Of a stretch of 64,000 bases of DNA, positions 1 to 64,000 are shown one piece after another. Every line of letters begins with the position of its first letter. The first letter of the stretch is position 1. Under the pieces are notes generated by a model, which saw only the letters and a list, made by a program, of their open reading frames with translations, had not been told where the DNA came from and ran no database searches. The DNA is from Saprospiraceae bacterium (GTDB lineage Bacteria; Bacteroidota; Bacteroidia; Chitinophagales; Saprospiraceae): assembly GCA_965277415.1 (NCBI GenBank), contig CBDICS010000033.1, forward strand, positions 628 through 64,627, in the 5' to 3' direction. Both the position numbers and the translations under genes were made by a program.

Positions 1-393
1 AATGCCTCTAGTCGTCAAATGAATCTTCATTTGGCTCGTCTTAAGACGATCATTTTTTGCAGTATATGTAATCTGAGTTAAAGTTTTATCACTAAAAGTA
101 CTATCAACATCATATTTATCTAACCAAGCTAATTTATTAATATCTGAATCGATAAACAGAGCTAACTCTTCTTTAAGATTTACATCTATAATCGTTTTCT
201 CTTCTATTATTCCATTAATCGTTGCTTTTTTTATTACTCCTTTCAAATCTTTTAATCGTTCTTGCTCTTTTGCAATAAATGATTTTATATCAAAAAAATG
301 TCCTTTCGATGCAACCGATTCAGTCCTTCCTAAGCAAGTAGATACCAATATTGTAATACACATAAAAAAGAAGAGTCTTTTAATACTTTTCAT
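1..393 (-). CDS. hypothetical lipoprotein, 5' part only (gene runs off the left edge)
   Basis: Own minus-strand translation from ATG 393..391 gives MKSIKRLFFFMCITILVSTCLGRTES... The frame stays open to base 1. Signal peptide followed by Cys. Not in the ORF track because it is truncated. Confidence 0.45.
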   Translation of the reverse strand, partial: MKSIKRLFFFMCITILVSTCLGRTESVASKGHFFDIKSFIAKEQERLKDLKGVIKKATINGIIEEKTIIDVNLKEELALFIDSDINKLAWLDKYDVDSTFSDKTLTQITYTAKNDRLKTSQMKIHLTTRGI

Positions 394-402
394 TTCGTAT
401 TA

Positions 403-1947
403 TTAAATGGACATATTAATTAATGAATGGCCTGTCATTAAGTTAGGTTGTTCTAAATTCAAAATTTCTAAAATTGTAGGGGCAATATCAGCTAATCTTC
501 CATCTTTTACACTTTTTCCCTCTATTTGATTACTAATATAGATAAAGGGAACTGGATTAAGCGTATGCGCCGTATGGGGTGTTCCATCCTCATTGATCAT
601 AAAATCGGAATTACCATGGTCAGCTATTACTATTGCATCATAATTGTACTTGAGGCAAATTGGTATTAATTTCTGCAAACAATCATCTACGACCTCCGCA
701 GCTTTGATACCCGCTGCAAATACACCAGTATGGCCAACCATATCAGTATTGGCATAATTCAAACAAATAAAATCTGGTTGATTATCTTCAATATCTTCAA
801 TGATGGCTTCTGTGATTTCAACTGCACTCATCTCAGGTTTTAAATCATAAGTTGGAACTTTAGGAGAAGGCACCATTATTCTTTTTTCTCCTTTTAATTC
901 GGTCTCATTCCCTCCCGAAAAGAAAAAGGTAACATGAGGATATTTTTCAGTCTCTGCAATCCTCGTTTGTGTTTTCCCTGCACTAGACAGTACCTCCCCT
1001 AATGGTAAAGCAATATCATCTTTTCTAAAAAGGATTTCCACATTTTTAAAAGACTCATCATAACGAGTCATTGTTACATAGCGCAGATTCATTTTTTTCA
1101 TTTGATATTTAGGCATATCAGTCTGCGATAATACCTCAGTCAATTCACGAGGGCGATCTGTTCTAAAATTAAAAAACAATACGACATCCTCTTCTTCTAT
1201 TACTGCTTTTGGCTTATGATCATCATTAATAAGTACAATTGGTTCTATAAATTCATCCGTCATCCCATTCTTATAGCTTTCCTCAATACTCTTTAACACA
1301 TCTGTTGTAGGCTTTCCTTTTCCGTTCACTAATACATCATAAGCAAGTTTTACTCGTTCCCAACGTTTATCTCGATCCATCGCATAATATCGTCCAATAA
1401 TGGATGCTAGTTCCACAGAAGTATCTTCAATATGATCCAGCACTTCTTTTATAAAATGCACGCCTCCTAGGGGAGCAGTATCTCGCCCATCTGTAAATCC
1501 ATGAATATAAACTTGGTTCAATCCATGTTCCTGTGTAATATCACAAAGTGCTTTTAGATGATTAATATGAGAATGAACTCCTCCATCAGAGAGCAAGCCA
1601 AGCAAATGCACTTTCTTATTATGCTCTTTAGCATAATTAAGCGCCTTTATTAATGTTTCATTTTTATGCAGGTCTTTTTCCCTGACTGATTTATTGATCC
1701 TAGCTAATTCTTGATACACTACCCTTCCCGCTCCAATATTCATATGACCAACTTCCGAATTGCCCATTTGACCATCAGGTAATCCTACATCTTCTCCGAA
1801 AGTAATGAGTTCAGAATTAGGGTATTGGCTATATAAACTATCAACGTAAGGAGTATTTGCTTGTGCAATAGCACTAACTGCCGGATTAGGACCATGTCCC
1901 CAACCATCCAATATGATCAAAATTGCTTTTTTTTCTGTCATTATCAT
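403..1947 (-). CDS. gpmI: 2,3-bisphosphoglycerate-independent phosphoglycerate mutase
   Basis: 514 aa with ILDGWG N-terminus, GNSEVGH and ADHGN motifs typical of iPGM. Confidence 0.95.
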   Translation of the reverse strand: MIMTEKKAILIILDGWGHGPNPAVSAIAQANTPYVDSLYSQYPNSELITFGEDVGLPDGQMGNSEVGHMNIGAGRVVYQELARINKSVREKDLHKNETLIKALNYAKEHNKKVHLLGLLSDGGVHSHINHLKALCDITQEHGLNQVYIHGFTDGRDTAPLGGVHFIKEVLDHIEDTSVELASIIGRYYAMDRDKRWERVKLAYDVLVNGKGKPTTDVLKSIEESYKNGMTDEFIEPIVLINDDHKPKAVIEEEDVVLFFNFRTDRPRELTEVLSQTDMPKYQMKKMNLRYVTMTRYDESFKNVEILFRKDDIALPLGEVLSSAGKTQTRIAETEKYPHVTFFFSGGNETELKGEKRIMVPSPKVPTYDLKPEMSAVEITEAIIEDIEDNQPDFICLNYANTDMVGHTGVFAAGIKAAEVVDDCLQKLIPICLKYNYDAIVIADHGNSDFMINEDGTPHTAHTLNPVPFIYISNQIEGKSVKDGRLADIAPTILEILNLEQPNLMTGHSLINMSI

Positions 1948-2326
1948 CCAATTATAAATAAGCCCAAAAGTAACTTATTTGATAAAAAACTTTATACCTC
2001 TACCTTAAAAAGATATTATTTCGTTTAAATCAACAGGTTTCAAGCCTTTTTTAACATTTGCATTGCAATTTAACACAATTTTAAGACGTTATATTTTCAA
2101 TTATTTACAAATATTTTGACCACACATATTTAGACATAAAATACTGTTTATCAATAAATTACAGGCACACATATGTCAATTACCCATTATTGTTTTAATT
2201 AATAGCTAGCATAAAGGGCCTTTCTTTTCAATAATTCTTGACATCAAGATGTATATAACTTAGCTTTATGTAGTCTAAATGTACGATGGCACGAAATTAG
2301 ACCTTTTAATAATAAAATTCGAAATC

Positions 2327-2710
2327 ATGAAAAAGTTATTGTTCATTCTATTAATTGCCCCTTCTATTGCAATGGTAACACCTGACAACCTCAGTAGTAT
2401 TTCCAAAGCAATTAGCAATGGCGATGCGAGTGCATTATCGCAGTATTTCGATGATAAAGTTGAAGTATCCATTTTAGACAACGAAAATCTGTTTGATAAA
2501 ACTCAAGCGAAAAATGCAATACAAAATTTCTTTGCTAAACATAAACCACAGTCATATAGCCAAGTACATGATGGAACTTCCAAAGGTGCTGGTTCTAAAT
2601 ATACGATCGGAAATTTGAAAGCAAGTGGTAAAATATTTAGAGTTTATGTCTATATGAAAGTCGCTGGCGATAGTTATACAATCCAAGAAATTAGTATTAG
2701 TGAAGATTAG
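2327..2710 (+). CDS. DUF4783-like small secreted protein
   Basis: Track ORF is 2279..2710. I prefer the internal ATG at 2327 (MKKLLFILLIAPSIAMV signal peptide). Family call is from memory of the Bacteroidota DUF4783 pattern. Confidence 0.6.
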   Translation: MKKLLFILLIAPSIAMVTPDNLSSISKAISNGDASALSQYFDDKVEVSILDNENLFDKTQAKNAIQNFFAKHKPQSYSQVHDGTSKGAGSKYTIGNLKASGKIFRVYVYMKVAGDSYTIQEISISED

Positions 2711-2743
2711 TACTTTATAAAATATAAATAACAATAAATTTTT

Positions 2744-2778
2744 AAAAGGGCTTGTAGATTTTCTACAAGCCCTTTTTT
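2744..2778. terminator. bidirectional rho-independent-type hairpin between convergent genes
   Basis: AAAA-GGGCTTGTAGA-ttt-TCTACAAGCCC-TTTTTT: 11-bp perfect stem, A-run before and T-run after. Confidence 0.7.
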
Positions 2779-2912
2779 AGTTTGACTTTTCAAAAAAAGG
2801 ATAGGAAGTATAAATGCCCCGCAGAGATAAAGTATAGTACTAAAATGAAAAGTACAATATAAATTTCAGGGAAAGAGTGGTTAAAAAAATTATCTTTTCA
2901 GTATGCTTTCGT

Positions 2913-3689
2913 CTATGGAAATTTATTTATCACTCCCATACCAAATAGCGCAAAATCATATTTTACGGGGTCTTCAGGATCAAATTTTTTGAGATTATTG
3001 GTTAATTCAGCTGTAGCAGTCCAATCTCTTTGTTTCCGATGTAGTAAGCCTAACTTTCTACCGACCCTTTCTACATGCACATCAAGCGGCATTATAAGTT
3101 GATGAGTAGAAATCTTAGACCATAAGCCAAAATCCACCCCTTTATTATCTTTTCTAACCATCCACCTGAGGAACATATTTAAGCGTTTGCAGCTTGACTT
3201 TCTAGCAGGTGTAGCGATATGTTTCCGAGTTCGTTGAGGAGCATTAGGATGATCAAAGAAAAGGTCATGAAACCCTATGAGTGCTTCTCGAACATTCTCT
3301 GCCTCAGGATTTAAGAACTGTGCAAATGCATTTTCCAAAGACTTATTTTCTCGATAATAATGCTGTAAAAATTCCAGAAAGTAAAGTGTATCTGTTGCCT
3401 GGAATGTTCGATGTTTAAATTTTAAAAAAGCAGCTCGCTCTTTTTCGGTATGATTAATTATAAAATCATACGGCATCCCTCCCATCAAATCGATTAGTTC
3501 CAAAGATTTATTTATAATTGTTTTTCTTTGTCCCCAAGCCAGCATAGCTACCCAAAATCCAGTAATTTCAATATCCTGAAGCTTGGAAAATTGATGAGGG
3601 ATTTGGATAGGATCATTTTTTATGAATCCAGGTTCGTTAAATCGGTCTACTTGTTCATCCAAAAAATCTTTCAATCCTTCTTCTTGCAT
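2913..3689 (-). CDS. TIGR02757 (DUF2400) family protein
   Basis: 258 aa. The pattern FIKNDPIQIPHQF...WVAMLAWGQRKTII matches my memory of this family. Confidence 0.7.
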   Translation of the reverse strand: MQEEGLKDFLDEQVDRFNEPGFIKNDPIQIPHQFSKLQDIEITGFWVAMLAWGQRKTIINKSLELIDLMGGMPYDFIINHTEKERAAFLKFKHRTFQATDTLYFLEFLQHYYRENKSLENAFAQFLNPEAENVREALIGFHDLFFDHPNAPQRTRKHIATPARKSSCKRLNMFLRWMVRKDNKGVDFGLWSKISTHQLIMPLDVHVERVGRKLGLLHRKQRDWTATAELTNNLKKFDPEDPVKYDFALFGMGVINKFP

Positions 3690-4031
3690 AATATTTGTCG
3701 CTTTACGTCATTTTTTCAGCTTGGTAACAGCATAAATTTAATGCTATTCGTTAGCTTTGTGTAAAGAAGTGTCTACAGATTTATCCATTTTGACAAAATA
3801 TACTTTGAATTTAGGATGCTTCAACTTTTAATCGGCAGTATAACTGGCTTAGAATGGTATTTATATTAACCTTTAAGCTCCTGCTAAAGATATCTTTGAA
3901 CAGGAATTATGACAGCAACATTAACATACACCCTCGTATTAGCCGCTATTTATTTTGGTCGTAAGGCTTTTATTATGGCTAATGAAGATTGATAATCTAT
4001 TTAGAATATGATTATTGCTCTTTCTTTAGTT

Positions 4032-4784
4032 CTAAACTTGAGGTTTTTGGTACATCTTTAAGTTTAAAACACCTAATCTTTGGAAAAAGTGTCCTATAGA
4101 TACTCGTATAACACCTAGACCATATTTGCTGCTTCTTGAAAAATTGATAGAAGAGGCTTCTTCGAAATATTTAGTTGGGCAAGTTACTTCTGCAATATCA
4201 AATCCTGCATAAACGATCTGAGACAACATCTCATTGTCAAAAACAAAATCATCTGAATTAGTATTAAAATTGATCCCTTCCAATACTGCCTTGCTAAACG
4301 CCCTATACCCTGTATGATACTCTGAAAGTTTATAATTAATTAAGAGGTTTTGACCAAAGGTAAGCAAGCGATTTGCTATATATTTATAAAGAGGCATGCC
4401 TCCTTTTAACGCGCCTTTACCTAATATTCTAGATCCTAAAACGACAGGGTATAATTCATCACCTATTATATTAACCATAGCTGGAATTAACTTAGGTGTG
4501 TACTGATAATCAGGATGAAGCATTATTATAATGTCCCCTCCAAGCGCTAATGCCTTATTGTACAAAGATTTTTGATTTCCTCCATAACCTTTGTTCTTTT
4601 CATGAACAATCACATGTTGTATACCTATTTTCTTAGCTAAAGCTGAAGTATCATCGCTACTCGCATCATCACAAAGAATAACTTCATCTACTAAATCAAA
4701 AGGGATTTCATTATATGTTTTCTCTAAGGTTAGTGCTGCATTATAAGCAGGTAAAACGACGACGACTTTTTTATCATTATACAT
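4032..4784 (-). CDS. family 2 glycosyltransferase
   Basis: 250 aa with GT-A N-terminus VVVLPAYNAA...LCDDASSDDT. Confidence 0.85.
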   Translation of the reverse strand: MYNDKKVVVVLPAYNAALTLEKTYNEIPFDLVDEVILCDDASSDDTSALAKKIGIQHVIVHEKNKGYGGNQKSLYNKALALGGDIIIMLHPDYQYTPKLIPAMVNIIGDELYPVVLGSRILGKGALKGGMPLYKYIANRLLTFGQNLLINYKLSEYHTGYRAFSKAVLEGINFNTNSDDFVFDNEMLSQIVYAGFDIAEVTCPTKYFEEASSINFSRSSKYGLGVIRVSIGHFFQRLGVLNLKMYQKPQV

Positions 4785-5159
4785 GTATTGGGACGTTTTT
4801 TCTTTGAATACTATTACAAATATATGGAATCGAATTAGATTTTTTAGCTATACCAATTCATCCAGGTTTTTGAATTCACATTGATTTGTTTAAAAGCCTA
4901 TTTAAACTTTGTTCGCTTAGGTGAAAAAGACGTTTTTGTAACCCAGTTAATAATTTTTAAATAGACTCTTAATTTTAAATTCAATTTTAATGCCCAAACG
5001 ATAATTACCGTTAATTTGCTTGTTTTTCGGTACATTGTGAAAAATTAATTCTGAACTTATTTTAGTCCCTATATTAAAACTACGAAAAAAACCATCAGCT
5101 TTGTCTTAGCAATCAAACACTTACAAGTAAGCTCAGAACACATCCTTAAACAAATCAAT

Positions 5160-5900
5160 ATGAAATGGCTCAAAAGAATTGGATTGATTATTTTAATTTT
5201 AATTGCCTTCATCGCAGTTTTATTTTTTGTTTATAATGAATCCAAACCGCAAGGACAAAAGGGCCCAGAAGCAGATGCATTAGCAAAACAAATGCTTGAT
5301 GCTATTGACAAAACTGGATGGGATACTACCGCTTATATTCAGTGGACATTCAAAGGAATGCATAGTTTTTTGTGGGATAAAAATCGACATTTCGTAAAAG
5401 TAACCTGGGAAGCGCATGAAGTGCTTTTAGATACTAAAAAAGTTGATGGCTTAGCATTTTTAAATGGAATAAAACAAACTGGTGAAGATGCTGATAAAAT
5501 GATTCAAGATGCTTGGACTTATTTCTGCAATGACTCCTTTTGGTTAAATGCACCATCAAAAGCTTTTGATATTGGAACAGAACGGAGTATTGTTGATTTA
5601 GGCAACAGCAAGAAGGGTTTAATGGTAAGTTATACTTCTGGAGGAGTAACGCCAGGAGATTCATACTTATGGATTCTAAATGAGCAAAACCTACCGATTA
5701 GCTGGAAAATGTGGGTCAGTATTATACCTCTTGGCGGAATGGAATTTAGTTGGGACAAATGGACAAGCTTATCAACAGGAGCTAAAATTTCGACTTTTCA
5801 TACAAGTAGCCTCTTAGATTTAGATATTTCAAATTTAAAAGGTGCAAGCAATCTAGCTGGAATGGGACTTGATAAAGATCCTTTTGAGGCTTTAAAATAA
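5160..5900 (+). CDS. hypothetical membrane-anchored protein
   Basis: 246 aa with one N-terminal TM helix (IGLIILILIAFIAVLFFVY). Trp-rich globular remainder. No family recognised. Confidence 0.55.
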   Translation: MKWLKRIGLIILILIAFIAVLFFVYNESKPQGQKGPEADALAKQMLDAIDKTGWDTTAYIQWTFKGMHSFLWDKNRHFVKVTWEAHEVLLDTKKVDGLAFLNGIKQTGEDADKMIQDAWTYFCNDSFWLNAPSKAFDIGTERSIVDLGNSKKGLMVSYTSGGVTPGDSYLWILNEQNLPISWKMWVSIIPLGGMEFSWDKWTSLSTGAKISTFHTSSLLDLDISNLKGASNLAGMGLDKDPFEALK

Positions 5901-6042
5901 AGGGCCATAAGTTTAGAACTTCTTGGGTTTTGGACTTTGACCTATATTTTGGTCAATTTTTTGTACTACTTTATTTTACGATTCATCTTTATAATGACCT
6001 TCACAAAGCTTGGGATGTTTAGTGAAGATAAAAACGTAGTAC

Positions 6043-6669
6043 ATGAAAAACCTATTTGTCTTATCACTTGTTTTTCTTTCTTTAGTAAAAACCAATGCTC
6101 AATCCATTGATATTAATAAAACTGTTAATGATCAAAAAAGACAATTAAGTATTGATACTGAAGAGTTGAAACACTTTGAAGAACAAATCACATTTTTTGA
6201 GACAGCCTTAGAAACTGGTAAACAAGAGGAAATCATTGCTGCTAAATTATTGATCCAACAAAGCATGCTTCGTGAAATTAAGCAAAGCTTAAATAAAAAA
6301 ACATCATCTAAGCATAATGAGAGCAATATAATAGGGAAAAACGAAACTGGACAAAAAGCTATTATTCAAAACCAATCAAAGCAAATTAGTGAAGACGAAA
6401 TTAATAAACGGAGAGAAAGAAGTGAAATATATAATGACGCAAAAAATAAACAAAGAACTACGTCTCAAACAAAATCTCAGCTTCCAAAAGATAAGATGAT
6501 AAAGGATCAATCATTAGATCCTATTACTTTCAAACAACAATCTTTTTATGAAGATTTTACCTCTATAAAAGATACTTCAAATCCTTTCATGCAAGCTAGA
6601 TTAATTAAAACACTCCTTTCTTTTTATGACATTATGGAAGAAGATTTAAATCAAAGAAAAAAGAAATAG
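6043..6669 (+). CDS. hypothetical secreted protein, K/Q/E/S-rich
   Basis: 208 aa. Signal peptide with predicted TNA|QS cleavage. Low-complexity charged body. Confidence 0.5.
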   Translation: MKNLFVLSLVFLSLVKTNAQSIDINKTVNDQKRQLSIDTEELKHFEEQITFFETALETGKQEEIIAAKLLIQQSMLREIKQSLNKKTSSKHNESNIIGKNETGQKAIIQNQSKQISEDEINKRRERSEIYNDAKNKQRTTSQTKSQLPKDKMIKDQSLDPITFKQQSFYEDFTSIKDTSNPFMQARLIKTLLSFYDIMEEDLNQRKKK

Positions 6670-6688
6670 GTATTAGAATCTGTTTAAA

Positions 6689-8422
6689 TTATTCTATTCC
6701 GAAATAGACTTTTTCGATTTCCTCTTTTAAAAATCCAATAATCGAACGGATATATTTTTCAGAAAAATCAAAAGAAATTCCTGCTGCTTCATAGATTTCA
6801 GGTATAGTTTTAGAATACCCTAGGCTCAAGGCATAGGTAAACCGTTCAATTGTTTCAATTGGGTTTTCTCGATAATTTTTCCACAGTGCTATTGCACCTA
6901 ACTGTGCTATTCCATATTCGATATAATAAAATGGGAGTTCAAATATATGTAACTGTCTATGCCAGGAAGTTTCAATATACTTTTCGCTATTTTTAGTTTC
7001 AATGATTTCTGGTATGTATTCTTTAGACATCAATTTCCATTGGGTTTTTCTCTCCAGCGCTGTAGAAGATGCATGTGTATATACCCAATGTTGAAACTCA
7101 TCGACTTGACTGATCCAAGGCAAAACGGTCAAAACCCGCTCAAGTTGTTGAAGTTTTGCAATTCGCTCATCTTCCTTATTTTCGAATATAATATTCCAAT
7201 GTTCCATTGCAAAAAGCTCCATCGACATGGCAGCTAATTCTGCGATTTCAGAAGGAAATGTTTTTATGCTATTCAGTTGATATTGTCTTGTTGTAAAAGA
7301 GTGTACTGCATGGCCACATTCATGTGTTAGTACAATTAAATCTTTTAGAGAATTGCTAGCGTTCATAAAAATAAAAGGCACACCAGTCATCAATAAAGGC
7401 ATATTATACCCTCCGGGCTGTTTCCCTTTTTTAGTGTTTAAATCCAGGTGATTCATTTTTTGTAAAACAGCTAGGCAATCACCGAAAAAAGGACTTACCT
7501 GAGAAAGACAATCAATGGTTTTACTAACAAAGTCTTTTGTTCCTTTAAAAGGTTCTAGATGATTATTCCCTTCAATTGTTACTTTAAGATCCCAAGGTCG
7601 AATTTCATCCAACTGGAGTGATTTTTTCCGAAGCTTATAAAACTCATTGATTACGGGAACTACTTGTTGTTTTACGCTTTTATGAAAGCGATTGCAGTCT
7701 TCAATAGTATAATCAAATCGTCCTAATGCTTTAAATTTATAATCTCTAAAGTTCTTAAAGCCAGCATTTGTCGCTAAGTCGCTTCGAAGTTCAATTAATT
7801 CAGTAAACAGGTCATCTATTTGTTTTTCATGTTCTAAAAAACAATCTCCTATTTTTTTATAGATATGCGCTCTTTCTTCTCTATCCAAGCTTTCAAGGAA
7901 CTTAGTAGCTTGTTGAATCGTCACCACTTCTCCTTTATACTCAATCATTAATTGAGCAACTAGCTTTCCATATTCTTTAGCTTTTATTTTTAAATCCGCA
8001 GACAGGTGGATATTCTTAGGATGGTGCAATTCTACATCATTTTGAATGCCTCTAAAGTATATCCCAAATTGTTCTTTATTCAGTTCTTCTTTAAAAGGAG
8101 ATTCTAATAAATTAATCTGTAGAGTATGATCGACCTCTATGACCTTTGGTAGAATGCGTTGGACGATATAATTATATATTTCACCAGAGCGATCATCTTC
8201 CATATTAATGGAAAAACGAATATATCGCCAATTGATTTCTTCTCTAACCAAAGCACTGATCTCATTCCAGTCATAAATCCATCGCTCTAAATCTGAAACA
8301 GAGGCAATACTTCTACGCTGCAATTCACTATAGTAAGGTTTCAATTTCGACCATACGGTCACACGGAACTCTTCAGGAAGAAATTTTCTCTTCCTAGGTT
8401 CCGGAATGGATTGGACACTCAT
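6689..8422 (-). CDS. M3-family oligoendopeptidase (PepF-like)
   Basis: 577 aa with HEXXH zinc motif (THECGHAVH) in the C-terminal half. Confidence 0.85.
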   Translation of the reverse strand: MSVQSIPEPRKRKFLPEEFRVTVWSKLKPYYSELQRRSIASVSDLERWIYDWNEISALVREEINWRYIRFSINMEDDRSGEIYNYIVQRILPKVIEVDHTLQINLLESPFKEELNKEQFGIYFRGIQNDVELHHPKNIHLSADLKIKAKEYGKLVAQLMIEYKGEVVTIQQATKFLESLDREERAHIYKKIGDCFLEHEKQIDDLFTELIELRSDLATNAGFKNFRDYKFKALGRFDYTIEDCNRFHKSVKQQVVPVINEFYKLRKKSLQLDEIRPWDLKVTIEGNNHLEPFKGTKDFVSKTIDCLSQVSPFFGDCLAVLQKMNHLDLNTKKGKQPGGYNMPLLMTGVPFIFMNASNSLKDLIVLTHECGHAVHSFTTRQYQLNSIKTFPSEIAELAAMSMELFAMEHWNIIFENKEDERIAKLQQLERVLTVLPWISQVDEFQHWVYTHASSTALERKTQWKLMSKEYIPEIIETKNSEKYIETSWHRQLHIFELPFYYIEYGIAQLGAIALWKNYRENPIETIERFTYALSLGYSKTIPEIYEAAGISFDFSEKYIRSIIGFLKEEIEKVYFGIE

Positions 8423-8521
8423 AGTATGTTTTTTCTACACTCCGTCTAAGCCCAAAAGGGGCTTTCATTTACAATTACAGAATAAAGGAATTTTTGTAAT
8501 TAATGGGTGTATAAGTTTTCT

Positions 8522-8944
8522 CTATTCCTCTTCTGATTTAATCTCTTCGGTTTCTGCTGCTAAAGATAACAAATTACGTTCATTCAGGAAATTAAACCAT
8601 TTGATCACTTTTTTTATATCGCTAACATATACTCTATCCTGATCAAAGTTTGGTAAAATTTGTCTAAAATAATCGTATATCTCTTCTCCTGAAGCATTAG
8701 TTGGAACAGGAGGAATTGTTTCATATTTTTCTAACATTGACGAAAAAACGACTTTAAGTTCCTCTGTATCATCCCCTGCATATATACCAATAGAAGCTAA
8801 TGGCGTAAATTGATGTTTTCGCGCTGCTGCAAATTTTCGTTTTCCAGTATCTAGGTCTGCCACAATTAGTCCGTTATTTCTATTAGCAACCATTTTGTAT
8901 ACTCCGGACATGCCACTTACCGCTACATATTCTTCTAAATTCAT
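8522..8944 (-). CDS. conserved hypothetical (DUF5606-like)
   Basis: 140 aa. N-terminus YVAVSGMSGVYKMV...DLDTGKRKF resembles a Bacteroidota family I remember as DUF5606. Confidence 0.5.
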   Translation of the reverse strand: MNLEEYVAVSGMSGVYKMVANRNNGLIVADLDTGKRKFAAARKHQFTPLASIGIYAGDDTEELKVVFSSMLEKYETIPPVPTNASGEEIYDYFRQILPNFDQDRVYVSDIKKVIKWFNFLNERNLLSLAAETEEIKSEEE

Positions 8945-9079
8945 TTCTTTTTATTAATTCATTTTTAAAACCCACAATTGGGACAAGTAGAAAATAGTTT
9001 GGCTCAAAATTGAGAGCCAATCTAAAGATCAGCAAAAATACAAAATATCAATATTCAAAGGTAAGGAAGTGAGTGTTAA

Positions 9080-11077
9080 TTAATAATTTAAAAGTTGTTG
9101 GAGTTTAGCTTTAAATCGTTCAACAGGTAGATAATTTTGTTCTAATGGTATAGCAAAAGGAATTGGTGTATCCAGACTTGCCGAACGCATCACAGGCCCA
9201 TCCAAATATTCAAACAAATACTCTGTTATATGTGCTGCGATTTCTCCTCCTAAACCACCAAATAATGAATCTTCATGTAAAATGATGGCCTTACCCGTTT
9301 TCTTAATGGTATCCTCAATAGTATCGTAATCTAGAGGCACCAATGTTCGCAAATCAATGATTTCTGCATCTATCCCCATTTCTTCAATTACTTTTTCTGC
9401 CCAGTGTACCCCCATACCATAAGTGATTACTGATAAATCTGTTCCCGTCCTCTTAATCGCTGCTTTTCCAATTGGCAGGGTATAATACGCATCAGGTACT
9501 TCTGCACTCACTGATCTATATAATCCTTTATGTTCAAAATACATCACAGGGTTTGGGTCTTCAATCGCTGCCGTGAGTAGCCCTTTTGCATCAATTGGAT
9601 TAGAGGGGTATACTACTTTAAGACCAGGAGTATGCGTAAACCATGCTTCATTACTTTGAGAATGGAAAGGACCAGCTCCTACTCCACCACCTGTAGGCAT
9701 ACGGATGACCATATCAACATTTTGCCCCCAGCGATAATGTAATTTAGCGGCATTATTTATAATCTGATTAAAACCACAAGTTACAAAGTCCGCAAATTGC
9801 ATTTCAACCATAGACTTCCATCCTTTTAGACCTAGGCCAATCCCAATTCCTATAATAGCACTTTCACAAAGAGGTGTATTTCTAACTCTGCCATTCCCAA
9901 ATTCTTTAACGAATCCATCTGTTATTTTAAAAACACCACCATATTCAGCTATATCTTGTCCCATCAAAACCAGTTTGTCATATTTTTGCATGGACTGACG
10001 CAGCCCATCTGAGATTGCATCAATAAGTCGTTTTTCTGTACTTGGTCCTTGTGCATGAACGATCTCCGCTTCATGAGGAAGAAATACATCTGCCATTTCA
10101 GTTTCGGTTGTAGAACTAACGACTGCTTCCATTCCTGCCGCCTCAAGGCCTTCCTCTATTTCTGTTTTGAATTGAGCTCGAAGTGTAACGATCTTATCTT
10201 CAGTCAACACTTTTTCTTCCAGTAAGAAGTCTTCATAGTTTTGAAGGGGATCTTTCTTTGCCCATTCTTCCATTAATTTTTTAGGAACATATTTAGTCCC
10301 CGAAGCTTCTTCATGCCCTCTCATTCTAAATGTTTTACATTCTACCAAAACAGGTTCTGGTTTCTTTCGTAACTCTTTAGCTAGCTTTGAAAAGGTATTA
10401 TAAACTTCAAGAATATTATTACCATCCACGATGATGGATCGCATCCCATATCCCAAGCCTCGATCAGCCAAATTTTCACAACGATATTGTTCTGATACCG
10501 GTGTTGATAAACCATAACCATTATTTTCGATGACAAATATTACTGGTAGTTGCCATACTGCAGCAACATTCAAAGCCTCATGAAATTCTCCTTCACTCGT
10601 CCCTCCTTCTCCCGTAAATGCCAGAGAAACTTCCTTACTATTGCTTAGTTTATTTGCTAAAGCGACACCTGATGCCAGGGATAATTGAGGCCCTAAATGA
10701 GAAATCATTCCCACTGTATTATAATCCATCGTTCCAAAATGAAAGGAGCGATCCCTGCCTTTAGTAAACCCAGGAGCTTTGCCCTGCCATTGACAAAACA
10801 GATTAACTAAAGGGATACCACGGGTTGTAAAAACACCCAAGTTTCTGTGCATTGGAAACATCACTTCATGCGCTTCGAGTGCAGCAGTTGCTCCTACAGA
10901 AATTGCTTCCTGTCCTATTCCAGAAAACCACTTACTAATTTTTCCGGAACGAAGTAAAATCAGCATTTTCTCTTCAATCATTCTAGGCTTCAATAATTGT
11001 TCATAAAGTTGTAATAAAACCTTATTTGACAATTTTCCTTTTTCGTATTTCATCGATGATTTACTTAGTGTTGGCAT
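9080..11077 (-). CDS. 2-oxoacid dehydrogenase E1 component, fused alpha/beta subunits
   Basis: 665 aa. The N-terminal half has the TPP-binding stretch GEGGTSEGEFHEALN...IENNGYG. The C-terminal half is E1-beta/transketolase-like. Confidence 0.85.
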   Translation of the reverse strand: MPTLSKSSMKYEKGKLSNKVLLQLYEQLLKPRMIEEKMLILLRSGKISKWFSGIGQEAISVGATAALEAHEVMFPMHRNLGVFTTRGIPLVNLFCQWQGKAPGFTKGRDRSFHFGTMDYNTVGMISHLGPQLSLASGVALANKLSNSKEVSLAFTGEGGTSEGEFHEALNVAAVWQLPVIFVIENNGYGLSTPVSEQYRCENLADRGLGYGMRSIIVDGNNILEVYNTFSKLAKELRKKPEPVLVECKTFRMRGHEEASGTKYVPKKLMEEWAKKDPLQNYEDFLLEEKVLTEDKIVTLRAQFKTEIEEGLEAAGMEAVVSSTTETEMADVFLPHEAEIVHAQGPSTEKRLIDAISDGLRQSMQKYDKLVLMGQDIAEYGGVFKITDGFVKEFGNGRVRNTPLCESAIIGIGIGLGLKGWKSMVEMQFADFVTCGFNQIINNAAKLHYRWGQNVDMVIRMPTGGGVGAGPFHSQSNEAWFTHTPGLKVVYPSNPIDAKGLLTAAIEDPNPVMYFEHKGLYRSVSAEVPDAYYTLPIGKAAIKRTGTDLSVITYGMGVHWAEKVIEEMGIDAEIIDLRTLVPLDYDTIEDTIKKTGKAIILHEDSLFGGLGGEIAAHITEYLFEYLDGPVMRSASLDTPIPFAIPLEQNYLPVERFKAKLQQLLNY

Positions 11078-11308
11078 TGTTTTAAATTAAAAATCAAAAA
11101 ATACTATGGTTCCTATTAAGGGCACGGAATAAATAAAAAAGAGTTTTATTTATTCCTCGTCCCGAAAGTAGAGCTGCAAGTTAGAAGTTTCTAGTAATTT
11201 GCGTAAACTAACAAGCTTTTATTCTTAATTTGTGTCGGTTGTTAAACGCAAGAATCAAACTATAGATTCGAAGATTCGTAAATCTTTTATTCATCAAAAC
11301 ACTCAATT

Positions 11309-12145
11309 ATGACTACCTGTTTCCGATATATATTTACTATCCTTTTCTTTTGTTTAATAGGTTCTTGTGGAACTGAAAACAATGATACTGAAAAGTCATC
11401 TGACGGTATGGCAAAATTTACCAAAGATGAAAGATTCAAAGCAGCGCATGAAATACCTGAAGCCCTTGACTTTCTGGGTTCAGGAAAAATGATCACGTTT
11501 GAAACAGCAGATGGAGTACCAGGTAAAGCCTATGCGATTATCAATGACCTAAGTTCAAATAAAGCATTGTTTGTAATTCATGAATGGTGGGGGCTTAATG
11601 ACCATATCAAACAGGAAGCAGATCGGCTTTTTGAATCTTTAGAGGGTGTAAATGTTTTAGCACTTGATCTTTATGATGGTAAGGTAACAGATAAACCAGA
11701 TGATGCAGGGAAAATGATGCAAAGTGTAAAAGAGGAGCGATTGAATTCCATCATTAATGGTGCATTGGCTTATGTTGGCAAAGATGCTAAGGTTGGAACG
11801 ATTGGCTGGTGTTTTGGTGGAGGCTGGTCTTTAAAATCTTCAATTCTCGCTGGAGATCAAGGAGCTGGATGTGTAATGTATTATGGAATGCCTGTTTTAG
11901 AGCCTGCAAAATTAGCACCGATCAAAGCAAATGTACTTGGGCTTTTTGCTGAAAAAGATGGCTGGATCACTCCTGATATCGTTAATCAATTTGAATCAGT
12001 AATGAAAGCTATTGGTAAAGATGTAACAACAAAGCAATTTGATGCTGAACATGCTTTTGCCAATCCAAGTAGCCCTAGGTATAAAGAAAGTGCTGCTCAG
12101 GAAGCAAATGCTATGGCTTTAGATTTCCTAAAAAAGCGATTGTAA
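11309..12145 (+). CDS. dienelactone hydrolase family lipoprotein
   Basis: 278 aa. Lipobox-like LIGSCG and nucleophile elbow GWCFGG. Confidence 0.8.
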   Translation: MTTCFRYIFTILFFCLIGSCGTENNDTEKSSDGMAKFTKDERFKAAHEIPEALDFLGSGKMITFETADGVPGKAYAIINDLSSNKALFVIHEWWGLNDHIKQEADRLFESLEGVNVLALDLYDGKVTDKPDDAGKMMQSVKEERLNSIINGALAYVGKDAKVGTIGWCFGGGWSLKSSILAGDQGAGCVMYYGMPVLEPAKLAPIKANVLGLFAEKDGWITPDIVNQFESVMKAIGKDVTTKQFDAEHAFANPSSPRYKESAAQEANAMALDFLKKRL

Positions 12146-12213
12146 TTATAACAAGTATTAAAATTTAGGGACGAAGTATAAATAAGTTTCTTTGTCTCTA
12201 AATTTAAACCTTG

Positions 12214-13665
12214 TTAGTATTTCAAACACACATTTTTTGTTTCCGTGAAAAAGCGTAAAGCTTCGAGCCCGCCTTCTCGACCAACACCAGAATTTTTAAC
12301 TCCACCAAAAGGCGTTCGAAGATCTCGTAACAGCCAGCAGTTTACCCATACAATTCCTGCTTGAATGGATTCGGCAATCCGATTTGCTCTCGAAATATCT
12401 TTTGTCCAGACTGTTGCTGAAAGACCATATTCTGTACTATTGGCATATTTCAGAACTTCCTCTTCTGTATCGAAGGGTGTAATCGTAACAACTGGTCCAA
12501 AAATTTCTTCCTGATTCGTTCGACAATCATAAGATAATCCTTCTATAACAGATGGACGCAGAAAGTATCCGCCTTCAAAACCTCCTTTCATCTCTACCTG
12601 TTTACCGCCACAAAGAATCTTCCCCCCTTCGACTTCTGCCAGTGCTAAATAGCTTATCACCTTTTCCATATGCGCTTGAGAGACCATAGCTCCCAGGTCT
12701 GTTACGGACGCAAAAGGGTCACCTACTTTTAAAAAATTAGTCCTTTTTACAAATTCTTCTTTGAATTTTTCATAGATCGGCCGCTCCACATATATCCTTG
12801 AACCACAAAGGCAAATTTGACCATTATTTGCAAACGAAGAGCGAAGTGTTTCTACAATCATTTTATCAAAATCACAATCTGCAAATATGATATTCGGATT
12901 TTTTCCGCCAAGCTCAAGAGAAAGTTTTTTAAACATTGGCGCTGCTGTAGCTGCTATACTCCGTCCGGTATTCGTACCTCCTGTAAAAGAGATTGCTTTT
13001 ATTTTTGGATGAACAATAATTGCTTGCCCCGCTTTCGGCCCTGCTCCGTGGACAATATTTAATACACCTGGAGGAAGTCCAGCCTCAATACATGCTTTAG
13101 CCAAAAGGTAAGCCGTCATTGGAGTAACCTCTGATGGCTTCGCAACTACACAGTTTCCAGTAGCTAATGCTGGCGCAATCTTCCACGTAAATAGATATAA
13201 AGGAAGATTCCACGGAGAGATGCAACCGACGACACCAATAGGTTGACGAAGTGTAAAATTAACAGCTTCCCCTTCCATATGATGAGATTCAGAAGAAAAA
13301 TGCATGATTGCAGTAGCAAAAAATCGGATATTTTGATGTGCCCTTGGAATATCAATCGTAGTAGAAGTACTAATTGGTTTTCCAGAATCAATCGTTTCTG
13401 CTTGTGCAAACGCTTCTAGATTTTGTTCAATAATATCTGCAAGTCTAGCAAGAATTCTAAAACGCTTTTGAACACCTATTTTCGACCATTTAGGAAAGGC
13501 TCGCTCGGCAGCCTCATATGCTCGTTGAACATCATTCTCATCAGAATCCGGAATATGTGAATATACTTGTCCAATTGCAGGATTCGTATTATCTAAATAT
13601 GCCCCTGAAACAGCTGGAACTAGGGCACCGTCAATGTAGTTTTTTATATATTTATCGGGAGACAC
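12214..13665 (-). CDS. NAD(P)-dependent aldehyde dehydrogenase
   Basis: 483 aa with ELGGKNP and GQICLCGSR catalytic motifs. The start in the track is GTG. Confidence 0.9.
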   Translation of the reverse strand: MSPDKYIKNYIDGALVPAVSGAYLDNTNPAIGQVYSHIPDSDENDVQRAYEAAERAFPKWSKIGVQKRFRILARLADIIEQNLEAFAQAETIDSGKPISTSTTIDIPRAHQNIRFFATAIMHFSSESHHMEGEAVNFTLRQPIGVVGCISPWNLPLYLFTWKIAPALATGNCVVAKPSEVTPMTAYLLAKACIEAGLPPGVLNIVHGAGPKAGQAIIVHPKIKAISFTGGTNTGRSIAATAAPMFKKLSLELGGKNPNIIFADCDFDKMIVETLRSSFANNGQICLCGSRIYVERPIYEKFKEEFVKRTNFLKVGDPFASVTDLGAMVSQAHMEKVISYLALAEVEGGKILCGGKQVEMKGGFEGGYFLRPSVIEGLSYDCRTNQEEIFGPVVTITPFDTEEEVLKYANSTEYGLSATVWTKDISRANRIAESIQAGIVWVNCWLLRDLRTPFGGVKNSGVGREGGLEALRFFTETKNVCLKY

Positions 13666-14020
13666 AGCTTTCTTAATTTGGTTCAGCCTTTAAATTATAA
13701 AAAATTGGCAGAACTAGAGAAAAGAGTTCTTATTTAGTTATAGGAATTACAAGAAAAGGATTTTAGGAATTAATAAATGTGTTTATACTACCTGATTTAA
13801 GTTAAATCTAATCCTCGCTTTTTAAATTCCTTTTAGCGAATATGACATGTCGCTTAACGCTTATACATTCCATATTGCATCACCTTTCTTTATTAAGTAG
13901 TTTTATTCTATGCTTAGAAAAAATGTACTCTGATTAGTCATTTTTTGAGCATTCAATAATTTAATGGGGGAAGCCGAAAACCTAAATAAGAGTAGGCATA
14001 ATACTTAATTTATTCATGTT

Positions 14021-14746
14021 ATGAAAAGAACAAAAATTAATCATTATTTACGGCTTTTATCAATAGGGTTTATTCTCTCAGGTATGGTCATTACCCTTTC
14101 CAGTAAAGATGATGATATTGGAAATGATGGTCCTCCATGTGAGACACTTGCAGGAGATGACGCACGTATTCAAATCCTATTTGAGCCAACTGCTAACTTT
14201 GACCAATTTAGAGCACCAGGATTTGCAGGATTTATCCCCTCTCCTGATTTAAGATTTGGGGATGCTCCCGGTGGTTTTTTATTAGACAGAGATGAAGCTG
14301 ACGAATACTATTGCGTAGTAACCGTTACATCTCCTCAATGTGTTGATTGGATTTGGGAAGAGGCACTGACATTAGAAAACAGTAATGGAAATGGTAGAAT
14401 GGATATTAAGGTTCCACCAGATGGGTATGATACCAGAATTGAGGTAAAATATTATGAAATATCAGACTCTCCAGCAACGACTCAGAACTTCAATGTTCCG
14501 CTTAACGCTTCAAGAGTAATTTACTCTTTCGTACGCACCTATTTAGGTGCGCCAGGAATACCTCCACTCGCACCTGAACCTGTTTTTCTCGATGTAAGTG
14601 ACTTTGAAGAAATAGGTATTTTATGTGATGCAAACCCTTTTTTATGTGGTGATACGGATTGGGACATTGGAAAAGGGTCAGCCAATTTAGATGATGTACT
14701 CGATGACTATGAGAACATAAACACATTCATTCATAATCGACAATAA
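14021..14746 (+). CDS. hypothetical Cys-containing exported/anchored protein
   Basis: 241 aa with an N-terminal hydrophobic helix. First gene of a same-strand trio ending in the Lnt-like gene. Confidence 0.5.
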   Translation: MKRTKINHYLRLLSIGFILSGMVITLSSKDDDIGNDGPPCETLAGDDARIQILFEPTANFDQFRAPGFAGFIPSPDLRFGDAPGGFLLDRDEADEYYCVVTVTSPQCVDWIWEEALTLENSNGNGRMDIKVPPDGYDTRIEVKYYEISDSPATTQNFNVPLNASRVIYSFVRTYLGAPGIPPLAPEPVFLDVSDFEEIGILCDANPFLCGDTDWDIGKGSANLDDVLDDYENINTFIHNRQ

Positions 14747-14764
14747 CTTAAATATATACAGACA

Positions 14765-15589
14765 ATGAAATCTTATCTTTTTTTAATACTAATAACATCT
14801 ATTACGATTGTTTCTTGCCAACAAGGTGATAATTTAAATAGTTTAAATATAGAAGAAGCTACTGCCAATATAGAAAGTGGCAAAAATGCTGAATTATTTA
14901 AAAAAATGGAATATGTCATTAGCAGGAAAACAACTAATGGGTCTCTTCTTTTACAAAGCCAAAAAACGATTTCTCAAAATGTAGAAACAAAAAGTCTTAT
15001 TAGCCTCGAAAATAAATTAGACCCTCGATCTACTGACAATAAATCTTCAGGTAATCACCTAAGTCTAATTAACAATAATGGAAAGGTAATCTCAACACAA
15101 GGAAATGATCGATCACTAAATGATCAGGAATTGACTAATTTATTTGGGACAAACGTAGAGATTACTTCTGGTACGGCTAATACGGCTGGTACGGCTGGTA
15201 CGGCTAGATCTAATGAAACGGTATATATTCCAGATTTACTTTCAAGTGTCTCTTTTGATGGAGAAGTCTTAGAAGTAGGTAAAACCATTTCCTGGAATGT
15301 AGATGATCTAAATGAAAACGGCGTATTATTCTATATTTCTTATGACCCTAAAACTCAACTTAGCTTAAAAACAGCTTATGAGAATCAATATCGGGTAGTA
15401 GAAGCCTTTGCAATCAACGATGCTGTAGGTAGCTATACGTTGACTCAAGAGGACGTCGATCAATTTCCAGAAAACGCTGTACTTAATATCACACTTATGA
15501 GGGGTAATTTCAGTATTGACTCTAATGATGATGATCAATCCTTCATTGCCATTTCAGAGGCAACTTTATCTCGACCACTCGTCCGATAG
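14765..15589 (+). CDS. hypothetical lipoprotein
   Basis: 274 aa with lipobox ITIVSC. Contains the in-frame 9-bp tandem repeat. Its stop lies 2 nt before the next ATG. Confidence 0.55.
   Translation: MKSYLFLILITSITIVSCQQGDNLNSLNIEEATANIESGKNAELFKKMEYVISRKTTNGSLLLQSQKTISQNVETKSLISLENKLDPRSTDNKSSGNHLSLINNNGKVISTQGNDRSLNDQELTNLFGTNVEITSGTANTAGTAGTARSNETVYIPDLLSSVSFDGEVLEVGKTISWNVDDLNENGVLFYISYDPKTQLSLKTAYENQYRVVEAFAINDAVGSYTLTQEDVDQFPENAVLNITLMRGNFSIDSNDDDQSFIAISEATLSRPLVR
15170..15205 (+). repeat. 4 x 9-bp in-frame tandem repeat (ggtacggct / aatacggct)
   Basis: Read directly: ggtacggct aatacggct ggtacggct ggtacggct. It encodes GTANTAGTAGTA. Confidence 0.9.
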
Positions 15590-15591
15590 GT

Positions 15592-17058
15592 ATGATATTA
15601 AATACGATTAATACAATTAAAACCGATAAGCATTCCTTATCGGTTTTATATCGTATCTGTGAATTTATTATACTAAGTTTCAATGCTTTCATAGCTTGGA
15701 ATTTTTTTGGTCCATTGTTCATTTTAAATCTGGGATGGCTTTTTTTTCAATTATGGAATTCCATAAATAAGTTAAAACTGTGGGCAGATGTTTTAATATT
15801 TACAAGCAGTTGGATTATAGGAAGTCTTATTTGGATGATTAATCTAGATAAAGGAATCTATGCATTATTTATTTGTTTTTTTTGTTACTCTTTCTTTCTT
15901 CGATTAATTGTATGGGTTCAAAACAAAATGAAACTAAACGTATTTTTCTTAATACCATGTTGGCTTTCAATCGAATTTATCTTTAATTGGATGCCCATTT
16001 CATTTACCTGGCTTACATTAGGAAATTGTCTTAGTAATCAAGTTTGGCTTATCCCTTGGTATAGATTTACTGGAGTTCAAGGAGGAAGTTTGCTTATTCT
16101 ATTAAGTGCTTATGTAGTTATTCTCTATATTAAAACGAAAACGAAACCTTATTGGTTATTTCTAGGTATTCTCTTGTTTGCTATGATCCTGGTAGTCAAT
16201 CTTAATATTAATCAAACTACGAAAAAAATCACGGATGAAGAACGTTGCGTGGTCGTAACAAACCTTATACATTTTCCCAAAATACGCAATAAAGAAAGGT
16301 TTTTATCAAACATTTTAAGAGAGATCCCTAAAGATAGCGAAGCTCACTTATTATTACCTGAATTAACGATAAGAGGATTGGATAACAAAGGGTTTAAAAA
16401 ATCAAAAACATATAGGTTGTTAAAGAACGAAATGAAAAAGAGTAATTTTCGAAGCATTAGCCTAGGTACAACAGGTGTAAGGTCTAATGGTATTCTTGTC
16501 AACTCTGCTCTAAGTCTTGATCAAAAAGGAAATGTTTTTTATAAAAGAAAGAATCGTTTAGTGCCATATACAGAATATATTCCAAGCATATTTCATTCTT
16601 TTTTTTCTAAAAGTTTCTATGATTATGTATTTCCAGACGATAGCGAGGAGATAAAGTCATCACAAGAAATGAGTTTGCACATCTGTTACGAAGCATTTTA
16701 TCCATATTATATTACACATAAATCGCAAGGAGCACGTTTCATAGGATTACTTTCAAGTGAACGATTCATGAACAATAGTACATTGGGTAAAAAGCAGTAC
16801 AATAATATAATAAAACTTAGAGCAATTGAAAATAATATTCCTTTAGTAAAAAGTGCATTTGATGGTATTTCAATGATCATTTCTCCAATGGGAAATACAA
16901 TTTTAGCTAGTGATGAGCCCTTTACTTTTTTTAACTTTAGCATTCCCAAACAAGTGAGCAAAACTTGGTTTTCAAAATATGGAATTCATTGTATATGGAG
17001 TGTTATTTTCGTACTATTTGGATTAAGTTTTTGGATTAATTCAAAAGAAACTTTATAA
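15592..17058 (+). CDS. lnt: apolipoprotein N-acyltransferase-like (CN-hydrolase domain)
   Basis: 488 aa. Polytopic N-terminus. E-K-C triad contexts LLLPELT, KRKNRLVPYTEYIP and ICYEAFYP resemble Lnt. Confidence 0.7.
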   Translation: MILNTINTIKTDKHSLSVLYRICEFIILSFNAFIAWNFFGPLFILNLGWLFFQLWNSINKLKLWADVLIFTSSWIIGSLIWMINLDKGIYALFICFFCYSFFLRLIVWVQNKMKLNVFFLIPCWLSIEFIFNWMPISFTWLTLGNCLSNQVWLIPWYRFTGVQGGSLLILLSAYVVILYIKTKTKPYWLFLGILLFAMILVVNLNINQTTKKITDEERCVVVTNLIHFPKIRNKERFLSNILREIPKDSEAHLLLPELTIRGLDNKGFKKSKTYRLLKNEMKKSNFRSISLGTTGVRSNGILVNSALSLDQKGNVFYKRKNRLVPYTEYIPSIFHSFFSKSFYDYVFPDDSEEIKSSQEMSLHICYEAFYPYYITHKSQGARFIGLLSSERFMNNSTLGKKQYNNIIKLRAIENNIPLVKSAFDGISMIISPMGNTILASDEPFTFFNFSIPKQVSKTWFSKYGIHCIWSVIFVLFGLSFWINSKETL

Positions 17059-17284
17059 TCATAATTCCTAAGATACTTCCAATTGTCTTGACATCATAGG
17101 TCATCTTTACAGCCTGTTTAAAATTATTAACAGGGTACTATGTAATCGTTCTTTTGTGTTTACGGCCACCCTTGTATGACTATTGTAAAAAACGGAAACC
17201 ACTTCCAAAACTCGCTGCATAAACTACTGCTGCAACACAATTATGATGGTTTATTTTTTGAACGAACTCTGGCAGGTAACTACA

Positions 17285-17355
17285 GTGATTCCTTGGACAA
17301 TCCCTTCGCTTTTAATCAAACTTCGAAATCTTGTGAGGCCTTGCTTTTAGCATCC
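17285..17355 (+). repeat. GTGAT-unit intergenic repeat, copy R3
   Basis: 17330..17355 (cttgtgaggccttgcttttagcatcc) matches 27775..27800 at 24/26. The gtgattccttgga part resembles 20080..20097. Confidence 0.7.
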
Positions 17356-17379
17356 ACACAAATTTTTTATTGCTCCGTT

Positions 17380-18381
17380 TTAAAGCGTACCGTTATTCTC
17401 TCGATATACTGTGGCAAGCACTGTTTGGCCAACTGCTCGTAGTGTTCTTTTATCAATATTACTCATATCATCACATTGCGTATGCCAACATTTTGTAAAT
17501 CCGGTTTCAGAACCTTCTGGCTTATTGATAATATCAATAGTCGGAATTCGGGCGATTCGATTGATAAATAAATGGTCATCAATAATAGGTTTTGTTTTCT
17601 CTTCATCAAAATAAGTACTATACCCCATTCCTTGTCCAAGTTTCCAGACTTTACGCATCAATGTAGGCGCTACAGACATAGATATTTCTTCCATCGTAAA
17701 CCTAGCATTACTTGCGCCGACCATATCTAAGAGAATTCCATATTTAGCTTTATAACCAGGTTTATGCAAGTTTTTTGCCCAATGTTGTGAACCTAAACAC
17801 CAAGAGGTGTAATCTTCAGACTGACTTTCGCCATAATCTTCCAAGTCAAAGAAAATAATATCTACACCAAGGTCAATTGGCGTTTGTTGAAGGTGTCTGG
17901 CAATTTCCATCAGAACGCCAACTCCACTTCCTCCATCATCGGCACCTAATACTGGTTTAGTTTTATTTTCTTCAAGGGGATCATGGTCAGAAATATGTCT
18001 ACTATCCCAATGCGCACAAAGTAGGATACGAATGGGATTTTCAGGATTGTATTGTGCTATGATATTTGTTCCTCGTAATTCTTCACCGGTATAAGCTGTC
18101 GCTTTAAAATCTTGCTCAATTACATCTGCACCCAATGTTTTCATTTTATCAACCATCCAATTTTTGCAAGCTGTATGTTCTGCTGTATTAGGAACTCGAG
18201 GTCCAAACTCTGTTTGCTTAAGCACGTAATTATAAGCAGAATCACGTTCAAATTTCGGAATTCTAACTTCCTCCTTAGGTGTAGTAATTACAGGAGGCTT
18301 CGTCGTTTTGTCGTCTTTACAATTCGTACAAGCAAAAACAAGAAGTGAAGCAAAAACAAGAAATCGGAATTTATTAAACAT
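17380..18381 (-). CDS. M28-family lipoprotein, glutaminyl-peptide cyclotransferase-like
   Basis: 333 aa. Lipobox VFAC. Metal-site contexts CAHWDSR, DDGGSGVGVLMEIAR and FFDLEDYG. Confidence 0.7.
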   Translation of the reverse strand: MFNKFRFLVFASLLVFACTNCKDDKTTKPPVITTPKEEVRIPKFERDSAYNYVLKQTEFGPRVPNTAEHTACKNWMVDKMKTLGADVIEQDFKATAYTGEELRGTNIIAQYNPENPIRILLCAHWDSRHISDHDPLEENKTKPVLGADDGGSGVGVLMEIARHLQQTPIDLGVDIIFFDLEDYGESQSEDYTSWCLGSQHWAKNLHKPGYKAKYGILLDMVGASNARFTMEEISMSVAPTLMRKVWKLGQGMGYSTYFDEEKTKPIIDDHLFINRIARIPTIDIINKPEGSETGFTKCWHTQCDDMSNIDKRTLRAVGQTVLATVYRENNGTL

Positions 18382-18420
18382 AATTTTTTTTAAAATCTAC
18401 AAAAAGATAATTTGAAATTT

Positions 18421-19923
18421 TTATTCTCTCACCCAGGTTGTTCCATCTTTACCATCTTTTAACTGGATCTTTAAGGCCGTCAGCGTATCTCTAATTTTAT
18501 CAGATGTCCCCCAATCCTTGTTCGTTCGGGCATGCTGCCGGATATCAATAATCAAATCCATCAGCCCATCGAGTGCTCCATCTTTTTGATCGCCATGGAC
18601 TTCATCACTAAGACCAAATATATCATAAATAAATACTTGAAATGTACTCTTTAATCGATCAAGTGTATAAACAGTAATATCCTTAAAAGAAAGGTGTCCA
18701 TCTTTTAATCCATTGACTTTTGGTACAAGTTCAAACAACCTGGCTAATGCTTTTGGTGTATTAAAGTCATCATTCATTTCTTGGAATACAAGATCAATGA
18801 GTTCATTAATTTCTTTGTCTAAGTCACCTTCTGATCCATCTCCTGAAAATTGTAAAGCCTGAAGGGTTTTATTGCCTTCCATTAATCTTTTATATCCTTT
18901 TTCCGCAGCTAATAATGCTTCGTCTGTAAGGTCCAATGTACTTCGATAATGAGATTGAAGCATAAAGAATCGAAGCATCATTGGGCTGTATCCTTTAGAA
19001 ATGTGAGGACTATCACCTGTGAATAGTTGCTGAGGAGTGATGGAATTATCTTCACTTTTCGACATCTTTCGACCGTTCATCAAAAGCATATTGGTATGCA
19101 ACCAATAATTAGCTGGAGCACATCCACATGCTCCATGGTTTTGAGCGACCTCATTTTCATGATGCGGGAATTTCAAGTCGTTCCCTCCTCCATGAATATC
19201 AAATGTCTTCCCTAGATACTTAGTACTCATTGCACTACATTCAAGGTGCCAACCAGGGAAACCTACGGACCAGGGAGAATCCCAATGCATCAGATGAGTC
19301 GGAGCTGCTTTGATCCAAATAGCAAAATCTGCAGGATGATTTTTCTCATCTTGATTTTTTAAGTCGTCTCTTGATTCTGCTATTAGTTCTTCAATTACTC
19401 TTCCTGATAGTTTTCCATAGACATCATTTTCTTTGGCAAATTTGATGGTATCAAAATACACTGAACCATTTTTCACATAAGCATAACCATTCTTGATGAT
19501 ATCTTGTACCATTTCTATTTGTTCAATAATATGCCCCGTTGCCCGAGGTTCAATACTAGGAGGAAGCGTATTAAAAATATTCATCATTTTATGAAAACCA
19601 TTCATATACTTTTGAACGACCTCCATAGGTTCTAATTGTTCTAATCTTGCTTTCTCAGCAATTTTATCTTCTCCTCCTGTATCAACATCTCCAACTAAAT
19701 GTCCAACATCAGTAATATTTCGAACATATCTAACTTGATATCCGAGGTACATCAGATAGCGATAAATAATATCAAAACTTACAAAAGTTCGACAGTTGCC
19801 TAAATGTACATCACTATATACAGTAGGACCACAAACGTACATCCCTATTCTACCTTCGTTAATAGGCTTGAATACCTCTTTTTTCCTTTTTAAACTATTA
19901 TAAACCTGAAGTGTATGATCCAT
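18421..19923 (-). CDS. cysS: cysteine--tRNA ligase
   Basis: HLGN (HIGH-type) and KMSKS motifs. I prefer the start [10 protein letters not shown] at 19923 over the track start at 19974. Confidence 0.95.
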
Positions 19924-20055
19924 TAATATAAACTTTGTTTGTTTTAGAACATGTTGAAACAAAAAGATTATCAAAAGATAGGCGCAAAATTACATAATTT
20001 CTGTATTCAATGCTTTTGTAATAGAAATTTGTATAAAATCATTTTTGCTCCTTGG

Positions 20056-20164
20056 GTGATCGCTTTGCTAGTGGTGTTGTGATTGTTCCTTTGGAACTAG
20101 TAATTTAGTGATCGCTTCGCTTGTGATCGACCTTCGGTCTTGTGATGGTTTGCTTTTAGTATGC
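20056..20164 (+). repeat. GTGAT-unit intergenic repeat, copy R1
   Basis: 20107..20146 matches 27721..27760 at 38/40. A string of gtgat-initiated 15-20-nt units ends in tgcttttagtatgc. Confidence 0.8.
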
Positions 20165-20198
20165 TCACAAAATTATACTTATAATGCATTTCTTGTTT

Positions 20199-21245
20199 CT
20201 ACAGTTCCAGAACTGTCAAGACTGGATAATGATCCGAATGTTTTTCTTTAAATATAGTACAGTTTAAGACTTTCAAGCTTGGATCCGAAAGGATGTAATC
20301 AATTCGGAGGGCTGGTATACTTCCTGCATAAGTAGTACCAAATCCAAAACCTTTTTGTTGAAAGCTATCATTTAAATTTTCAGAGAGTAATTTATAAATA
20401 TAAGATTGAGGGGTTTCATTAAAGTCTCCACAGAGCACTATGGGATGAGGGCTTTTTTGGATATGATCCCGTACTTTTTCTGCCTGATCTACTCGAATCT
20501 TTGAATTATGCCTGAATTTACCAAAGACTCCTTTAATATCTGACCAAGTTTCTTTTTCTTTTATATCACCAGAAGCAATAATTTGTTCTGTTTCTGTGCT
20601 TACTCGATTAGATTTTAAATGTAAACTATACACTCTGATCGTTTTATCCTTAACCTTAATATCAGCCCATACACATGAATTTGCTTTGGTTGTAAATGCT
20701 ATTTCCCCAACATTCATTATCGGAAAATTAGATAATATTGCAGTACCCACATATGGGATTTTATGCTGATACTCAAACCCAAGTTTATCAGGTACTAATT
20801 GAGCCTTTGTGCTGTTGACTTCCTGTATACATAGAATATCTAAATCTCCTTTTTGATTAATAAACTTCGAAAATTGTTGCACATTATCTAAATGCTCTTC
20901 TTTGCTTTTTGCTGCCAAAAAACCAAAGCCCGAAGTATTAAAAGAAAGTATACTAATAGATTCTTCTCTCGGGCTAGAATTGATAATACTCAAACCAATA
21001 AAGTTTGTAAAATGATTCCATCCAAGTAGAATACAAGCAGCAGAAAACAGAAAGTATCGTTTTTTTGCTATCATCCAGAAAGCGACAAAAAACAAATTGG
21101 AAAATAATAACCACGGATATATGATTCCAAAAAAATTGATCCAAGAAAAAGATTTAGGATTAATAAAAGGCGATAGGTAAGCTAAAAAAGTCACTAGTAT
21201 CAATAATAGATTAAACCATCTGAATGTTGTATAAAATCTTTTCAT
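20199..21245 (-). CDS. membrane-anchored endonuclease/exonuclease/phosphatase family protein
   Basis: 348 aa with N-terminal TM helices and a C-terminal SDHYPV motif. Confidence 0.75.
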   Translation of the reverse strand: MKRFYTTFRWFNLLLILVTFLAYLSPFINPKSFSWINFFGIIYPWLLFSNLFFVAFWMIAKKRYFLFSAACILLGWNHFTNFIGLSIINSSPREESISILSFNTSGFGFLAAKSKEEHLDNVQQFSKFINQKGDLDILCIQEVNSTKAQLVPDKLGFEYQHKIPYVGTAILSNFPIMNVGEIAFTTKANSCVWADIKVKDKTIRVYSLHLKSNRVSTETEQIIASGDIKEKETWSDIKGVFGKFRHNSKIRVDQAEKVRDHIQKSPHPIVLCGDFNETPQSYIYKLLSENLNDSFQQKGFGFGTTYAGSIPALRIDYILSDPSLKVLNCTIFKEKHSDHYPVLTVLEL

Positions 21246-21275
21246 AGTGCTCCTTAACTCTATTTACAACATACT

Positions 21276-22187
21276 CTATTTTTTACTAGCATTAAACAAA
21301 AACTCCTTCTCTTCTTCAGAAAGGCTTTCGTATCCATTTTGCTTAATTTTATCAAGAATAATGTCGAGTTCTTCCTGATGGGAAGATCTAACTTCTTTTT
21401 TTGGCTTATGTTTCTTTGCTTGAGCAGCTTTTGGATTTTTATACGCAACTCTAGGACCTTGTCTTTTAGCTGAACCTAGATTATTAAATAGAGATGACAG
21501 CTTATCCATAAAATTATTGATTGGTACGGCCCAATCTCTTCCATTCCTAAGTTGTGTGGCAAACATCCATCCAAAGAATGCGCCTCCAAGATGTGCTGCA
21601 TGACCACCGGTATTATCCATTCCTCCTACACCAATTAAATCCAATAGAAGCATTATACCAACCAAGTATTTCAGCTTTACAGCTCCAATAAGCGGAAGAT
21701 GTAAAAGATAATCTGGAGCTATAACACCTGCTGCGAGGATCACTGCCATGACCGCTGCTGAAGCACCAAAGGCATAGCTAGGACTAGAAATCATAAGATT
21801 GGCGAAAAGAAAATAAATAAAAGCACCAAATAATCCGCCCATTAAGTACAGTGGTAAAATCCGCCGATCACCAATCAAATCACCTACAATCTTTCCAAAC
21901 CAGTATAACAACAACAGGTTCCATAGGATATGCATAAAGCTAACATGTAAAAACATATTCGTGACAAGCACCCAGAGGTGGGTCAAGTTAAACATCCAAT
22001 CCTTATTGATAGAAAGGTATTTAAGGATATTATCTGTTGCAAGTCCCGTTATATCTCGGCCTGCACCTGAAAACACTAATACGAGGTTGATTATTATAAA
22101 CACAGCAATATTGATCAATATGATACGAGTTATCATATTCCCTGTATTAAACTGCAATTTTAAATCGTCCCAAATAGATGCAAACAT
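21276..22187 (-). CDS. rhomboid-family intramembrane serine protease
   Basis: 303 aa. GASAAV (Ser) and HLGGAFFG (His) motifs. Charged C-terminal extension. Confidence 0.85.
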   Translation of the reverse strand: MFASIWDDLKLQFNTGNMITRIILINIAVFIIINLVLVFSGAGRDITGLATDNILKYLSINKDWMFNLTHLWVLVTNMFLHVSFMHILWNLLLLYWFGKIVGDLIGDRRILPLYLMGGLFGAFIYFLFANLMISSPSYAFGASAAVMAVILAAGVIAPDYLLHLPLIGAVKLKYLVGIMLLLDLIGVGGMDNTGGHAAHLGGAFFGWMFATQLRNGRDWAVPINNFMDKLSSLFNNLGSAKRQGPRVAYKNPKAAQAKKHKPKKEVRSSHQEELDIILDKIKQNGYESLSEEEKEFLFNASKK

Positions 22188-22327
22188 GTTTTAAATCAAA
22201 ATTAGATTGTTGTTAATATATATATTCTATTTCCTACAAATATACTTGAATTGCCTAGCAAATGTTTTAGCCTTTATAGATTTTATTTTTAAAGATAAAA
22301 AACAGCGCTTCCAGTTTTACTAGATTT

Positions 22328-23014
22328 TTAAAACCTGGATCCAAACTTTTGCCAATACATAATCATAAGAAAACCGAATACAGCTCCTCCTACGTGTGCA
22401 AAGTGAGCAATACTTTGTCCAAATATTTGAAACCCAGTGAATCCGCCTAATAAATCAAGTGCTAATAAACCTGGAATAAAATACTTGGCTGCAATAGGCA
22501 CTGGAAAAAAGATTAAAGCCAATTTTGCATTTGGGAAATTCATTCCGTAGCCAACAAGAACTCCGTATAATGCTCCAGAAGCTCCGACGACGGGAATATG
22601 TGCCAAATATCCAGGGCCTCCTAAAAAATTCATTTCAATATAAATAGAAAGAAGATGAATTAATAATGCTCCCAACCCCGTAATTAAATAAAATAATAAA
22701 AACCTTTTTGTCCCCCAAAGGCTTTCAAGAGGTGGCCCAAACATAAATAATCCAAACATATTAAAGAACAAATGCATTACCCCTCCATGCATAAACATAT
22801 GAGAGATAATTTGAAACGGCTTGAAATATTCAGATGTGGGATAAAACATAGCAAGGATATCTCTCTGCCATTCAAAGAATCGTTCACCATCTGGCCTATT
22901 TACAAGGTCTTGGAAAACATACCCTGGAATTTCGCCAAGCATCGCGGTACTTGCGATATAGACGATTACATTTATAATGATCAGGTGCTTAACAACGTCA
23001 GTAATTCTTAACAT
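22328..23014 (-). CDS. rhomboid-family intramembrane serine protease
   Basis: 228 aa with GASGALYG and HVGGAVFG motifs. Confidence 0.85.
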   Translation of the reverse strand: MLRITDVVKHLIIINVIVYIASTAMLGEIPGYVFQDLVNRPDGERFFEWQRDILAMFYPTSEYFKPFQIISHMFMHGGVMHLFFNMFGLFMFGPPLESLWGTKRFLLFYLITGLGALLIHLLSIYIEMNFLGGPGYLAHIPVVGASGALYGVLVGYGMNFPNAKLALIFFPVPIAAKYFIPGLLALDLLGGFTGFQIFGQSIAHFAHVGGAVFGFLMIMYWQKFGSRF

Positions 23015-23161
23015 GATAAATTAATTCCTTTTTTCATAAACACAGGAAACGCTAAAAAGATGAGACAAGGTCTAAAAAGTTGAAGAGAATAGCAGTCTTT
23101 TTCGACTAAATTCAAATATAACTATGTTAGATTCACTAAAAAAAGAATGCTTAGAGCATGC

Positions 23162-25015
23162 TTATACCTCAAACCGCCGGGCCAAATCTTCGAGTTCAAA
23201 GGTAATAAAACAATTTTTCCCTGCTGGATTTTTATAAGGTACACTACAGGCAAAAAGTTGGTCTATTAATTCTTGCATTTCAACAACTGTCAATTGCTGT
23301 CCTTTTTTTATAGCAGCACTTCTAGCCATAGATCTCGCTATATTGTCATGAATATCCAGTTTGAGGTCTAAATTATTTTTGTACTGTTCTAATAAGTTTT
23401 CAATGATACGTATTTCATCATAGCCTTGTGGCAAGTCAGCAGGTATACCATGAATTACAAAAGTATTATTCCCAAACTCCTGAAGATCAAACCCTAAAGC
23501 ATTGATTTGTTCACCAATAGATTTCAGTACCTCGGCATCTGCAGTAGTCACCGTGATCGTTTTTGGAAATAATTCTTTTTGAGTAAAAGATTCTTGTTCC
23601 TCAAGTGCAGCCATATATCGTTCGTATAATATTCTTTCATGAGCGGCTTGTTGATCTACCAACAAAAAGCCTGATTTAATTTGATTCACGATATATGTTC
23701 CATGAACTTGATAGGGTTCTTTTTGTTTTTTTGAAAATTCTCCTCCTATTTCCTGATCTTTATTTTCAGACCACTGACTTTCAATGGTAAGTGGTTCGGT
23801 AGAATTCTGATTGCCCTCAACTTGATCAAAATTATCTAGTCCTTCATATAATTTATCCCAATTCTTTAGATTTGAATTTTCAAGCTTCGAAGTCGGCTTT
23901 TGAAATCCTCCCGGAGCATTAGCCTTTGAACTAGCATTTGTAAAATTAGGCTCAGATTTATGATCTGAATTCGGCTTGTAAGTAGAAAAATTTCTTTCTT
24001 GATCGAAATCTAATGTCGGCGTAATACTGTATTGCCCAAGCGCATGCCTGATCGCTACTTTGAGGTAATTATATACCAATCGCTCATCATCAAATTTTAT
24101 TTCTTGTTTCGTAGGATGAACATTAATATCTATTCTTGCAGGATCAATTTCCAGAAAAACTACATATAATGGATAGGTATCTTTATTTAAAATATCCTCA
24201 TAAGCACCCATGATGGCATGATTGAGGTAACCACTCTTAATGAATCGCTGATTGACATAAAACAATTGCTCTCCTCTGGTCTTTTTTGCAAACTCAGGTT
24301 TACCAACAAAACCAGTAATTTTAAGAATATCAGTTTCTTCACTTATCGGAACTAATTTTTTGTTCCAAGTATTGCCAAATATACCTACAACTCTTTGCCG
24401 GAGGTTTCCCGTTTGAAGGTGGAAAATCTCAGAAGTATTATGATGAAGCGAGAAAAAGATATCCGCGTGTGCAATCGCTACTCTTTGAAATTCATCCAAT
24501 ATATGTCGCATTTCGACTGAGTTGGATTTCAAAAAATTACGTCTTGCAGGAACATTAAAGAAAAGGTTTTTAACAGAAATACTTGTTCCTACTGCACATT
24601 GACAAGCTTCTTGAGTTTTAACTTCTGAACCTTCTATTATGATCTGGACGCCCAATTCATCGGAATGACGCCGGGATTTCAATTCCACATGTGCAATAGC
24701 AGCAATACTAGCCATCGCTTCACCACGAAAACCCATCGTTCTAATAGCGAAAAGATCTTTAGCCTGTCGAATTTTGGAGGTTGCATGCCGTTCAAAGGAC
24801 ATTCTTGCATCTGTCTCAGACATACCACAGCCATTATCGATTATTTGTATAAGAGACTTCCCTGCGTCTTTTATAATTAACTTTATACTTGTACTACCTG
24901 CATCTATGGAGTTCTCCAGCAATTCCTTCACCACTGAAGCTGGTCGTTGAATGACCTCCCCCGCAGCAATCTGATTAGCAATGGCATCCGGTAGAAGCTG
25001 AATGATATCAGCCAT
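23162..25015 (-). CDS. mutL: DNA mismatch repair protein MutL
   Basis: 617 aa with GHKL ATPase N-terminus (QIAAGEVIQRPASVVKELLENSIDAG). Confidence 0.95.
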   Translation of the reverse strand: MADIIQLLPDAIANQIAAGEVIQRPASVVKELLENSIDAGSTSIKLIIKDAGKSLIQIIDNGCGMSETDARMSFERHATSKIRQAKDLFAIRTMGFRGEAMASIAAIAHVELKSRRHSDELGVQIIIEGSEVKTQEACQCAVGTSISVKNLFFNVPARRNFLKSNSVEMRHILDEFQRVAIAHADIFFSLHHNTSEIFHLQTGNLRQRVVGIFGNTWNKKLVPISEETDILKITGFVGKPEFAKKTRGEQLFYVNQRFIKSGYLNHAIMGAYEDILNKDTYPLYVVFLEIDPARIDINVHPTKQEIKFDDERLVYNYLKVAIRHALGQYSITPTLDFDQERNFSTYKPNSDHKSEPNFTNASSKANAPGGFQKPTSKLENSNLKNWDKLYEGLDNFDQVEGNQNSTEPLTIESQWSENKDQEIGGEFSKKQKEPYQVHGTYIVNQIKSGFLLVDQQAAHERILYERYMAALEEQESFTQKELFPKTITVTTADAEVLKSIGEQINALGFDLQEFGNNTFVIHGIPADLPQGYDEIRIIENLLEQYKNNLDLKLDIHDNIARSMARSAAIKKGQQLTVVEMQELIDQLFACSVPYKNPAGKNCFITFELEDLARRFEV

Positions 25016-25069
25016 AGTTTTTCGATTATTTAAAGCATTTTCTAAAAAAACTTCTTAATAAGGCTTAGA

Positions 25070-25390
25070 TTAATTTCCAAGGCTCTTCTCAATTAATGGC
25101 AAATATACAGTAAGAAAGTAATATGATAAAGCTACTAAGGCAACTATTATTCCTAAGAGCATAATTGTTGATCTTTTTGAAGCAGAACGGGAAGACCTTG
25201 CTTTAGAATTATAATTTCGCCTAAGGTTATTTGCAATTCTTCTTTTCACCGCTTCAGGGTCATTATTCCCCTTTCCTTGAGCTGCTTTGACTCTTTGTTC
25301 TAAGTCTTCCTTATTTACATCCCAATACCTCGGTTTATATTCAAACCGTTGATATTTTTGTTTCTTAAAAAACCCGCCAATCATTGCCAT
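25070..25390 (-). CDS. hypothetical small membrane protein
   Basis: 106 aa. Basic N-terminal part and a single C-terminal TM helix. Sits directly upstream of mutL on the same strand. Confidence 0.5.
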   Translation of the reverse strand: MAMIGGFFKKQKYQRFEYKPRYWDVNKEDLEQRVKAAQGKGNNDPEAVKRRIANNLRRNYNSKARSSRSASKRSTIMLLGIIVALVALSYYFLTVYLPLIEKSLGN

Positions 25391-25820
25391 GATATTGAAA
25401 TTTTAATTGAAGTTATTAGCTATTTATAAACAACTTCTGTTTAATAGTAAATTACGACTTCGCATGTAATAAACGAAAATAACGGTCATTTTTCTATGAT
25501 TTTTTTAAAAAACTGGATTACAAAAATGGCTTTTTAGTCCATTTTACTGCTTTATCATCTAATCGAAAAAAATAATCAGATAGTAAAAGACCATTTAGAG
25601 TATCTTAAAGGATTAGCATCCAGCCTACAAATATCAATTCAAATGACATTCTATACTCTTATGATTAAAATTCAAGCAATTATGGTGGTCTTAAAAACTA
25701 TTTTAATAAAAATATAAACAACTTTGATTTGAACTTGTTGAGCTACCATAATCGGTTTATATTTGTACTTTCAATATTTAGTAGGTATAAATAATTTCGT
25801 GTCCTTTCGAATACTGAGCA

Positions 25821-27722
25821 ATGAGCGATCAAATAAAGCACGAGTGCGGTATAGCACTTATCCGTCTACTTAAGCCTTTAGATTTTTACCAAAAAAAGTA
25901 TGGTACAACTCTTTATGGCATCAATAAACTAAGGTTGTTATTGCAGAAGATGCGTAATCGTGGACAAGACGGAGCAGGTCTGGTTACGATCAAGCTTCAT
26001 TCTAAACCTGGATCTAGATATATCAGCCGTCGCCGAAGTATTAGCTCCAATTATCTTGAAGATTTATTTCAAGGCGTCTACGAACGCTTTAGAAATATTG
26101 CCCCTGAAAACCTTCAGGATGGAAAATATATGAAGGAAAACCTTCCATATACTGGAGAATTGCTCATGGGCCATCTAAGATATGGAACACATGGGGATAA
26201 TACGATAGAAACTTGCCATCCTTTCCTGAGACAAAACAATTGGATCAGTCGAAACTTAGTACTTGCTGGGAATTTCAATCTAACTAATGTAGATGAATTA
26301 TTTACCGAGTTAGTCAGTCTCGGCCAGTATCCAAAAGAAAAATCAGATACCGTTACTATTTTAGAAAAGATTGGTCATTTCCTTGATGACGAAGTTAATC
26401 GGCTTCATACCTGGTACAAACCAGATGGTTATTCTACAGAAGAAATCAATGAATTGATTTTCGAAAATCTAGATGTTCAACGTTTATTGCGTAGAGCAAG
26501 TAAAAGATTTGATGGCGGTTTCGTAATGGGAGGAATGATAGGACATGGAGATGCTTTTATGATGAGAGATCCATCAGGTATTCGTCCTGCATTTTATTAT
26601 GCTAATGGAGACGTAGTCGTAGCAGCATCAGAACGACCTGCTATTCAAACTGCTTTTGATGTTCATATTTCGAAAGTAAAAGAGCTAAAGCCTGGTCATG
26701 TATTAATCATCAAACGGAATGGAAAAGTAAGTGAAGTTCCTTTTATTGAGCCATTAAAAAGAAATGCTTGTTCGTTTGAACGTATTTATTTTTCAAGAGG
26801 GACAGATAGAGATATTTATCTAGAGCGCAAAAAATTGGGAGAACAGTTGGTCGGAGCTGTTATGGAGGCCGTTGACAATGATTTTAAAAATACCGTTTTT
26901 TCTTTTGTACCCAATACCGCAGAATCTTCTTTTTATGGTATGATTAAAGGTGTAGAGAAAAAACTCAATGAAGTAAAGTTAGAAAAAATCAAAGCTTTAG
27001 GAGATGATCCCTTACAAAAGCCTAAACGACTAGAGAAAATTCTCAATATGTCTGCTAGAGCAGAAAAGATAGTCGTAAAGGATGTTAAAATGAGAACCTT
27101 TATTGCTGATGACTCTTCTCGTGGTGATCTCGTCTCTCATGTATATGATGTTACTTATGGTATTGTAGAGAATGAAAAAGACAACCTTGTATTAATTGAT
27201 GATTCTATAGTAAGAGGAACGACTTTACGTGATAGCATTATTAAAAGTGTTGCTCGACTTCGACCTAAAAAGATCATCATCGTCTCTTCAGCTCCTCAGA
27301 TTAGATATCCAGATTGTTATGGGATAGATATGTCTAAATTAAAAGAGTTTGTTGCTTTTAGAGCTATGGTTGAATTACTCAACGATACGAATCAAGCCCA
27401 CTTACTCGACGAAGCATATGAACGATGTAAAGCGCAAGAAGGGAAACCTAATCATGAGATCACTAATGAGTTGATCGCGCTTTATGATACTTTTACATAC
27501 GAACAGGTTTCTGATAAAATTGCTGAGATCATTACTCCTAAGGAAATCAAACCAGAAGTCAAAGTAATTTATCAGACGATTGAAGATTTGCATAAAGCTT
27601 GTCCTAATAATAAAGGTGATTGGTATTTCTCCGGTATTTATCCTACTCCAGGAGGTAACCGTGTGGTCAATCGTGCATTTATTAATTATATGGAAAAATC
27701 AGATAGGAGGGCTTACGCTTAG
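25821..27722 (+). CDS. purF: amidophosphoribosyltransferase (long Bacteroidota-type form)
   Basis: 633 aa. N-terminal nucleophile context HECGIA and PRPP-binding VLIDDSIVRGTT. Confidence 0.9.
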   Translation: MSDQIKHECGIALIRLLKPLDFYQKKYGTTLYGINKLRLLLQKMRNRGQDGAGLVTIKLHSKPGSRYISRRRSISSNYLEDLFQGVYERFRNIAPENLQDGKYMKENLPYTGELLMGHLRYGTHGDNTIETCHPFLRQNNWISRNLVLAGNFNLTNVDELFTELVSLGQYPKEKSDTVTILEKIGHFLDDEVNRLHTWYKPDGYSTEEINELIFENLDVQRLLRRASKRFDGGFVMGGMIGHGDAFMMRDPSGIRPAFYYANGDVVVAASERPAIQTAFDVHISKVKELKPGHVLIIKRNGKVSEVPFIEPLKRNACSFERIYFSRGTDRDIYLERKKLGEQLVGAVMEAVDNDFKNTVFSFVPNTAESSFYGMIKGVEKKLNEVKLEKIKALGDDPLQKPKRLEKILNMSARAEKIVVKDVKMRTFIADDSSRGDLVSHVYDVTYGIVENEKDNLVLIDDSIVRGTTLRDSIIKSVARLRPKKIIIVSSAPQIRYPDCYGIDMSKLKEFVAFRAMVELLNDTNQAHLLDEAYERCKAQEGKPNHEITNELIALYDTFTYEQVSDKIAEIITPKEIKPEVKVIYQTIEDLHKACPNNKGDWYFSGIYPTPGGNRVVNRAFINYMEKSDRRAYA

Positions 27723-27800
27723 TGATCGCTTCGCTTGTGATCGACTTTTGGTCTTGTGATTAGCCCTAATGGGCTTTGTGAGGCCTTGCTTTTAGTATCC
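27721..27800 (+). repeat. GTGAT-unit intergenic repeat, copy R2 (composite of R1-like and R3-like parts)
   Basis: Starts inside the purF stop codon. The 5' 40 nt match R1 at 38/40 and the 3' 26 nt match R3 at 24/26. Contains hairpins GATCGC/GTGATC, GACT-ttt-GGTC and AGCCC-taat-GGGCT. Confidence 0.8.
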
Positions 27801-27841
27801 TTCCAGGGATTTTCAATATACTCTCATACGCTTAGAGAATT

Positions 27842-28087
27842 TTATCGCTTATACTTTTTATAAAGATTCTCAATTGTTTTTGCAAGTTTATGATCTTTTT
27901 CAGTGACAATATTCCCTGCATCATGAGTACTGAGTTCGATGTTTACTGTATTCCATACATTACTCCAATTGGGATGATGGTCTTGTTTTTCAGCATAAAA
28001 AGCGACTTCGGTCATAAAGCTGAAAGCTTCTGCAAAATCCTTAAATGTAAAGCTTGCTTTTAGTGTCTTATTTTCTTCTGTCCACAT
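27842..28087 (-). CDS. 4a-hydroxytetrahydrobiopterin (pterin-4-alpha-carbinolamine) dehydratase
   Basis: 81 aa with the DHHPNW motif. Confidence 0.85.
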   Translation of the reverse strand: MWTEENKTLKASFTFKDFAEAFSFMTEVAFYAEKQDHHPNWSNVWNTVNIELSTHDAGNIVTEKDHKLAKTIENLYKKYKR

Positions 28088-28122
28088 GAGGAATAATTAA
28101 TTAATGGTAATAAAATCATTCA

Positions 28123-29205
28123 TTATTTAAAACTCCAATCATATTGATCCAAATTGATCAAGCCTTCTCTTAATAGTTCAATACAATTATGGATATCTTC
28201 TTTATGTGCCATCTCAATGACTTGATGAATATGTCTGGTTGGAATAGAAATGGCTCCGGTGATTGCTCCTTTCTTTCCTCCGCGTTGAATACCGGCAGTA
28301 TCTGTTCCGCCTCGTGGAAGAATCTCTGGTTGCCATTTAATGTCTTTTTTGTCAGCCAGCTCTTTTAAATACTTTACCATTCGATAATCACTAATAACTG
28401 TACTGTCCATTATTTTTATGCCTGCACCTTTTCCCAGACTCGTTACCTTTTCATGAGCAGAAGCTCCAGGGACATCAAATGCAATCGTCGTATCAAGGCC
28501 AAATCCGAAATCAGGGTCAATCAAATGACTTGAACTAAATACTCCTCGAAGTCCTATTTCTTCCTGAACAGTAAAGACACCATAGATATCATAAGGGACT
28601 ACTTTATCTTTCAATGCTTTAAAAACTTCGAGTAAAATATAAACAGAAACACGGTTATCTATAGATTTTCCATTGACACAATCTCCTAATTCAATCAATT
28701 GCCTTTCTCGCGTTACTGGATTACCAACCTCAATGACTTTATTTACTTCTTCTACAGACATTCCTGTATCAATAAAATATTCATCAATAGGAATAATCTT
28801 AGAACGCTCTTCTGGTTTCATTAAATGAATGGGCTTAGATCCCATTACGCCAATGACATCCTTTTTACCATGAATGATTACCCGTTGTGCTGTCAATGTT
28901 TTAGGATCAAAACCGCCTAATGGAATAAACCGAAGAAATCCATCATCATCTATATGAGTTATAATAAAACTGATTTCGTCCATATGTGCAGCAACCATCA
29001 CTTTCTTCCTTTCTTTCCCCTTTTTAAGGGCTATAACATTCCCCATTGGATCAGTCGAAACCTCATCTACCAGCGAACTAACTTCAGCAATAACTAATTC
29101 GCGAATCCTTTGTTCAAAGCCAGGAGCACCTGGCACTTCGCATATTTTTTTTAATAAAGGAAAGTCAATCATTATGTTTGCTTTAGTATTTTGGTCCTTT
29201 GACAA
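28123..29205 (-). CDS. M42-family metallopeptidase
   Basis: 360 aa with VMVAAHMDEI and TVQEEIGLRG motifs. The true start may be the internal Met at 29172. Confidence 0.85.
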   Translation of the reverse strand: MSKDQNTKANIMIDFPLLKKICEVPGAPGFEQRIRELVIAEVSSLVDEVSTDPMGNVIALKKGKERKKVMVAAHMDEISFIITHIDDDGFLRFIPLGGFDPKTLTAQRVIIHGKKDVIGVMGSKPIHLMKPEERSKIIPIDEYFIDTGMSVEEVNKVIEVGNPVTRERQLIELGDCVNGKSIDNRVSVYILLEVFKALKDKVVPYDIYGVFTVQEEIGLRGVFSSSHLIDPDFGFGLDTTIAFDVPGASAHEKVTSLGKGAGIKIMDSTVISDYRMVKYLKELADKKDIKWQPEILPRGGTDTAGIQRGGKKGAITGAISIPTRHIHQVIEMAHKEDIHNCIELLREGLINLDQYDWSFK

Positions 29206-29553
29206 ATCTCATGTTTGAGACAAATTATAAACAAAATCAACGCCTCTTTTAGTCGTTTTACTCTTATTTATTTATGACTTGACCATGAAATCTTTCAAAG
29301 AACATGTATTTTAACGGGACTAAACCGCGAAAGTACGAAAATATAAGCATTAACGATAAAATATAAGGAATGTTGGCTTCTTAGGCTATTTAGAAAAAAT
29401 TGAAGCCACTTCCAAGATTTAAGTTTTATGGAGAACTATCTTCCAGCAGACATCAATAATAGCCTAGGCTCTATTTTTGCAATGAACTTTCTTTCAATTT
29501 GTCGGTTTCAAATTGAAGTTGTTTAAATGAAATTATTTTAAAAGTTATAAAAG

Positions 29554-30225
29554 ATGAAAGTTATTAATTTTCTTATTGTGTTCTTATCTATAATGTCATT
29601 AGGCGCTTGTCAAACTTCAAATGCTGATAATGCAAAACAAGTAGCACTTAAAAATGCCCAACCCGTAATGGTAGAACCAACCAAAGACGGTTTAGAAAAA
29701 GCATATTTCGCTTCGGGTTGTTTCTGGTGTGTTGAAGCAGTATATGAAAGTGTAAAAGGGGTGGAAGAGTCTATTTCAGGATATTCAGGAGGACATACCG
29801 AAAACCCTACTTATGAAACATCAAATACAGGAAAAACTGGTCATGCTGAAGCAGTAGAGATAATTTACGATCCTAAAGTCGTCAATTTCGCTACTTTAGT
29901 AGATGTGTATTTTGGTTCTCAAAATATAACACAAGTAAATGGTCAAGGCCCTGATAATGGTTCTCAGTATCGTTCAATTATTTTCTATCAAAATGATGAA
30001 CAAAAAAAGATCATAGATGAAAAGGTAGCTGCGCTCAATAAACAATTAGCGCCCAAAAAAGTAGCGGCGGAAATTATGCCTTTTGAAAAATTTTGGGTCG
30101 GTGAGGATTATCACCAGAATTATGAAAGACTTCATCCTAATCAAGGGTATATCCGTGCCATCTCAATCCCTCGTTTGAAAAGATTTCAAGCAAAATTCCC
30201 TCACTTACTGAAAGAAAAGCATTAA
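29554..30225 (+). CDS. msrA: peptide-methionine (S)-S-oxide reductase, exported/lipoprotein form
   Basis: 223 aa. GCFWCVE active site. N-terminal signal with SLGAC lipobox-like site. Confidence 0.9.
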   Translation: MKVINFLIVFLSIMSLGACQTSNADNAKQVALKNAQPVMVEPTKDGLEKAYFASGCFWCVEAVYESVKGVEESISGYSGGHTENPTYETSNTGKTGHAEAVEIIYDPKVVNFATLVDVYFGSQNITQVNGQGPDNGSQYRSIIFYQNDEQKKIIDEKVAALNKQLAPKKVAAEIMPFEKFWVGEDYHQNYERLHPNQGYIRAISIPRLKRFQAKFPHLLKEKH

Positions 30226-30243
30226 ACATAGATCGTCTTTAGT

Positions 30244-30276
30244 CACTAGTCATTTGTACATTCCAAATGACTAGTG
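30244..30276 (+). terminator. 13-bp perfect hairpin downstream of msrA
   Basis: CACTAGTCATTTG-tacattc-CAAATGACTAGTG. No clear T-run follows, so terminator function is uncertain. Confidence 0.4.
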
Positions 30277-30388
30277 TCCTTGAACTTAGTACGGTTTAAA
30301 TTAAATAAGCATGCTTACTTATTTTACGATGTACTTAGACACTCTCTAAAAGAAAATCACTAAACTTGCAGGTAGATATTAATTGCAA

Positions 30389-31903
30389 ATGTCATTAATC
30401 AAAAAACTTGCGGGTGAAACGATGATCTATGGAGTCAGTAGCATACTGAGCAGATTGCTCAATTATGTAGTACTGACATTTTATCTGACTCGTGCATTCC
30501 AGCAAGGGCAATTTGGGGTAGTCTCTGACATGTATACTTATGCGGCATTATTGATGGTGATTTTTACTTATCGAATGGAGACAACCTTCTTTCGTTTTGG
30601 TAGTGAAAAGAGCAAAATGAATGCTACTTTCTCAACAGCTTCAATTTCTTTAATTGTTAGTACGGTATTTCTTGCTGGACTTTTAATGTTCTTTTCACAA
30701 GGAATTGCAACATTTCTTAAGTATCCCAATCATCCAGAATATGTCCGATGGTTCATTTTCATTTTGGCTTTTGATACTTTAGCTGCTATTCCCTTTGCAA
30801 AATTACGCCTAGAGAATCGTCCGATTCGTTTTGCGCTCATCAAAACTTTAAATATTCTAATCAATATCTTTTTCATTTTCTTTTTCTTGGAAATTTGCCC
30901 TTATCTGATTAAAAGTGGTTGGACGAGTTTGAATACGATTTACGATTCAGAAAACAGAATTACTTATATCTTCATTGCCAATTTCTTAGGCAGTCTTTTT
31001 GTGATACTTTTCTTACTGACGGAGTACCGAAAACTGCGTTTTTCATTCGATACGGATCTTTGGAAAAAGATGATGCGGTATACATTACCATTGGTAGTAG
31101 TTGGCTTAGCCGCTGCGATTAATCAACTGATTAATATCCCTTTATTAAAAAACTACCTGCCTGGAACAACTGCAAACAATTTAGCAGCGGCTGGCGTTTA
31201 TGCTGCGTCTTTTAAAGTAGCTATTTTAATGAGTCTGTTTATTCAAGCCTTTAATTATGCTGCCGAACCTTTCTTTTTTAGAAATGCTGCTCGAAAAGAT
31301 TCAAAACCTATATATGCACAAGTGGGACAAGCCTTTGCGCTCGTTGGTAGTTTGGTCTTTTTAGGCATTACGCTATATCTTGATGTTATCCAATTTTTTA
31401 TTGGTCCGAATTTTAGGGCAGGCTTACACATTGTACCTATTGTTACTTTGGCTTTTTTATTTTTAGGCTTGTATTATAATTTTTCTATTTGGTACAAACT
31501 AAGTGACAAAACGATTATTGGAGCATATATTTCTGTGGCAGGCGCAATCATTACTATTGTTTTTAATATTCTTTTGATTCCAATTTGGGGATATGTAGCT
31601 GCTGCCTGGGCGGCATTGGTTTGCTATAGTTTTATGGCAATAGCAAGCTATATTGTTGGTCAAAAATACTACCCTATCCCCTATCCTATGAGGAAGATAT
31701 TTTTATATATTATCCTTGCTGTTGGAGCTTATTATTTGAGTACGCTTCTAAGGAGTTTTTTGAACGATGAGGTCCTTTTTATAATTTCAGCAAATACTGT
31801 GATCTTATTGACTTACATTTTCATTATTTATCAAATCGAGAAAACAGTTATTCGAAATACTTTTTTCCCATCACAGAACAGAGAAGATATTTTGGATGAT
31901 TAG
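30389..31903 (+). CDS. MOP/Wzx-type polysaccharide (oligosaccharide) flippase family protein
   Basis: About 504 aa, polytopic throughout. The track starts at TTG 30383; I prefer ATG 30389 (MSLIKKLAGE). Confidence 0.7.
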   Translation: MSLIKKLAGETMIYGVSSILSRLLNYVVLTFYLTRAFQQGQFGVVSDMYTYAALLMVIFTYRMETTFFRFGSEKSKMNATFSTASISLIVSTVFLAGLLMFFSQGIATFLKYPNHPEYVRWFIFILAFDTLAAIPFAKLRLENRPIRFALIKTLNILINIFFIFFFLEICPYLIKSGWTSLNTIYDSENRITYIFIANFLGSLFVILFLLTEYRKLRFSFDTDLWKKMMRYTLPLVVVGLAAAINQLINIPLLKNYLPGTTANNLAAAGVYAASFKVAILMSLFIQAFNYAAEPFFFRNAARKDSKPIYAQVGQAFALVGSLVFLGITLYLDVIQFFIGPNFRAGLHIVPIVTLAFLFLGLYYNFSIWYKLSDKTIIGAYISVAGAIITIVFNILLIPIWGYVAAAWAALVCYSFMAIASYIVGQKYYPIPYPMRKIFLYIILAVGAYYLSTLLRSFLNDEVLFIISANTVILLTYIFIIYQIEKTVIRNTFFPSQNREDILDD

Positions 31904-31936
31904 ACTAGCTCTTCTATTCGGTTCTATTTAACATCT

Positions 31937-32101
31937 TTACCCAAAAGTAGTAAAATACCAATCCTTCAGAGATTGCCAGTTTCTAATCACTAAAAAGATC
32001 AAGGTTATTGTGATCAAGATTAATACTATACCCGTCTTCTTTTTAGTATGTTGAAATTTTTCTCTCCTATTTTTGTATCGATGACGGCTGGTATATGACA
32101 T
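31937..32101 (-). CDS. possible 54-aa small membrane protein
   Basis: Own translation: MSYTSRHRYKNRREKFQHTKKKTGIVLILITITLIFLVIRNWQSLKDWYFTTFG. Basic N-terminus plus one TM helix. Below the ORF-track length cutoff. Confidence 0.25.
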   Translation of the reverse strand: MSYTSRHRYKNRREKFQHTKKKTGIVLILITITLIFLVIRNWQSLKDWYFTTFG

Positions 32102-32174
32102 GTGTTGAAATTTTAAACAAAGGTAAGAAAGAAGTTTTATTGATAAGTCGTTTGAAATTAATATTTTAAAACTC

Positions 32175-33119
32175 TTACATATCCTTGTGTCGTTCCCAAT
32201 AATTTTGGTCTTCTGTATCGATCATCAATTGAAGATAATTGGCATATCGTAATTCGCTGATTAATCCTTGCTCTACGCCCTCTTTAACGGCACATTTAGG
32301 TTCATTCCTATGGCTACAATTACCAAATTTACATTCTACTGAAGCTTTAAATATCTCTCGAAAATTGTGTGTAATATCTTTAGGTTCTAAATGACTAAAA
32401 GCCAAAGTTTTAATACCTGGGGTATCTATAATGTGTCCACTTCCTGGAAGCTGAAACATCTCTGCAAAAGTAGTGGTATGTTGCCCTTTCCCTGTATAAT
32501 CAGAAATATCTTCTGTTCTCAAATCTTGATCTGGTAGCAAAGCATTAATAATAGTAGATTTACCAACACCTGATTGACCACCAATTAAGGAGATCTTATC
32601 CACAAGGTGTGTTTTTAGTTTTTCAATTCCCAGTTTTTCAGTTGCTGAAACCTTAAATACTGGATATCCAATATCCTCATAAATTTCTTTAAGGTAATCA
32701 AACATCGCATTATCCGCCTCTTCATACAAATCCGACTTATTAAAAACAATCGTAGTTGGGATATTATAAGGTTCTGTCATTAAGAGAAATCGATCAATGA
32801 AGCCTTGTTTGAGGTTTGGGTTTCTAATCGTCATTATCAGAATCGCTTGATCAACATTACTAGCGAGTAGATGGAGGTAATGTTTTTTTCTGGGAGATTG
32901 GCGAACTATATAATTTTTTCTTGGGAGGATATTCTTAATGATGCCCTTCTCGTCTTGTTCCATTTCAAATTCTACATCATCCCCTACCGCAACAGGATTT
33001 GTGAGTTTCTGACCATTGAGTCGAAATTTCCCAATAATTCTACAAGGTACGGAAGTACCATCTTCAATTTCGACATGATACCATAAACCTGTTGACTTTA
33101 TTACTTTTCCTTTCTGCAC
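32175..33119 (-). CDS. rsgA: ribosome small-subunit-dependent GTPase A
   Basis: 314 aa. GQSGVGKST P-loop and C-terminal zinc knuckle CKFGNCSHRNEPKC. GTG start. Confidence 0.9.
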   Translation of the reverse strand: MQKGKVIKSTGLWYHVEIEDGTSVPCRIIGKFRLNGQKLTNPVAVGDDVEFEMEQDEKGIIKNILPRKNYIVRQSPRKKHYLHLLASNVDQAILIMTIRNPNLKQGFIDRFLLMTEPYNIPTTIVFNKSDLYEEADNAMFDYLKEIYEDIGYPVFKVSATEKLGIEKLKTHLVDKISLIGGQSGVGKSTIINALLPDQDLRTEDISDYTGKGQHTTTFAEMFQLPGSGHIIDTPGIKTLAFSHLEPKDITHNFREIFKASVECKFGNCSHRNEPKCAVKEGVEQGLISELRYANYLQLMIDTEDQNYWERHKDM

Positions 33120-33250
33120 TTTTAATGTTTTTATAAAGATAGTGGTTCTTTGACATATCCTGTGTTAGGGACAAACCGTAAACAATATTTGACTTAGAGC
33201 CTGTTCAAAAATAGTAAAACCTCTGATTGTAGATTTTAGTTCGAAAAAGC

Positions 33251-34015
33251 TTAGTTTTCTTTGGCTACTACATTTAAAGCATGAACAGCTTCTGCCATTT
33301 CGATTATTAGGTTAGGATCTTTTTCAATAGCATTGCCTACGACAATTACATCAGCTCCAGCTTTTGCCTTCTCCATTGCTTGCTCGGGTGTACGAATACC
33401 GCCACCCACAATTAAAGGAATCCTAAGGCCGCTACTTACGGTTTCAATCATAGATGAGCTCACTGGGTTTTTAGCACCACTTCCCGCATCCATATAAATA
33501 AACTTTAAGCCAAGCATTTCTCCTGCAATGGCAGTACACAGCGCCACATCATCTTTGGTAAAAGGTATAGGCTGAGTATTACTAATATAAGAAACAGTCG
33601 TCGCGACACCGCCATCAATCAACATATACCCCGTAGGCATAATTTCAAGTGGACTCATCTTAAGATATGGTGCAGCAAGGACATGATTGCCAATCAATAA
33701 ATCTGCATTACGACCTGATATAAGAGAAAGGAATAAAATAGCATCTGCTTTATAGCTTAGTTGAAAAGAATTTCCAGGAAACAGAATCATTGGAATCTCA
33801 CAGGATTTTCTAATCTGCTGTAAACAATGATCGAGCATATTATTTACAATTAAGCTTCCTCCGATAAAAAAGTAGTCTACCTGAGCTTTTGATGCAAGAT
33901 CAAGAATAGAATCCATTTGTCCTAGTTTGACTTTATCTGGATCGATAAGGACGACAAATTTTTTTTGTCCTCGATCTTTTGCTTCTTGCAAACTTTTGTG
34001 TAGGTCCCTTTGCAT
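33251..34015 (-). CDS. geranylgeranylglyceryl/heptaprenylglyceryl phosphate synthase family (PcrB-like)
   Basis: 254 aa TIM-barrel pattern with YFFIGGS, IVGGGIRTPEQA and VVGNAIE. Confidence 0.8.
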   Translation of the reverse strand: MQRDLHKSLQEAKDRGQKKFVVLIDPDKVKLGQMDSILDLASKAQVDYFFIGGSLIVNNMLDHCLQQIRKSCEIPMILFPGNSFQLSYKADAILFLSLISGRNADLLIGNHVLAAPYLKMSPLEIMPTGYMLIDGGVATTVSYISNTQPIPFTKDDVALCTAIAGEMLGLKFIYMDAGSGAKNPVSSSMIETVSSGLRIPLIVGGGIRTPEQAMEKAKAGADVIVVGNAIEKDPNLIIEMAEAVHALNVVAKEN

Positions 34016-34132
34016 GCGGTAATTGGATGTTTAAATGCAAGGTAGGGTTTTTTATTAATGAAGAATGAAAGATTGCCATTAATTCATTGTAAGTTATAGG
34101 ACTAAATATTCAAAGGAAACATTCATATATCC

Positions 34133-36046
34133 CTAAGCTTTCTTTTTGACCAATACTGCTTTCATTCCATCAGTCTTTGCTATTTCCTTATAAAAATTTC
34201 GAAGTTCTTCATATTTATCTGCGGCTACCTCAACAGCATATATTTCTAACAGTCGATTATAAACGATAATATTTTCCTTAACCTCAATACTAATTTGATA
34301 TTTTCCGAACGCTGACTCAAGCATTACTTGATCAGAAGGAATACTTTCTATTTCATAATCACCAGGAATAACATAAGTAAACGTATCTTCCTCTCTATAC
34401 TGTTTTTTTACATGTACAGGATGTATTCTTTTTTCAATTGCTTTGGGTATATTTTCGAATTGATTAAGCTTATTTAAGGGCATAAAGATACGTTTCCCTG
34501 CGGTTGATGCATACCTCGCTACAGAGATATGAAAATCCACTACTGTGAGTGGTTTCTTTTCATCATTAGAAATCTCCAATTTATCAATTGTAAAAGCAGA
34601 TAGGTTCGTATCTTCTAAAAATTCTTTTTCAATGTCCTCTTTAGAATAGTTATTTGAGAGGTATCTATAGTCATCATGTTTAGGTCCAATATACTTTGTT
34701 TGCTTTTTAATAATAGCTGCTCCTTTATTATTCAGTTCAAAAGTAGCTGTAGTCGCTTTTTTATTCTGATCTAATGGAAATGCTGGTGTGTTTATTATTT
34801 TACCTCCTTCCTCTGTGAGTAGTAAACTTTGTCGGCCTTCATTTCCCGAACCGATATAATTGGGTGGATAATCATTGCTCGTACATTCCAACCATATATC
34901 TTCTGACGGAATATTAATAATAACATGGTTAAAGCCAGGGTTTGCAAAATCCTCATCTATTTCTATTTTAGTATTACGGCTACTATAAATCAATGATTGA
35001 TATGATTTTATGCCTGCTACATTAAGCATAGATTTCATATAATTAGAAAGTGCTTTACAATCACCATATTTGTTTTTTTCTACATATTTAGCATCAAAAG
35101 TTTGCCATCCTCCAATTCCTAATTGTACGCTTACATAGCGCATATTATCTTGTAAATATTTGTAAAGGATAGCTATTTTTTCTTGATCATTTTTCGCATT
35201 AACAATAAGGTTTTTAACTTTTTTGGCCATCTCTGGACTCAATTCATCTCGCCCTTTATTAAGATCATACATAAACTGCCCAAAAGATGCCCAAGTAGAC
35301 ATATCTCCAGAATAATTATCATACTCAAATTTAGTCGGTGCAATTTTAATGGCTGGCCGGATCTTATGTTGATAGGGAGCATATGGTTCTGATTTCAATG
35401 CAGGTAATGAACTTGCCAGCCAAGAATAAACTACTTTTTTTCCCTCTTCTTCAATACTTGGTTCTAAATCTATATTTTCAGATTTATATCTTAATTTCAA
35501 GTCCTTAGGTATCTCTACTACAAACTTAAAATGCTCGACAGCCCTTGCATAGCTTTGTAAATAACTCGATGGGTAATAGAGTAAGCCTTTGAAGTTTTGA
35601 GTGTATTCTATTTCTACTGTATACGGATAACTATTATGATATAAGTTAATATATTTGACCCGATCATCCTCATAAATTGAAAAATCCGAGATAGCACTTT
35701 GATCAATAAATTCTTTACCTCTCACCTTTCTCACCTCTTTACCAAAAGCATCATAAACTTTTGCTGAAAGATTTGTAACTTTTGTAAGTTTATCATAACT
35801 GACATATTGAGTATGAGCGCGACTTTTATCATTGAGCAATGTGACGACATACTTTACTTTTAGGGTCGCAAGTTTAGGGCTTTCAATCTTGAAGTTCATA
35901 TAATCTAATCTCACAACTTCGTTTGCATTCTCCGTCAATTCATTAGGTAGATTAAAGACACTGTATTGACCAATTTGTGCACTGATCGTATTGTTTATAT
36001 TCAAAAGTGCTAGAACTATAAAAATATATTTGAATGACATTTTCAT
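34133..36046 (-). CDS. DUF3857/transglutaminase-like secreted protein (catalytic Cys present)
   Basis: 637 aa. Signal with ISA|QI. Transglutaminase core YGDCKAL ... FNHVI. Confidence 0.75.
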   Translation of the reverse strand: MKMSFKYIFIVLALLNINNTISAQIGQYSVFNLPNELTENANEVVRLDYMNFKIESPKLATLKVKYVVTLLNDKSRAHTQYVSYDKLTKVTNLSAKVYDAFGKEVRKVRGKEFIDQSAISDFSIYEDDRVKYINLYHNSYPYTVEIEYTQNFKGLLYYPSSYLQSYARAVEHFKFVVEIPKDLKLRYKSENIDLEPSIEEEGKKVVYSWLASSLPALKSEPYAPYQHKIRPAIKIAPTKFEYDNYSGDMSTWASFGQFMYDLNKGRDELSPEMAKKVKNLIVNAKNDQEKIAILYKYLQDNMRYVSVQLGIGGWQTFDAKYVEKNKYGDCKALSNYMKSMLNVAGIKSYQSLIYSSRNTKIEIDEDFANPGFNHVIINIPSEDIWLECTSNDYPPNYIGSGNEGRQSLLLTEEGGKIINTPAFPLDQNKKATTATFELNNKGAAIIKKQTKYIGPKHDDYRYLSNNYSKEDIEKEFLEDTNLSAFTIDKLEISNDEKKPLTVVDFHISVARYASTAGKRIFMPLNKLNQFENIPKAIEKRIHPVHVKKQYREEDTFTYVIPGDYEIESIPSDQVMLESAFGKYQISIEVKENIIVYNRLLEIYAVEVAADKYEELRNFYKEIAKTDGMKAVLVKKKA

Positions 36047-36091
36047 CTTTTTTGTTGCTTAAAAATAATTTCTTCTAGATTTTCAATCAAA

Positions 36092-38092
36092 TCAACTCTT
36101 CTTTTTAAGTACAATCTGCTCTCCATGTTTTTCAACAATAATATCAAAGAAGTTCTTAATTATGCCATACTCTTCAGGTTCATAATGTAGTTTTTTTATA
36201 CTTACTTTACTAATTACCTGGATGGTTTGCCCATTGTGACTAACTAGGTATTGAAATGCTCCTCCTTTCCCATCCATTTTCAAATTAATTGCTTCAGGCA
36301 AGGCTTCAATTACATAATCATTGGGTATGGTTAAATTTAGAATAAATTGGTTTTTCGATTTTAAAGCAATATCAACAGGGAAAGTTCTTTCCTCTTGCTT
36401 AAGTGGATTTTCATCATAACCTAAGCCTAGCATTGGAGATAAATAAATAAATTCTCCATTGGCTTGTGCTGCTTCAGGGATTTCTATATCTAAATTGCAC
36501 TTTAGAGGTTTTGATACCATTTGTTCGTTTTCAAAGTTAATGGATTTGATATTTATATCTGGAAATGCCTCTTGCCATTCTTCTCGAATATCTTTATGAT
36601 CCTCTCCTTTGAATTTATGAAAATTGGTTCTGCCATCCATAGCACAGTAGCCTTTAAGGCTTTTGTTTATTGTTCCAAAAACATTTCCATTTTCTTCAAG
36701 TGTCAAATTGGCCATTGCTACTTCTGTATCGCTTCCTCCGGGAATCTCTATCCATTGTGATTTTTCTCCATCTACTAGCCAGCCTCTATAATTAAGAGAA
36801 TTCATTCGCAATAGCTTAGGATCTCTTGTTGGGCTACCAACATCGAATAAACTTTCCTTTTCACCAAATTTAGCATAAGCAATAACATGATTAAACTGAT
36901 CTAATTTAGGATAATATTCCATTGTTCGTCCATGATTTCTAGTGCTTATTAGTATCGGATAAGCTTCTATATTGAAACGTCTACAAACTGCTATGAACAT
37001 CAAATTTAATTCTCCGCTAGATGCTGATTTTGTTCTAAATGCTTCATCCAAGGAAGGAGAAGTAATTCCATATTCTTTATTCCACTGTATGTTTTGAGAG
37101 AGATAGGAATAGATTGTTGATATTTTTTCTTCATCACTTTCATCATCTGCCAGCAATGGATCTATCGCAGCTACCAAATCTCTGGTAAATCTTTTCTTAT
37201 TTAATTGGACACCAAATTTGAGATTTTGCTCTAAATCCTTCGCTACTTTCTCCCAATTACCCGTAACATTTTCTCCAACACTGTTTGGGAATTTCACAAA
37301 TTGTAATTGTAAAGAAAGTTTTGAATAATAATCTCGCATGGTTGTAATAAATGGTTCCCTCTTTAATGCTGGTGCATTTTCTACTATATACCTTGTCACT
37401 TCAACATTTACACTTAAGCTTCCTGCAGATGATGATGTGTCAAAAGAGTTTCTAAGACGGGAAGTAGACATCGTACGAGATGTCTCAGATCTTTCTATTT
37501 TAGGAGATAAACCCTGATCAAATGAGACATAATGAAACCACTCTGGTATTTCGGTTCGGAATTCACTTAGTCTTGTTGGGATATCTGATTGAAAATACCA
37601 ATCCTCTAAATAATAAATCATCCCAGATCTTTTTGAGTATTTATATTCAATTATACAGCCCTCTTCAAGACTTGGAAAAGCAATTTTTTTGCTCGACCAA
37701 TATTCATCAACCTTTTCATCAAAAATATCTTTTTTATTGACACTTATCTTTTCACCATTAGGTAAGATCACTTGAGCCTTAAGCCCTGACAGTTTTTCTG
37801 ATTTCTTATATGAATAATACGGAATCTCAACGTCTCCTCTCTCATAAGCAGATTTTTTAAGAATCTTTATTCGAACATGATGATCTAAAGTATATTCAAT
37901 TCCACTTTCAGTAAAATCAAAATAGAGTCTCGCATAATCTGCTAGTACGACTGCCTCAGCTTCCTGATCTAGTTCATAAGTTTTCATTTTTAGATCAGCT
38001 TGACTTACCTTCCCCCATTTAATTGGGGCTTTTTGAGCAAATAGACTAAAGTAAAATAATATACAAAAGTAAAAAGCGGTTGAAGTTTTCAT
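36092..38092 (-). CDS. DUF3857/transglutaminase-like secreted paralogue (catalytic Cys apparently replaced)
   Basis: 666 aa. Signal with LFA|QK. By my by-eye alignment the equivalent core reads SSGELNLM ... FNHVI, with Leu where the Cys is expected. Confidence 0.7.
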   Translation of the reverse strand: MKTSTAFYFCILFYFSLFAQKAPIKWGKVSQADLKMKTYELDQEAEAVVLADYARLYFDFTESGIEYTLDHHVRIKILKKSAYERGDVEIPYYSYKKSEKLSGLKAQVILPNGEKISVNKKDIFDEKVDEYWSSKKIAFPSLEEGCIIEYKYSKRSGMIYYLEDWYFQSDIPTRLSEFRTEIPEWFHYVSFDQGLSPKIERSETSRTMSTSRLRNSFDTSSSAGSLSVNVEVTRYIVENAPALKREPFITTMRDYYSKLSLQLQFVKFPNSVGENVTGNWEKVAKDLEQNLKFGVQLNKKRFTRDLVAAIDPLLADDESDEEKISTIYSYLSQNIQWNKEYGITSPSLDEAFRTKSASSGELNLMFIAVCRRFNIEAYPILISTRNHGRTMEYYPKLDQFNHVIAYAKFGEKESLFDVGSPTRDPKLLRMNSLNYRGWLVDGEKSQWIEIPGGSDTEVAMANLTLEENGNVFGTINKSLKGYCAMDGRTNFHKFKGEDHKDIREEWQEAFPDINIKSINFENEQMVSKPLKCNLDIEIPEAAQANGEFIYLSPMLGLGYDENPLKQEERTFPVDIALKSKNQFILNLTIPNDYVIEALPEAINLKMDGKGGAFQYLVSHNGQTIQVISKVSIKKLHYEPEEYGIIKNFFDIIVEKHGEQIVLKKKS

Positions 38093-38448
38093 AAATTTGT
38101 GTTTTTTAGTAAAATTTATTGTTTATTAGACGGAATTAAATGAAATCTATTTTTAAGGCTTTTCCAAAATATTCAACCCTATTTTCTTACAGTCAAATGT
38201 TTATGAAAAATTCAGCATATCAAATAGATTACATATAATTCTTTACGTCTACTTAGCTTTATAATCCATTCAGGATGGTTTAAAAGAATATATGTGAAAA
38301 GTAATAGGTGGTGATAGATAAATATATGTATTTATCCTCTTTTTAAAAAACTATTTATCAAAAAAATATTTTTTTGGGGAATAGAAATTGCTTTAAAATA
38401 GAAATTAAGGAATAGGAGGCCATTATTATTGCTTTAAAATAAAAAGTA

Positions 38449-38778
38449 TTGGAAAATAATATTACAAAACAAACTACTGAATTAATCGCCAGAGATTTTG
38501 GTCTAGAAATCAATGATGCTCCTTTAACGGAAGAAGAACTATTTAATATCTTAGCAAATGAAGTAGCTTTTTTGATAGAACGTCGGCTTGGTTTTTTACT
38601 AAGCCTCATGTATCGCTTAGATATAGACGAACAAAAAATCAGAAATGCTTTAGCTCCTAATGCTCCGGACTTAGCTAATATTGGTCTGGCAAAATTAATT
38701 TTACAAAGGCAAAAAGATCGAATTTTTACAAAAATAAAATATAAACAAGCCCCTCTTGATGATGAGGATGCTTTTTAA
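38449..38778 (+). CDS. hypothetical protein
   Basis: 109 aa with TTG start. Balanced composition, unlike the overlapping minus-strand ORF. Same strand as the next three genes. Confidence 0.45.
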   Translation: MENNITKQTTELIARDFGLEINDAPLTEEELFNILANEVAFLIERRLGFLLSLMYRLDIDEQKIRNALAPNAPDLANIGLAKLILQRQKDRIFTKIKYKQAPLDDEDAF

Positions 38779-38795
38779 AATCAACCATCAATAGC

Positions 38796-39245
38796 ATGAA
38801 AAACAGGATTATAAAACTTATCCTTATTTTGTCTCTTTTTTCCGCAGGAAACTTAATGGCACAAGATGCCTACCAGCGATCTATTGGTCTCAGAGGCGGG
38901 TGGCTTGGTGGCATAAGCTACAAACACTTTTTGGAATTCGCAGGCGCAATAGAAGGTATTGCTGGATATAATTTCCAAAATGGACGATTTACATCACTCA
39001 CTGGCTTATATGAGCATCATTTTTTCGTCAATTATCAAACAAATTTATTTGCAGGCGGAGGATTAACACTTGGCGCCAATAAAGATATATTTCGGGTACA
39101 TGCTGAAGCGATTGTAGGTGTAGAATACGTGATAGAACGTTTTCCTATGAGTTTGTCACTTGATTATAAACCTGCTTTTAATATCTTTGATAGTCGCTTT
39201 TATTTTGATGAATTTGCTTTGTCCATTCGATATGTTTTTAAGTAA
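38796..39245 (+). CDS. small outer-membrane beta-barrel-like protein
   Basis: 149 aa. Signal with LMA|QD. Alternating Gly/aromatic strands. Confidence 0.5.
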   Translation: MKNRIIKLILILSLFSAGNLMAQDAYQRSIGLRGGWLGGISYKHFLEFAGAIEGIAGYNFQNGRFTSLTGLYEHHFFVNYQTNLFAGGGLTLGANKDIFRVHAEAIVGVEYVIERFPMSLSLDYKPAFNIFDSRFYFDEFALSIRYVFK

Positions 39246-39292
39246 AATTCTATTTTGAATAAAACTTAAGCGCCCGTCCAAATTTCATGTAA

Positions 39293-40018
39293 ATGTTAAT
39301 CAAAACACGAGGCATTATTTTTAGAGCAGTTAAATACTCCGAATCAAGTATAATTGCTGATATATTTACCGAAGAGAAAGGATTGCGATCTTACATTATC
39401 AGTGGTGTCCGATCAAAGAATGCACGGATCAAAGCAAGTGTACTCCAAGTAATGACCCTAATTGACATGGTTGCTTATCATAGAGAGGATAAAAATCTTA
39501 CTCGAATTAAAGAGATAAAAATAGCCAATGTCTATCGTTCTATCCCTTTTGAAATTGTGAAAGGAGCCGTTGGACTTTTTATGGTAGAACTAGCAAGAAA
39601 AACAATCCAAGAATCTGAAGAAAATAAACTGCTATTCAATTTTCTTTTTGGATCTTTTCAACAATTAGATGCGACAACATTTCCTGTTTCTAATTTCCAT
39701 ATTGCTTTTATGATAGAGTTGACTGCCTTTTTAGGATTCCTTCCTGGAGGCGAATCTTCAAAGGATACACCATGTTTTGATTTAGCTGAAGGCATTTTTT
39801 GTTGGAAAGATACAGCAGGGCATCATTCCCTTGATGAGGGACAAAGTAAATTGTTAGATACTTTCCTAAAAACCCCCATGAACTTAAGCCATACCATACC
39901 CTTAAATAGAATGGAGCGAAAAGCATTTTTGAATCAGATGATTTCTTTTTACAAATTGCATATCGAAAGTTTTGACACTCTTAATGCTCATAAAATTTTG
40001 GAGGAAGTAATGGGATAA
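39293..40018 (+). CDS. recO: DNA repair protein RecO
   Basis: 241 aa. The N-terminal OB-fold pattern MLIKTRGIIFRAVKYSESS is typical of RecO. Confidence 0.85.
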   Translation: MLIKTRGIIFRAVKYSESSIIADIFTEEKGLRSYIISGVRSKNARIKASVLQVMTLIDMVAYHREDKNLTRIKEIKIANVYRSIPFEIVKGAVGLFMVELARKTIQESEENKLLFNFLFGSFQQLDATTFPVSNFHIAFMIELTAFLGFLPGGESSKDTPCFDLAEGIFCWKDTAGHHSLDEGQSKLLDTFLKTPMNLSHTIPLNRMERKAFLNQMISFYKLHIESFDTLNAHKILEEVMG

Positions 40019-40120
40019 AGAATCCTCATAAGGAAGTGGTTCAAAAATATGATCTTTCTCTTTATAAAATATTCCTCTCTTTCCTTTCGTTTTTAGTTTT
40101 AACTGTCCATTAGGGTTATT

Positions 40121-42628
40121 ATGAATAAACAAAGCCAAGCTTCCAACAATAGTCAATTAAGTAGTAAATGGAACTATTTAAAAGGGGAATACCAACAATT
40201 CAAGACAGACTTCCCGAGAATAGCTTTAGGTGTAAAAGTACTTACTGGGGCTTTCCTGGCAGGGGTGATCTTTGTTTTTAGTTTTTTTCTTATGCTTTAT
40301 TTTGGAGCATTTGGTAAGATTCCAACGACTACGGTATTAAAAGATATCCGCAATCATGAAGCTTCTGAAATATATTCATCTGATGGTGTGCTCTTAGGGA
40401 AATATTATGTTGAGAATAGAGCATTAGTCGGATTAGATGAAATATCTCCCGATATAATTAATGCGCTAATCGCAACAGAAGACGCTCGTTTTTTCCAACA
40501 TAATGGTATTGATATCAGGGCCTTTATAAGGGTATTTTTTAAAACAATCCTATTAAGTGATGAGTCTTCAGGAGGAGGTAGTACAATAAGCCAACAGCTC
40601 GCAAAAAATGTGTATAAAAGAAAGCAACATCGTTTTCTCACTATTCCGATCAATAAGATAAAAGAAATGATTATTGCTCGGCGGCTTGAAAAAGTCTATA
40701 CCAAAGAAGAATTAATCAATCTATACTTAAATACAGTTCCTTTTGGCAGTAATATGTTCGGCGTTGAAGTAGCAGCCAATCAGTTATTTAATACGACCGC
40801 TAAAGATATTAAGACTGCAGATGCAGCTGTACTCGTCGGAATGCTGAAAGGAAATACCTACTATAATCCCGTTCGAAATCCTAAGAATGCTACAAAACGC
40901 AGGAATACCGTTTTAGCACAAATGAAAAAATATGGTTATTTGGACGAGATCACTTTTGACTCTTTATACCAGTTACCGCTTGTAGTGGAATACAGCAAAG
41001 AAGGTAGCAACCTCGGTATGGCGACTTATTTTCGAGAAAATTTACGCCAAGATCTAAAAACATTAATCAGTGAATATAAAAAGCCAAATGGAGACCCCTA
41101 CAACATCTATACAGATGGGCTTAAAATTCACACAACGGTTCACTCTAAGATGCAGCAATACGCCGAGGAAGCAGTATCTGAACAGTTGAAATTACTCCAA
41201 AAATCTTTTGACAAACATTGGAAAGGTAAGAAACCTTGGGGAAATGATAAAGTGATTGAAAAGATCATGAAGAAGTCTCAGCGTTACTTATCACTCAAAG
41301 CAAAGGGGCTTGCTGATTCAGCAATTAAAGAAATATTTGATAGGCCAGTTCGAATGACAGTCTACTCTCCCAATGGAGATACCACTAAAGAAATGAGCCC
41401 CCTGGATTCTATCAAATATTATTATGCGATGCTCAATGCTGGCTTTCTCGTCATGGAGCCCAAAACAGGAGCCATTATGGCATGGGTTGGAGGTATCAAT
41501 CATCAATACTTTCAGTATGATCATGTTTATTCTAAACGGCAAGTTGGTTCAACTTTCAAACCCATTGTATATGCAAAGGCGCTTGAGCGAAATATTGATC
41601 CTTGTGATTATGTCAATAATCAATTGACCACTTATGTCGATTATGATGACTGGACACCTCAAAATTCGGATGGAAAATATGGAGGATTCTACTCTATGGA
41701 AGGAGGAATGAGCGGTTCTGTAAACGCTGTTGCGGTCAATCTCATCATGCGTGCAGAAGTAGATTCAGTCATAGATCTTGCGCACAAAATGGGGATCACT
41801 TCCAATATTCCACATGCACCCGCTATTGCTCTTGGTGCCGTTGATGTCTCCCTTTTTGACATGGTTAAAGTTTATGGAACACTGGCTAATCGTGGCCTTC
41901 GTCAGGATCCTTATTATTTGACAAAAATTGAAACCAGTGAGGGCACCTTAGTCGCAGAATTTTACAAACCGATCGAAGAACGGGTACTGGAAAAAGACAA
42001 TGCAGATATCATGATCAAAATGATGCAATCTGTTGTAGATAGTGGCACAGCAAAACGCTTAAGGTATCAATACGGTGTACAAGGCGACATTGCGGGTAAG
42101 ACAGGAACGACCAATTCTCATGCAGACGGATGGTTCATGGGTTTCACACCAAAACTAGTAGCTGGTGCCTGGGTTGGGGGCGAATCACCCCGAGTCCGAT
42201 TTAGAAGTCTAAGCCTTGGTCAGGGTGCCAATACCGCATTGCCTATATGGGGGCGATTTATGAAAAAAGTGCATAAGGATAAATCCTTGAAAAAATATAA
42301 AGGTGGTGTTTTTCCCAGCCCATCACCAGCAGTATTGGAATTATTACAATGTCCGCCTTTTTATGAAGAATTGCCAATTCTCGTAGAAGAGCCTTTTGGG
42401 GAAGAAGATGGATTTAATGCTGCACTAGAAAATATGTTGGATAATATTTTTAATAAAAAAGATAAACGCATCAACGAAAAACCTAAGCCTTCTGGAAACA
42501 CAAGTAGCCATGCTCAAAAGGAATCTGAACGCATCAGAAAACACAATGAAAAATTAAAGAAAAAAAGAGAGCGAAAAAAAAGGCGCAAAGAGGCTTGGGA
42601 TAAATTGACTAAAAAGAGGAAGAATTAG
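40121..42628 (+). CDS. bifunctional class A penicillin-binding protein (PBP1A-type)
   Basis: 835 aa. GT51 motifs ATEDARFFQHNGID and GGSTISQQLAKN. Transpeptidase motifs STFKP and KTGTT. Lys/Arg-rich C-terminal tail. Confidence 0.9.
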   Translation: MNKQSQASNNSQLSSKWNYLKGEYQQFKTDFPRIALGVKVLTGAFLAGVIFVFSFFLMLYFGAFGKIPTTTVLKDIRNHEASEIYSSDGVLLGKYYVENRALVGLDEISPDIINALIATEDARFFQHNGIDIRAFIRVFFKTILLSDESSGGGSTISQQLAKNVYKRKQHRFLTIPINKIKEMIIARRLEKVYTKEELINLYLNTVPFGSNMFGVEVAANQLFNTTAKDIKTADAAVLVGMLKGNTYYNPVRNPKNATKRRNTVLAQMKKYGYLDEITFDSLYQLPLVVEYSKEGSNLGMATYFRENLRQDLKTLISEYKKPNGDPYNIYTDGLKIHTTVHSKMQQYAEEAVSEQLKLLQKSFDKHWKGKKPWGNDKVIEKIMKKSQRYLSLKAKGLADSAIKEIFDRPVRMTVYSPNGDTTKEMSPLDSIKYYYAMLNAGFLVMEPKTGAIMAWVGGINHQYFQYDHVYSKRQVGSTFKPIVYAKALERNIDPCDYVNNQLTTYVDYDDWTPQNSDGKYGGFYSMEGGMSGSVNAVAVNLIMRAEVDSVIDLAHKMGITSNIPHAPAIALGAVDVSLFDMVKVYGTLANRGLRQDPYYLTKIETSEGTLVAEFYKPIEERVLEKDNADIMIKMMQSVVDSGTAKRLRYQYGVQGDIAGKTGTTNSHADGWFMGFTPKLVAGAWVGGESPRVRFRSLSLGQGANTALPIWGRFMKKVHKDKSLKKYKGGVFPSPSPAVLELLQCPPFYEELPILVEEPFGEEDGFNAALENMLDNIFNKKDKRINEKPKPSGNTSSHAQKESERIRKHNEKLKKKRERKKRRKEAWDKLTKKRKN

Positions 42629-43252
42629 GGGCTTAACTACGCTGCCTTTTTCATAACTTTTTCAATAATCATATCCAATAATTTATCAAAAGGAATAATC
42701 TCAATAGAAAAATGCGCTCCCATTCGCATCGGATGACTTCTAAGTAAACCTATATATTTATGAGCTACTCGCTCTAGTGCTGTTGGATTAAAGTTAATTC
42801 TAGAATGCGGTAAATAACAGAGTATTTTTAGAAACCACTTGGCTCGTTTTGTGCTGAAGTCTTCTAAAAATATTTAGCTAATATCTATTTAATACGGAAA
42901 AACACTCTATTTAACAACAAGAACAAGGCTGCTTCTAGTTGGGCTGGTGCAATTATTACTGTTTTAATATTGCTTACTATAATATTCGATCTTTTATACT
43001 GGATAGTCCGTTTGCTTTATGGTGGGTAATTGCTTAAAACAACTGCTCACTATTGAACAACACAGATAAAAAACAGAAGCATAATTCTTTTATACCTACA
43101 TTTTAACATTCTAAACTATATAACAATCAACACTGCAAATAAAAATTAGTGAAAAGAATTTTATAGATATAATGTTGTTAATCAAAAAGTTATGACACAT
43201 GAGTCCAGTAGGCAAAGACATAATCAAGCTCAAAAAAACAATACAAAAACAG

Positions 43253-43280
43253 GGTAAAAAACGGATAGATGTTTTTTACC
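43253..43280 (-). terminator. AT-rich hairpin about 75 nt downstream of the micro-ORF
   Basis: GGTAAAAAAC-ggatagat-GTTTTTTACC: 10-bp perfect stem. Confidence 0.3.
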
Positions 43281-43353
43281 TGAGAATATTTATGCATATC
43301 TTCGAGATGTATCAGTAGCTTTTAATGCTACATTCCGTTCTAAAACACAACAG

Positions 43354-43485
43354 TTAAAAAATGTCTGTATCACCGGTGATGATATAGTCTGTACTGACCG
43401 TTACTGTGTCAGTACCACCCTTGATACTGCATTGTTGCTTTTTATCAAGATTCGATGCTTTTGTCTGTACTTCATGGATTGTCAT
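43354..43485 (-). CDS. 43-aa micro-ORF with double-glycine-type leader motif (candidate secreted peptide precursor)
   Basis: Codon-by-codon own translation: MTIHEVQTKASNLDKKQQCSIKGG TDTVTVSTDYIITGDTDIF. It is the 3' part of track ORF 43354..43623. TACATTTG (a TAnnTTTG -7-type box, reverse complement of 43515..43522) lies 29 nt upstream. Confidence 0.35.
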   Translation of the reverse strand: MTIHEVQTKASNLDKKQQCSIKGGTDTVTVSTDYIITGDTDIF

Positions 43486-43501
43486 GATGTTATATTTTAA
43501 T

Positions 43502-43627
43502 GTGATTAATACTACAAATGTAGTGTATATATCATCTACTACAATCACAAAATAGATACAAATCACAGTACTCTTTGAGTAGAGTTTCGACAAAGCGATT
43601 AGAGACAAATCACTCAATATCAATCAC
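43502..43627. promoter_or_regulatory. divergent promoter region with repeated GTGATT/AATCAC hexamers
   Basis: AATCAC at 43543-48, 43561-66, 43608-13 and 43622-27. GTGATT at 43502-07. The 14-mers TAGATACAAATCAC (43553-66) and TAGAGACAAATCAC (43600-13) differ at 1 position. Confidence 0.3.
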
Positions 43628-43647
43628 TTGAGCAAACTAAGTTATAT

Positions 43648-45150
43648 ATGCGCATACTTTATGAATTAATAGACACTTTGCCAGATAATTTCATCCCTGA
43701 TTTACCTCCGAGACTAACCAAACTCTACCTGTTTGTAAAGAAGAACAAACAACTAAGCGAAAAACAGGCTGCCACTATATACTTAGAAGATAGCAATAAA
43801 ACAAAGTACTTTAATATTCTAAAAAGTGATCTTAAAAAAGCTTTGATTCTTCGTCTCATAGCTACGCCTTCAATATCTACCAACAAGGATAAAGCCTTAA
43901 TAGAAAACTGCTACCGCATTCATGCCAACTATAAGATATTTTTACTAAATAACAAACGAGAGACCGCTATAGAAATGGCCAGAAGCTTATTGCCAAAACT
44001 ACAGAAACTAGAACTCTATGTTCTACTCTATAGTGTAGCTGATGATCTACTCATTCATTATTCTGTGATAGATTTTTCTGTAAAGAGACAAAAAAAATAT
44101 GCTGCCCTTACAAAGCAAGCACTTGTAGACCTTAATGCATACGCTCAAGTTCGAGAGTATTATAGTGGACTTCTATCAATATGTAATGTTCGGGAGAGCT
44201 TTTCCCAAAATATTATAAAAAAATGCATTGAGACAGTTGGTATAGTAGAACCACTCTTGCAAGTCGGGCGGCATAACACAAATCGTTTTATTTATATTAT
44301 TATCATCTGTCGATATACAGTTGTACACGACTACGAAAACATCATCAAGTATTGTGATAAGGCTTTGAATAGTTTCCCAAAAAACCACCCACATATACGA
44401 TCATTGTCCTTCATGTTTCTATTTAATAAAACTTCTGCCCTCGTACCACTTGGTAAACTAGCAGAAGCAAAACAAGTCGCCAGAGATACACTTCGCATAG
44501 TTCCAACAGGGAGTTTCAATTGGCATTTGATTCTTCTTAAGCGAATCGTAGTATGCCTTCATGCAGGAGACTTTCAAGAAGCCTATCAGCTATATAAAGC
44601 ACATGTGAAAAAGAAATGCCCTTACCCTCTCATCACAGAATATTGGAATATAATAAAAGGATATCTATACTTTCTCATTCAAGTAGGACTGATAGAACCT
44701 TATTCTAAAGAACGTTTTTACCTAGGCAAATTTCTAAATGAAATGCCAATTTACTCTAAGGATAAAGCAGGCAACAATATTAACATTTTAATTATCCAAA
44801 TACTGGTGCAAATGCGGCGTGGACAATTTGTAAAGATTATCGACCGCATTGACTCACTCAGAGAATACGCTCGGTTATACACCAGAAATGAAGAGACTAA
44901 ACGAGCGAATATTTTCATAAAGATGATTATAAAAATGGAAGCAGCACGGTTTCATAGAAAAGGTACTGAAACCAAAACCAAAACATTATTACAAAAACTA
45001 AAAACAACACCTCTTCATATGAGACAAAACCTTGCTATAGAGGTTATTCCGTATGTTGTTTTGTGGGAAGAAGTTCTCTTAATACTTGACAACAAATTTA
45101 GAACGACCGTAGTGAGACAAGTACAAACAAATACACCAAAGAAAAAATAG
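43648..45150 (+). CDS. orphan all-helical TPR-like repeat protein
   Basis: 500 aa with no TM helix or signal peptide. TPR-like stretches include GKLAEAKQVARDTLRI and GDFQEAYQLYKAH. No catalytic motif recognised. Confidence 0.7.
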   Translation: MRILYELIDTLPDNFIPDLPPRLTKLYLFVKKNKQLSEKQAATIYLEDSNKTKYFNILKSDLKKALILRLIATPSISTNKDKALIENCYRIHANYKIFLLNNKRETAIEMARSLLPKLQKLELYVLLYSVADDLLIHYSVIDFSVKRQKKYAALTKQALVDLNAYAQVREYYSGLLSICNVRESFSQNIIKKCIETVGIVEPLLQVGRHNTNRFIYIIIICRYTVVHDYENIIKYCDKALNSFPKNHPHIRSLSFMFLFNKTSALVPLGKLAEAKQVARDTLRIVPTGSFNWHLILLKRIVVCLHAGDFQEAYQLYKAHVKKKCPYPLITEYWNIIKGYLYFLIQVGLIEPYSKERFYLGKFLNEMPIYSKDKAGNNINILIIQILVQMRRGQFVKIIDRIDSLREYARLYTRNEETKRANIFIKMIIKMEAARFHRKGTETKTKTLLQKLKTTPLHMRQNLAIEVIPYVVLWEEVLLILDNKFRTTVVRQVQTNTPKKK

Positions 45151-45192
45151 TTATCACTAGTAAACAATAACAAGAGAGGGGTTTTTAAAGGT

Positions 45193-45240
45193 GCAGCCTG
45201 CTACAGCGAGAAGGGCGTACGACTTCTCGTGGCGGGTTGC
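45193..45240 (+). terminator. long GC-rich hairpin 43 nt after the 500-aa gene stop
   Basis: GCAGCCTGC..CGAGAAG-ggcgtacga-CTTCTCG..GCGGGTTGC. The inner 7-bp stem is perfect and the outer 9 bp pair with G-U wobbles. About 65% GC in an AT-rich context. No strong T-run. Confidence 0.4.
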
Positions 45241-45649
45241 TAATATTAGTAAAATTTAAATATTTATAAAACATGTTAAAACAAAAGGCGATGAAACTTT
45301 TGTGCTGCATAAAGCATTATAAAAGGTAGGAATATGTGTTTCTCTAATTCACATATTTATTTTCATTTCTAACTGCCCTCGCAAGTACTTTATAACAGCC
45401 GAAAACAGAGAGAGATTATTTTTTGCCCTATGCAAAAGCATGGGGGTGGATGTATTTTTTCACCTATACAATATACTGCAATGACTTCACGACCATGCAT
45501 TGCAGCAGGGTTTGTTATGCCCTTGCTGTTCTATCAATATCTATGAACGATCTATTCTTACTAAAAACTGCTTCCTGGTAATTAGCCAGCGATTGGAGTA
45601 ATCTCTAATTCGTATCAACAATATTTTAAGAAAACTTAAACCGAATATT

Positions 45650-48600
45650 ATGTATCAACACCATATAAAATCTATTAAGACGAGCTATATGCTTTTCTTT
45701 CTATTTCTCTTCTTTTTTCCTTGTCTTTCATATGCGAATAACACTTCATCTACTCCCCCTCTATATCAAGCAGGGAAAATATATCTAAAAATAAAAGATA
45801 ATTCCTCTGTTGAATTAGGACTTCCGAATAGTAATTCAAATCCAGCTAAAATAGAAACCTTATTCCTTCAATATGGCGTCACAAAAATAATTAAGCCATT
45901 TAAAGTATATGCAAAACCAAAGTTTGATAGAATTTACCGAATCACTTTTGATGAACAAAATCTGGTAGAAGATTTCATTCGTGGTTTGGAAAATATTGCC
46001 TATATCCAGTATGCCGAAAAAGTACCTCATTATGTTGCTCATGAACTTGTTCCAGATGATCCTTCTGCCCAAAATGGAGAATCGTACCAGTTGGAACTGA
46101 TCAATGCTTATGATGCTTTTGAATTATATCCAGGTGATCCAACAGATAATTCTGCAGGTTCGCTGATTGCGATAGTCGATAATGCAGTCTTGGTAACGCA
46201 TGAAGACTTGGCAGAAAACTATATTATCGGAAGAGATGTAGCAGATAATGATGATGATCCTAATCCACCAACCAATCATGGTCTTTTTGGTCATGGTACA
46301 AGAGTCGCAGGAATTGCTTGTGCGAGAACCAACAATGGAATAGGAGTTGCTTCTATCGGGTGGAACAATCAATTAATGGCCATAAAGAGCGCTGCAGACA
46401 TTGGCTCAAACAATGGGGAAAGCTATTATGATGAAGCTATTGATGGAGTCGCTTGGGCTGCAGCTAATGGTGCGGAAGTTATTAATATGTCTTGGGGTGG
46501 AGGTGCTCCTTCAGAATCTGATTATAATGTTTTGGTCGAAGCCAGAGATTTAGGAAGTATTCTGGTATCCAGTGCTGGAAATACCAGCAATTCTCTTCCC
46601 AATTTTCCAGGCTCTTACGGAGAGGGCGAAACAGGAGAGGTTTGGGAGATTTTTGACAAACATTTAGTAATAGCTGTTGCTGCAATAGACCCTAATGGCG
46701 ATCGATCTTGGTTCTCTTCTTTTGGATCATGGGTAGATGTAGCAGCGTATGGATCAAATATTTATACCTGTTCCAGCCAAGATAATGTTAGTTATATTGA
46801 TAATCGTATCGGTACTTCTTATGCCGCTCCACTTGTTTCCGGACTCTTAGGCATGATGAAGTCCTATGCCCCGAATGCCACTAACGAAGATCTGATTAAT
46901 TGCTTACTCTACTCTGCCAATTCTGATATTTATAATCCACTAGAGCACCCTGACAATATTTCTGGTTCTTTGGGAAGCGGTAGAATAGATGCTTTGGCAG
47001 CACTATTATGTATTAATCCAAACTGCGATGATCCGCTTGCAGTCATATTCCCTTCCTCTCCAACCATTTGCCCAAACGAGGATATTACCTTATCTTCAAA
47101 TGATGGTATCGGGTATATGTGGTCTACAGGAGAGGCTACACAATCGATCAATATTTCACAGTCTGGAAATTATTCTGTTACTGTTACATTTAATGGAGGT
47201 TGTACTGCTTCAACATCGATTGATATTGATCCAGCATTATCTTCTCCTTTTATTATTATGACAGATTTGTCCGGAAATATAATTGACGAAAACCCTATCT
47301 GTGTCCCAGAAAATGGATTTTCTTATCACCTTTCCGCTTTTTGGGGAAATAGTTATTTATGGAATAATGGCAGTACTATATCGACGTATAATCCCCCAAA
47401 TGGATTTAGTGTCGTAACCAATGCTTTAGCCCCATTTCTATTGGACCGTTCGGTGAATATTTCTGGCGTTGGGGGATGTGACGGCGTGGATGAGGTAGTT
47501 TCTATACAGTATGAGTTTATACCTACCCCAGAAATAGCCTTTACATTTGAAGAAACTTCAGGTTTCGAAAATGATGGCTGGGTCTGTGAAAACGAGAATG
47601 CAAGTGTAATCATTAATGCCGTAACCGAAGAAGCCTATAACCCGACGTATATGTGGAGTACTGGAGAAACCACAAGTTTTATTGCTGTCACACCTTCCGC
47701 CACTACATCGTATTTTGTAACCATCACTAACGAATTTGGGTGTATTAATGAAAAAGAGGTTGAGGTCGAAGTCTTTCCATGTCCTGATAATGCTTGTGCT
47801 TGTACTAGTGGAAATAATGCCTATGATTTTGGAATTGATGATGGGGCAGTACACAATATGTCTGAGTTATCCGGAATTCCTCCCATAGGAATTATAACGA
47901 GTAATTGTATTAGCATCCGTGGAAAGATCCGATTTGATTTAAATCTCAATTTTTTTGAAAATTCAGTTATCTACCTCAATCCCGGAGCAGAGTTAATTGT
48001 TCCAGATGGCGAAGTACTTTCATTTGTAGACTGCACATTGATGGGCTGTGATGCCATGTGGAAGGGAATTACTGTTGAAACAGGAGGGCGATTAAATTTC
48101 AGGAATAATATAATCAGAGATGCACAATATGCCATTACAGCTCATGGGGAATCTACCTTACAAATTTTAGGCAGCACTTTCGACAGAAACTTTGTTGGTA
48201 TATACGTCCCGCCGCCAACGGCAGGTTCTCCTAATATTTTTGTTAATACGATCAATCAAGCAGATTTTGGAAGTGCAACAGCGAATTTTTCTGGTAATCA
48301 ATATCTATGTACTGGTAATCTTAAAGCGCCGTACGCTGGTCAGTTTCCTGAGCCTGGGAATATAACCTATTCAGGGCTATTACTTGCTTATGTCAATTAC
48401 TTTCAAGTCGGTTTTCCGGTTATAGGAGGTTATCGAAAAGCAACTTTTGACGGCCTTAGAAATGGAATCATTGCTTATAATACAGTCTTGGATATAGGTG
48501 GAGATATGCGAAACTTAGTTGGTGAAAATATCGGAGGCAATCCGTTTTTCCCAATTGGAGGAGGCGACTTTTCCCATTCAGGGATTGGCGTTTTTTCAGT

Positions 48601-50629
48601 CAATTCGAGTGGTCTAAGTCTATCTAATAGTATTATTGAAAATGCATATAGAGGTATTTATGCTAGGCATGTTGATATAAATGATATTAGTCAAAATACT
48701 TTTACCAATGTAAATACCGGAATAGAGGTTATTAAAAATGAAGGGAATACGATACATATTGGAGGGGAAGGCAATGATAGGAATGATATCTATTGTAGAG
48801 AAGCAGGAATCCTTATCAATGAATCAAATCGTTGTGATATCAATATTACCAATAATTATATCTTTAGGGAAGCAGGTAGCACTAGCCCCATGCTTGGAAT
48901 CGGGGTTTACAATACTATCCTAGATTTGGAGAATAGTGGCAATGTAGATAATAATGGAGGGATTGCAGATATATTTAATAATCATATTGAGTTGACCAAT
49001 TTTGATTTGGTCACCATTGACAAAGGTATTGAAATCATGAACTCTGCTTTTGTCAAAGTCAAACAAAATAGTATCTGGGAAGTAGATGGCTCGGGAGCAA
49101 AACATTTTATCTCCCTACTCGGAAATTATGGACATACACAGATACGTAATAATGAAGGATTTTCTTTTTCTCCTTCTCCCTCTAATGCATTAGGGATGAA
49201 CATCGTGAATAATACCCATACGACTTATTGTTGTAATTCGTTTATTGGCATTGATCAGGGTGTTCGTTTTTCTGGCATGTCAGACGATACTCAATTTAGA
49301 GGAACGTGGTTTGGTAATATTAATACCAGAGGATTATTGCTAGAACAAGGAACAACAATAGGCGTACAGGGTAACCCAAACACAAGCGATTATCTTCCCG
49401 GAAATAAATGGTCTGCTAATGGTGGAGGGGCTGAGCATATGGGAACATTCGCTGAAATTGATCAATCATTAATCTATTATGATCAAAATATTAATGGTTC
49501 TTATCCTGTCCCAGATCCAATCCCTAATTCTGATTGGTTTGTCCCTGACCCAAATATAAATGATCCTCTTCCAACGATTGATTGTTTTGTCAATCTAGAT
49601 TGTGAAATTGATGAACTCAATATTATTGATGATGACCCTATAGATGAAGTAGATATTAAGATTGCTGACGGAACCCTCTCCTCAGGTCATTTTGGAGGAG
49701 GAGTACATTGGGAAGGGCAAAGACATTTATATAGAAAACTTGAGCAAAACAATCAACTACTTAGTCAAAATTCTATAATTCATAATTTTCATTCTATAAA
49801 TGAAACAACCTCCCTTGGTCAATTATACGAAATTGATAGAGAGGTTTCAACATTATATCACAGTAATAATTCTGTAGTACAATCTATAATGATTCAACGA
49901 CAAAGTGTCAGAACACTTCTTCATTTAATTCAAGAAAAAGATAGTTTAATTATGGTATCTCCAGAAGACACCCATACAGGAATAAAAGCAGAACAGGCGG
50001 TATTAATTAATGAATTAAGTGTACTAAATGAAGCACTTTACAATCTTTTAACTAGTTTTAATAGTGATAAACAAAGCATAGTAAATAACATTCTTAACCT
50101 AAATAATAGCATTAGTTCACAATCTATTTTTGAGCAAAACCGCTTATCTGTAAATGATATATATCTCAATACTATAGCTGGCGACATTTTCGAACTCAAT
50201 ACTACACAATTTCAATCGCTGAAAATGATTGCTGAACAATGTCCACTGAGTGGTGGGAACGCTGTCTTTCAAGCACGAGGAATATTAAAAGCAATAGGCG
50301 ATAACACCTATTATGATAATGAACTAATATGTACTCCAGCTCAACAGAAATCAGAAGTATATACTGAAAAAGAAATGATTGCTGAACAATTAGAGGTTTA
50401 CCCTAACCCTACCAAAGATATCATAACAATAGCCTTTGATGGCTCGCTTAAGTCTGATTTAGAATTTAAATTATATGATGTGTCAGGTAAACAAATACAA
50501 GTATTTACGCTAGCTAAAGGACAAAAAGAGTATACCTTAAATTTAGCAAATACGACTAAAGGGCTGTATTTTTATGAATGTAAAATGAACCGTCAAGTTT
50601 ATAAAGGAAAAATTGTACTAATGAAATGA
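45650..50629 (+). CDS. T9SS-secreted multidomain S8 (subtilisin-family) protease with Ig-like repeats, parallel beta-helix region, helical region and type-A C-terminal sorting domain
   Basis: 1659 aa with signal peptide. Triad contexts IAIVDNAV, GHGTRVAG and GTSYAAPLVSG. Three Y(M/L)W..G.T repeats. Beta-helix-like repeats. CTD YPNPTKDIITIAF...GLYFYECK...GKIVLMK. Confidence 0.9.
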   Translation: MYQHHIKSIKTSYMLFFLFLFFFPCLSYANNTSSTPPLYQAGKIYLKIKDNSSVELGLPNSNSNPAKIETLFLQYGVTKIIKPFKVYAKPKFDRIYRITFDEQNLVEDFIRGLENIAYIQYAEKVPHYVAHELVPDDPSAQNGESYQLELINAYDAFELYPGDPTDNSAGSLIAIVDNAVLVTHEDLAENYIIGRDVADNDDDPNPPTNHGLFGHGTRVAGIACARTNNGIGVASIGWNNQLMAIKSAADIGSNNGESYYDEAIDGVAWAAANGAEVINMSWGGGAPSESDYNVLVEARDLGSILVSSAGNTSNSLPNFPGSYGEGETGEVWEIFDKHLVIAVAAIDPNGDRSWFSSFGSWVDVAAYGSNIYTCSSQDNVSYIDNRIGTSYAAPLVSGLLGMMKSYAPNATNEDLINCLLYSANSDIYNPLEHPDNISGSLGSGRIDALAALLCINPNCDDPLAVIFPSSPTICPNEDITLSSNDGIGYMWSTGEATQSINISQSGNYSVTVTFNGGCTASTSIDIDPALSSPFIIMTDLSGNIIDENPICVPENGFSYHLSAFWGNSYLWNNGSTISTYNPPNGFSVVTNALAPFLLDRSVNISGVGGCDGVDEVVSIQYEFIPTPEIAFTFEETSGFENDGWVCENENASVIINAVTEEAYNPTYMWSTGETTSFIAVTPSATTSYFVTITNEFGCINEKEVEVEVFPCPDNACACTSGNNAYDFGIDDGAVHNMSELSGIPPIGIITSNCISIRGKIRFDLNLNFFENSVIYLNPGAELIVPDGEVLSFVDCTLMGCDAMWKGITVETGGRLNFRNNIIRDAQYAITAHGESTLQILGSTFDRNFVGIYVPPPTAGSPNIFVNTINQADFGSATANFSGNQYLCTGNLKAPYAGQFPEPGNITYSGLLLAYVNYFQVGFPVIGGYRKATFDGLRNGIIAYNTVLDIGGDMRNLVGENIGGNPFFPIGGGDFSHSGIGVFSVNSSGLSLSNSIIENAYRGIYARHVDINDISQNTFTNVNTGIEVIKNEGNTIHIGGEGNDRNDIYCREAGILINESNRCDINITNNYIFREAGSTSPMLGIGVYNTILDLENSGNVDNNGGIADIFNNHIELTNFDLVTIDKGIEIMNSAFVKVKQNSIWEVDGSGAKHFISLLGNYGHTQIRNNEGFSFSPSPSNALGMNIVNNTHTTYCCNSFIGIDQGVRFSGMSDDTQFRGTWFGNINTRGLLLEQGTTIGVQGNPNTSDYLPGNKWSANGGGAEHMGTFAEIDQSLIYYDQNINGSYPVPDPIPNSDWFVPDPNINDPLPTIDCFVNLDCEIDELNIIDDDPIDEVDIKIADGTLSSGHFGGGVHWEGQRHLYRKLEQNNQLLSQNSIIHNFHSINETTSLGQLYEIDREVSTLYHSNNSVVQSIMIQRQSVRTLLHLIQEKDSLIMVSPEDTHTGIKAEQAVLINELSVLNEALYNLLTSFNSDKQSIVNNILNLNNSISSQSIFEQNRLSVNDIYLNTIAGDIFELNTTQFQSLKMIAEQCPLSGGNAVFQARGILKAIGDNTYYDNELICTPAQQKSEVYTEKEMIAEQLEVYPNPTKDIITIAFDGSLKSDLEFKLYDVSGKQIQVFTLAKGQKEYTLNLANTTKGLYFYECKMNRQVYKGKIVLMK

Positions 50630-52158
50630 TACTTCTTTTAAAAAGAAATACATTTATATTACTCGTGTTGTTGTGTATTGGAACTTCCAATGCACAACGG
50701 CACGATAATGTTTGGTTGTTTGGATACAGTAGTAGTCCTGATTCTACTTTTGGTGGCAGCGTATTGGAATTCAATGAAGATACAATCAATAGTTATTATC
50801 AGGATAGAGATATGAATTTTAGCCAAACAAATACCAGTATGAGTGATACTTCCGGTAATTTACTATTTTATACTAATGGAATATACATTGCTAATACCGA
50901 ACATGATACCATGCAAAATGGTGACGGAATCAATCCAGGAGAATATGCAGATGACCATGCTTATTATGGTTATATATTAAGTCAAGGAACTTTAGCTATT
51001 CCAAAGCCAGAAAGCGAAAACCTCTATTATTTATTCCATACTTCTTTAGACTACCCCAATAACCAAATTAGTTTTCATAGCCCTTTATTCTATTACTCTC
51101 TAATAGATATGAGTCTAGATAATGGTTTAGGCGCAGTCATTCAAAAAAACCAAATCATCATTGATGATATTTTAACGCTAGGAAGAGTCACTGCCACCAA
51201 ACATGCTAACGGACGAGACTGGTGGATATTGCTTAGAAAATATGCTGCCAACAAATATTACAGAATTTTGGTAACGCCTGACGGAGTTGTTAATCACGGT
51301 ATACAAGAAATTGGAGTTCCTTTTAGCGACGGAGTTGGGCAAGCTGTTTTTTCTCCTAATGGTAGAAAATATGTAGTGTATAATGGCAATTTCATTGATG
51401 AAGGCGGACTGCTTAACATTTACGACTTTGACAGATGTTCCGGAGACTTAAGCAATCCTATACAAACCTCAATGGTGGATTCAGCTTATTCTCTAGGAGC
51501 TGCTGTCTCTCCCAATTCCAGATACTTATATCTTTCTTCTTATAATTATATCTATCAATACGATCTAGAAGCTGATGATGTCCTCGCATCCAAAGACACG
51601 GTCGCAATTTATGATGGGTATGAAGTTGAAATAACGCCAACGATTGGTGCTCCTACACGGTTCAAATATATGCAATTAGCTCCTGATGGCAAGATTTATA
51701 TCAATATTCCTGGTGCAGTGAATGTTCTACATGTTATCAATCAGCCCAATGAAGCAGGAGATGCTTGTGAGGTAGCACAGCATAGTATCCCCCTACCGAC
51801 TTTCAATGCGCACTCTTTGCCTCATTTTCCAAACTACCGACTTGGGGCAGATACAGAGAGTCTTTGTGATACCATTACTTCAGTTGAAGCCCCTACTACT
51901 ACACACAAGCATAATAGCATTAAGATATTTCCGAATCCTACAAATGAAGTCCTCAATTTAGACTTTGATCAAATAATAGATTCAGACTTTGTTTTTGAAA
52001 TTTACGATGTGTCTGGAAAATTGATGACTAGTTTTGAGCTAGCCCAAGGACTAAGACAATACTCCATCCGCCTATCAGATTTACAGGAAGGGATTTATTT
52101 TTATGCGTGTAAGCTCGGTAATCAATCCTTTAATGGAAAAATTGTATTGATGAAATGA
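50626..52158 (+). CDS. T9SS-secreted beta-propeller-like protein with type-A C-terminal sorting domain
   Basis: 510 aa. Its ATG overlaps the upstream TGA (ATGA at 50626-50629). Signal with SNA|QR. Motifs LLFYTNG, HANGRDWWIL and LAPDGKIYI. CTD FPNPTNEVLNLDF...GIYFYACK...GKIVLMK. Confidence 0.85.
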   Translation: MILLLKRNTFILLVLLCIGTSNAQRHDNVWLFGYSSSPDSTFGGSVLEFNEDTINSYYQDRDMNFSQTNTSMSDTSGNLLFYTNGIYIANTEHDTMQNGDGINPGEYADDHAYYGYILSQGTLAIPKPESENLYYLFHTSLDYPNNQISFHSPLFYYSLIDMSLDNGLGAVIQKNQIIIDDILTLGRVTATKHANGRDWWILLRKYAANKYYRILVTPDGVVNHGIQEIGVPFSDGVGQAVFSPNGRKYVVYNGNFIDEGGLLNIYDFDRCSGDLSNPIQTSMVDSAYSLGAAVSPNSRYLYLSSYNYIYQYDLEADDVLASKDTVAIYDGYEVEITPTIGAPTRFKYMQLAPDGKIYINIPGAVNVLHVINQPNEAGDACEVAQHSIPLPTFNAHSLPHFPNYRLGADTESLCDTITSVEAPTTTHKHNSIKIFPNPTNEVLNLDFDQIIDSDFVFEIYDVSGKLMTSFELAQGLRQYSIRLSDLQEGIYFYACKLGNQSFNGKIVLMK

Positions 52159-52168
52159 TGTTCTTGAG

Positions 52169-54877
52169 TTAAAAGCTCCCCTCCTCCTCTTCCCACATCA
52201 ATTCGTCTTCCTCCCCTCCTTCTCCGCCTACTTCAAAATCGAGGAATTCATCCTCTCCTCCTTCTCCATCTTGATATTCTGGAATATTATCATCATCATT
52301 CCAATCACTAGGTTCGTCATAAAGGTCTATTTTATTACCAAAGGCTTTTTTCAATCCAGCCTGAATATCCCGCTTACGGCTTTCACTTAAAGTGAATTTT
52401 TTCTTTACGTATCTTTTATCATTCTTAATGTCATAATCCACAACGTCTCCAAAAATTCTATAGTAAATATTAAACCAGCCTTTTTTCTTTGAAGGCTGAG
52501 GAGGTCGATTAGGATTGTACTTTTTAAACTTTGAAAAAAGAACCTGGCCGCCATTGACCTTTATACCATAGTCAATCTTATTATCAAAACCATGCTCTCC
52601 GCTGATGGTCATATTCAAAGCATTCGATTGGATAAACATGGCTGGAATGTATATCTTCTCATCTCTGATCTCTAGCCAATTTCGCATATTGGTAAATTTG
52701 ATCCGCCGAAGGTCTTTTATTTTTATAAAATCGGCAAAGTCATAGAGCATTTTAAAGTCCTCTAATTCACCATCTTTAATTGCTAAGTCTCCTAGCACCC
52801 TGAGTTTTTTGCTTTCATAATTTCCTTCTTCATCCCAATAAGCATCTACTACTAATTTCGCATCCATTTTACCTTTTAAGTGCTTATGCTCCACGACATG
52901 TTGTCCAAAGTTTTCTCCTTGTCTGAAAAATTCTTTGACATTTACCTGATCTGCGATCAGCATTGCTTTCAAATATGGTTTCTCCTCAAAAAATGCATGG
53001 CCATCAATATTAAATGTCCCTTCCATTGCTTCTGTACTTCCCTTAATAACCAATTCATTATTATCAAAATTGAATGTTCCATCAAAATCTACGCCTTCAA
53101 TTTCTTTATAATTAAAGGCTTCAATATTCGTTTTGAAAGTCCCTTTTAAAAAATTGGTGTAAAATTTCCACTTTTGGGTATGTGCGACTTGAATAGAATC
53201 AAAGACCGCTTTGGTTACTTGTCCTTCTTTCACCGGAATCTCTGTGAGTTCGATCAATTGATCAAAATCAATTTTAGGTGCATCCAATGTTGCATCAAAT
53301 CGCAATTCTGCTTTTTGAGAATTGATCGAATCGGCAAAGAGTACCGGAATAAAATTCAAAAACTTCCCCTCTAGATTAATTTCTGTATCTGGTCCTTCTA
53401 TCTTCACATTTTCGAGCATCAAGCTGTTGTCTCTAATCACCAAAGCACCTTTATCAATGACAACTTCCTCTCCATTGATTGTCAATCCTGCATCATCAAA
53501 CTCAATGGAACCAGATGTCTTGACACGGCCTATCCTTGAGTTACGAATCATATCCTTATAACGACCTTTGAGTTTAAGGTCTCGGATTTCGATTTTTCCA
53601 GAACCATCTGTGATTGCCGCTTGATTAAATAAACCATACACCGCAGCTAAAGGTAAATTGCCATCTAATGAAAAATCTATTTGCGGGCTATCAAAATTGA
53701 CGACCTTGAGCTTGGATGAAATCTGATTTCTATTAAAATAACCTTGGAAATCAGAAATCTCAAACACTGAACTTTTATTAAGCCTTGCCAAACCATTCGT
53801 GAACTTAGCAGTAAAAGTCACATCTTTCAAACCACTTCCTAGTTTCTTGCTACTAATACTACCGTCAACCAAGCCAAATTTGGCATTAATCGCAGGACTT
53901 TCTTTGCTATTGAGTTTCCCTTTGATAGTTGTTAAGAATGAGAATGCTCCTTTACTTTTAAATCCTTTGAGGTAAGATTGGTATTCTTCAGGCAAGAAAC
54001 CAACAACAGATTCAATATTTCCATCTTCCCCTTTGATCTTCAAGTCGAAATTAGATTCTGGTCCTTTGGATTCAATGAATCCTGTCAACTTAAAATGGTT
54101 AGAGGCTATACCAAGTTCTACATTCTTTAACTCATATCGGCCTTTTTCAAGATCTATATCAAGGTCAGCATCATAAATCAGTCGTTCTCCAACCAAATAT
54201 CTTTGATTTTTTATATCTATGAACCTAGATTTTATTTCTGCAAAGCTCGAAAGGGTAAACTGACTAGCTGAAAACTCTCCTGAGACCACTGCATTATCTA
54301 ATAATGCAACAATCTCTTGTTTTGATTTTTTATCTATATAAATTAATTCAACATCTCTAAATTTAGCCTCCTCAATAGATATCCCCAGGTTACTTGGCGT
54401 AGATGCTGCCGCCTTTTTTGTTTCTCCTTTTTTGAGAATATTATAATTCACTCGACCTTTTCGATCTCGTTTTACATATAAAGCCCCATCGCTAATGGTA
54501 ACGGACTTCACTTTTATATTAGAACCAAACAGGCTAAAAAAACCAATTTCAAAAGAAATCTCCTTTGCTTCTATTAGATTTCCTTTCATATTGTCTTTTA
54601 ATGAAACATCCCCTAGGTTTGCAGAAACATTTGGAAATCCAGAAAGCAATGAAAGGTTAAAGTCCTCAACGATTAATTCAGTCTTGATCGACTTATTAAT
54701 TTCAGAAATAAGTTTTTCACCAATTTCATCTTCAAAAAAGGCAGCAATAATGACAGACGTCAGGAATAATAAGCCAAAAGCGACACTTGCGGAGACTATA
54801 ATTTTTTTAAGGAAACGCTTCTTACGAGGCTTTTTTTCCTTAGGTGGATCTACATAGATGATATAGGGTTCTTCCAT
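52169..54877 (-). CDS. AsmA-family protein
   Basis: 902 aa. N-terminal TM anchor, long beta-rich body, acidic C-terminal tail. Confidence 0.75.
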   Translation of the reverse strand: MEEPYIIYVDPPKEKKPRKKRFLKKIIVSASVAFGLLFLTSVIIAAFFEDEIGEKLISEINKSIKTELIVEDFNLSLLSGFPNVSANLGDVSLKDNMKGNLIEAKEISFEIGFFSLFGSNIKVKSVTISDGALYVKRDRKGRVNYNILKKGETKKAAASTPSNLGISIEEAKFRDVELIYIDKKSKQEIVALLDNAVVSGEFSASQFTLSSFAEIKSRFIDIKNQRYLVGERLIYDADLDIDLEKGRYELKNVELGIASNHFKLTGFIESKGPESNFDLKIKGEDGNIESVVGFLPEEYQSYLKGFKSKGAFSFLTTIKGKLNSKESPAINAKFGLVDGSISSKKLGSGLKDVTFTAKFTNGLARLNKSSVFEISDFQGYFNRNQISSKLKVVNFDSPQIDFSLDGNLPLAAVYGLFNQAAITDGSGKIEIRDLKLKGRYKDMIRNSRIGRVKTSGSIEFDDAGLTINGEEVVIDKGALVIRDNSLMLENVKIEGPDTEINLEGKFLNFIPVLFADSINSQKAELRFDATLDAPKIDFDQLIELTEIPVKEGQVTKAVFDSIQVAHTQKWKFYTNFLKGTFKTNIEAFNYKEIEGVDFDGTFNFDNNELVIKGSTEAMEGTFNIDGHAFFEEKPYLKAMLIADQVNVKEFFRQGENFGQHVVEHKHLKGKMDAKLVVDAYWDEEGNYESKKLRVLGDLAIKDGELEDFKMLYDFADFIKIKDLRRIKFTNMRNWLEIRDEKIYIPAMFIQSNALNMTISGEHGFDNKIDYGIKVNGGQVLFSKFKKYNPNRPPQPSKKKGWFNIYYRIFGDVVDYDIKNDKRYVKKKFTLSESRKRDIQAGLKKAFGNKIDLYDEPSDWNDDDNIPEYQDGEGGEDEFLDFEVGGEGGEEDELMWEEEEGSF

Positions 54878-55027
54878 ATTGGGGGTATACGTAAAATTGG
54901 TATTAAATTATGCAAATTCTAACGAAAAAAAATAATTAGATATTTTTTAAAAAAAGTTAATTTAAACTTGATTACAATCAAGAGGAATTATATCTTTGCA
55001 ACCGCTTCTGAAAGAGAAGCTATTTTA

Positions 55028-55102
55028 GGGCGATTAGCTCAGTTGGTTCAGAGCACCTCGTTTACACCGAGGGGGTCGGGAGTTCGAATCTCTCATCGCC
55101 CA
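55028..55102 (+). tRNA. tRNA-Val (anticodon TAC)
   Basis: Folded by hand. Acceptor GGGCGAT/ATCGCCC, D stem GCTC/GAGC, anticodon stem CCTCG/CGAGG with loop TTTACAC, T arm GGGAG-TTCGAAT-CTCTC, discriminator A. 75 nt, CCA not encoded. Confidence 0.9.
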
Positions 55103-55112
55103 CTTTCTTTTA

Positions 55113-55146
55113 AAAAGTCTTTGTACATTAGTGCAAAGACTTTTTT
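55113..55146 (+). terminator. rho-independent terminator after tRNA-Val
   Basis: AAAAGTCTTTG-tacattagtg-CAAAGACTTTT followed by further T residues. Confidence 0.7.
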
Positions 55147-55216
55147 GATTTTTGATGTATCCTATACTTTGAAATTTATTTCTTGACCATTGTTTAGTGT
55201 AAGTAATTGGCCTAAA

Positions 55217-56608
55217 TCACCCTCCATTTCTCATTTCTTCAACCTCTTCCACTGTTTTTGGAATATGGTCTCCCAATATTTTGTGCCCGTCCTCAGTAAT
55301 CAAGACATTGTCTTCAATCCGTATACCACTAAAATCTTTGTATTGTAATATTTTGTCAAAATTTAAAAAATCACTGTGACGGCCTTCTGCCTTCCATTGA
55401 TCAATCAACTCTGGAATAAAATAAATTCCGGGTTCCACCGTAAGCACAAAACCGGACTCAAGGTTGCGACCTAATCGTAAATATTTAGTGCCGAATTGAT
55501 CTATACGCTTGATCTTTTCATCATAGCCCACATAATCCTCACCAAAATCTTCCATATCATGAACATCTAAACCAATCATATGTCCTAAACCATGTGGAAA
55601 AAATAAAGCATGCGCACCTGCCTGAACAGCCTCTTCTACATTGCCTTTCATCAAACCTAAAGCTTTCAAGCCTTCAGTAATAATAGATGCAGCTTGTAAA
55701 TGTACCTGTTGATAGGTCAATCCCGGTCGAAGGCCTGCAATACAATCTTGTTCAGCTTTCAAAACAATATTATAAATCTCTTTTTGTCGATCTGTAAAAG
55801 TCTTGTCTACTGGGAAAGTTCGAGTAATATCTCCAGCATAGTGCATCGATGTTTCTGCACCAAAATCACCCAGCACCAATTGTCCACTTTCCAAAACATT
55901 ATGATAATGATGATTATGTAAAGTTTGTCCATTGACAGTTATGATCGCCGGATAAGAAAGGTGGCCACCATTTGCAATCGCAATATCTGTTACTGCTCCG
56001 ACTAAATCCTGTTCCTTTAATCCAGCTTTAGCTATTTTCATTGCAGCCATATGCATTGCCCTGGAAGTATTCACTGCCTTTTCCATTTCAACGATTTCTT
56101 CAGTCGATTTTATCGCTCTTTGCGCAATCACTGCTTTAATCAAATTAATGGATGCATGTTGGGGTACTGCCTCATAATTCAGATCAAAATACCTAGCTAG
56201 TTTAGCTTGATTTACTGCTCGATAAGGAGGCAAAAAATGGATAGTCTTTCGCTGTGCCTGTGCAGCATGTAATATTTTTTCAACCTTATTATAAGGCATG
56301 GTTTCCTTTATCCCCACCATAACTGCCAAATCATGAACAGATGTTTGTGGTCCTGTCCAAACGATATCATCCATCGTCAATTCATTTCCAAAAATGATTT
56401 CTTTGTCTTCCTCAACATCAATTATTCCAGCCAAATTTGGTTGATCCATTCCAAAGTAATATAAGAAAGAACTGTCCTGCCGAAAGTGATAAATATTATC
56501 CTTATAATTCATTGGACTATCTTCATTCCCAAGGAAAAGGATGACTCCTGAACCTAATTTTTCTTTGAGGGCCTCTCGTCTAAGTTGGTATGTTTTCGTT
56601 TTAAACAT
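55217..56608 (-). CDS. Xaa-Pro aminopeptidase (M24B, aminopeptidase P family)
   Basis: 463 aa with the metal-site context HGLGHMIGLDVHD and a C-terminal pita-bread fold pattern. Confidence 0.85.
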   Translation of the reverse strand: MFKTKTYQLRREALKEKLGSGVILFLGNEDSPMNYKDNIYHFRQDSSFLYYFGMDQPNLAGIIDVEEDKEIIFGNELTMDDIVWTGPQTSVHDLAVMVGIKETMPYNKVEKILHAAQAQRKTIHFLPPYRAVNQAKLARYFDLNYEAVPQHASINLIKAVIAQRAIKSTEEIVEMEKAVNTSRAMHMAAMKIAKAGLKEQDLVGAVTDIAIANGGHLSYPAIITVNGQTLHNHHYHNVLESGQLVLGDFGAETSMHYAGDITRTFPVDKTFTDRQKEIYNIVLKAEQDCIAGLRPGLTYQQVHLQAASIITEGLKALGLMKGNVEEAVQAGAHALFFPHGLGHMIGLDVHDMEDFGEDYVGYDEKIKRIDQFGTKYLRLGRNLESGFVLTVEPGIYFIPELIDQWKAEGRHSDFLNFDKILQYKDFSGIRIEDNVLITEDGHKILGDHIPKTVEEVEEMRNGG

Positions 56609-56634
56609 TCTTTTTTATTTGGTTTATTAGTTAT

Positions 56635-56703
56635 AAACGAAATCCTTTGGTAGAGGTTTACTAAACTTACTGAGTTACTTCGTCTTGCTTAGTTTAGTAA
56701 ACC
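56635..56703 (+). repeat. long-hairpin intergenic repeat, copy A
   Basis: aaacgaaatcctttggtagaGGTTTACTAAACT...AGTTTAGTAAACC. The first 32 nt match copy B at 30/32. The arms are conserved and the loops differ. Confidence 0.8.
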
Positions 56704-56803
56704 TTTTCTTCCTTAATTTTTTTCGACCAAACGAAATCATCTAGTTCCGATTTATTTAAGTCTCTTAATTATTCTTCATATTTTAGGTAAAATACACAAT
56801 TTT

Positions 56804-58048
56804 TTAAAATCGATGCGGATCGAATAAACGGATATCTGTAGAAACTTCTTTGTTTGTAATGATTTCAGCAATCACTTTTCCTGTGGCTGGTCCTAGACTT
56901 AATCCCATCATTGCATGTCCTGTTGAAATAATTAAGTTTTCAAACTTTCTTGATTTACCGATATAGGGTAAGCCATCTGGCGAGCAAGGGCGAAAGCCAT
57001 GCCAGATCAGGTGCTCTTCTGGAATAGAGGGTTTTAGTTTTGGATAATAATTGGGTACAGATTCCAATATCCCTTTCATCCTCTTTTTATTGATCCGAGT
57101 GGAAAGGTTACTGATTTCAAGTGTACCGCCAATTCTAAGATCATTCCCCATTGGTGTCATGGCTACTTTAGCTTCTGTAAGTATGCTAGGAATTTTGGGT
57201 CTTTCCTTTTGGTTTTGGATGGTGATTGAATATCCTTTGCCATCCTGTAGCAACATTTTTATGCCTATAAATTTTAAAATCTTAGGTGTCCATGATCCAC
57301 CAGCGATGATTAATTGATCCACCTTAATCAATTCACCAGTCGATGTTTTGACCGCATTGATTTTTTTATTTTCATAATCAAAACCGATCACCTCAGTATT
57401 ACCACGAAATTGAACACCTCGATGCTTCAGGTAATTGATCATTTGCTTCATCAGCACATTAGGATATAAATGCGCGTCGCCGGGATAGAAAACACCGCCG
57501 ATCACATTTGTTTCCGTACCACTTTCATAATGCTTTACTTCATCAGCATCAAGGACTTTAGCTTCAATACCTATCTCATTTGCTTTTTCAGCCGTTTCTA
57601 TTTCTTCTTTTTGGGTTTTGATATTTTTAAAAAGCATGATCAAACCCTCTTCTTGATAATTAAATTCCAAGGCTGGATCAAGGGCTAATTCTTGATATAA
57701 TTTTTTACTGAGAAGACTTAAATCCCTTAGTGCGGGAATAGCAGCCTCGACTTTAGCTTTATTACAGGAACGATAGAATTGCCATAACCATTGACCTAAC
57801 TCTAGATTCAGCCTAGGTTTGATATAGAAAGGACTTTTAGAACTGAACATCCAACGAATCCCTTTTGTAATCACACCCGGTGTCGCCATCGGAATAAAAT
57901 GACTTGGAACAATCATCCCTGCATTTCCAAAAGAACATCCTTCTGAAAAATTAGACTTATCTATAAGTTCCACTTCTACCCCCGCTTTATTTAGATAATA
58001 GGCAGAACAAAGTCCAATGATACCCCCACCGATAATAGTTGTTTTCAT
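56804..58048 (-). CDS. FAD-dependent oxidoreductase (D-amino-acid / D-hydroxyproline dehydrogenase-like)
   Basis: 414 aa with dinucleotide fold IIGGGIIGL. Lies 8 nt downstream of the epimerase gene. Confidence 0.8.
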   Translation of the reverse strand: MKTTIIGGGIIGLCSAYYLNKAGVEVELIDKSNFSEGCSFGNAGMIVPSHFIPMATPGVITKGIRWMFSSKSPFYIKPRLNLELGQWLWQFYRSCNKAKVEAAIPALRDLSLLSKKLYQELALDPALEFNYQEEGLIMLFKNIKTQKEEIETAEKANEIGIEAKVLDADEVKHYESGTETNVIGGVFYPGDAHLYPNVLMKQMINYLKHRGVQFRGNTEVIGFDYENKKINAVKTSTGELIKVDQLIIAGGSWTPKILKFIGIKMLLQDGKGYSITIQNQKERPKIPSILTEAKVAMTPMGNDLRIGGTLEISNLSTRINKKRMKGILESVPNYYPKLKPSIPEEHLIWHGFRPCSPDGLPYIGKSRKFENLIISTGHAMMGLSLGPATGKVIAEIITNKEVSTDIRLFDPHRF

Positions 58049-58056
58049 TATGATCT

Positions 58057-59055
58057 TTATTTTACTAAAAACCCAAAAGCATAAGGATCATCATCGTCAA
58101 TAATAATGGTATTATATCCAGTGATTTTAGCCCAACCTTCAATACTTGGAATAATCGCATCGTAAGTTCCACATTTAGTAATTGCCTCTACTCTTCCTAT
58201 AAACTGACTGCCTATGATACTTTCGTGAATAAAGGTATCTCCCTCTTTTAGTTTCCCTTTAGCCGTCCATTGCGCCATTCTAGCAGAAGTACCTGTACCA
58301 CAAGGAGAGCGATCAATTGCTTTGTCACCATAAAAAACAGCATTTCGTGCATCTGCCTCGGGAGAAATCGTTGCCCCAGTCCAAAGTAAATGGCTTAAAC
58401 CTTTTATATTTTCATTTTCAGGATGTACGAAAGTATATAAATCATTCAGTCGATCTCTTAGTATCGGACTCCATCTTATCAAATCACCAGCCGTATAGTC
58501 TTCCAATCCGGAAAAATTAGTTTGCGGATCAACAATAGCATAAAAGTTTCCACCATAAGCTACATCGACATTTAAAATGCCCAGATCTGGGCATTCCACT
58601 TCTAGGTTCTCGCTATGAAGAAAAGAAGCAATATTTGTTAGCTTGACCGATTTTACTTTTTGTTTTTCTAACTGATACTCTATTGCTACTAAGCCTGCGG
58701 GTGTTTCAAGTCGTAATTTTCCTGGAGTTTTAGGACTTACCAAGCCTTCTTCTAAAGCAATCGTTACTGTTCCAATTGTTCCATGTCCACACATTGGAAG
58801 GCATCCACTAGTTTCTATAAACAAAACGCCAATATCATTTTCTGAGTCATGAGGAGGATACAAAATACTTCCAGACATCATGTCATGCCCTCGGGGTTCA
58901 AACATTAATCCTTTACGAATCCAATCAAATTCTTTTAAAAAATGAAGGCGCTTTTCCATCATATTTGTTCCTTCCAATATTGGGCCTCCTCCAGCGACCA
59001 GCCGAACAGGATTTCCACAAGTATGTGCATCTACGCAGAAGAATGTTTTTTTCAT
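58057..59055 (-). CDS. proline racemase family, 4-hydroxyproline 2-epimerase-type (Cys/Cys)
   Basis: 332 aa. Both catalytic positions are Cys: PMCGHGTIG and DRSPCGTGTSA. Confidence 0.85.
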   Translation of the reverse strand: MKKTFFCVDAHTCGNPVRLVAGGGPILEGTNMMEKRLHFLKEFDWIRKGLMFEPRGHDMMSGSILYPPHDSENDIGVLFIETSGCLPMCGHGTIGTVTIALEEGLVSPKTPGKLRLETPAGLVAIEYQLEKQKVKSVKLTNIASFLHSENLEVECPDLGILNVDVAYGGNFYAIVDPQTNFSGLEDYTAGDLIRWSPILRDRLNDLYTFVHPENENIKGLSHLLWTGATISPEADARNAVFYGDKAIDRSPCGTGTSARMAQWTAKGKLKEGDTFIHESIIGSQFIGRVEAITKCGTYDAIIPSIEGWAKITGYNTIIIDDDDPYAFGFLVK

Positions 59056-59260
59056 ATTCTGTATTTAGAGTCTGTTTAAATACCGGTCTTATTGAGGAAA
59101 TATAAACAACACACAATATCTTTTATATCAAATAAAAATACTTCAATTTTCTGAGCAAATAGTGATATTATTTTAGCTATTCTAGAAAAAATGAAAACAT
59201 TCTAAAGTATTCAATACAATCTCATTTTAGTCAATTGTTTCTCGAAATAGCATCCATCAT

Positions 59261-59286
59261 TGAACAACTTTAACATAATATCGTAA
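59261..59286 (+). promoter_or_regulatory. possible ECF-type promoter (TGAAC-N16-CGTAA)
   Basis: TGAAC at 59261-65, 16-nt spacer, CGTAA at 59282-86. Lies 78 nt upstream of the sigma gene ATG. Confidence 0.3.
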
Positions 59287-59363
59287 TTTTAATATAAGAC
59301 AAATGGCTTTTTTATTAGACTAAGTAATTTTACCAGGCAACCATTTCGATCATTTATGCACCA

Positions 59364-59939
59364 ATGAGTAAGGAAAACTTTAAAGGAAATTTGCCACTAT
59401 TGGAAAAAAACCTGTTAGACGGCTGCTTGAAAGGTGATCAAACCTGTCAAAAAACTTTGTACGATACGTACAAGGTTATGCTATTTAGGGTATGTCTGAG
59501 GTATGCTAAAGATCGACAAGAGGCAGAAGATATGTTGCAAGACGGTTTTATAAAGATATATAGTGACTTGCATCAATTTAGTTTTCAAGGACCATTAGGC
59601 GCTTGGATGAGACGAGTAGTAGTCAATGTTGCATTACAGCATATTCGAAAGAACAAAAAATTTCAACACTCCGTGGAATTAGAGCATATTTCGAATGTGT
59701 ATCAAACCAATGAGGTTGCCACGTCAAATCTAAATGCACAGGCATTAACAAAATTAATCCAAAAATTGCCGCTTGGGTATCGAACTGTTTTTAATTTATA
59801 TGTAATCGAAGGTTATTCACATAAAGAGATTGCGGACATGTTAGAAATTAATGTGAATACTTCTAAATCACAATTATCAAAAGCCAAAGCAAACCTGCGG
59901 AATATTCTCCAAAAACAAGAAGTGGGTAATGAAAAATGA
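59364..59939 (+). CDS. ECF-type RNA polymerase sigma-70 family factor
   Basis: 191 aa. Region 2 (EAEDMLQDGFIKIY) and region 4 HTH (GYSHKEIADMLEINVNTSKSQLSKAK). Confidence 0.9.
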   Translation: MSKENFKGNLPLLEKNLLDGCLKGDQTCQKTLYDTYKVMLFRVCLRYAKDRQEAEDMLQDGFIKIYSDLHQFSFQGPLGAWMRRVVVNVALQHIRKNKKFQHSVELEHISNVYQTNEVATSNLNAQALTKLIQKLPLGYRTVFNLYVIEGYSHKEIADMLEINVNTSKSQLSKAKANLRNILQKQEVGNEK

Positions 59940-59972
59940 GCGATTAATAAAAGACATTTTTAAATAAAATCT

Positions 59973-61700
59973 ATGGGCGAAGATTTACATAAAGATAATT
60001 TAGAAGATTTTTTCAAAGATTCTTTTGAGGAGCAATCTGATTCTCCTTCTCCAGATGGTTGGGATATTCCATCAGATCAAGTTTGGGATAAGATAAATAC
60101 GTCTATCAATAGCGATGACAGCAATAATGAAAGACTTGGATTCTGGAGATATCTAAACAGAGGACTTATTTTAGTATTCTTATTAATTATTGGGACAGGG
60201 CTTATTTCGTATTTTGCTTATAATCAAAAAGACGTAACTGATTATAATGCTAAGCCTACTGAAGATCGGGTTTTAAATAATAAGCATGAGGAAAATAATA
60301 CTATACTTTCTGTTCAAGAACAGGATAATTCAAAGCAACAATTCTCAGATTTATCAACAGAAACACAATCCGATAATAAAAAAACAACTTTAGAGAAAGG
60401 AAACAATCATACTGAACTTAATAATGCATCTCCTAAGATCAATAAAGTAAAGCATCCAAATTCAAATAATCCTAGTTTAAGTAATTCAAAACTTCCACAA
60501 ACTTCAGATGACAAGAAAGATAGAACTCCTCCCTCTTTAAACGAGCAAAACAGTTCAGGTAATAATAATTCTAAAAAAATAAAAGAGCTTAGGACACCTA
60601 ATGACAGCAACACTCCAGAAGTCACGCTCCCTATTTCTTCAAGCAAGCCAAAAGATATTGCTATCCTTACAGAAAACGATTCACCTAATTCTAGCAATGT
60701 TTCTTCTGAAGATAAAGGTAAAGGCTTGACTTCTTCGAGTGATGTTCATTCGATGACCTCTACATCCTTGAATGATATTGAACTACTTAAGCCAATCTCA
60801 ATCAAACAATCAATAGCTAAAGTTCATAGTGCAAGTCCAGATACAATGACCTTATCCCAATTACCATTTTTTGATTTGAAACAAGGTCAAAAAAATCCCC
60901 CCTTAGAAAAGGCTAAAGGTTTTTACGCGGGGATTTCTCTTGCGCCTATATATACGTCCCGAAAAATAAATATCCATGGGAATCCTGTTATTCCAAGAGT
61001 TCTAAATCAAGCTGAAGAAGGTAAACTATCTTTTTCAACTGGTCTAAATTTCGGTTATAAAATTTCAAATAATTGGTCAATCGAATCTGGCTTTAGTTAT
61101 TCTAAATTTGTACTTCAACACAATAGAAGAAAACAGGTTCGATACACCTCAATCGGTGAGCAGGAAGTTACGCCCGGAAGATTTCAAGGAACTTATGACT
61201 TTAACTTTAGTACTTCCAGTGGAGACATTGATACTGACATTGCGCTAACAAGAGAAGCAGGAACGGCAATTCCAGAAAACGATTTTATCAACCTCATGCT
61301 AACTGCTAATCAAAATATTAAGTATGGAAGTATTCCAATTATTGCCAGATATCAATTTGGGAAAGGGAAATTTCAATATGGATTGAAGGCTGGTATAGTA
61401 AATCGATTTGTATTAGATGGTACTTTCCAGATTGAAAATGTAAGCGTCCTTCGTTCTGATATCAGCTTAGTTTTGACTGATCGTATTTATAAACCTCGGC
61501 CAATTAAAAACATTGAAAAATATCATTTAGACTTTCTTGTTGGAGCTGGACTCAGTTATAAACTTAATCAGCATACATGGTTTTATATTGAGCCTACTTT
61601 TACACATGGTATCAATTCTTTTCCACTGTTTGAAACTCCAAATTTTAAAACTTTATTGGTTACTACTTCTATTGATTTTGGATTTAATTATTTGTTTTGA
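59973..61700 (+). CDS. sigma-linked membrane protein: short cytoplasmic N-terminus, one TM helix, S/N/K/P-rich linker, C-terminal outer-membrane beta-barrel-like domain
   Basis: 575 aa. TM helix GLILVFLLIIGTGLISYFAY, about 220 aa of low complexity, and a C-terminus ending FGFNYLF (OMP-like terminal Phe). The position after an ECF sigma suggests an anti-sigma role. Confidence 0.55.
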   Translation: MGEDLHKDNLEDFFKDSFEEQSDSPSPDGWDIPSDQVWDKINTSINSDDSNNERLGFWRYLNRGLILVFLLIIGTGLISYFAYNQKDVTDYNAKPTEDRVLNNKHEENNTILSVQEQDNSKQQFSDLSTETQSDNKKTTLEKGNNHTELNNASPKINKVKHPNSNNPSLSNSKLPQTSDDKKDRTPPSLNEQNSSGNNNSKKIKELRTPNDSNTPEVTLPISSSKPKDIAILTENDSPNSSNVSSEDKGKGLTSSSDVHSMTSTSLNDIELLKPISIKQSIAKVHSASPDTMTLSQLPFFDLKQGQKNPPLEKAKGFYAGISLAPIYTSRKINIHGNPVIPRVLNQAEEGKLSFSTGLNFGYKISNNWSIESGFSYSKFVLQHNRRKQVRYTSIGEQEVTPGRFQGTYDFNFSTSSGDIDTDIALTREAGTAIPENDFINLMLTANQNIKYGSIPIIARYQFGKGKFQYGLKAGIVNRFVLDGTFQIENVSVLRSDISLVLTDRIYKPRPIKNIEKYHLDFLVGAGLSYKLNQHTWFYIEPTFTHGINSFPLFETPNFKTLLVTTSIDFGFNYLF

Positions 61701-61723
61701 TTTCTATGTAGAAATCTAGTTCT

Positions 61724-61792
61724 AAACGAAATCATTTGGTGGAGGTTTACTAAACTAACTAGGGCTAAATAGCTCAATTAGTTTAGTAAACC
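61724..61792 (+). repeat. long-hairpin intergenic repeat, copy B (likely also the terminator of 59973..61700)
   Basis: aaacgaaatcatttggtggaGGTTTACTAAACT...AGTTTAGTAAACC followed by atttatttttt. Confidence 0.8.
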
Positions 61793-62021
61793 ATTTATTT
61801 TTTACAAAAAAATCTGAACCTCAGGCAACCTTTATTCAAATTATTACACCAGAATAGTGAGACTCGAAGACCAAACCCCTAAGATACTTTTAAGGGCCAT
61901 TATTTAATCCTTGTCCCTGAAAAACAAGTGTCTTTAAGTATAGCTATACATTTCTAAACCATATTATCTACAGTCTTTAATTTTATTATAAAGGCAATTA
62001 AATTGTTTAAAAATCAAAGAA

Positions 62022-62750
62022 ATGAAAAATTTAGTATTTGTTTTAACAGCCATTTTCACTATCGGATTTTTATCTTCTTGCAATAAAGGGGATAATGATA
62101 TTGCTTCTACAGAAATCTTAATCGAAGAGATTACTACCTCTTCAGACAAAGTAAATATTGCTCCACAAGATCTACCCTCTACGACTAAACTATTTATAGA
62201 CGAAGAACATTTTGAGACTTATATCGAAACGGTATCTTATATAGATGGTAAAGGTTACGAAGTTACATTAGGTACAGAAGATGTCGAGTATTTTAATGAT
62301 AATGGCGAAGTATTGAGAACTCGTTCACATCCCAATAGATGTCATAGACCTGGTCCTTGTGGAGGTGGAGAGCGAATTAGAATTGCTGACCTTCCTGCTG
62401 GTATTGTTGCTTATATCTTAAACAACTACCCTGACGAAGAAATTAAAAGAGCAAAAATTAAAGGGGATTATTATTTAGTAGGCATTACAGGGCCAACAAT
62501 TCTTGTTTTCCAACTTGATAATACCTTTGTTTCGGAAGCACCTCTATTTCGTTTTTGTAATGCTCAGCGACTTAATATTGATAACCTTCCAGATAGCATA
62601 ATAGACTACATCAATGATAACTGTCCTGATGGAGAAATCAAAGCAGCTTTCAAAATACGAGGAAAAATTGTTGTCGGAATATTAACACCAAATGGTCGAA
62701 AAGTATTTGTATTCAATTTGGATGGTGAGTTTTTATTCGAGCGACCATAG
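62022..62750 (+). CDS. lipoprotein with three PepSY-like (DUF2874-type) repeats
   Basis: 242 aa with lipobox FLSSC. Repeated DLP..I..YI....P..EIK...K motif three times. Confidence 0.6.
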   Translation: MKNLVFVLTAIFTIGFLSSCNKGDNDIASTEILIEEITTSSDKVNIAPQDLPSTTKLFIDEEHFETYIETVSYIDGKGYEVTLGTEDVEYFNDNGEVLRTRSHPNRCHRPGPCGGGERIRIADLPAGIVAYILNNYPDEEIKRAKIKGDYYLVGITGPTILVFQLDNTFVSEAPLFRFCNAQRLNIDNLPDSIIDYINDNCPDGEIKAAFKIRGKIVVGILTPNGRKVFVFNLDGEFLFERP

Positions 62751-62814
62751 AGAGGTTTAATTCCTCCACAATCATGTTTCATAGCTTTATTAATATATAA
62801 CAGGTTGATAAGTC

Positions 62815-62848
62815 AAAGGAGGTCATATGATCTCCTTTACTTTTTTTG
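62815..62848 (+). terminator. rho-independent terminator of the PepSY-like gene, overlapping the stop of the convergent gene
   Basis: AAAGGAGGTCA-ta-TGATCTCCTTT followed by acTTTTTTT. Confidence 0.6.
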
Positions 62849-63787
62849 AATTTGTTCAAAAAGATAATTTGCAGTAGCTAAATCTTCCAAAGCATGGCCC
62901 ACAGATTTAAAAAGTGTGATTTCATCATTTCCTTTTCGTAGGAATGTTCTTGTACCTTTACAGATTTTAAAAAGATCCGCTTCTATATTATCTTTTTTTA
63001 AAACACCCGTTTGAATAGGAATTAGAATATCCCCTGTCTCCTTGCAAGCGCCTTCTAAATTATCGACATAAATTGTACTGCGCTTGATCACTTCATCATC
63101 TGCTTCACGAAGTGTAGGTAAATAAGAACCAACAAGGTCAATATGCTGACCGGCTTGTAAATACATTCCTTTTATCAATGGTGTCTCACTCATTGTAGCC
63201 GCAGAAATAATATCTGCATTCCTAATTCCTATTTCTATATCTTGGACTGGTTCTACATCAAATGGATGTTCATTAAAATAAGCGGAAAGGTTTTTCGCTT
63301 TTTCAAAATTACGCCCCCATATCTGTACTTTTTTTATTGGTCGAACTGAAGCATGAGCTTCGATAAGATGGGGGGCTAAATAACCTGTACCAATCATCAA
63401 CAAATTTTCACTGTCCTCTCTTGAAAGATACTGACTTGCTAGTGCAGAAGCAGCAGCGGTACGTTTAACGGTCAAAAGTCTTGCATCACATTGCATCACT
63501 GGAATTCCAGTTTTTAGTTCAAATAAAATATAAAGACCTTGAATCGTTGGCAAACCTTTTTGATCATTCTCTGGAGAAATTGTAACGAGTTTGACGCCAA
63601 GATACTGCTCATTATCCCAAGATGGCATTAACAGTAATGTAGATAGTTTTTCCGCAATTGGATTTTGAAAATTATGATGATGCCGAAGTGGTGTCGTATA
63701 GTTTGCTCCAAAAGCTTTTTTCAAAACTTCAACCAAATGTTGATAATCAATAAGATTGCTTAACTGCTGATCAGTAAGTTGGAGCAT
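62837..63787 (-). CDS. ornithine cyclodeaminase / mu-crystallin family protein (candidate pyrroline-2-carboxylate reductase)
   Basis: 316 aa with a family-typical Rossmann region LLMIGTGYLAPHLIEAH. Confidence 0.8.
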   Translation of the reverse strand: MLQLTDQQLSNLIDYQHLVEVLKKAFGANYTTPLRHHHNFQNPIAEKLSTLLLMPSWDNEQYLGVKLVTISPENDQKGLPTIQGLYILFELKTGIPVMQCDARLLTVKRTAAASALASQYLSREDSENLLMIGTGYLAPHLIEAHASVRPIKKVQIWGRNFEKAKNLSAYFNEHPFDVEPVQDIEIGIRNADIISAATMSETPLIKGMYLQAGQHIDLVGSYLPTLREADDEVIKRSTIYVDNLEGACKETGDILIPIQTGVLKKDNIEADLFKICKGTRTFLRKGNDEITLFKSVGHALEDLATANYLFEQIQKK

Positions 63788-63814
63788 AGTGTAAATTGAT
63801 TCAATTTCAAAGGC

Positions 63815-64000
<186 letters not shown>

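Follow-up and report, generated by a model that had tools for sequence, protein, structure and literature searches.

A 43-codon micro-ORF on the minus strand of DNA from a Saprospiraceae bacterium raises the question of whether so short a frame is a gene and, if it is, whether its product is the bacteriocin or natural-product precursor that a sequence-only reading had proposed, or serves another role. The frame (43 codons plus stop codon) occupies positions 43354..43485 of the stretch of DNA analysed here, which is 64,000 nucleotides long and is referred to below as the window. Retranslation of 43485..43354 on the minus strand reproduced exactly the translation given in that reading, a pro-peptide with the sequence MTIHEVQTKASNLDKKQQCSIKGGTDTVTVSTDYIITGDTDIF, which splits at its double glycine into a leader, MTIHEVQTKASNLDKKQQCSIKGG, and a core, TDTVTVSTDYIITGDTDIF. 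The leader (43414..43485, minus strand) is indeed 24 aa long with an IKGG end (SIKGG with the preceding residue), its double-glycine (GG) type being assigned by positional consensus, and the 19-aa core has the composition reported for it: six Thr, one Ser, four Asp, no Cys and no basic residue. Within the core two parts can be told apart, both on the minus strand: (i) a variable polar spacer, TDTVTVSTD (43387..43413), which runs from the GG site to the conserved tail; and (ii) a conserved C-terminal motif, YIITGDTDIF (43357..43386), which is proposed to be the mature ligand. The ORF list holds the frame only as a TTG-started version of 89 aa (43354..43623), as had been remarked; the peptide start was placed at the ATG at 43485 because stop codons are found one to five codons 5' of the conserved ATG in homologous loci.

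Conservation of the micro-ORF

The micro-ORF is a real, conserved gene. The sequence-only reading had suggested a search for IKGG micro-ORFs beside homologues of the neighbouring 500-aa gene, and a related micro-ORF was found in 25 of the 25 other loci with a homologue of that gene at ≥44% identity and enough upstream DNA, intact in 24 of them and truncated in one (L001). In these loci the micro-ORF lies on the strand opposite to the 500-aa gene, with the two starts 147-174 nt apart. Stops or frameshifts in orthologous loci had been named as what would speak against the gene, and the frame proved to be kept, the L001 copy being truncated. A hidden Markov model (HMM) was built from 19 family peptides and used to search all six reading frames of the window and 24 related loci; it returned the true members at E ≤ 4e-9 and the truncated L001 copy at 2.4e-7, the next best match being at 0.065. 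A regular expression for the C-terminal motif alone matched 27 times in the six frames of about 400 kb; 25 matches lie at most 1 kb upstream of, and divergent from, a homologue of the 500-aa gene. This expression was refined after the sequences had been seen, so the enrichment at distant loci is partly circular.

The micro-ORF is under purifying selection, with a dN/dS of about 0.1-0.4. The copies of the window and of locus L022 are equal in length, without indel, and show a pN of 0.24 against a pS of 0.66 (dN/dS ~0.18). More than 40 distinct sequences, reaching down to loci whose 500-aa protein (treated below as the putative receptor) is 24% identical, keep the reading frame, the length, the GG site and the C-terminal motif. 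A micro-ORF that is short, unannotated and unnamed might be supposed to be open by chance in AT-rich intergenic DNA; with features conserved in so many sequences, a dN/dS well below 1 and a promoter box at a conserved position, this has next to no probability, and we regard the explanation as already refuted by the comparative data. In the protein search with the peptide, which was limited by its 5-residue word index, only 20 proteins came up. A third large protein search, made with a broader alignment, brought in no members that are named or from cultured organisms. The peptide/receptor cassette has no name in the databases searched and no description in the literature searched.

Transcription signals and intergenic DNA

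The Bacteroidota -7-type promoter box previously noted for the peptide gene, TACATTTG (43515..43522, minus strand), was confirmed, its last base lying 29 nt before the peptide ATG; a TAnnTTT box, mostly TACCTTTA, is present in 13 of 18 loci and starts 28-41 nt 5' of that codon. The downstream hairpin was recovered as well, with a perfect 10-bp stem, an 8-nt loop and a T-rich tail (43280..43253, minus strand). It lies 74 nt past the peptide stop and, with its T-tract (43243..43280, minus strand), resembles an intrinsic terminator; the folding z-score is -3.6, and none of 200 shuffles folded equally well. This hairpin is real in the window and is not conserved across the other loci. Taken as a whole, the sequence evidence supports a micro-gene that is genuine and looks expressed.

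The peptide ATG and the receptor ATG of the window are separated by a divergent intergenic region of 162 nt (43486..43647). The spacing between the two start codons is 147-174 nt in 18 of 18 close loci and 165-171 nt in three distant ones (L021, L031 and L032). Position-anchored information content revealed no conserved operator in 21 intergenic regions, the only signals being the -7 box and A-rich sequence ahead of the start codons. The words that the peptide-receptor intergenic region has in common with the receptor-cargo spacer do not exceed chance; DNA binding and the regulon therefore lack support from sequence. The CAAATCAC repeats in the intergenic region of the window were considered as an operator and dropped, being neither enriched nor conserved. 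An Rfam search of the region and a comparison with plasmids both returned nothing.

The partner gene and its surroundings

Among close homologues the pairing of the micro-gene with the 500-aa gene is obligate and its geometry is fixed. The sequence-only reading had missed the 500-aa gene as an obligate partner, although the micro-ORF is paired with it in all close loci. According to an all-against-all BLASTP of the ORFs of 21 loci and the window, the 500-aa protein is the only conserved neighbour family. Several pairs with different tails may occur in one MAG: three in PL25a_bin.71, three in R3_Bin_216 and at least four in IP29b_bin.23. The same-genome paralogues L006 and L007 differ in their last nine codons by five non-synonymous changes and one synonymous change.

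Downstream of the receptor gene, the window encodes an S8 subtilase of 1659 aa that carries a T9SS C-terminal sorting domain (45650..50629, plus strand) and is a candidate for regulated cargo, and a 510-aa T9SS-CTD protein (50626..52158, plus strand) whose gene overlaps the S8 gene by 4 nt in the same operon. T9SS-CTD proteins (S8, M4, M10, RHS-associated or unknown) were found 3' of the receptor gene in eight clear cases and one weak case among 13 loci. The downstream genes are non-homologous between loci and mostly encode T9SS-CTD exoproteins. The S8 subtilase is associated with the cassette in the window and is not conserved; as no family besides the 500-aa protein is conserved, the protease is not regarded as a dedicated partner. 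Processing by a PatA/PatG-like macrocyclase was dropped, its sole support being a generic subtilase match (E 0.003).

The earlier statement that the window holds neither a C39 exporter nor a modifying enzyme was borne out by a Pfam scan of its 45 ORFs of ≥100 aa, in which C39/PCAT, radical SAM, LanM/B/C, YcaO and ATP-grasp proteins were all absent. Neither an oligopeptide importer nor a TonB-dependent transporter was found within the 64-kb window, and a PCAT is missing from the window and from most related loci. At the distant locus L025 an HlyD-type adaptor and a C39-ABC exporter (PCAT) are found in divergent position. No immunity gene, exporter or modifying enzyme is conserved beside the micro-ORF, and none of the ATP-grasp, SPASM/rSAM, Lan and YcaO families recurs in about 40 related loci.

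Leader, spacer and tail of the peptide

The double-glycine nature of the leader is supported by 29 GG-type peptides, that of the window included. All 29 have G at -1, G at -2 and K at -3, I, L or V at -4 and L, I or V at -12; position -8 is Q or E in 26 of 29 (mostly Q), position -11 is D, S or N, and position -7 is hydrophobic in only about 10 of 29, which is relaxed compared with the GG consensus. In relatives, weak HMM matches confined to the leader were obtained with TIGR04149, TIGR01847 bacteriocin_sig, EntF induction factor, ComC and lanthipeptide leader L1a. The GG-leader models TIGR01847, ComC and EntF were matched weakly by one to four of 19 relatives (E 0.017-0.037); the window peptide matched no GG-leader model at E ≤ 10, and the curated cut-off was not reached. 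TIGR04149 was matched weakly by four of 19 relatives (best E 7e-4, leader region only), again short of its cut-off and with no match for the window peptide.

The Thr/Asp-rich core described by the sequence-only reading is correct in composition, but not in the importance given to it, as the Thr/Ser/Asp stretch is the most variable part of the peptide. The spacer is the least conserved segment, variable in both length and sequence, and is missing in L032 and L020, where only 9 aa follow the GG site, as well as in L021 and L031. In L032 (...EELKEIKGG/IIGDDVDVF) and L020 (...KEVKGG/IIEQDILVG) the motif alone makes up the core, while L021 (MGWFIGLLTIIITGDVEVL) and L031 (MEWLLEMLGIIIIDDSEAQ) encode peptides of 19 aa with no leader; the N-terminus is hydrophobic and signal-like in L019/L039, L027, L028 and L030.

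Conservation across the whole family is restricted to the last 9-10 residues, I-I-I-x-D-x-D-x-h, in fixed register to the stop codon. Counted back from the C-terminal end of the 29 peptides, D is found at -5 in 28 and at -3 in 23, I, L, V or F at -9 in all, and I, L or V at -8 in 27. The tail motif, again at the end of a divergent micro-ORF upstream of the receptor gene, is kept, whatever the N-terminal part, in most sampled loci whose receptor is only 24-33% identical; no motif peptide was found at L025, L026 and L029, which means that not every distant homologue has such a partner. TPR domains recognise free C-terminal EEVD tails, and by analogy the conserved tail in its fixed register would fit recognition of a free C-terminus.

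These features bear on the reading of the peptide as a RiPP or bacteriocin precursor, in which a modifying enzyme and/or a PCAT encoded elsewhere would act through the GG leader on a core that is cross-linked (e.g., by graspetide omega-esters) or left unmodified as in class II, with the TPR protein regulating the pathway, serving as a scaffold or conferring immunity. The leader agrees with the canonical GG pattern and its weak matches in relatives include TIGR04149, the lanthipeptide leader L1a and bacteriocin_sig. GG precursors with Thr/Ser/Asp cores are, moreover, typical of Bacteroidetes graspetide loci, and C39 peptidases are often encoded apart from RiPP loci (PMC8939145). However, the modifying enzymes that this reading calls for (ATP-grasp, rSAM, Lan, YcaO) are absent from the window and not recurrent in the related loci, and the Thr/Ser-rich part, which would carry the modification, is the least conserved and is dispensable. 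No conserved Thr/Ser positions were found across the family peptides, contrary to a graspetide cross-link pattern. The cores of the 29 peptides are short (15-22 aa), have a net charge of -3 to -6 and are free of Cys in every case, which excludes the thioether classes (lanthipeptides) and is atypical for bacteriocins. The same tail also occurs on export modules other than the GG leader, which a leader-guided modification pathway would not tolerate. Of the precursor proposal the GG leader stands, a class II or modified core is not favoured, given the variable Thr/Asp part and the lack of a maturase nearby, and on balance we consider a RiPP or bacteriocin precursor unlikely.

The variety of N-termini bears equally on an intracellular role, in which an unsecreted peptide would bind the TPR protein within the producer as an anti-activator, co-factor or degradation tag, the N-termini being incidental or membrane-targeting. 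Pairing, fixed geometry and a conserved tail need only binding and not export, no exporter or importer is encoded nearby, and some versions have 19 codons without a recognisable leader. Against this, three export-type N-termini (GG leader, signal-like, and SHP-like short hydrophobic) are found on the same tail, which is difficult to account for if the peptide is not exported; selection acts on the consensus of the GG leader (dN/dS 0.05-0.5 for the leader), and a PCAT takes the peptide position at L025. Such a modulator seems rather improbable to us.

The 500-aa partner protein

The partner gene (43648..45150, plus strand) encodes a cytoplasmic protein of 500 aa, predicted to be all-alpha and proposed here as peptide receptor and regulator. 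The protein has no signal peptide, and its AF2 model is all helical (pLDDT 86, pTM 0.81), with a predicted small HTH-like N-terminal domain followed by a predicted TPR-like superhelix. The top Foldseek matches in the PDB, all weak, were to AimR (ten times in the top 26, including ranks 1-3), then to NprR and phage Rap; there was no match at E ≤ 1e-3, the best to AimR being at 6.6e-3 with a TM of 0.39-0.54, short of what usually counts as significant, and generic TPR proteins (APC subunits, LGN, KLC) scored almost like AimR. Viral structures were set aside, as Foldseek gave generic TPR proteins only. The N-terminal 82 residues form a four-helix bundle in the model, with the best Foldseek matches to sigma-4, LuxR/FixJ/NarL and WhiA HTH domains, all at E ≥ 0.8. 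No HTH was detected by Pfam or PDB profile search, and PDB sequence-profile searches with the whole receptor and with the N-terminal domain found no RRNPP relative. For 33 receptor members Pfam returned weak TPR matches only, present in most of them, plus a spurious SIX1_SD, and NCBIfam nothing for the 500-aa protein. The receptor family comprises 2309 representative clusters (about 2300 at 50% identity); among the residues that are invariant or almost so throughout it, Asn, Lys and Arg are frequent (N291, K361, N364, K373, N377, R419). A SusD-like lipoprotein, considered for an all-alpha TPR protein of ~500 aa in Bacteroidota, was discarded: the protein lacks a lipoprotein signal, SusC is not encoded beside it, and SusD does not appear at the top of the structural matches.

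With such a fold, the TPR protein might instead be a chaperone or adaptor that holds the EEVD-like acidic tail for export or processing, the peptide acting outside the cell, for instance as an inhibitor, pro-region mimic or cofactor of the adjacent T9SS proteases. Carboxylate-clamp binding by chaperone-type TPR proteins is established knowledge, and the TPR fold, the Asn/Lys/Arg invariants and the acidic C-terminal motif would all fit it; proteases are frequent neighbours, and the HTH was not detected by sequence. On the other hand, the downstream genes are not always proteases or T9SS cargo, the best structural matches of the N-terminal domain are DNA-binding HTH domains, and a dedicated 500-aa chaperone for a 40-aa peptide, in several copies per genome, would be unusual. 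We therefore give this explanation a low probability.

A candidate peptide signal and its cytoplasmic receptor

Being real, conserved and always head-to-head with a repeat protein, the micro-gene looks like the signal half of a pair and less like an antibiotic precursor. We therefore favour the view that the micro-ORF and the 500-aa gene form an RRNPP-like peptide pheromone/receptor cassette of Saprospiraceae-type Bacteroidota, a proposal to which we give about an even chance of being right. In such a cassette, the 43-aa pro-peptide would be made from its own short transcription unit; the double-glycine leader would be cleaved off during export, presumably by a C39-peptidase ABC exporter whose gene lies at another place in the genome, and the polar spacer might be trimmed outside the cell. 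The acidic-hydrophobic tail (...YIITGDTDIF), with a free carboxyl end, would be re-imported or otherwise reach the cytoplasm, where it may bind to the TPR superhelix of the 500-aa protein, on its concave face. The N-terminal HTH-like domain would then alter how the cassette and probably its adjacent genes, often those of T9SS-secreted proteases, are transcribed. We infer for this cassette that the peptide is exported, processed and taken back in, that it binds the receptor directly, and that the receptor binds DNA and controls a regulon. Against this RRNPP-like cassette it also counts that T9SS cargo lies 3' of the receptor in only about two-thirds of the scanned loci and that a diderm cell would need routes for the peptide out and back over two membranes, for which we know of no precedent.

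A more far-reaching version, which we put forward tentatively and believe somewhat more prone to fail than to hold, would make the cassette the first family of cytoplasmic-receptor peptide quorum sensing in a diderm phylum, with an origin independent of RRNPP. It would combine receptors specific to Saprospiraceae/Chitinophagales, secreted peptides with an acidic-tail signal and interchangeable export modules (GG leader, signal peptide or none), and would switch on T9SS proteases and exoproteins as public goods.

The use of peptide pheromones with cytoplasmic TPR receptors is considered characteristic of Bacillota and their phages, and Gram-negative bacteria are thought to use small molecules instead. 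If the pheromone/receptor reading holds, the logic of peptide and TPR receptor would extend to diderm bacteria, and the question would arise of how a peptide crosses two membranes out and back. Marine and wastewater Bacteroidota are major degraders of protein and polymers, and the cassette would then offer a testable handle on the coordination of T9SS protease secretion in these abundant organisms. As the case illustrates, 'hypothetical' micro-ORFs can be assigned through pairing and tail conservation and not through leader type. If, instead, the RiPP reading were true, the cassette would represent a family of precursors that is new and matures by an as yet unknown route.

Comparison with known systems

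The TPR carboxylate clamp of Hop, CHIP and PP5, which bind Hsp70/Hsp90 through (I/M)EEVD, resembles the cassette in combining a TPR protein with a hydrophobic-acidic free C-terminal motif, and the Asn/Lys/Arg-rich invariant positions of the 500-aa protein add to this likeness. It differs in belonging to eukaryotic chaperone biology and in showing no homology, the binding mode suggested here being an analogy. With the Bacteroidota GG-motif RiPP precursors (TIGR04149/TIGR04139/PF14406; graspetide branch-5) the peptide shares the phylum, the ...IKGG leader and a Thr/Ser/Asp-rich sequence after the GG (PMC8939145). It is unlike them in that no ATP-grasp or SPASM/rSAM maturase accompanies it at about 40 loci, in its lack of Cys, and in that the conserved part is the C-terminal tail and not a cross-link pattern. 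GG-leader pheromones and bacteriocins (ComC/ComAB, BlpC, EntF, class II), which leave the cell through C39-peptidase ABC transporters, have the same leader pattern, L(-12) D/S(-11) x x Q/E(-8) x x x I(-4) K G G, whereas the locus studied here has no PCAT or two-component sensor nearby, the partner is a cytoplasmic TPR protein, and the core is short, anionic and non-amphipathic.

The cassette also parallels the RRNPP(A) systems of Bacillota (especially Rgg/SHP, PlcR/PapR, NprR/NprX, AimR/AimP), although several differences set them apart. Their receptors have no detectable sequence homology to the 500-aa protein, span 280-420 aa against about 500 aa here, and carry an XRE-type HTH where the N-terminal domain of the present protein is (weakly) sigma-4/LuxR-like; Rap lacks an N-terminal HTH DNA-binding domain. 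The pro-peptides of RRNPP systems have no double-glycine leader, in contrast to the peptide of the clade to which the window belongs. The host here is a diderm Bacteroidota, while RRNPP systems have been described only in Firmicutes (PMC10075063, PMC9765709). The likenesses are nevertheless numerous: in both, a small pro-peptide gene adjoins the gene of a cytoplasmic receptor, which consists (here by prediction) of a small helical HTH-type N-terminal domain followed by a TPR-like superhelix; activity resides (here by proposal) in the C-terminal end of the pro-peptide, and many paralogous pairs occur per genome. AimR, NprR and Rap are, if weakly, the best structural matches of the 500-aa protein, and the short hydrophobic acidic tails of the cassette resemble the SHPs of Rgg/SHP. 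Secreted proteases next door are also shared with NprR/nprA and RopB/speB; parallels of this kind in Bacillota are NprR-nprA, RopB-speB and the PlcR regulon.

Conservation of the micro-ORF

The 43-codon minus-strand ORF at 43485..43354 encodes MTIHEVQTKASNLDKKQQCSIKGGTDTVTVSTDYIITGDTDIF, a 24-aa leader ending in IKGG followed by 19 residues, and every detail of the sequence-only reading's description of this locus was confirmed: its composition claim for the part after GG is correct on re-translation, the promoter-like -7-type box (TACATTTG, 43522..43515, minus strand) lies 29 nt ahead of the ATG, and the downstream hairpin (43280..43253, minus strand; perfect 10-bp stem and T-rich tail, folding z-score -3.6) lies 74 nt past the stop. 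A TAnnTTT box, mostly TACCTTTA, begins 28-41 nt 5' of the peptide ATG in 13 of 18 loci, the terminator hairpin is not conserved in other loci, and no conserved operator was found in the region of the gene pair. It is also true that the mechanical ORF list holds only a TTG-started 89-aa version; relatives have stops 1-5 codons ahead of the conserved ATG, so this longer frame is not the gene.

Loci with homologues of the divergent 500-aa partner gene (43648..45150, plus strand) came from species-representative genomes (21), exact-protein look-up (11) and metagenomes (9). A related ORF lies on the opposite strand in 25/25 close loci (partner identity at least 44%, enough upstream DNA, window excluded), 24 of them intact and one (L001) truncated after the leader by a rearrangement. 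The pairing is obligate among these close homologues, with 147-174 nt between the two ATGs in all 18 loci measured, and four loci (L005, L011, L014, L037) carry two tandem copies. In six-frame searches a family HMM recovered members at E <= 4e-9 and the truncated copy at 2.4e-7, the next-best segment scoring 0.065; its only match in the window is the micro-ORF. By Nei-Gojobori counts, pN/pS is 0.24/0.66 between the window and L022 micro-ORFs, which are of equal length without indel, and dN/dS is ~0.1-0.2 between the tandem copies of L011 and L014. Judged by these comparative patterns, the micro-ORF is a real coding gene under selection, and the chance that it is spurious is negligible.

In L001, the closest relative in the genome collection, the micro-ORF breaks off directly past ...RTIK and is followed by a 57-aa HTH_23-type ORF beginning MEKQKSKTRQQIADELGMSISTFRRWLKR (L001:1090-1345, minus strand); the P0094 assembly holds an intact version of this peptide. 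A small HTH ORF 63% identical to that of L001 lies upstream of a distant partner homologue (L026:3657-3827, minus strand).

Leader and C-terminal tail

Among 29 distinct GG-type members, leaders are 24-29 aa long, with G-1, G-2 and K-3 invariant, I/L/V at -4, Q/E at -8 (26/29), D/S/N at -11 and L/I/V at -12. These positions match the classical double-glycine pattern, a consensus that bears out the leader type assigned to the window peptide. Curated HMMs gave weak matches in a minority of members and in the leader region alone (TIGR04149 at 7e-4, EntF induction factor, lanthipeptide leader L1a, bacteriocin_sig, ComC); none matched the window's own peptide.

The part after GG comprises 15-22 aa with a net charge of -3 to -6, no Cys and three basic residues in total across the 29 members. 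The polar Thr/Ser/Asp/Asn stretch that opens it differs between members in both length and sequence, whereas the last nine residues, I-I-I-(E/V/G)-D-(I/T/V)-D-x-h, are the most conserved segment, with Asp at -5 in 28/29 and at -3 in 23/29 in constant register to the stop codon. The Thr/Asp-rich core is therefore not the key feature that it had been taken for. In the paralogous peptides L006:5715-5843 and L007:5719-5847 (MAG PL25a_bin.71) the last nine codons differ by five non-synonymous and one synonymous changes, with purifying selection outside them; this may reflect diverging signal specificity, the counts being too small for a test.

Most loci with a distant partner homologue (24-33% identity) keep an upstream divergent micro-ORF with the same tail and another front end. 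The core is the motif alone in L032 (MSFEIIKGLTIETITCEELKEIKGG followed by IIGDDVDVF, 171 nt to the partner ATG) and L020 (...EQKEVKGG followed by IIEQDILVG); L021 (MGWFIGLLTIIITGDVEVL) and L031 (MEWLLEMLGIIIIDDSEAQ) are leaderless, each 165 nt from the partner ATG; and L019/L039, L027, L028 and L030 show a signal-like hydrophobic N-terminus and a spacer before ...IITDVDGF, ...VIIIDDNEIL, ...VVVDIDEL or ...VIVDTDAIAY. Clear tail peptides were not found at L025, L026 and L029. Searched in six frames with a regex for the tail alone, ~400 kb yielded 27 matches. Of these, 25 lie in the partner's upstream-divergent kilobase, an enrichment that is partly circular for distant loci since the regex was adjusted after the sequences were known. 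Because the distant loci keep the tail and swap the front end, sequence comparison points to the C-terminal tail as the functional unit and to the leader as an exchangeable candidate export module. That the peptide is instead a non-secreted intracellular modulator, a reading that the leaderless forms favour and the GG-type and signal-like N-termini speak against, is quite unlikely.

L019 (5352-5384 and 5445-5531, minus strand) and L039 (5349-5381 and 5442-5528, minus strand) carry a 10-codon MRIITDVDGF ORF in tandem with a 28-codon ORF, both ending in IITDVDGF; the pair is retained in these two independent assemblies, the longer ORF differing at three N-terminal residues.

The 500-aa partner protein

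The partner belongs to a large, unnamed family: a large protein database held 83 homologues (best 69% identity, none named), and among 1.84 billion representatives a profile search returned 2309 clusters, 1078 at E <= 1e-30 and nearly all 480-530 aa long. Where a source is named, it is Saprospiraceae, Chitinophagales or an unclassified Bacteroidota MAG. The family has expanded by paralogy, single MAGs holding three to five copies, each beside its own peptide. In MAG IP29b_bin.23, L016:6001-6708 and L018:6001-6531 are C-terminal partner fragments (residues ~262-499 and ~309-485) that lack an upstream micro-ORF and are probably decayed cassettes.

The architecture is that of a cytoplasmic TPR protein. 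No signal peptide was predicted, NCBIfam gave no match and Pfam sub-threshold TPR matches alone, and the AlphaFold2 model (33 homologues) is all-helical and confident (pLDDT 86, pTM 0.81). Foldseek against the PDB placed AimR, the arbitrium receptor, first (E 6.6e-3, TM 0.39-0.54) with no match at E <= 1e-3; ten of the top 26 were AimR chains, NprR-NprX and phage Rap came next, and generic TPR proteins (APC subunits, LGN, KLC) scored just below. The viral library returned generic TPR proteins alone. That the partner acts as a chaperone or adaptor while the peptide functions outside the cell is a reading we regard as very unlikely.

Residues 1-82, modelled separately, form a 4-helix bundle (pLDDT 83) whose matches, all non-significant (best E 0.8), are mostly DNA-binding HTH domains (sigma region 4, LuxR/FixJ/NarL, WhiA, RptR); sequence profiles found no HTH. 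Invariant or near-invariant residues across the family are Asn/Lys/Arg-rich (N291, K361, N364, K373, N377, R419). The most conserved stretch, ERFxLGKFLNEVPIYSKDKAGNNINILIIQIL with many invariant residues (residues 355-385; 44710-44802), largely overlaps the least confident part of the model (pLDDT ~70, partly loop, un-TPR-like).

Gene neighbourhood

Among the related loci compared, the partner gene has no homology-conserved neighbour other than the peptide. The co-oriented genes 3' of it are by type mostly T9SS C-terminal-sorting-domain (CTD) proteins, with 8 clear cases and 1 weak case in 13 loci scanned: S8 proteases (window and L022), M4 thermolysin (L004), M10 (L017), a CTD protein with an RHS-repeat (L001) or lectin-like protein (L003) after it, and unknown CTD proteins (L008, L016; weak in L007). 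The two that follow the partner gene, an S8 subtilase (45650..50629, plus strand) and a 510-aa protein (50626..52158, plus strand), are the only CTD proteins among 45 window ORFs. In L013 the next gene (7700-11455, plus strand) is a TPR-fused homologue of two tandem paralogous DUF3857/transglutaminase-core proteins of the window (637 and 666 aa; 34133-38092, minus strand).

Pfam scans of the 45 window ORFs of at least 100 aa showed genes usual on a chromosome, including RecO, PBP1A, MutL, CysS and peptidases; C39/PCAT, radical SAM, Lan, YcaO and ATP-grasp proteins were not detected, which upholds the reported absence of exporter and modifying enzymes. The sole locus with an adjoining exporter is L025 (distant, 30% identity), where the divergent position (752-4076, minus strand) holds an HlyD/AprE-type adaptor (389 aa), a Peptidase_C39 ABC exporter (723 aa) and an 89-aa lipoprotein-like ORF.

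Elsewhere in the window, two rhomboid-family intramembrane protease genes adjoin (303 and 228 aa; 21276-23014, minus strand). The micro-ORF is separated from the PBP1A gene by 725 nt without a convincing ORF (42629-43353), and the partner gene from the S8 gene by a 500-nt spacer (45151-45649); Rfam gave nothing above threshold in either, the sole match being a weak RT-6 (45424-45461, E 0.9).

A proposed peptide-ligand/receptor cassette

The best-supported reading, to which we give about an even chance, is that micro-ORF and 500-aa gene form a peptide-ligand/receptor cassette working like the RRNPP systems of Gram-positive bacteria. The pro-peptide would be exported, in the window's clade by a GG-leader/PCAT route encoded elsewhere in the genome, and its polar spacer might be trimmed outside the cell by secreted subtilases in the manner of Bacillus Phr peptides, a purely conjectural step. 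After uptake, the acidic-hydrophobic tail with its free carboxylate would be the ligand of the partner's TPR groove, and the N-terminal HTH-like domain would bind DNA and act on cassette transcription, with a putative regulon that probably also includes the adjacent exoprotein genes. TPR carboxylate clamps recognise free C-terminal tails, and by analogy the D-x-D register fixed to the C-terminus fits such recognition. Of the earlier proposal of a bacteriocin or GG-type natural-product precursor, the real micro-gene with its GG-type leader stands; the weight placed on a Thr/Asp-rich core does not, since the significance of the micro-ORF lies in the conserved tail and the obligate TPR partner.

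Comparison with known systems

Double-glycine peptides share the leader type, yet the cassette leader stays below the cut-offs of all curated HMMs, and there is no PCAT close by. The leader style is also common to RiPP precursors with a GG motif in Bacteroidota (TIGR04149; graspetide branch 5, PMC8939145), but these always have a maturase alongside, which the cassette lacks. That the peptide is a RiPP or bacteriocin precursor and matures in trans is unlikely. Functionally closest to the proposed cassette are Rgg/SHP and other RRNPP pairs, although membership fails on homology, as the sequence has no match and the structure no significant one, and the partner's HTH is unproven. RRNPP systems have been described in Firmicutes only (PMC10075063, PMC9765709), and literature searches on Bacteroidota or Saprospiraceae, covering peptide signalling, GG peptides and TPR receptors, turned up no description of the cassette. 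If our reading is true, the pairing of a peptide pheromone with a cytoplasmic TPR receptor would occur here in a phylum without a known example.

Follow-up and report, generated by a model that had tools for sequence, protein, structure and literature searches.

In Firmicutes and in the phages that infect them, quorum sensing of the RRNPP(A) type (Rap-Phr, NprR-NprX, PlcR-PapR, PrgX, Rgg-SHP, ComR-XIP and AimR-AimP) couples a gene for a short propeptide to one for a TPR-type protein of the cytoplasm. The peptide's information sits at the C-terminal end of its precursor. Such cassettes are present as numerous, diversified paralogues within one genome and are often adjoined by genes for secreted proteases or toxins. 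In the Rgg/SHP systems of streptococci, micro-ORF and receptor gene point away from each other on either side of a short shared promoter. They differ from the locus below in that Rgg proteins are about 285 aa long with a clear XRE-type HTH, and SHPs, whose N-terminus is basic, rely on Eep and PptAB for processing.

The locus described here lies in a 64,000-nt stretch of Saprospiraceae DNA (the window) and resembles these systems in gene pairing, peptide layout, number of cassettes and gene neighbours, and in the divergent arrangement of Rgg/SHP; its TPR-like protein also has AimR as its best structural match in the PDB. The host, however, belongs to a diderm Bacteroidota lineage, whereas published RRNPP surveys are restricted to Firmicutes (PMC10075063, PMC9765709). 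The protein is also longer (500 aa), features a family-specific invariant loop motif and has no detectable sequence homology to RRNPP(A) proteins. Furthermore, a double-glycine leader takes the place of the Sec, PptAB or leaderless types, and the system has strongly acidic peptides, a candidate DNA-binding domain and no evident import route. With the double-glycine peptides exported by PCATs (ComC, class II bacteriocin induction factors and Bacteroidetes TIGR04149) the propeptide shares the [IL]-K-G-G end and hydrophobic residues at -4/-7/-12, but the neighbouring genes include no PCAT, radical-SAM enzyme or histidine kinase, and the conserved partner is a cytoplasmic TPR protein. The 1659-aa protein encoded downstream contains Peptidase_S8 and type A C-terminal sorting domains like the T9SS-secreted subtilases of Bacteroidota, but it is very large with a central NosD-like beta-helix region, and among the relatives only the closest repeats its placement beside a peptide/receptor cassette.

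A conserved two-gene cassette in Saprospiraceae-type Bacteroidota

Together, the micro-ORF and the 500-aa gene make up a cassette that is conserved in Saprospiraceae-type Bacteroidota and had not been named before. The first-pass annotation of the window had described a GG-leader micro-ORF, a divergent gene for a cytoplasmic all-helical TPR-like protein, a repeat-laden shared promoter and, downstream, a structured leader followed by a T9SS-secreted subtilisin-family protease overlapping a second T9SS cargo; all of these elements are present in the sequence (Table 1).

Table 1 Features of the cassette and its surroundings in window coordinates
Feature	Position	Strand	Remarks
Terminator-like hairpin and T-run	43253..43280	-	~75 nt 3' of micro-ORF stop
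Micro-ORF, 43 aa and stop	43354..43485	-	Propeptide MTIHEVQTKASNLDKKQQCSIKGG followed by TDTVTVSTDYIITGDTDIF; ATG 43485-43483, stop 43356-43354
Predicted released peptide, aa 25-43	43357..43413	-	S/T/D-rich spacer, then conserved C-terminal 9-mer IITGDTDIF
Double-glycine-type leader, aa 1-24	43414..43485	-	Ends IKGG
Divergent promoter region, 162 nt	43486..43647		Between micro-ORF ATG and 500-aa gene
AATCAC copy	43502-07	-	
AATCAC copies	43543-48, 43561-66, 43608-13, 43622-27	+	
Bacteroidetes-type -7-like box TACATTTG	43515-43522	-	~30 nt 5' of micro-ORF
500-aa cytoplasmic all-helical TPR-like protein	43648..45150	+	Candidate peptide receptor
N-terminal four-helix domain, aa 1-72	43648..43863	+	Possible sigma-70 region 4/LuxR-like HTH; pLDDT 85.5
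Strong hairpin	45193..45240	+	Probable terminator or insulator, directly 3' of receptor gene, inside 499-nt intergenic region
1659-aa secreted protein	45650..50629	+	Candidate regulated output; signal peptide, Peptidase_S8 (aa 170-423, E 4.9e-40), NosD-like beta-helix region, T9SS type A CTD (Por_Secre_tail, aa 1583-1656, E 1.6e-14)
510-aa T9SS cargo	50626..52158	+	CTD aa 434-507, E 1.1e-13; ATG overlaps S8 stop (ATGA, 50626-50629)

A homologue search with the 500-aa protein gave 83 hits, and the unnamed family comprises 1,837 cluster representatives at 50% identity, nearly all about 500 aa long. The 237 relatives in GTDB species genomes are all from Saprospiraceae, Lewinellaceae or Haliscomenobacter-type organisms, often with several copies per genome. 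Public collections contain the window's exact propeptide as the product of a called gene that has no name. Its leader is hydrophobic at -4 and -12 relative to GG, and the peptides of its clade keep [IL]KGG together with the hydrophobic -4/-7/-12 positions. The TIGR04149, ComC and EntF leader models weakly match family peptides other than that of the window, with all scores below the curated cut-offs.

In the intergenic region AATCAC occurs five times within 126 nt, compared to 48 occurrences over all 64 kb, confirming the repeats as real and locally enriched; TAGAnACAAATCAC is present twice among them, 47 nt apart. Conservation of the repeats was not found, even in the closest relative. The spacing between the start codons of the divergent pair is kept across the family (median 166 nt). 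Neither a common operator nor locus-specific words shared by the peptide/receptor and protease promoters were found.

The peptide C-terminus is conserved alongside the TPR-like protein

The co-occurrence analysis proposed in the first-pass annotation supports a link between micro-ORFs and homologues of the 500-aa protein: at receptor identities of 27-69%, the family is accompanied by a peptide gene that lies upstream in divergent orientation and ends in a conserved motif. Every intact close-clade receptor gene examined has a homologous divergent micro-ORF upstream, of the GG type in all of the close homologues L002-L008. The consensus of the C-terminal 9-mer across the family is I-I-x-x-D-[I/M]-D-x-hydrophobic. 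As a non-circular test, a PWM built from nine close-clade C-termini was applied to the upstream windows of distant loci, where it exceeded the 99th percentile of the null in 20/80 windows and the 95th in 31/80 (MWU p=5e-17). Of the 44 best-scoring among 62,586 stop-adjacent 9-mers under a refined PWM, 41 fall within 1 kb upstream of a family gene, almost all of them divergent and 220-300 nt away, a circular result because this PWM was trained on the same sites. Each of eleven close-clade loci added later (L080-L090) encodes a GG peptide, ending in a motif of the I-I-x-x-D-x-[D/N] type in nine and in variants of it in two. By the C-terminal motif, ~40% of distant family genes lack a recognisable peptide.

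The leaders vary by clade, being of the GG type in the window's clade and elsewhere either hydrophobic ('MAAIIAFMISLGVI..', type B) or short and SHP-like. The very short hydrophobic peptides of some clades (e.g., MEMLQLILMLLGIITEDFDGL) have an acidic residue before the hydrophobic C-terminus and recall SHPs. No conserved gene for an exporter, importer or processing enzyme was found near the pair. Based on these sequence comparisons, a functional pairing of the peptide with the TPR-like protein is well supported.

The 500-aa protein has a TPR-like fold

The 500-aa protein is without a signal peptide or convincing TM segment. The structure prediction proposed in the first-pass annotation produced an AF2 model of 23 helices (pLDDT 89, pTM 0.84) arranged in a TPR-like superhelix, in agreement with the all-helical cytoplasmic protein described there, and RRNPP-type receptors are its best matches in the PDB. 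The top nine are AimR arbitrium receptors (E 9e-4), with NprR and phage Rap also among the matches; the similarity is modest (TM 0.43-0.53), and TPR proteins resemble one another generically in fold searches. That annotation had claimed no sequence similarity to RRNPP proteins, and none was detected: Pfam gives only sub-threshold TPR matches for the window's protein and only generic TPR for 39 family members, and a profile search against the PDB returned kinesin light chain and PPR proteins only. The most conserved motif, GKFLNEMPIYSKDKAGNNINILIIQIL, lies at about aa 355-385, and residues N364, D372, K373 and Y407 are invariant. For the N-terminal domain, in which the first-pass annotation had noted HTH-like spacing, Foldseek yielded nothing significant, 21/34 of the weak matches being HTH DNA-binding domains, and sequence searches for an HTH gave no match.

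Possible roles of the pair

We tentatively propose, at somewhat less than an even chance, that the micro-ORF and the 500-aa protein constitute a self-contained peptide/receptor cassette, architecturally RRNPP-like in the manner of Rgg/SHP and AimR/AimP and either extremely diverged or convergent. An RRNPP-like signalling role is plausible. The opposite charges of the basic receptor (pI 9.75) and the anionic peptides (-3 to -5; -4 for the predicted 19-mer) count for such a cassette. The conserved pairing itself is the part that the comparisons establish, and we infer all the steps of the mechanism around it. The 43-aa propeptide would be transcribed from its own small unit. A peptidase-containing ABC exporter, with its gene elsewhere, would then carry it out of the cell and cleave off the double-glycine leader, releasing the anionic 19-mer. 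The recognised part would be the conserved C-terminal ~9 residues, possibly after further trimming, and the TPR superhelix would bind it in the cytoplasm. No Bacteroidota peptide is known to be re-imported through both membranes; as a weaker variant, the precursor would be bound without having been exported. Binding could then switch the N-terminal four-helix domain to control the divergent promoter and adjacent co-directional genes, which in the window encode the S8 protease with the T9SS cargo coupled to it, and in relatives different exported or T9SS proteins, RHS toxins among them.

The pairing would be accounted for equally well if the peptide were itself the exported product (bacteriocin- or RiPP-like, or acting at the surface or in adhesion) and the TPR protein a chaperone, export adaptor or immunity factor that binds the precursor at its conserved C-terminus ahead of export, with no signalling. 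The GG-type leader and the weak leader-model matches are consistent with this, the S/T-rich spacer could carry modifications, and TPR proteins commonly chaperone C-terminal peptide motifs. We nevertheless regard it as unlikely, as genes for modifying enzymes, PCATs or immunity-type membrane proteins are not conserved around the pair, the anionic peptides contain no Cys, and a conserved C-terminal 9-mer behind a variable leader is the reverse of most RiPPs. A dedicated 500-aa chaperone for a 40-aa peptide, with many duplicates per genome, would be unusual, and it is peptide receptors that the fold matches best.

It is rather improbable that the micro-ORF product is retained intracellularly or in the inner membrane and acts on the TPR protein as a cis-encoded modulator (an anti-activator or partner-switch tether), with the GG or hydrophobic N-termini serving as anchoring or instability elements and not as export signals. 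Such a role would suit the cytoplasmic location of the receptor and the lack of an evident import system, and the hydrophobic helix at the start of type-B peptides, which has no charged n-region, could be a membrane anchor. However, the leaders of the window's clade are hydrophilic and fit the double-glycine consensus, and three unrelated leader types share one conserved C-terminal peptide, as expected if the C-terminus is released.

Even less probable is a conflict or defence module (toxin-antitoxin-like or an abortive-infection sensor) residing in variable genomic islands. The family is multi-copy and rapidly diversifying, some relatives adjoin RHS toxin, R-M methylase, Roc-COR/EAD11, ImmA/IrrE-HTH or RadC genes, and in one relative (L001) the peptide gene is truncated after the leader and followed by a different ORF. 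On the other hand, the cassette has no PADLOC or PHROG matches and no enzymatic effector domain, no copies were found on viral contigs, and the window's copy sits between the housekeeping genes PBP1A and AsmA-like.

The protease as a variable output at most

The first-pass annotation had extended the RRNPP-like logic to three parts, with the protease as the third. The conserved pair and the AimR-like TPR fold support its first two parts; the protease does not hold as a fixed component, as S8 or T9SS homologues of the window's genes lie beside the receptor gene at 0/79 genome loci. An S8+T9SS protein is found downstream of the receptor gene only in the closest relative, L080 (69% receptor identity). 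Thus, although the released 19-mer might need trimming to the conserved 9-mer, extracellular maturation of the propeptide by the S8 protease, as in Phr/subtilisin and NprX, is the least probable reading, given that the window and L080 enzymes are only 25% identical with different domain orders, no S8 gene adjoins the receptor in L081-L090, and RHS toxins, CHU_C or CTD proteins and lipoproteins follow other cassettes.

What is conserved in the window's clade, judging from predicted protein features, is almost always a co-directional gene for some exported protein. By a crude test on this clade, 9/10 of these downstream genes have a product whose N-terminus resembles a signal peptide, compared to 11/43 controls (p=3e-4). 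T9SS CTDs occur at positions +1 to +3 in the window, L001, L005, L006, L080, L082 and L084, against 2.5% of all genes. With the exported neighbour conserved and S8 not, the protease has the look of one variable output among many rather than of a maturation enzyme; it would be a variable output at most and not a dedicated third component.

The 499-nt region 5' of the S8 gene has no Rfam match and folds better than shuffled sequences (z=-3.0). Judged by eye, a possibly comparable hairpin lies 3' of the receptor gene in L080.

The micro-ORF and the 500-aa gene form a conserved divergent pair

The double-glycine (GG) micro-ORF described in the first-pass annotation is present on the minus strand, with the exact position of its ATG adjusted, and 162 nt separate its start from that of the divergent gene for the 500-aa protein. 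Given the -7 element before it and the hairpin and T-run behind it, the micro-ORF looks like a small separate transcription unit. Such micro-ORFs also appear as called genes in public annotation, without names.

Features of the peptide/receptor cassette and the adjoining protease locus
Feature	Position	Strand	Description
Micro-ORF	ATG at 43485, stop 43354-43356	minus	43 codons; encodes MTIHEVQTKASNLDKKQQCSIKGG followed by TDTVTVSTDYIITGDTDIF
Bacteroidetes-type -7 element	~30 nt upstream of micro-ORF	minus	TACATTTG; same strand as micro-ORF
Hairpin, then T-run	~75 nt past micro-ORF stop		
500-aa protein	43648-45150	+	500-codon ORF
Gap between 500-aa and S8 genes	499 nt		folds with z=-3.0; no Rfam match
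Strong hairpin	45193-45240		within the 499-nt gap
1659-aa S8 protein	45650-50629	+	signal peptide, Peptidase_S8, NosD-like region, T9SS C-terminal sorting domain
510-aa partner	50626-52158	+	second T9SS cargo

All close homologues of the 500-aa protein among the genome loci (L002-L008, 46-57% identity) have a divergent upstream micro-ORF, whose leader ends in [IL]KGG and is followed by a short S/T/D/N-rich peptide with a hydrophobic-acidic C-terminus. A position matrix trained on nine close-clade C-terminal 9-mers alone was then applied upstream of distant family members, at 27-35% identity; out of 80 such regions, 31 exceeded the 95th percentile of random windows and 20 the 99th (Mann-Whitney p=5e-17). 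The recovered peptides differ at their N-termini, which are of a hydrophobic 'MAAIIAFMISLGVITSSEQATPELIDQY...' type, very short and SHP-like (e.g., MEMLQLILMLLGIITEDFDGL) or of GG types; common to all is the C-terminal pattern I-I-x-x-D-[I/M/L]-[D/N/S]-x-hydrophobic, with an essentially invariant Asp at -5. With a refined matrix, 41 of the 44 best among 62,586 stop-adjacent 9-mers (1.3 Mb) lie at most 1 kb upstream of a family gene, a count that is circular in that the training sites are the sites scored. Almost all of these sites are divergent and 220-300 nt from the family gene, and the start-to-start spacing of peptide and receptor genes is conserved (median 166 nt). Furthermore, each of the 11 close-clade loci obtained later (L080-L090) carries a divergent GG peptide of 40-46 aa, nine with the C-terminal motif and two with variant C-termini; the closest relative (L080, 69% receptor identity) encodes IKGG followed by TDSTTTSTSHIISGDTDVF, near-identical to the peptide of the window. 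Because of these co-occurrence and motif results across the family, we regard the micro-ORF, on comparative sequence evidence, as real and as forming a functional pair with the 500-aa gene.

In these peptides the leader and the low-complexity spacer vary and the C-terminal 9-mer is conserved, as would be expected if the C-terminus were the recognised ligand; most RiPP precursors have the reverse pattern of conservation. By inspection, the window and clade peptides fit a GG leader with its conserved hydrophobic positions. The window peptide matches none of the curated leader HMMs, and peptides of relatives reach E-values of 0.015 (TIGR04149), 0.054 (ComC) and 0.036 (EntF), all under the curated cut-offs, so that the leader resembles known double-glycine leaders but stays below their thresholds. 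No recurrent or conserved transporter, including a C39-peptidase ABC exporter, was found among the neighbours within 7-10 kb on either side at ~90 loci. The cassette thus differs from PCAT-exported double-glycine peptides in having no adjacent PCAT, and the exporter gene may lie at another site in the genome.

Some loci depart from the simple pair. Four micro-ORFs with the family motif (VIIIDPTVI, IVIGDIIVP, VIIIDPTII, IVIGDVIVV) surround tandem receptor genes at L020 (9600-12860), and a second motif micro-ORF lies further upstream in L003 (26-148) and L033 (8302-8331); these loci resemble the known multi-propeptide arrangements of Rap systems. At L001 (1150-1360), a 60%-identical relative, the peptide gene ends straight after the leader (MTIHEVQKQAVLLDKKQLRTIKD*) and is followed by a different small ORF (MEKQKSKTRQQIADELGMSISTFRRWLKRNDIILPKG...) that is HTH-like by eye. 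The receptor gene there may have been orphaned by an insertion or rearrangement.

The 500-aa protein represents a large family with a predicted TPR-like fold, best matched by AimR

Pfam and NCBIfam searches with the 500-aa protein gave nothing over threshold, with weak TPR_14 and TPR_MalT matches in the former and no match in the latter. Relatives amount to 83 word-indexed matches, with identity down to 23%; at E<=1e-3, 1,837 representatives of 50%-identity clusters were found, close to 500 aa long in nearly every case. Among GTDB species genomes we found 237 relatives, all from Saprospiraceae, Lewinellaceae, Haliscomenobacter or Phaeodactylibacter-type MAGs and commonly in several copies per genome. 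Complete Saprospiraceae chromosomes with family members include OZ244935, OZ245894, OZ245751 and OZ244987, and one MAG, JANQLV, has three cassettes (L001, L004, L005). The family is large, uniform and entirely unnamed. A metagenome scan with the single 500-aa protein added two loci only. The contig of one member (L012; BQJP01000169.1, 2.6 kb) is short and belongs to a MAG with the label Thermodesulfobacteriota, all other matches being from Saprospiraceae-type Bacteroidota; a binning error is the likely cause. Conservation in the family is strongest in the stretch GKFLNEVPIYSKDKAGNNINILIIQIL, with N364, D372, K373 and Y407 invariant.

The AlphaFold2 model obtained with the family alignment is all-helical, with 23 helices, a pLDDT of 89 and a pTM of 0.84, and the protein is basic (pI 9.75) and without a signal peptide or convincing TM segment, which agrees with its initial description as a cytoplasmic TPR-like protein. 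In a Foldseek search of 350,542 PDB chains, AimR arbitrium peptide receptors made up the whole top nine (TM 0.43/0.53) and gave the sole match below E 1e-3; NprR-NprX and a phage Rap were also listed, amid generic TPR proteins. Sequence homology to RRNPP proteins (Rap, NprR, PlcR, PrgX, Rgg, AimR) was not detected: a Pfam scan of 39 family members returned generic TPR models only, and a profile search of the full set of PDB sequences (E<=10) returned kinesin light chain and PPR proteins, and no RRNPP protein.

The N-terminal 72 residues are modelled with confidence as four helices. A search for an HTH with the N-terminal profile against Pfam and PDB sequences gave no match, and no Foldseek match of this domain was significant (best E-value 1.5). 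HTH domains account for 21 of its 34 weak Foldseek matches, sigma-70 region 4 and LuxR/FixJ-type domains coming first and WhiA and Lrp also occurring. We regard the N-terminal domain, for which the first-pass annotation had noted HTH-like spacing, as no more than a possible DNA-binding domain.

Predicted secreted proteins follow the cassette in the clade of the window, the protease probably as one of several

The structured leader that had been noted ahead of the protease gene was recovered, as were the domains of the protease and its junction with a second T9SS cargo. Peptidase_S8 (PF00082) is matched at E 4.9e-40, with 138 bits where the cut-off is 21.8, the Asp/His/Ser motifs AIVDNA, HGTRVAG and GTSYAAP are seen in the translation, and residues 1583-1656 form a type A sorting domain (PF18962, E 1.6e-14; TIGR04183, E 3.7e-12). 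The S8 stop overlaps the start of the 510-aa partner (ATGA), which has a T9SS sorting domain as well.

The first-pass annotation had suggested a three-part logic of peptide, receptor and protease, with a co-occurrence analysis to check it. A conserved divergent peptide gene proved to accompany the family, but homologues of the S8 or 510-aa protein lie near a family gene in 0 of 79 genome loci. BLASTP of the S8, 510-aa, PBP1A and AsmA-like proteins against the ORFs of these 79 related loci gave no meaningful match, and the gene order of the window is therefore not broadly syntenic. A dedicated protease as a fixed third part was not upheld: an S8+T9SS protein directly downstream otherwise occurs only in L080, where it has 25% identity to that of the window and another domain order. 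Neighbour clustering yielded lineage-specific synteny only (MORN-caspase, HD-domain, response regulator/kinase, ECF sigma, amidohydrolase) and no exporter or enzyme partner.

A T9SS sorting domain (type A or CHU_C) is nonetheless found at positions +1 to +3 in the window and in L001, L005, L006, L080, L082 and L084, against 2.5% of all locus genes. By a crude signal-peptide test in the clade of the window, 9 of 10 co-directional downstream genes scored positive versus 11 of 43 controls (Fisher p=3e-4); in distant clades the gene content downstream is mixed. Because homologues of the S8 protein do not recur among the 79 loci, yet genes for exported proteins consistently lie downstream in the clade of the window, the most fitting view of the protease is that of one interchangeable secreted output among several behind the cassette, and not that of a dedicated maturation enzyme. 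At L001 (3450-11417) and L082 (8625-14483), a ~250-aa T9SS-CTD protein is followed by a giant RHS/DUF6443 protein (2380 aa and >1689 aa, respectively), which suggests a T9SS-linked polymorphic toxin module behind the peptide/receptor pair.

Repeats and candidate promoter elements

As first described, the promoter region between the divergent genes is laden with repeats: AATCAC occurs five times in 126 nt, compared with 48 times across the whole 64-kb window, and the AATCAC-bearing repeats include two copies of a 14-nt direct repeat. The AATCAC/ACAAATCAC repeats are absent upstream of the protease and are not conserved in L080 or other loci. Likewise, we found no operator common to the cassette and protease promoters, matched intergenic pairs being no more similar than mismatched ones. 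Since no common operator was found and the repeats are not conserved, it is only from gene position that we infer that the cassette regulates the protease. A sigma-70 promoter scan was uninformative (13 sites versus 13.5 expected), and an Rfam scan of 42500-45800 returned one chance-level match and no riboswitch or known leader.

The sole result of K-mer enrichment was a TAGTTTTAAA-type element upstream of type-B peptides, those with a hydrophobic N-terminus in place of the GG leader; this element is probably a -7 promoter box. Directly ahead of the type-B ATG, about 60 nt upstream, L009, L010, L018 and L035 share a conserved AT-rich region, tagTTTTAAAc..aaaTTTAAAa..tgTTTAAAact, with three TTTAAA repeats and a TAGTTTTA element resembling a -7 box. 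This region could be a promoter or operator of the type-B clade.

A possible peptide-signalling role for the cassette

Our leading interpretation, which we regard as plausible while stopping short of calling it probable, is that the cassette serves peptide/receptor signalling in the manner of RRNPP systems. The observations behind it are the gene pairing, the C-terminal motif, the predicted fold and the bias towards exported-protein neighbours. The propeptide would be exported and cut at the double glycine, the acidic C-terminal peptide would re-enter the cell and be recognised by the basic TPR protein, and the cassette would control the divergent promoter and adjacent genes for secreted proteins. 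RRNPP(A) receptors have an N-terminal HTH DNA-binding domain, or a three-helix effector domain in Rap, and their peptides are secreted, processed, re-imported via Opp and bound in a receptor groove. The cassette is like these systems in its cytoplasmic receptor, predicted to be a TPR-like superhelix, and in the adjacent small ORF for a putative cognate propeptide; it differs in lacking detectable sequence homology and in a host outside the known range. Difficulties for the signalling reading are that no conserved exporter or importer lies nearby and that the DNA-binding domain is putative; in addition, Bacteroidota are not known to re-import peptides.

The rivals are ranked here by confidence. 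That the peptide is exported and the TPR protein serves as a chaperone, adaptor or immunity factor is unlikely, and that the micro-ORF product is a non-secreted modulator peptide somewhat more so. A conflict or defence module is highly improbable: searches of PADLOC, PHROGs, BFVD and IMG/VR gave nothing, and defence-system and phage origins are therefore not supported. Least likely of all is the initial version with a dedicated protease.

Cytoplasmic TPR receptors for quorum-sensing peptides count as a hallmark trait of Firmicutes and of the phages that infect them. Full-text literature searches for an RRNPP-like system in Saprospiraceae or Bacteroidota found none, in line with the initial statement that no equivalent was known, and two large RRNPP surveys analysed Firmicutes alone and do not mention Bacteroidota systems (PMC10075063, PMC9765709). 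With a little more reserve than for the signalling reading itself, we propose that the cassettes may constitute the first Gram-negative-phylum family of RRNPP-like cytoplasmic pheromone receptors with cognate secreted peptides. This large, multi-paralogous family, apparently confined to Saprospiraceae/Lewinellaceae, would combine double-glycine or hydrophobic leaders with a conserved acidic C-terminal pheromone, would control secreted T9SS proteases and toxins, and would have an origin independent of, or extremely far from, Firmicutes RRNPP. If the function is confirmed, this would be the first cassette of a peptide and a cytoplasmic TPR receptor in a Gram-negative phylum, carrying this signalling logic to diderm bacteria. 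One would then have to ask how an anionic peptide gets through two membranes, and the cassette would offer a handle on the regulation of T9SS-secreted proteases and RHS toxins in Saprospiraceae. Saprospiraceae are abundant in activated sludge and marine particle degradation, so that organisms of ecological importance would carry the cassette. Should the signalling reading prove wrong, the two genes still represent a large uncharacterised family with a clear candidate ligand motif.

Genomic setting

The flanks of the window cassette are ordinary, with PBP1A upstream and an AsmA-like gene downstream, and housekeeping genes (iPGM, CysRS, MutL) lie elsewhere in the window. Between PBP1A and the micro-ORF, ~725 nt (42629-43353) hold no ORF of >40 codons, and the terminator hairpin of the micro-ORF is their sole explained content. 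Two tandem minus-strand genes of ~640-666 aa at 34133-38092, each with DUF3857, are unrelated to the cassette. In other genomes, cassettes at L081 (1-4946) and L083 (882-6073) stand beside Roc-COR/EAD11 and a histidine kinase, an HsdM methylase, ImmA/IrrE with HTH_3, and RadC; some of the family may therefore be located in variable islands.
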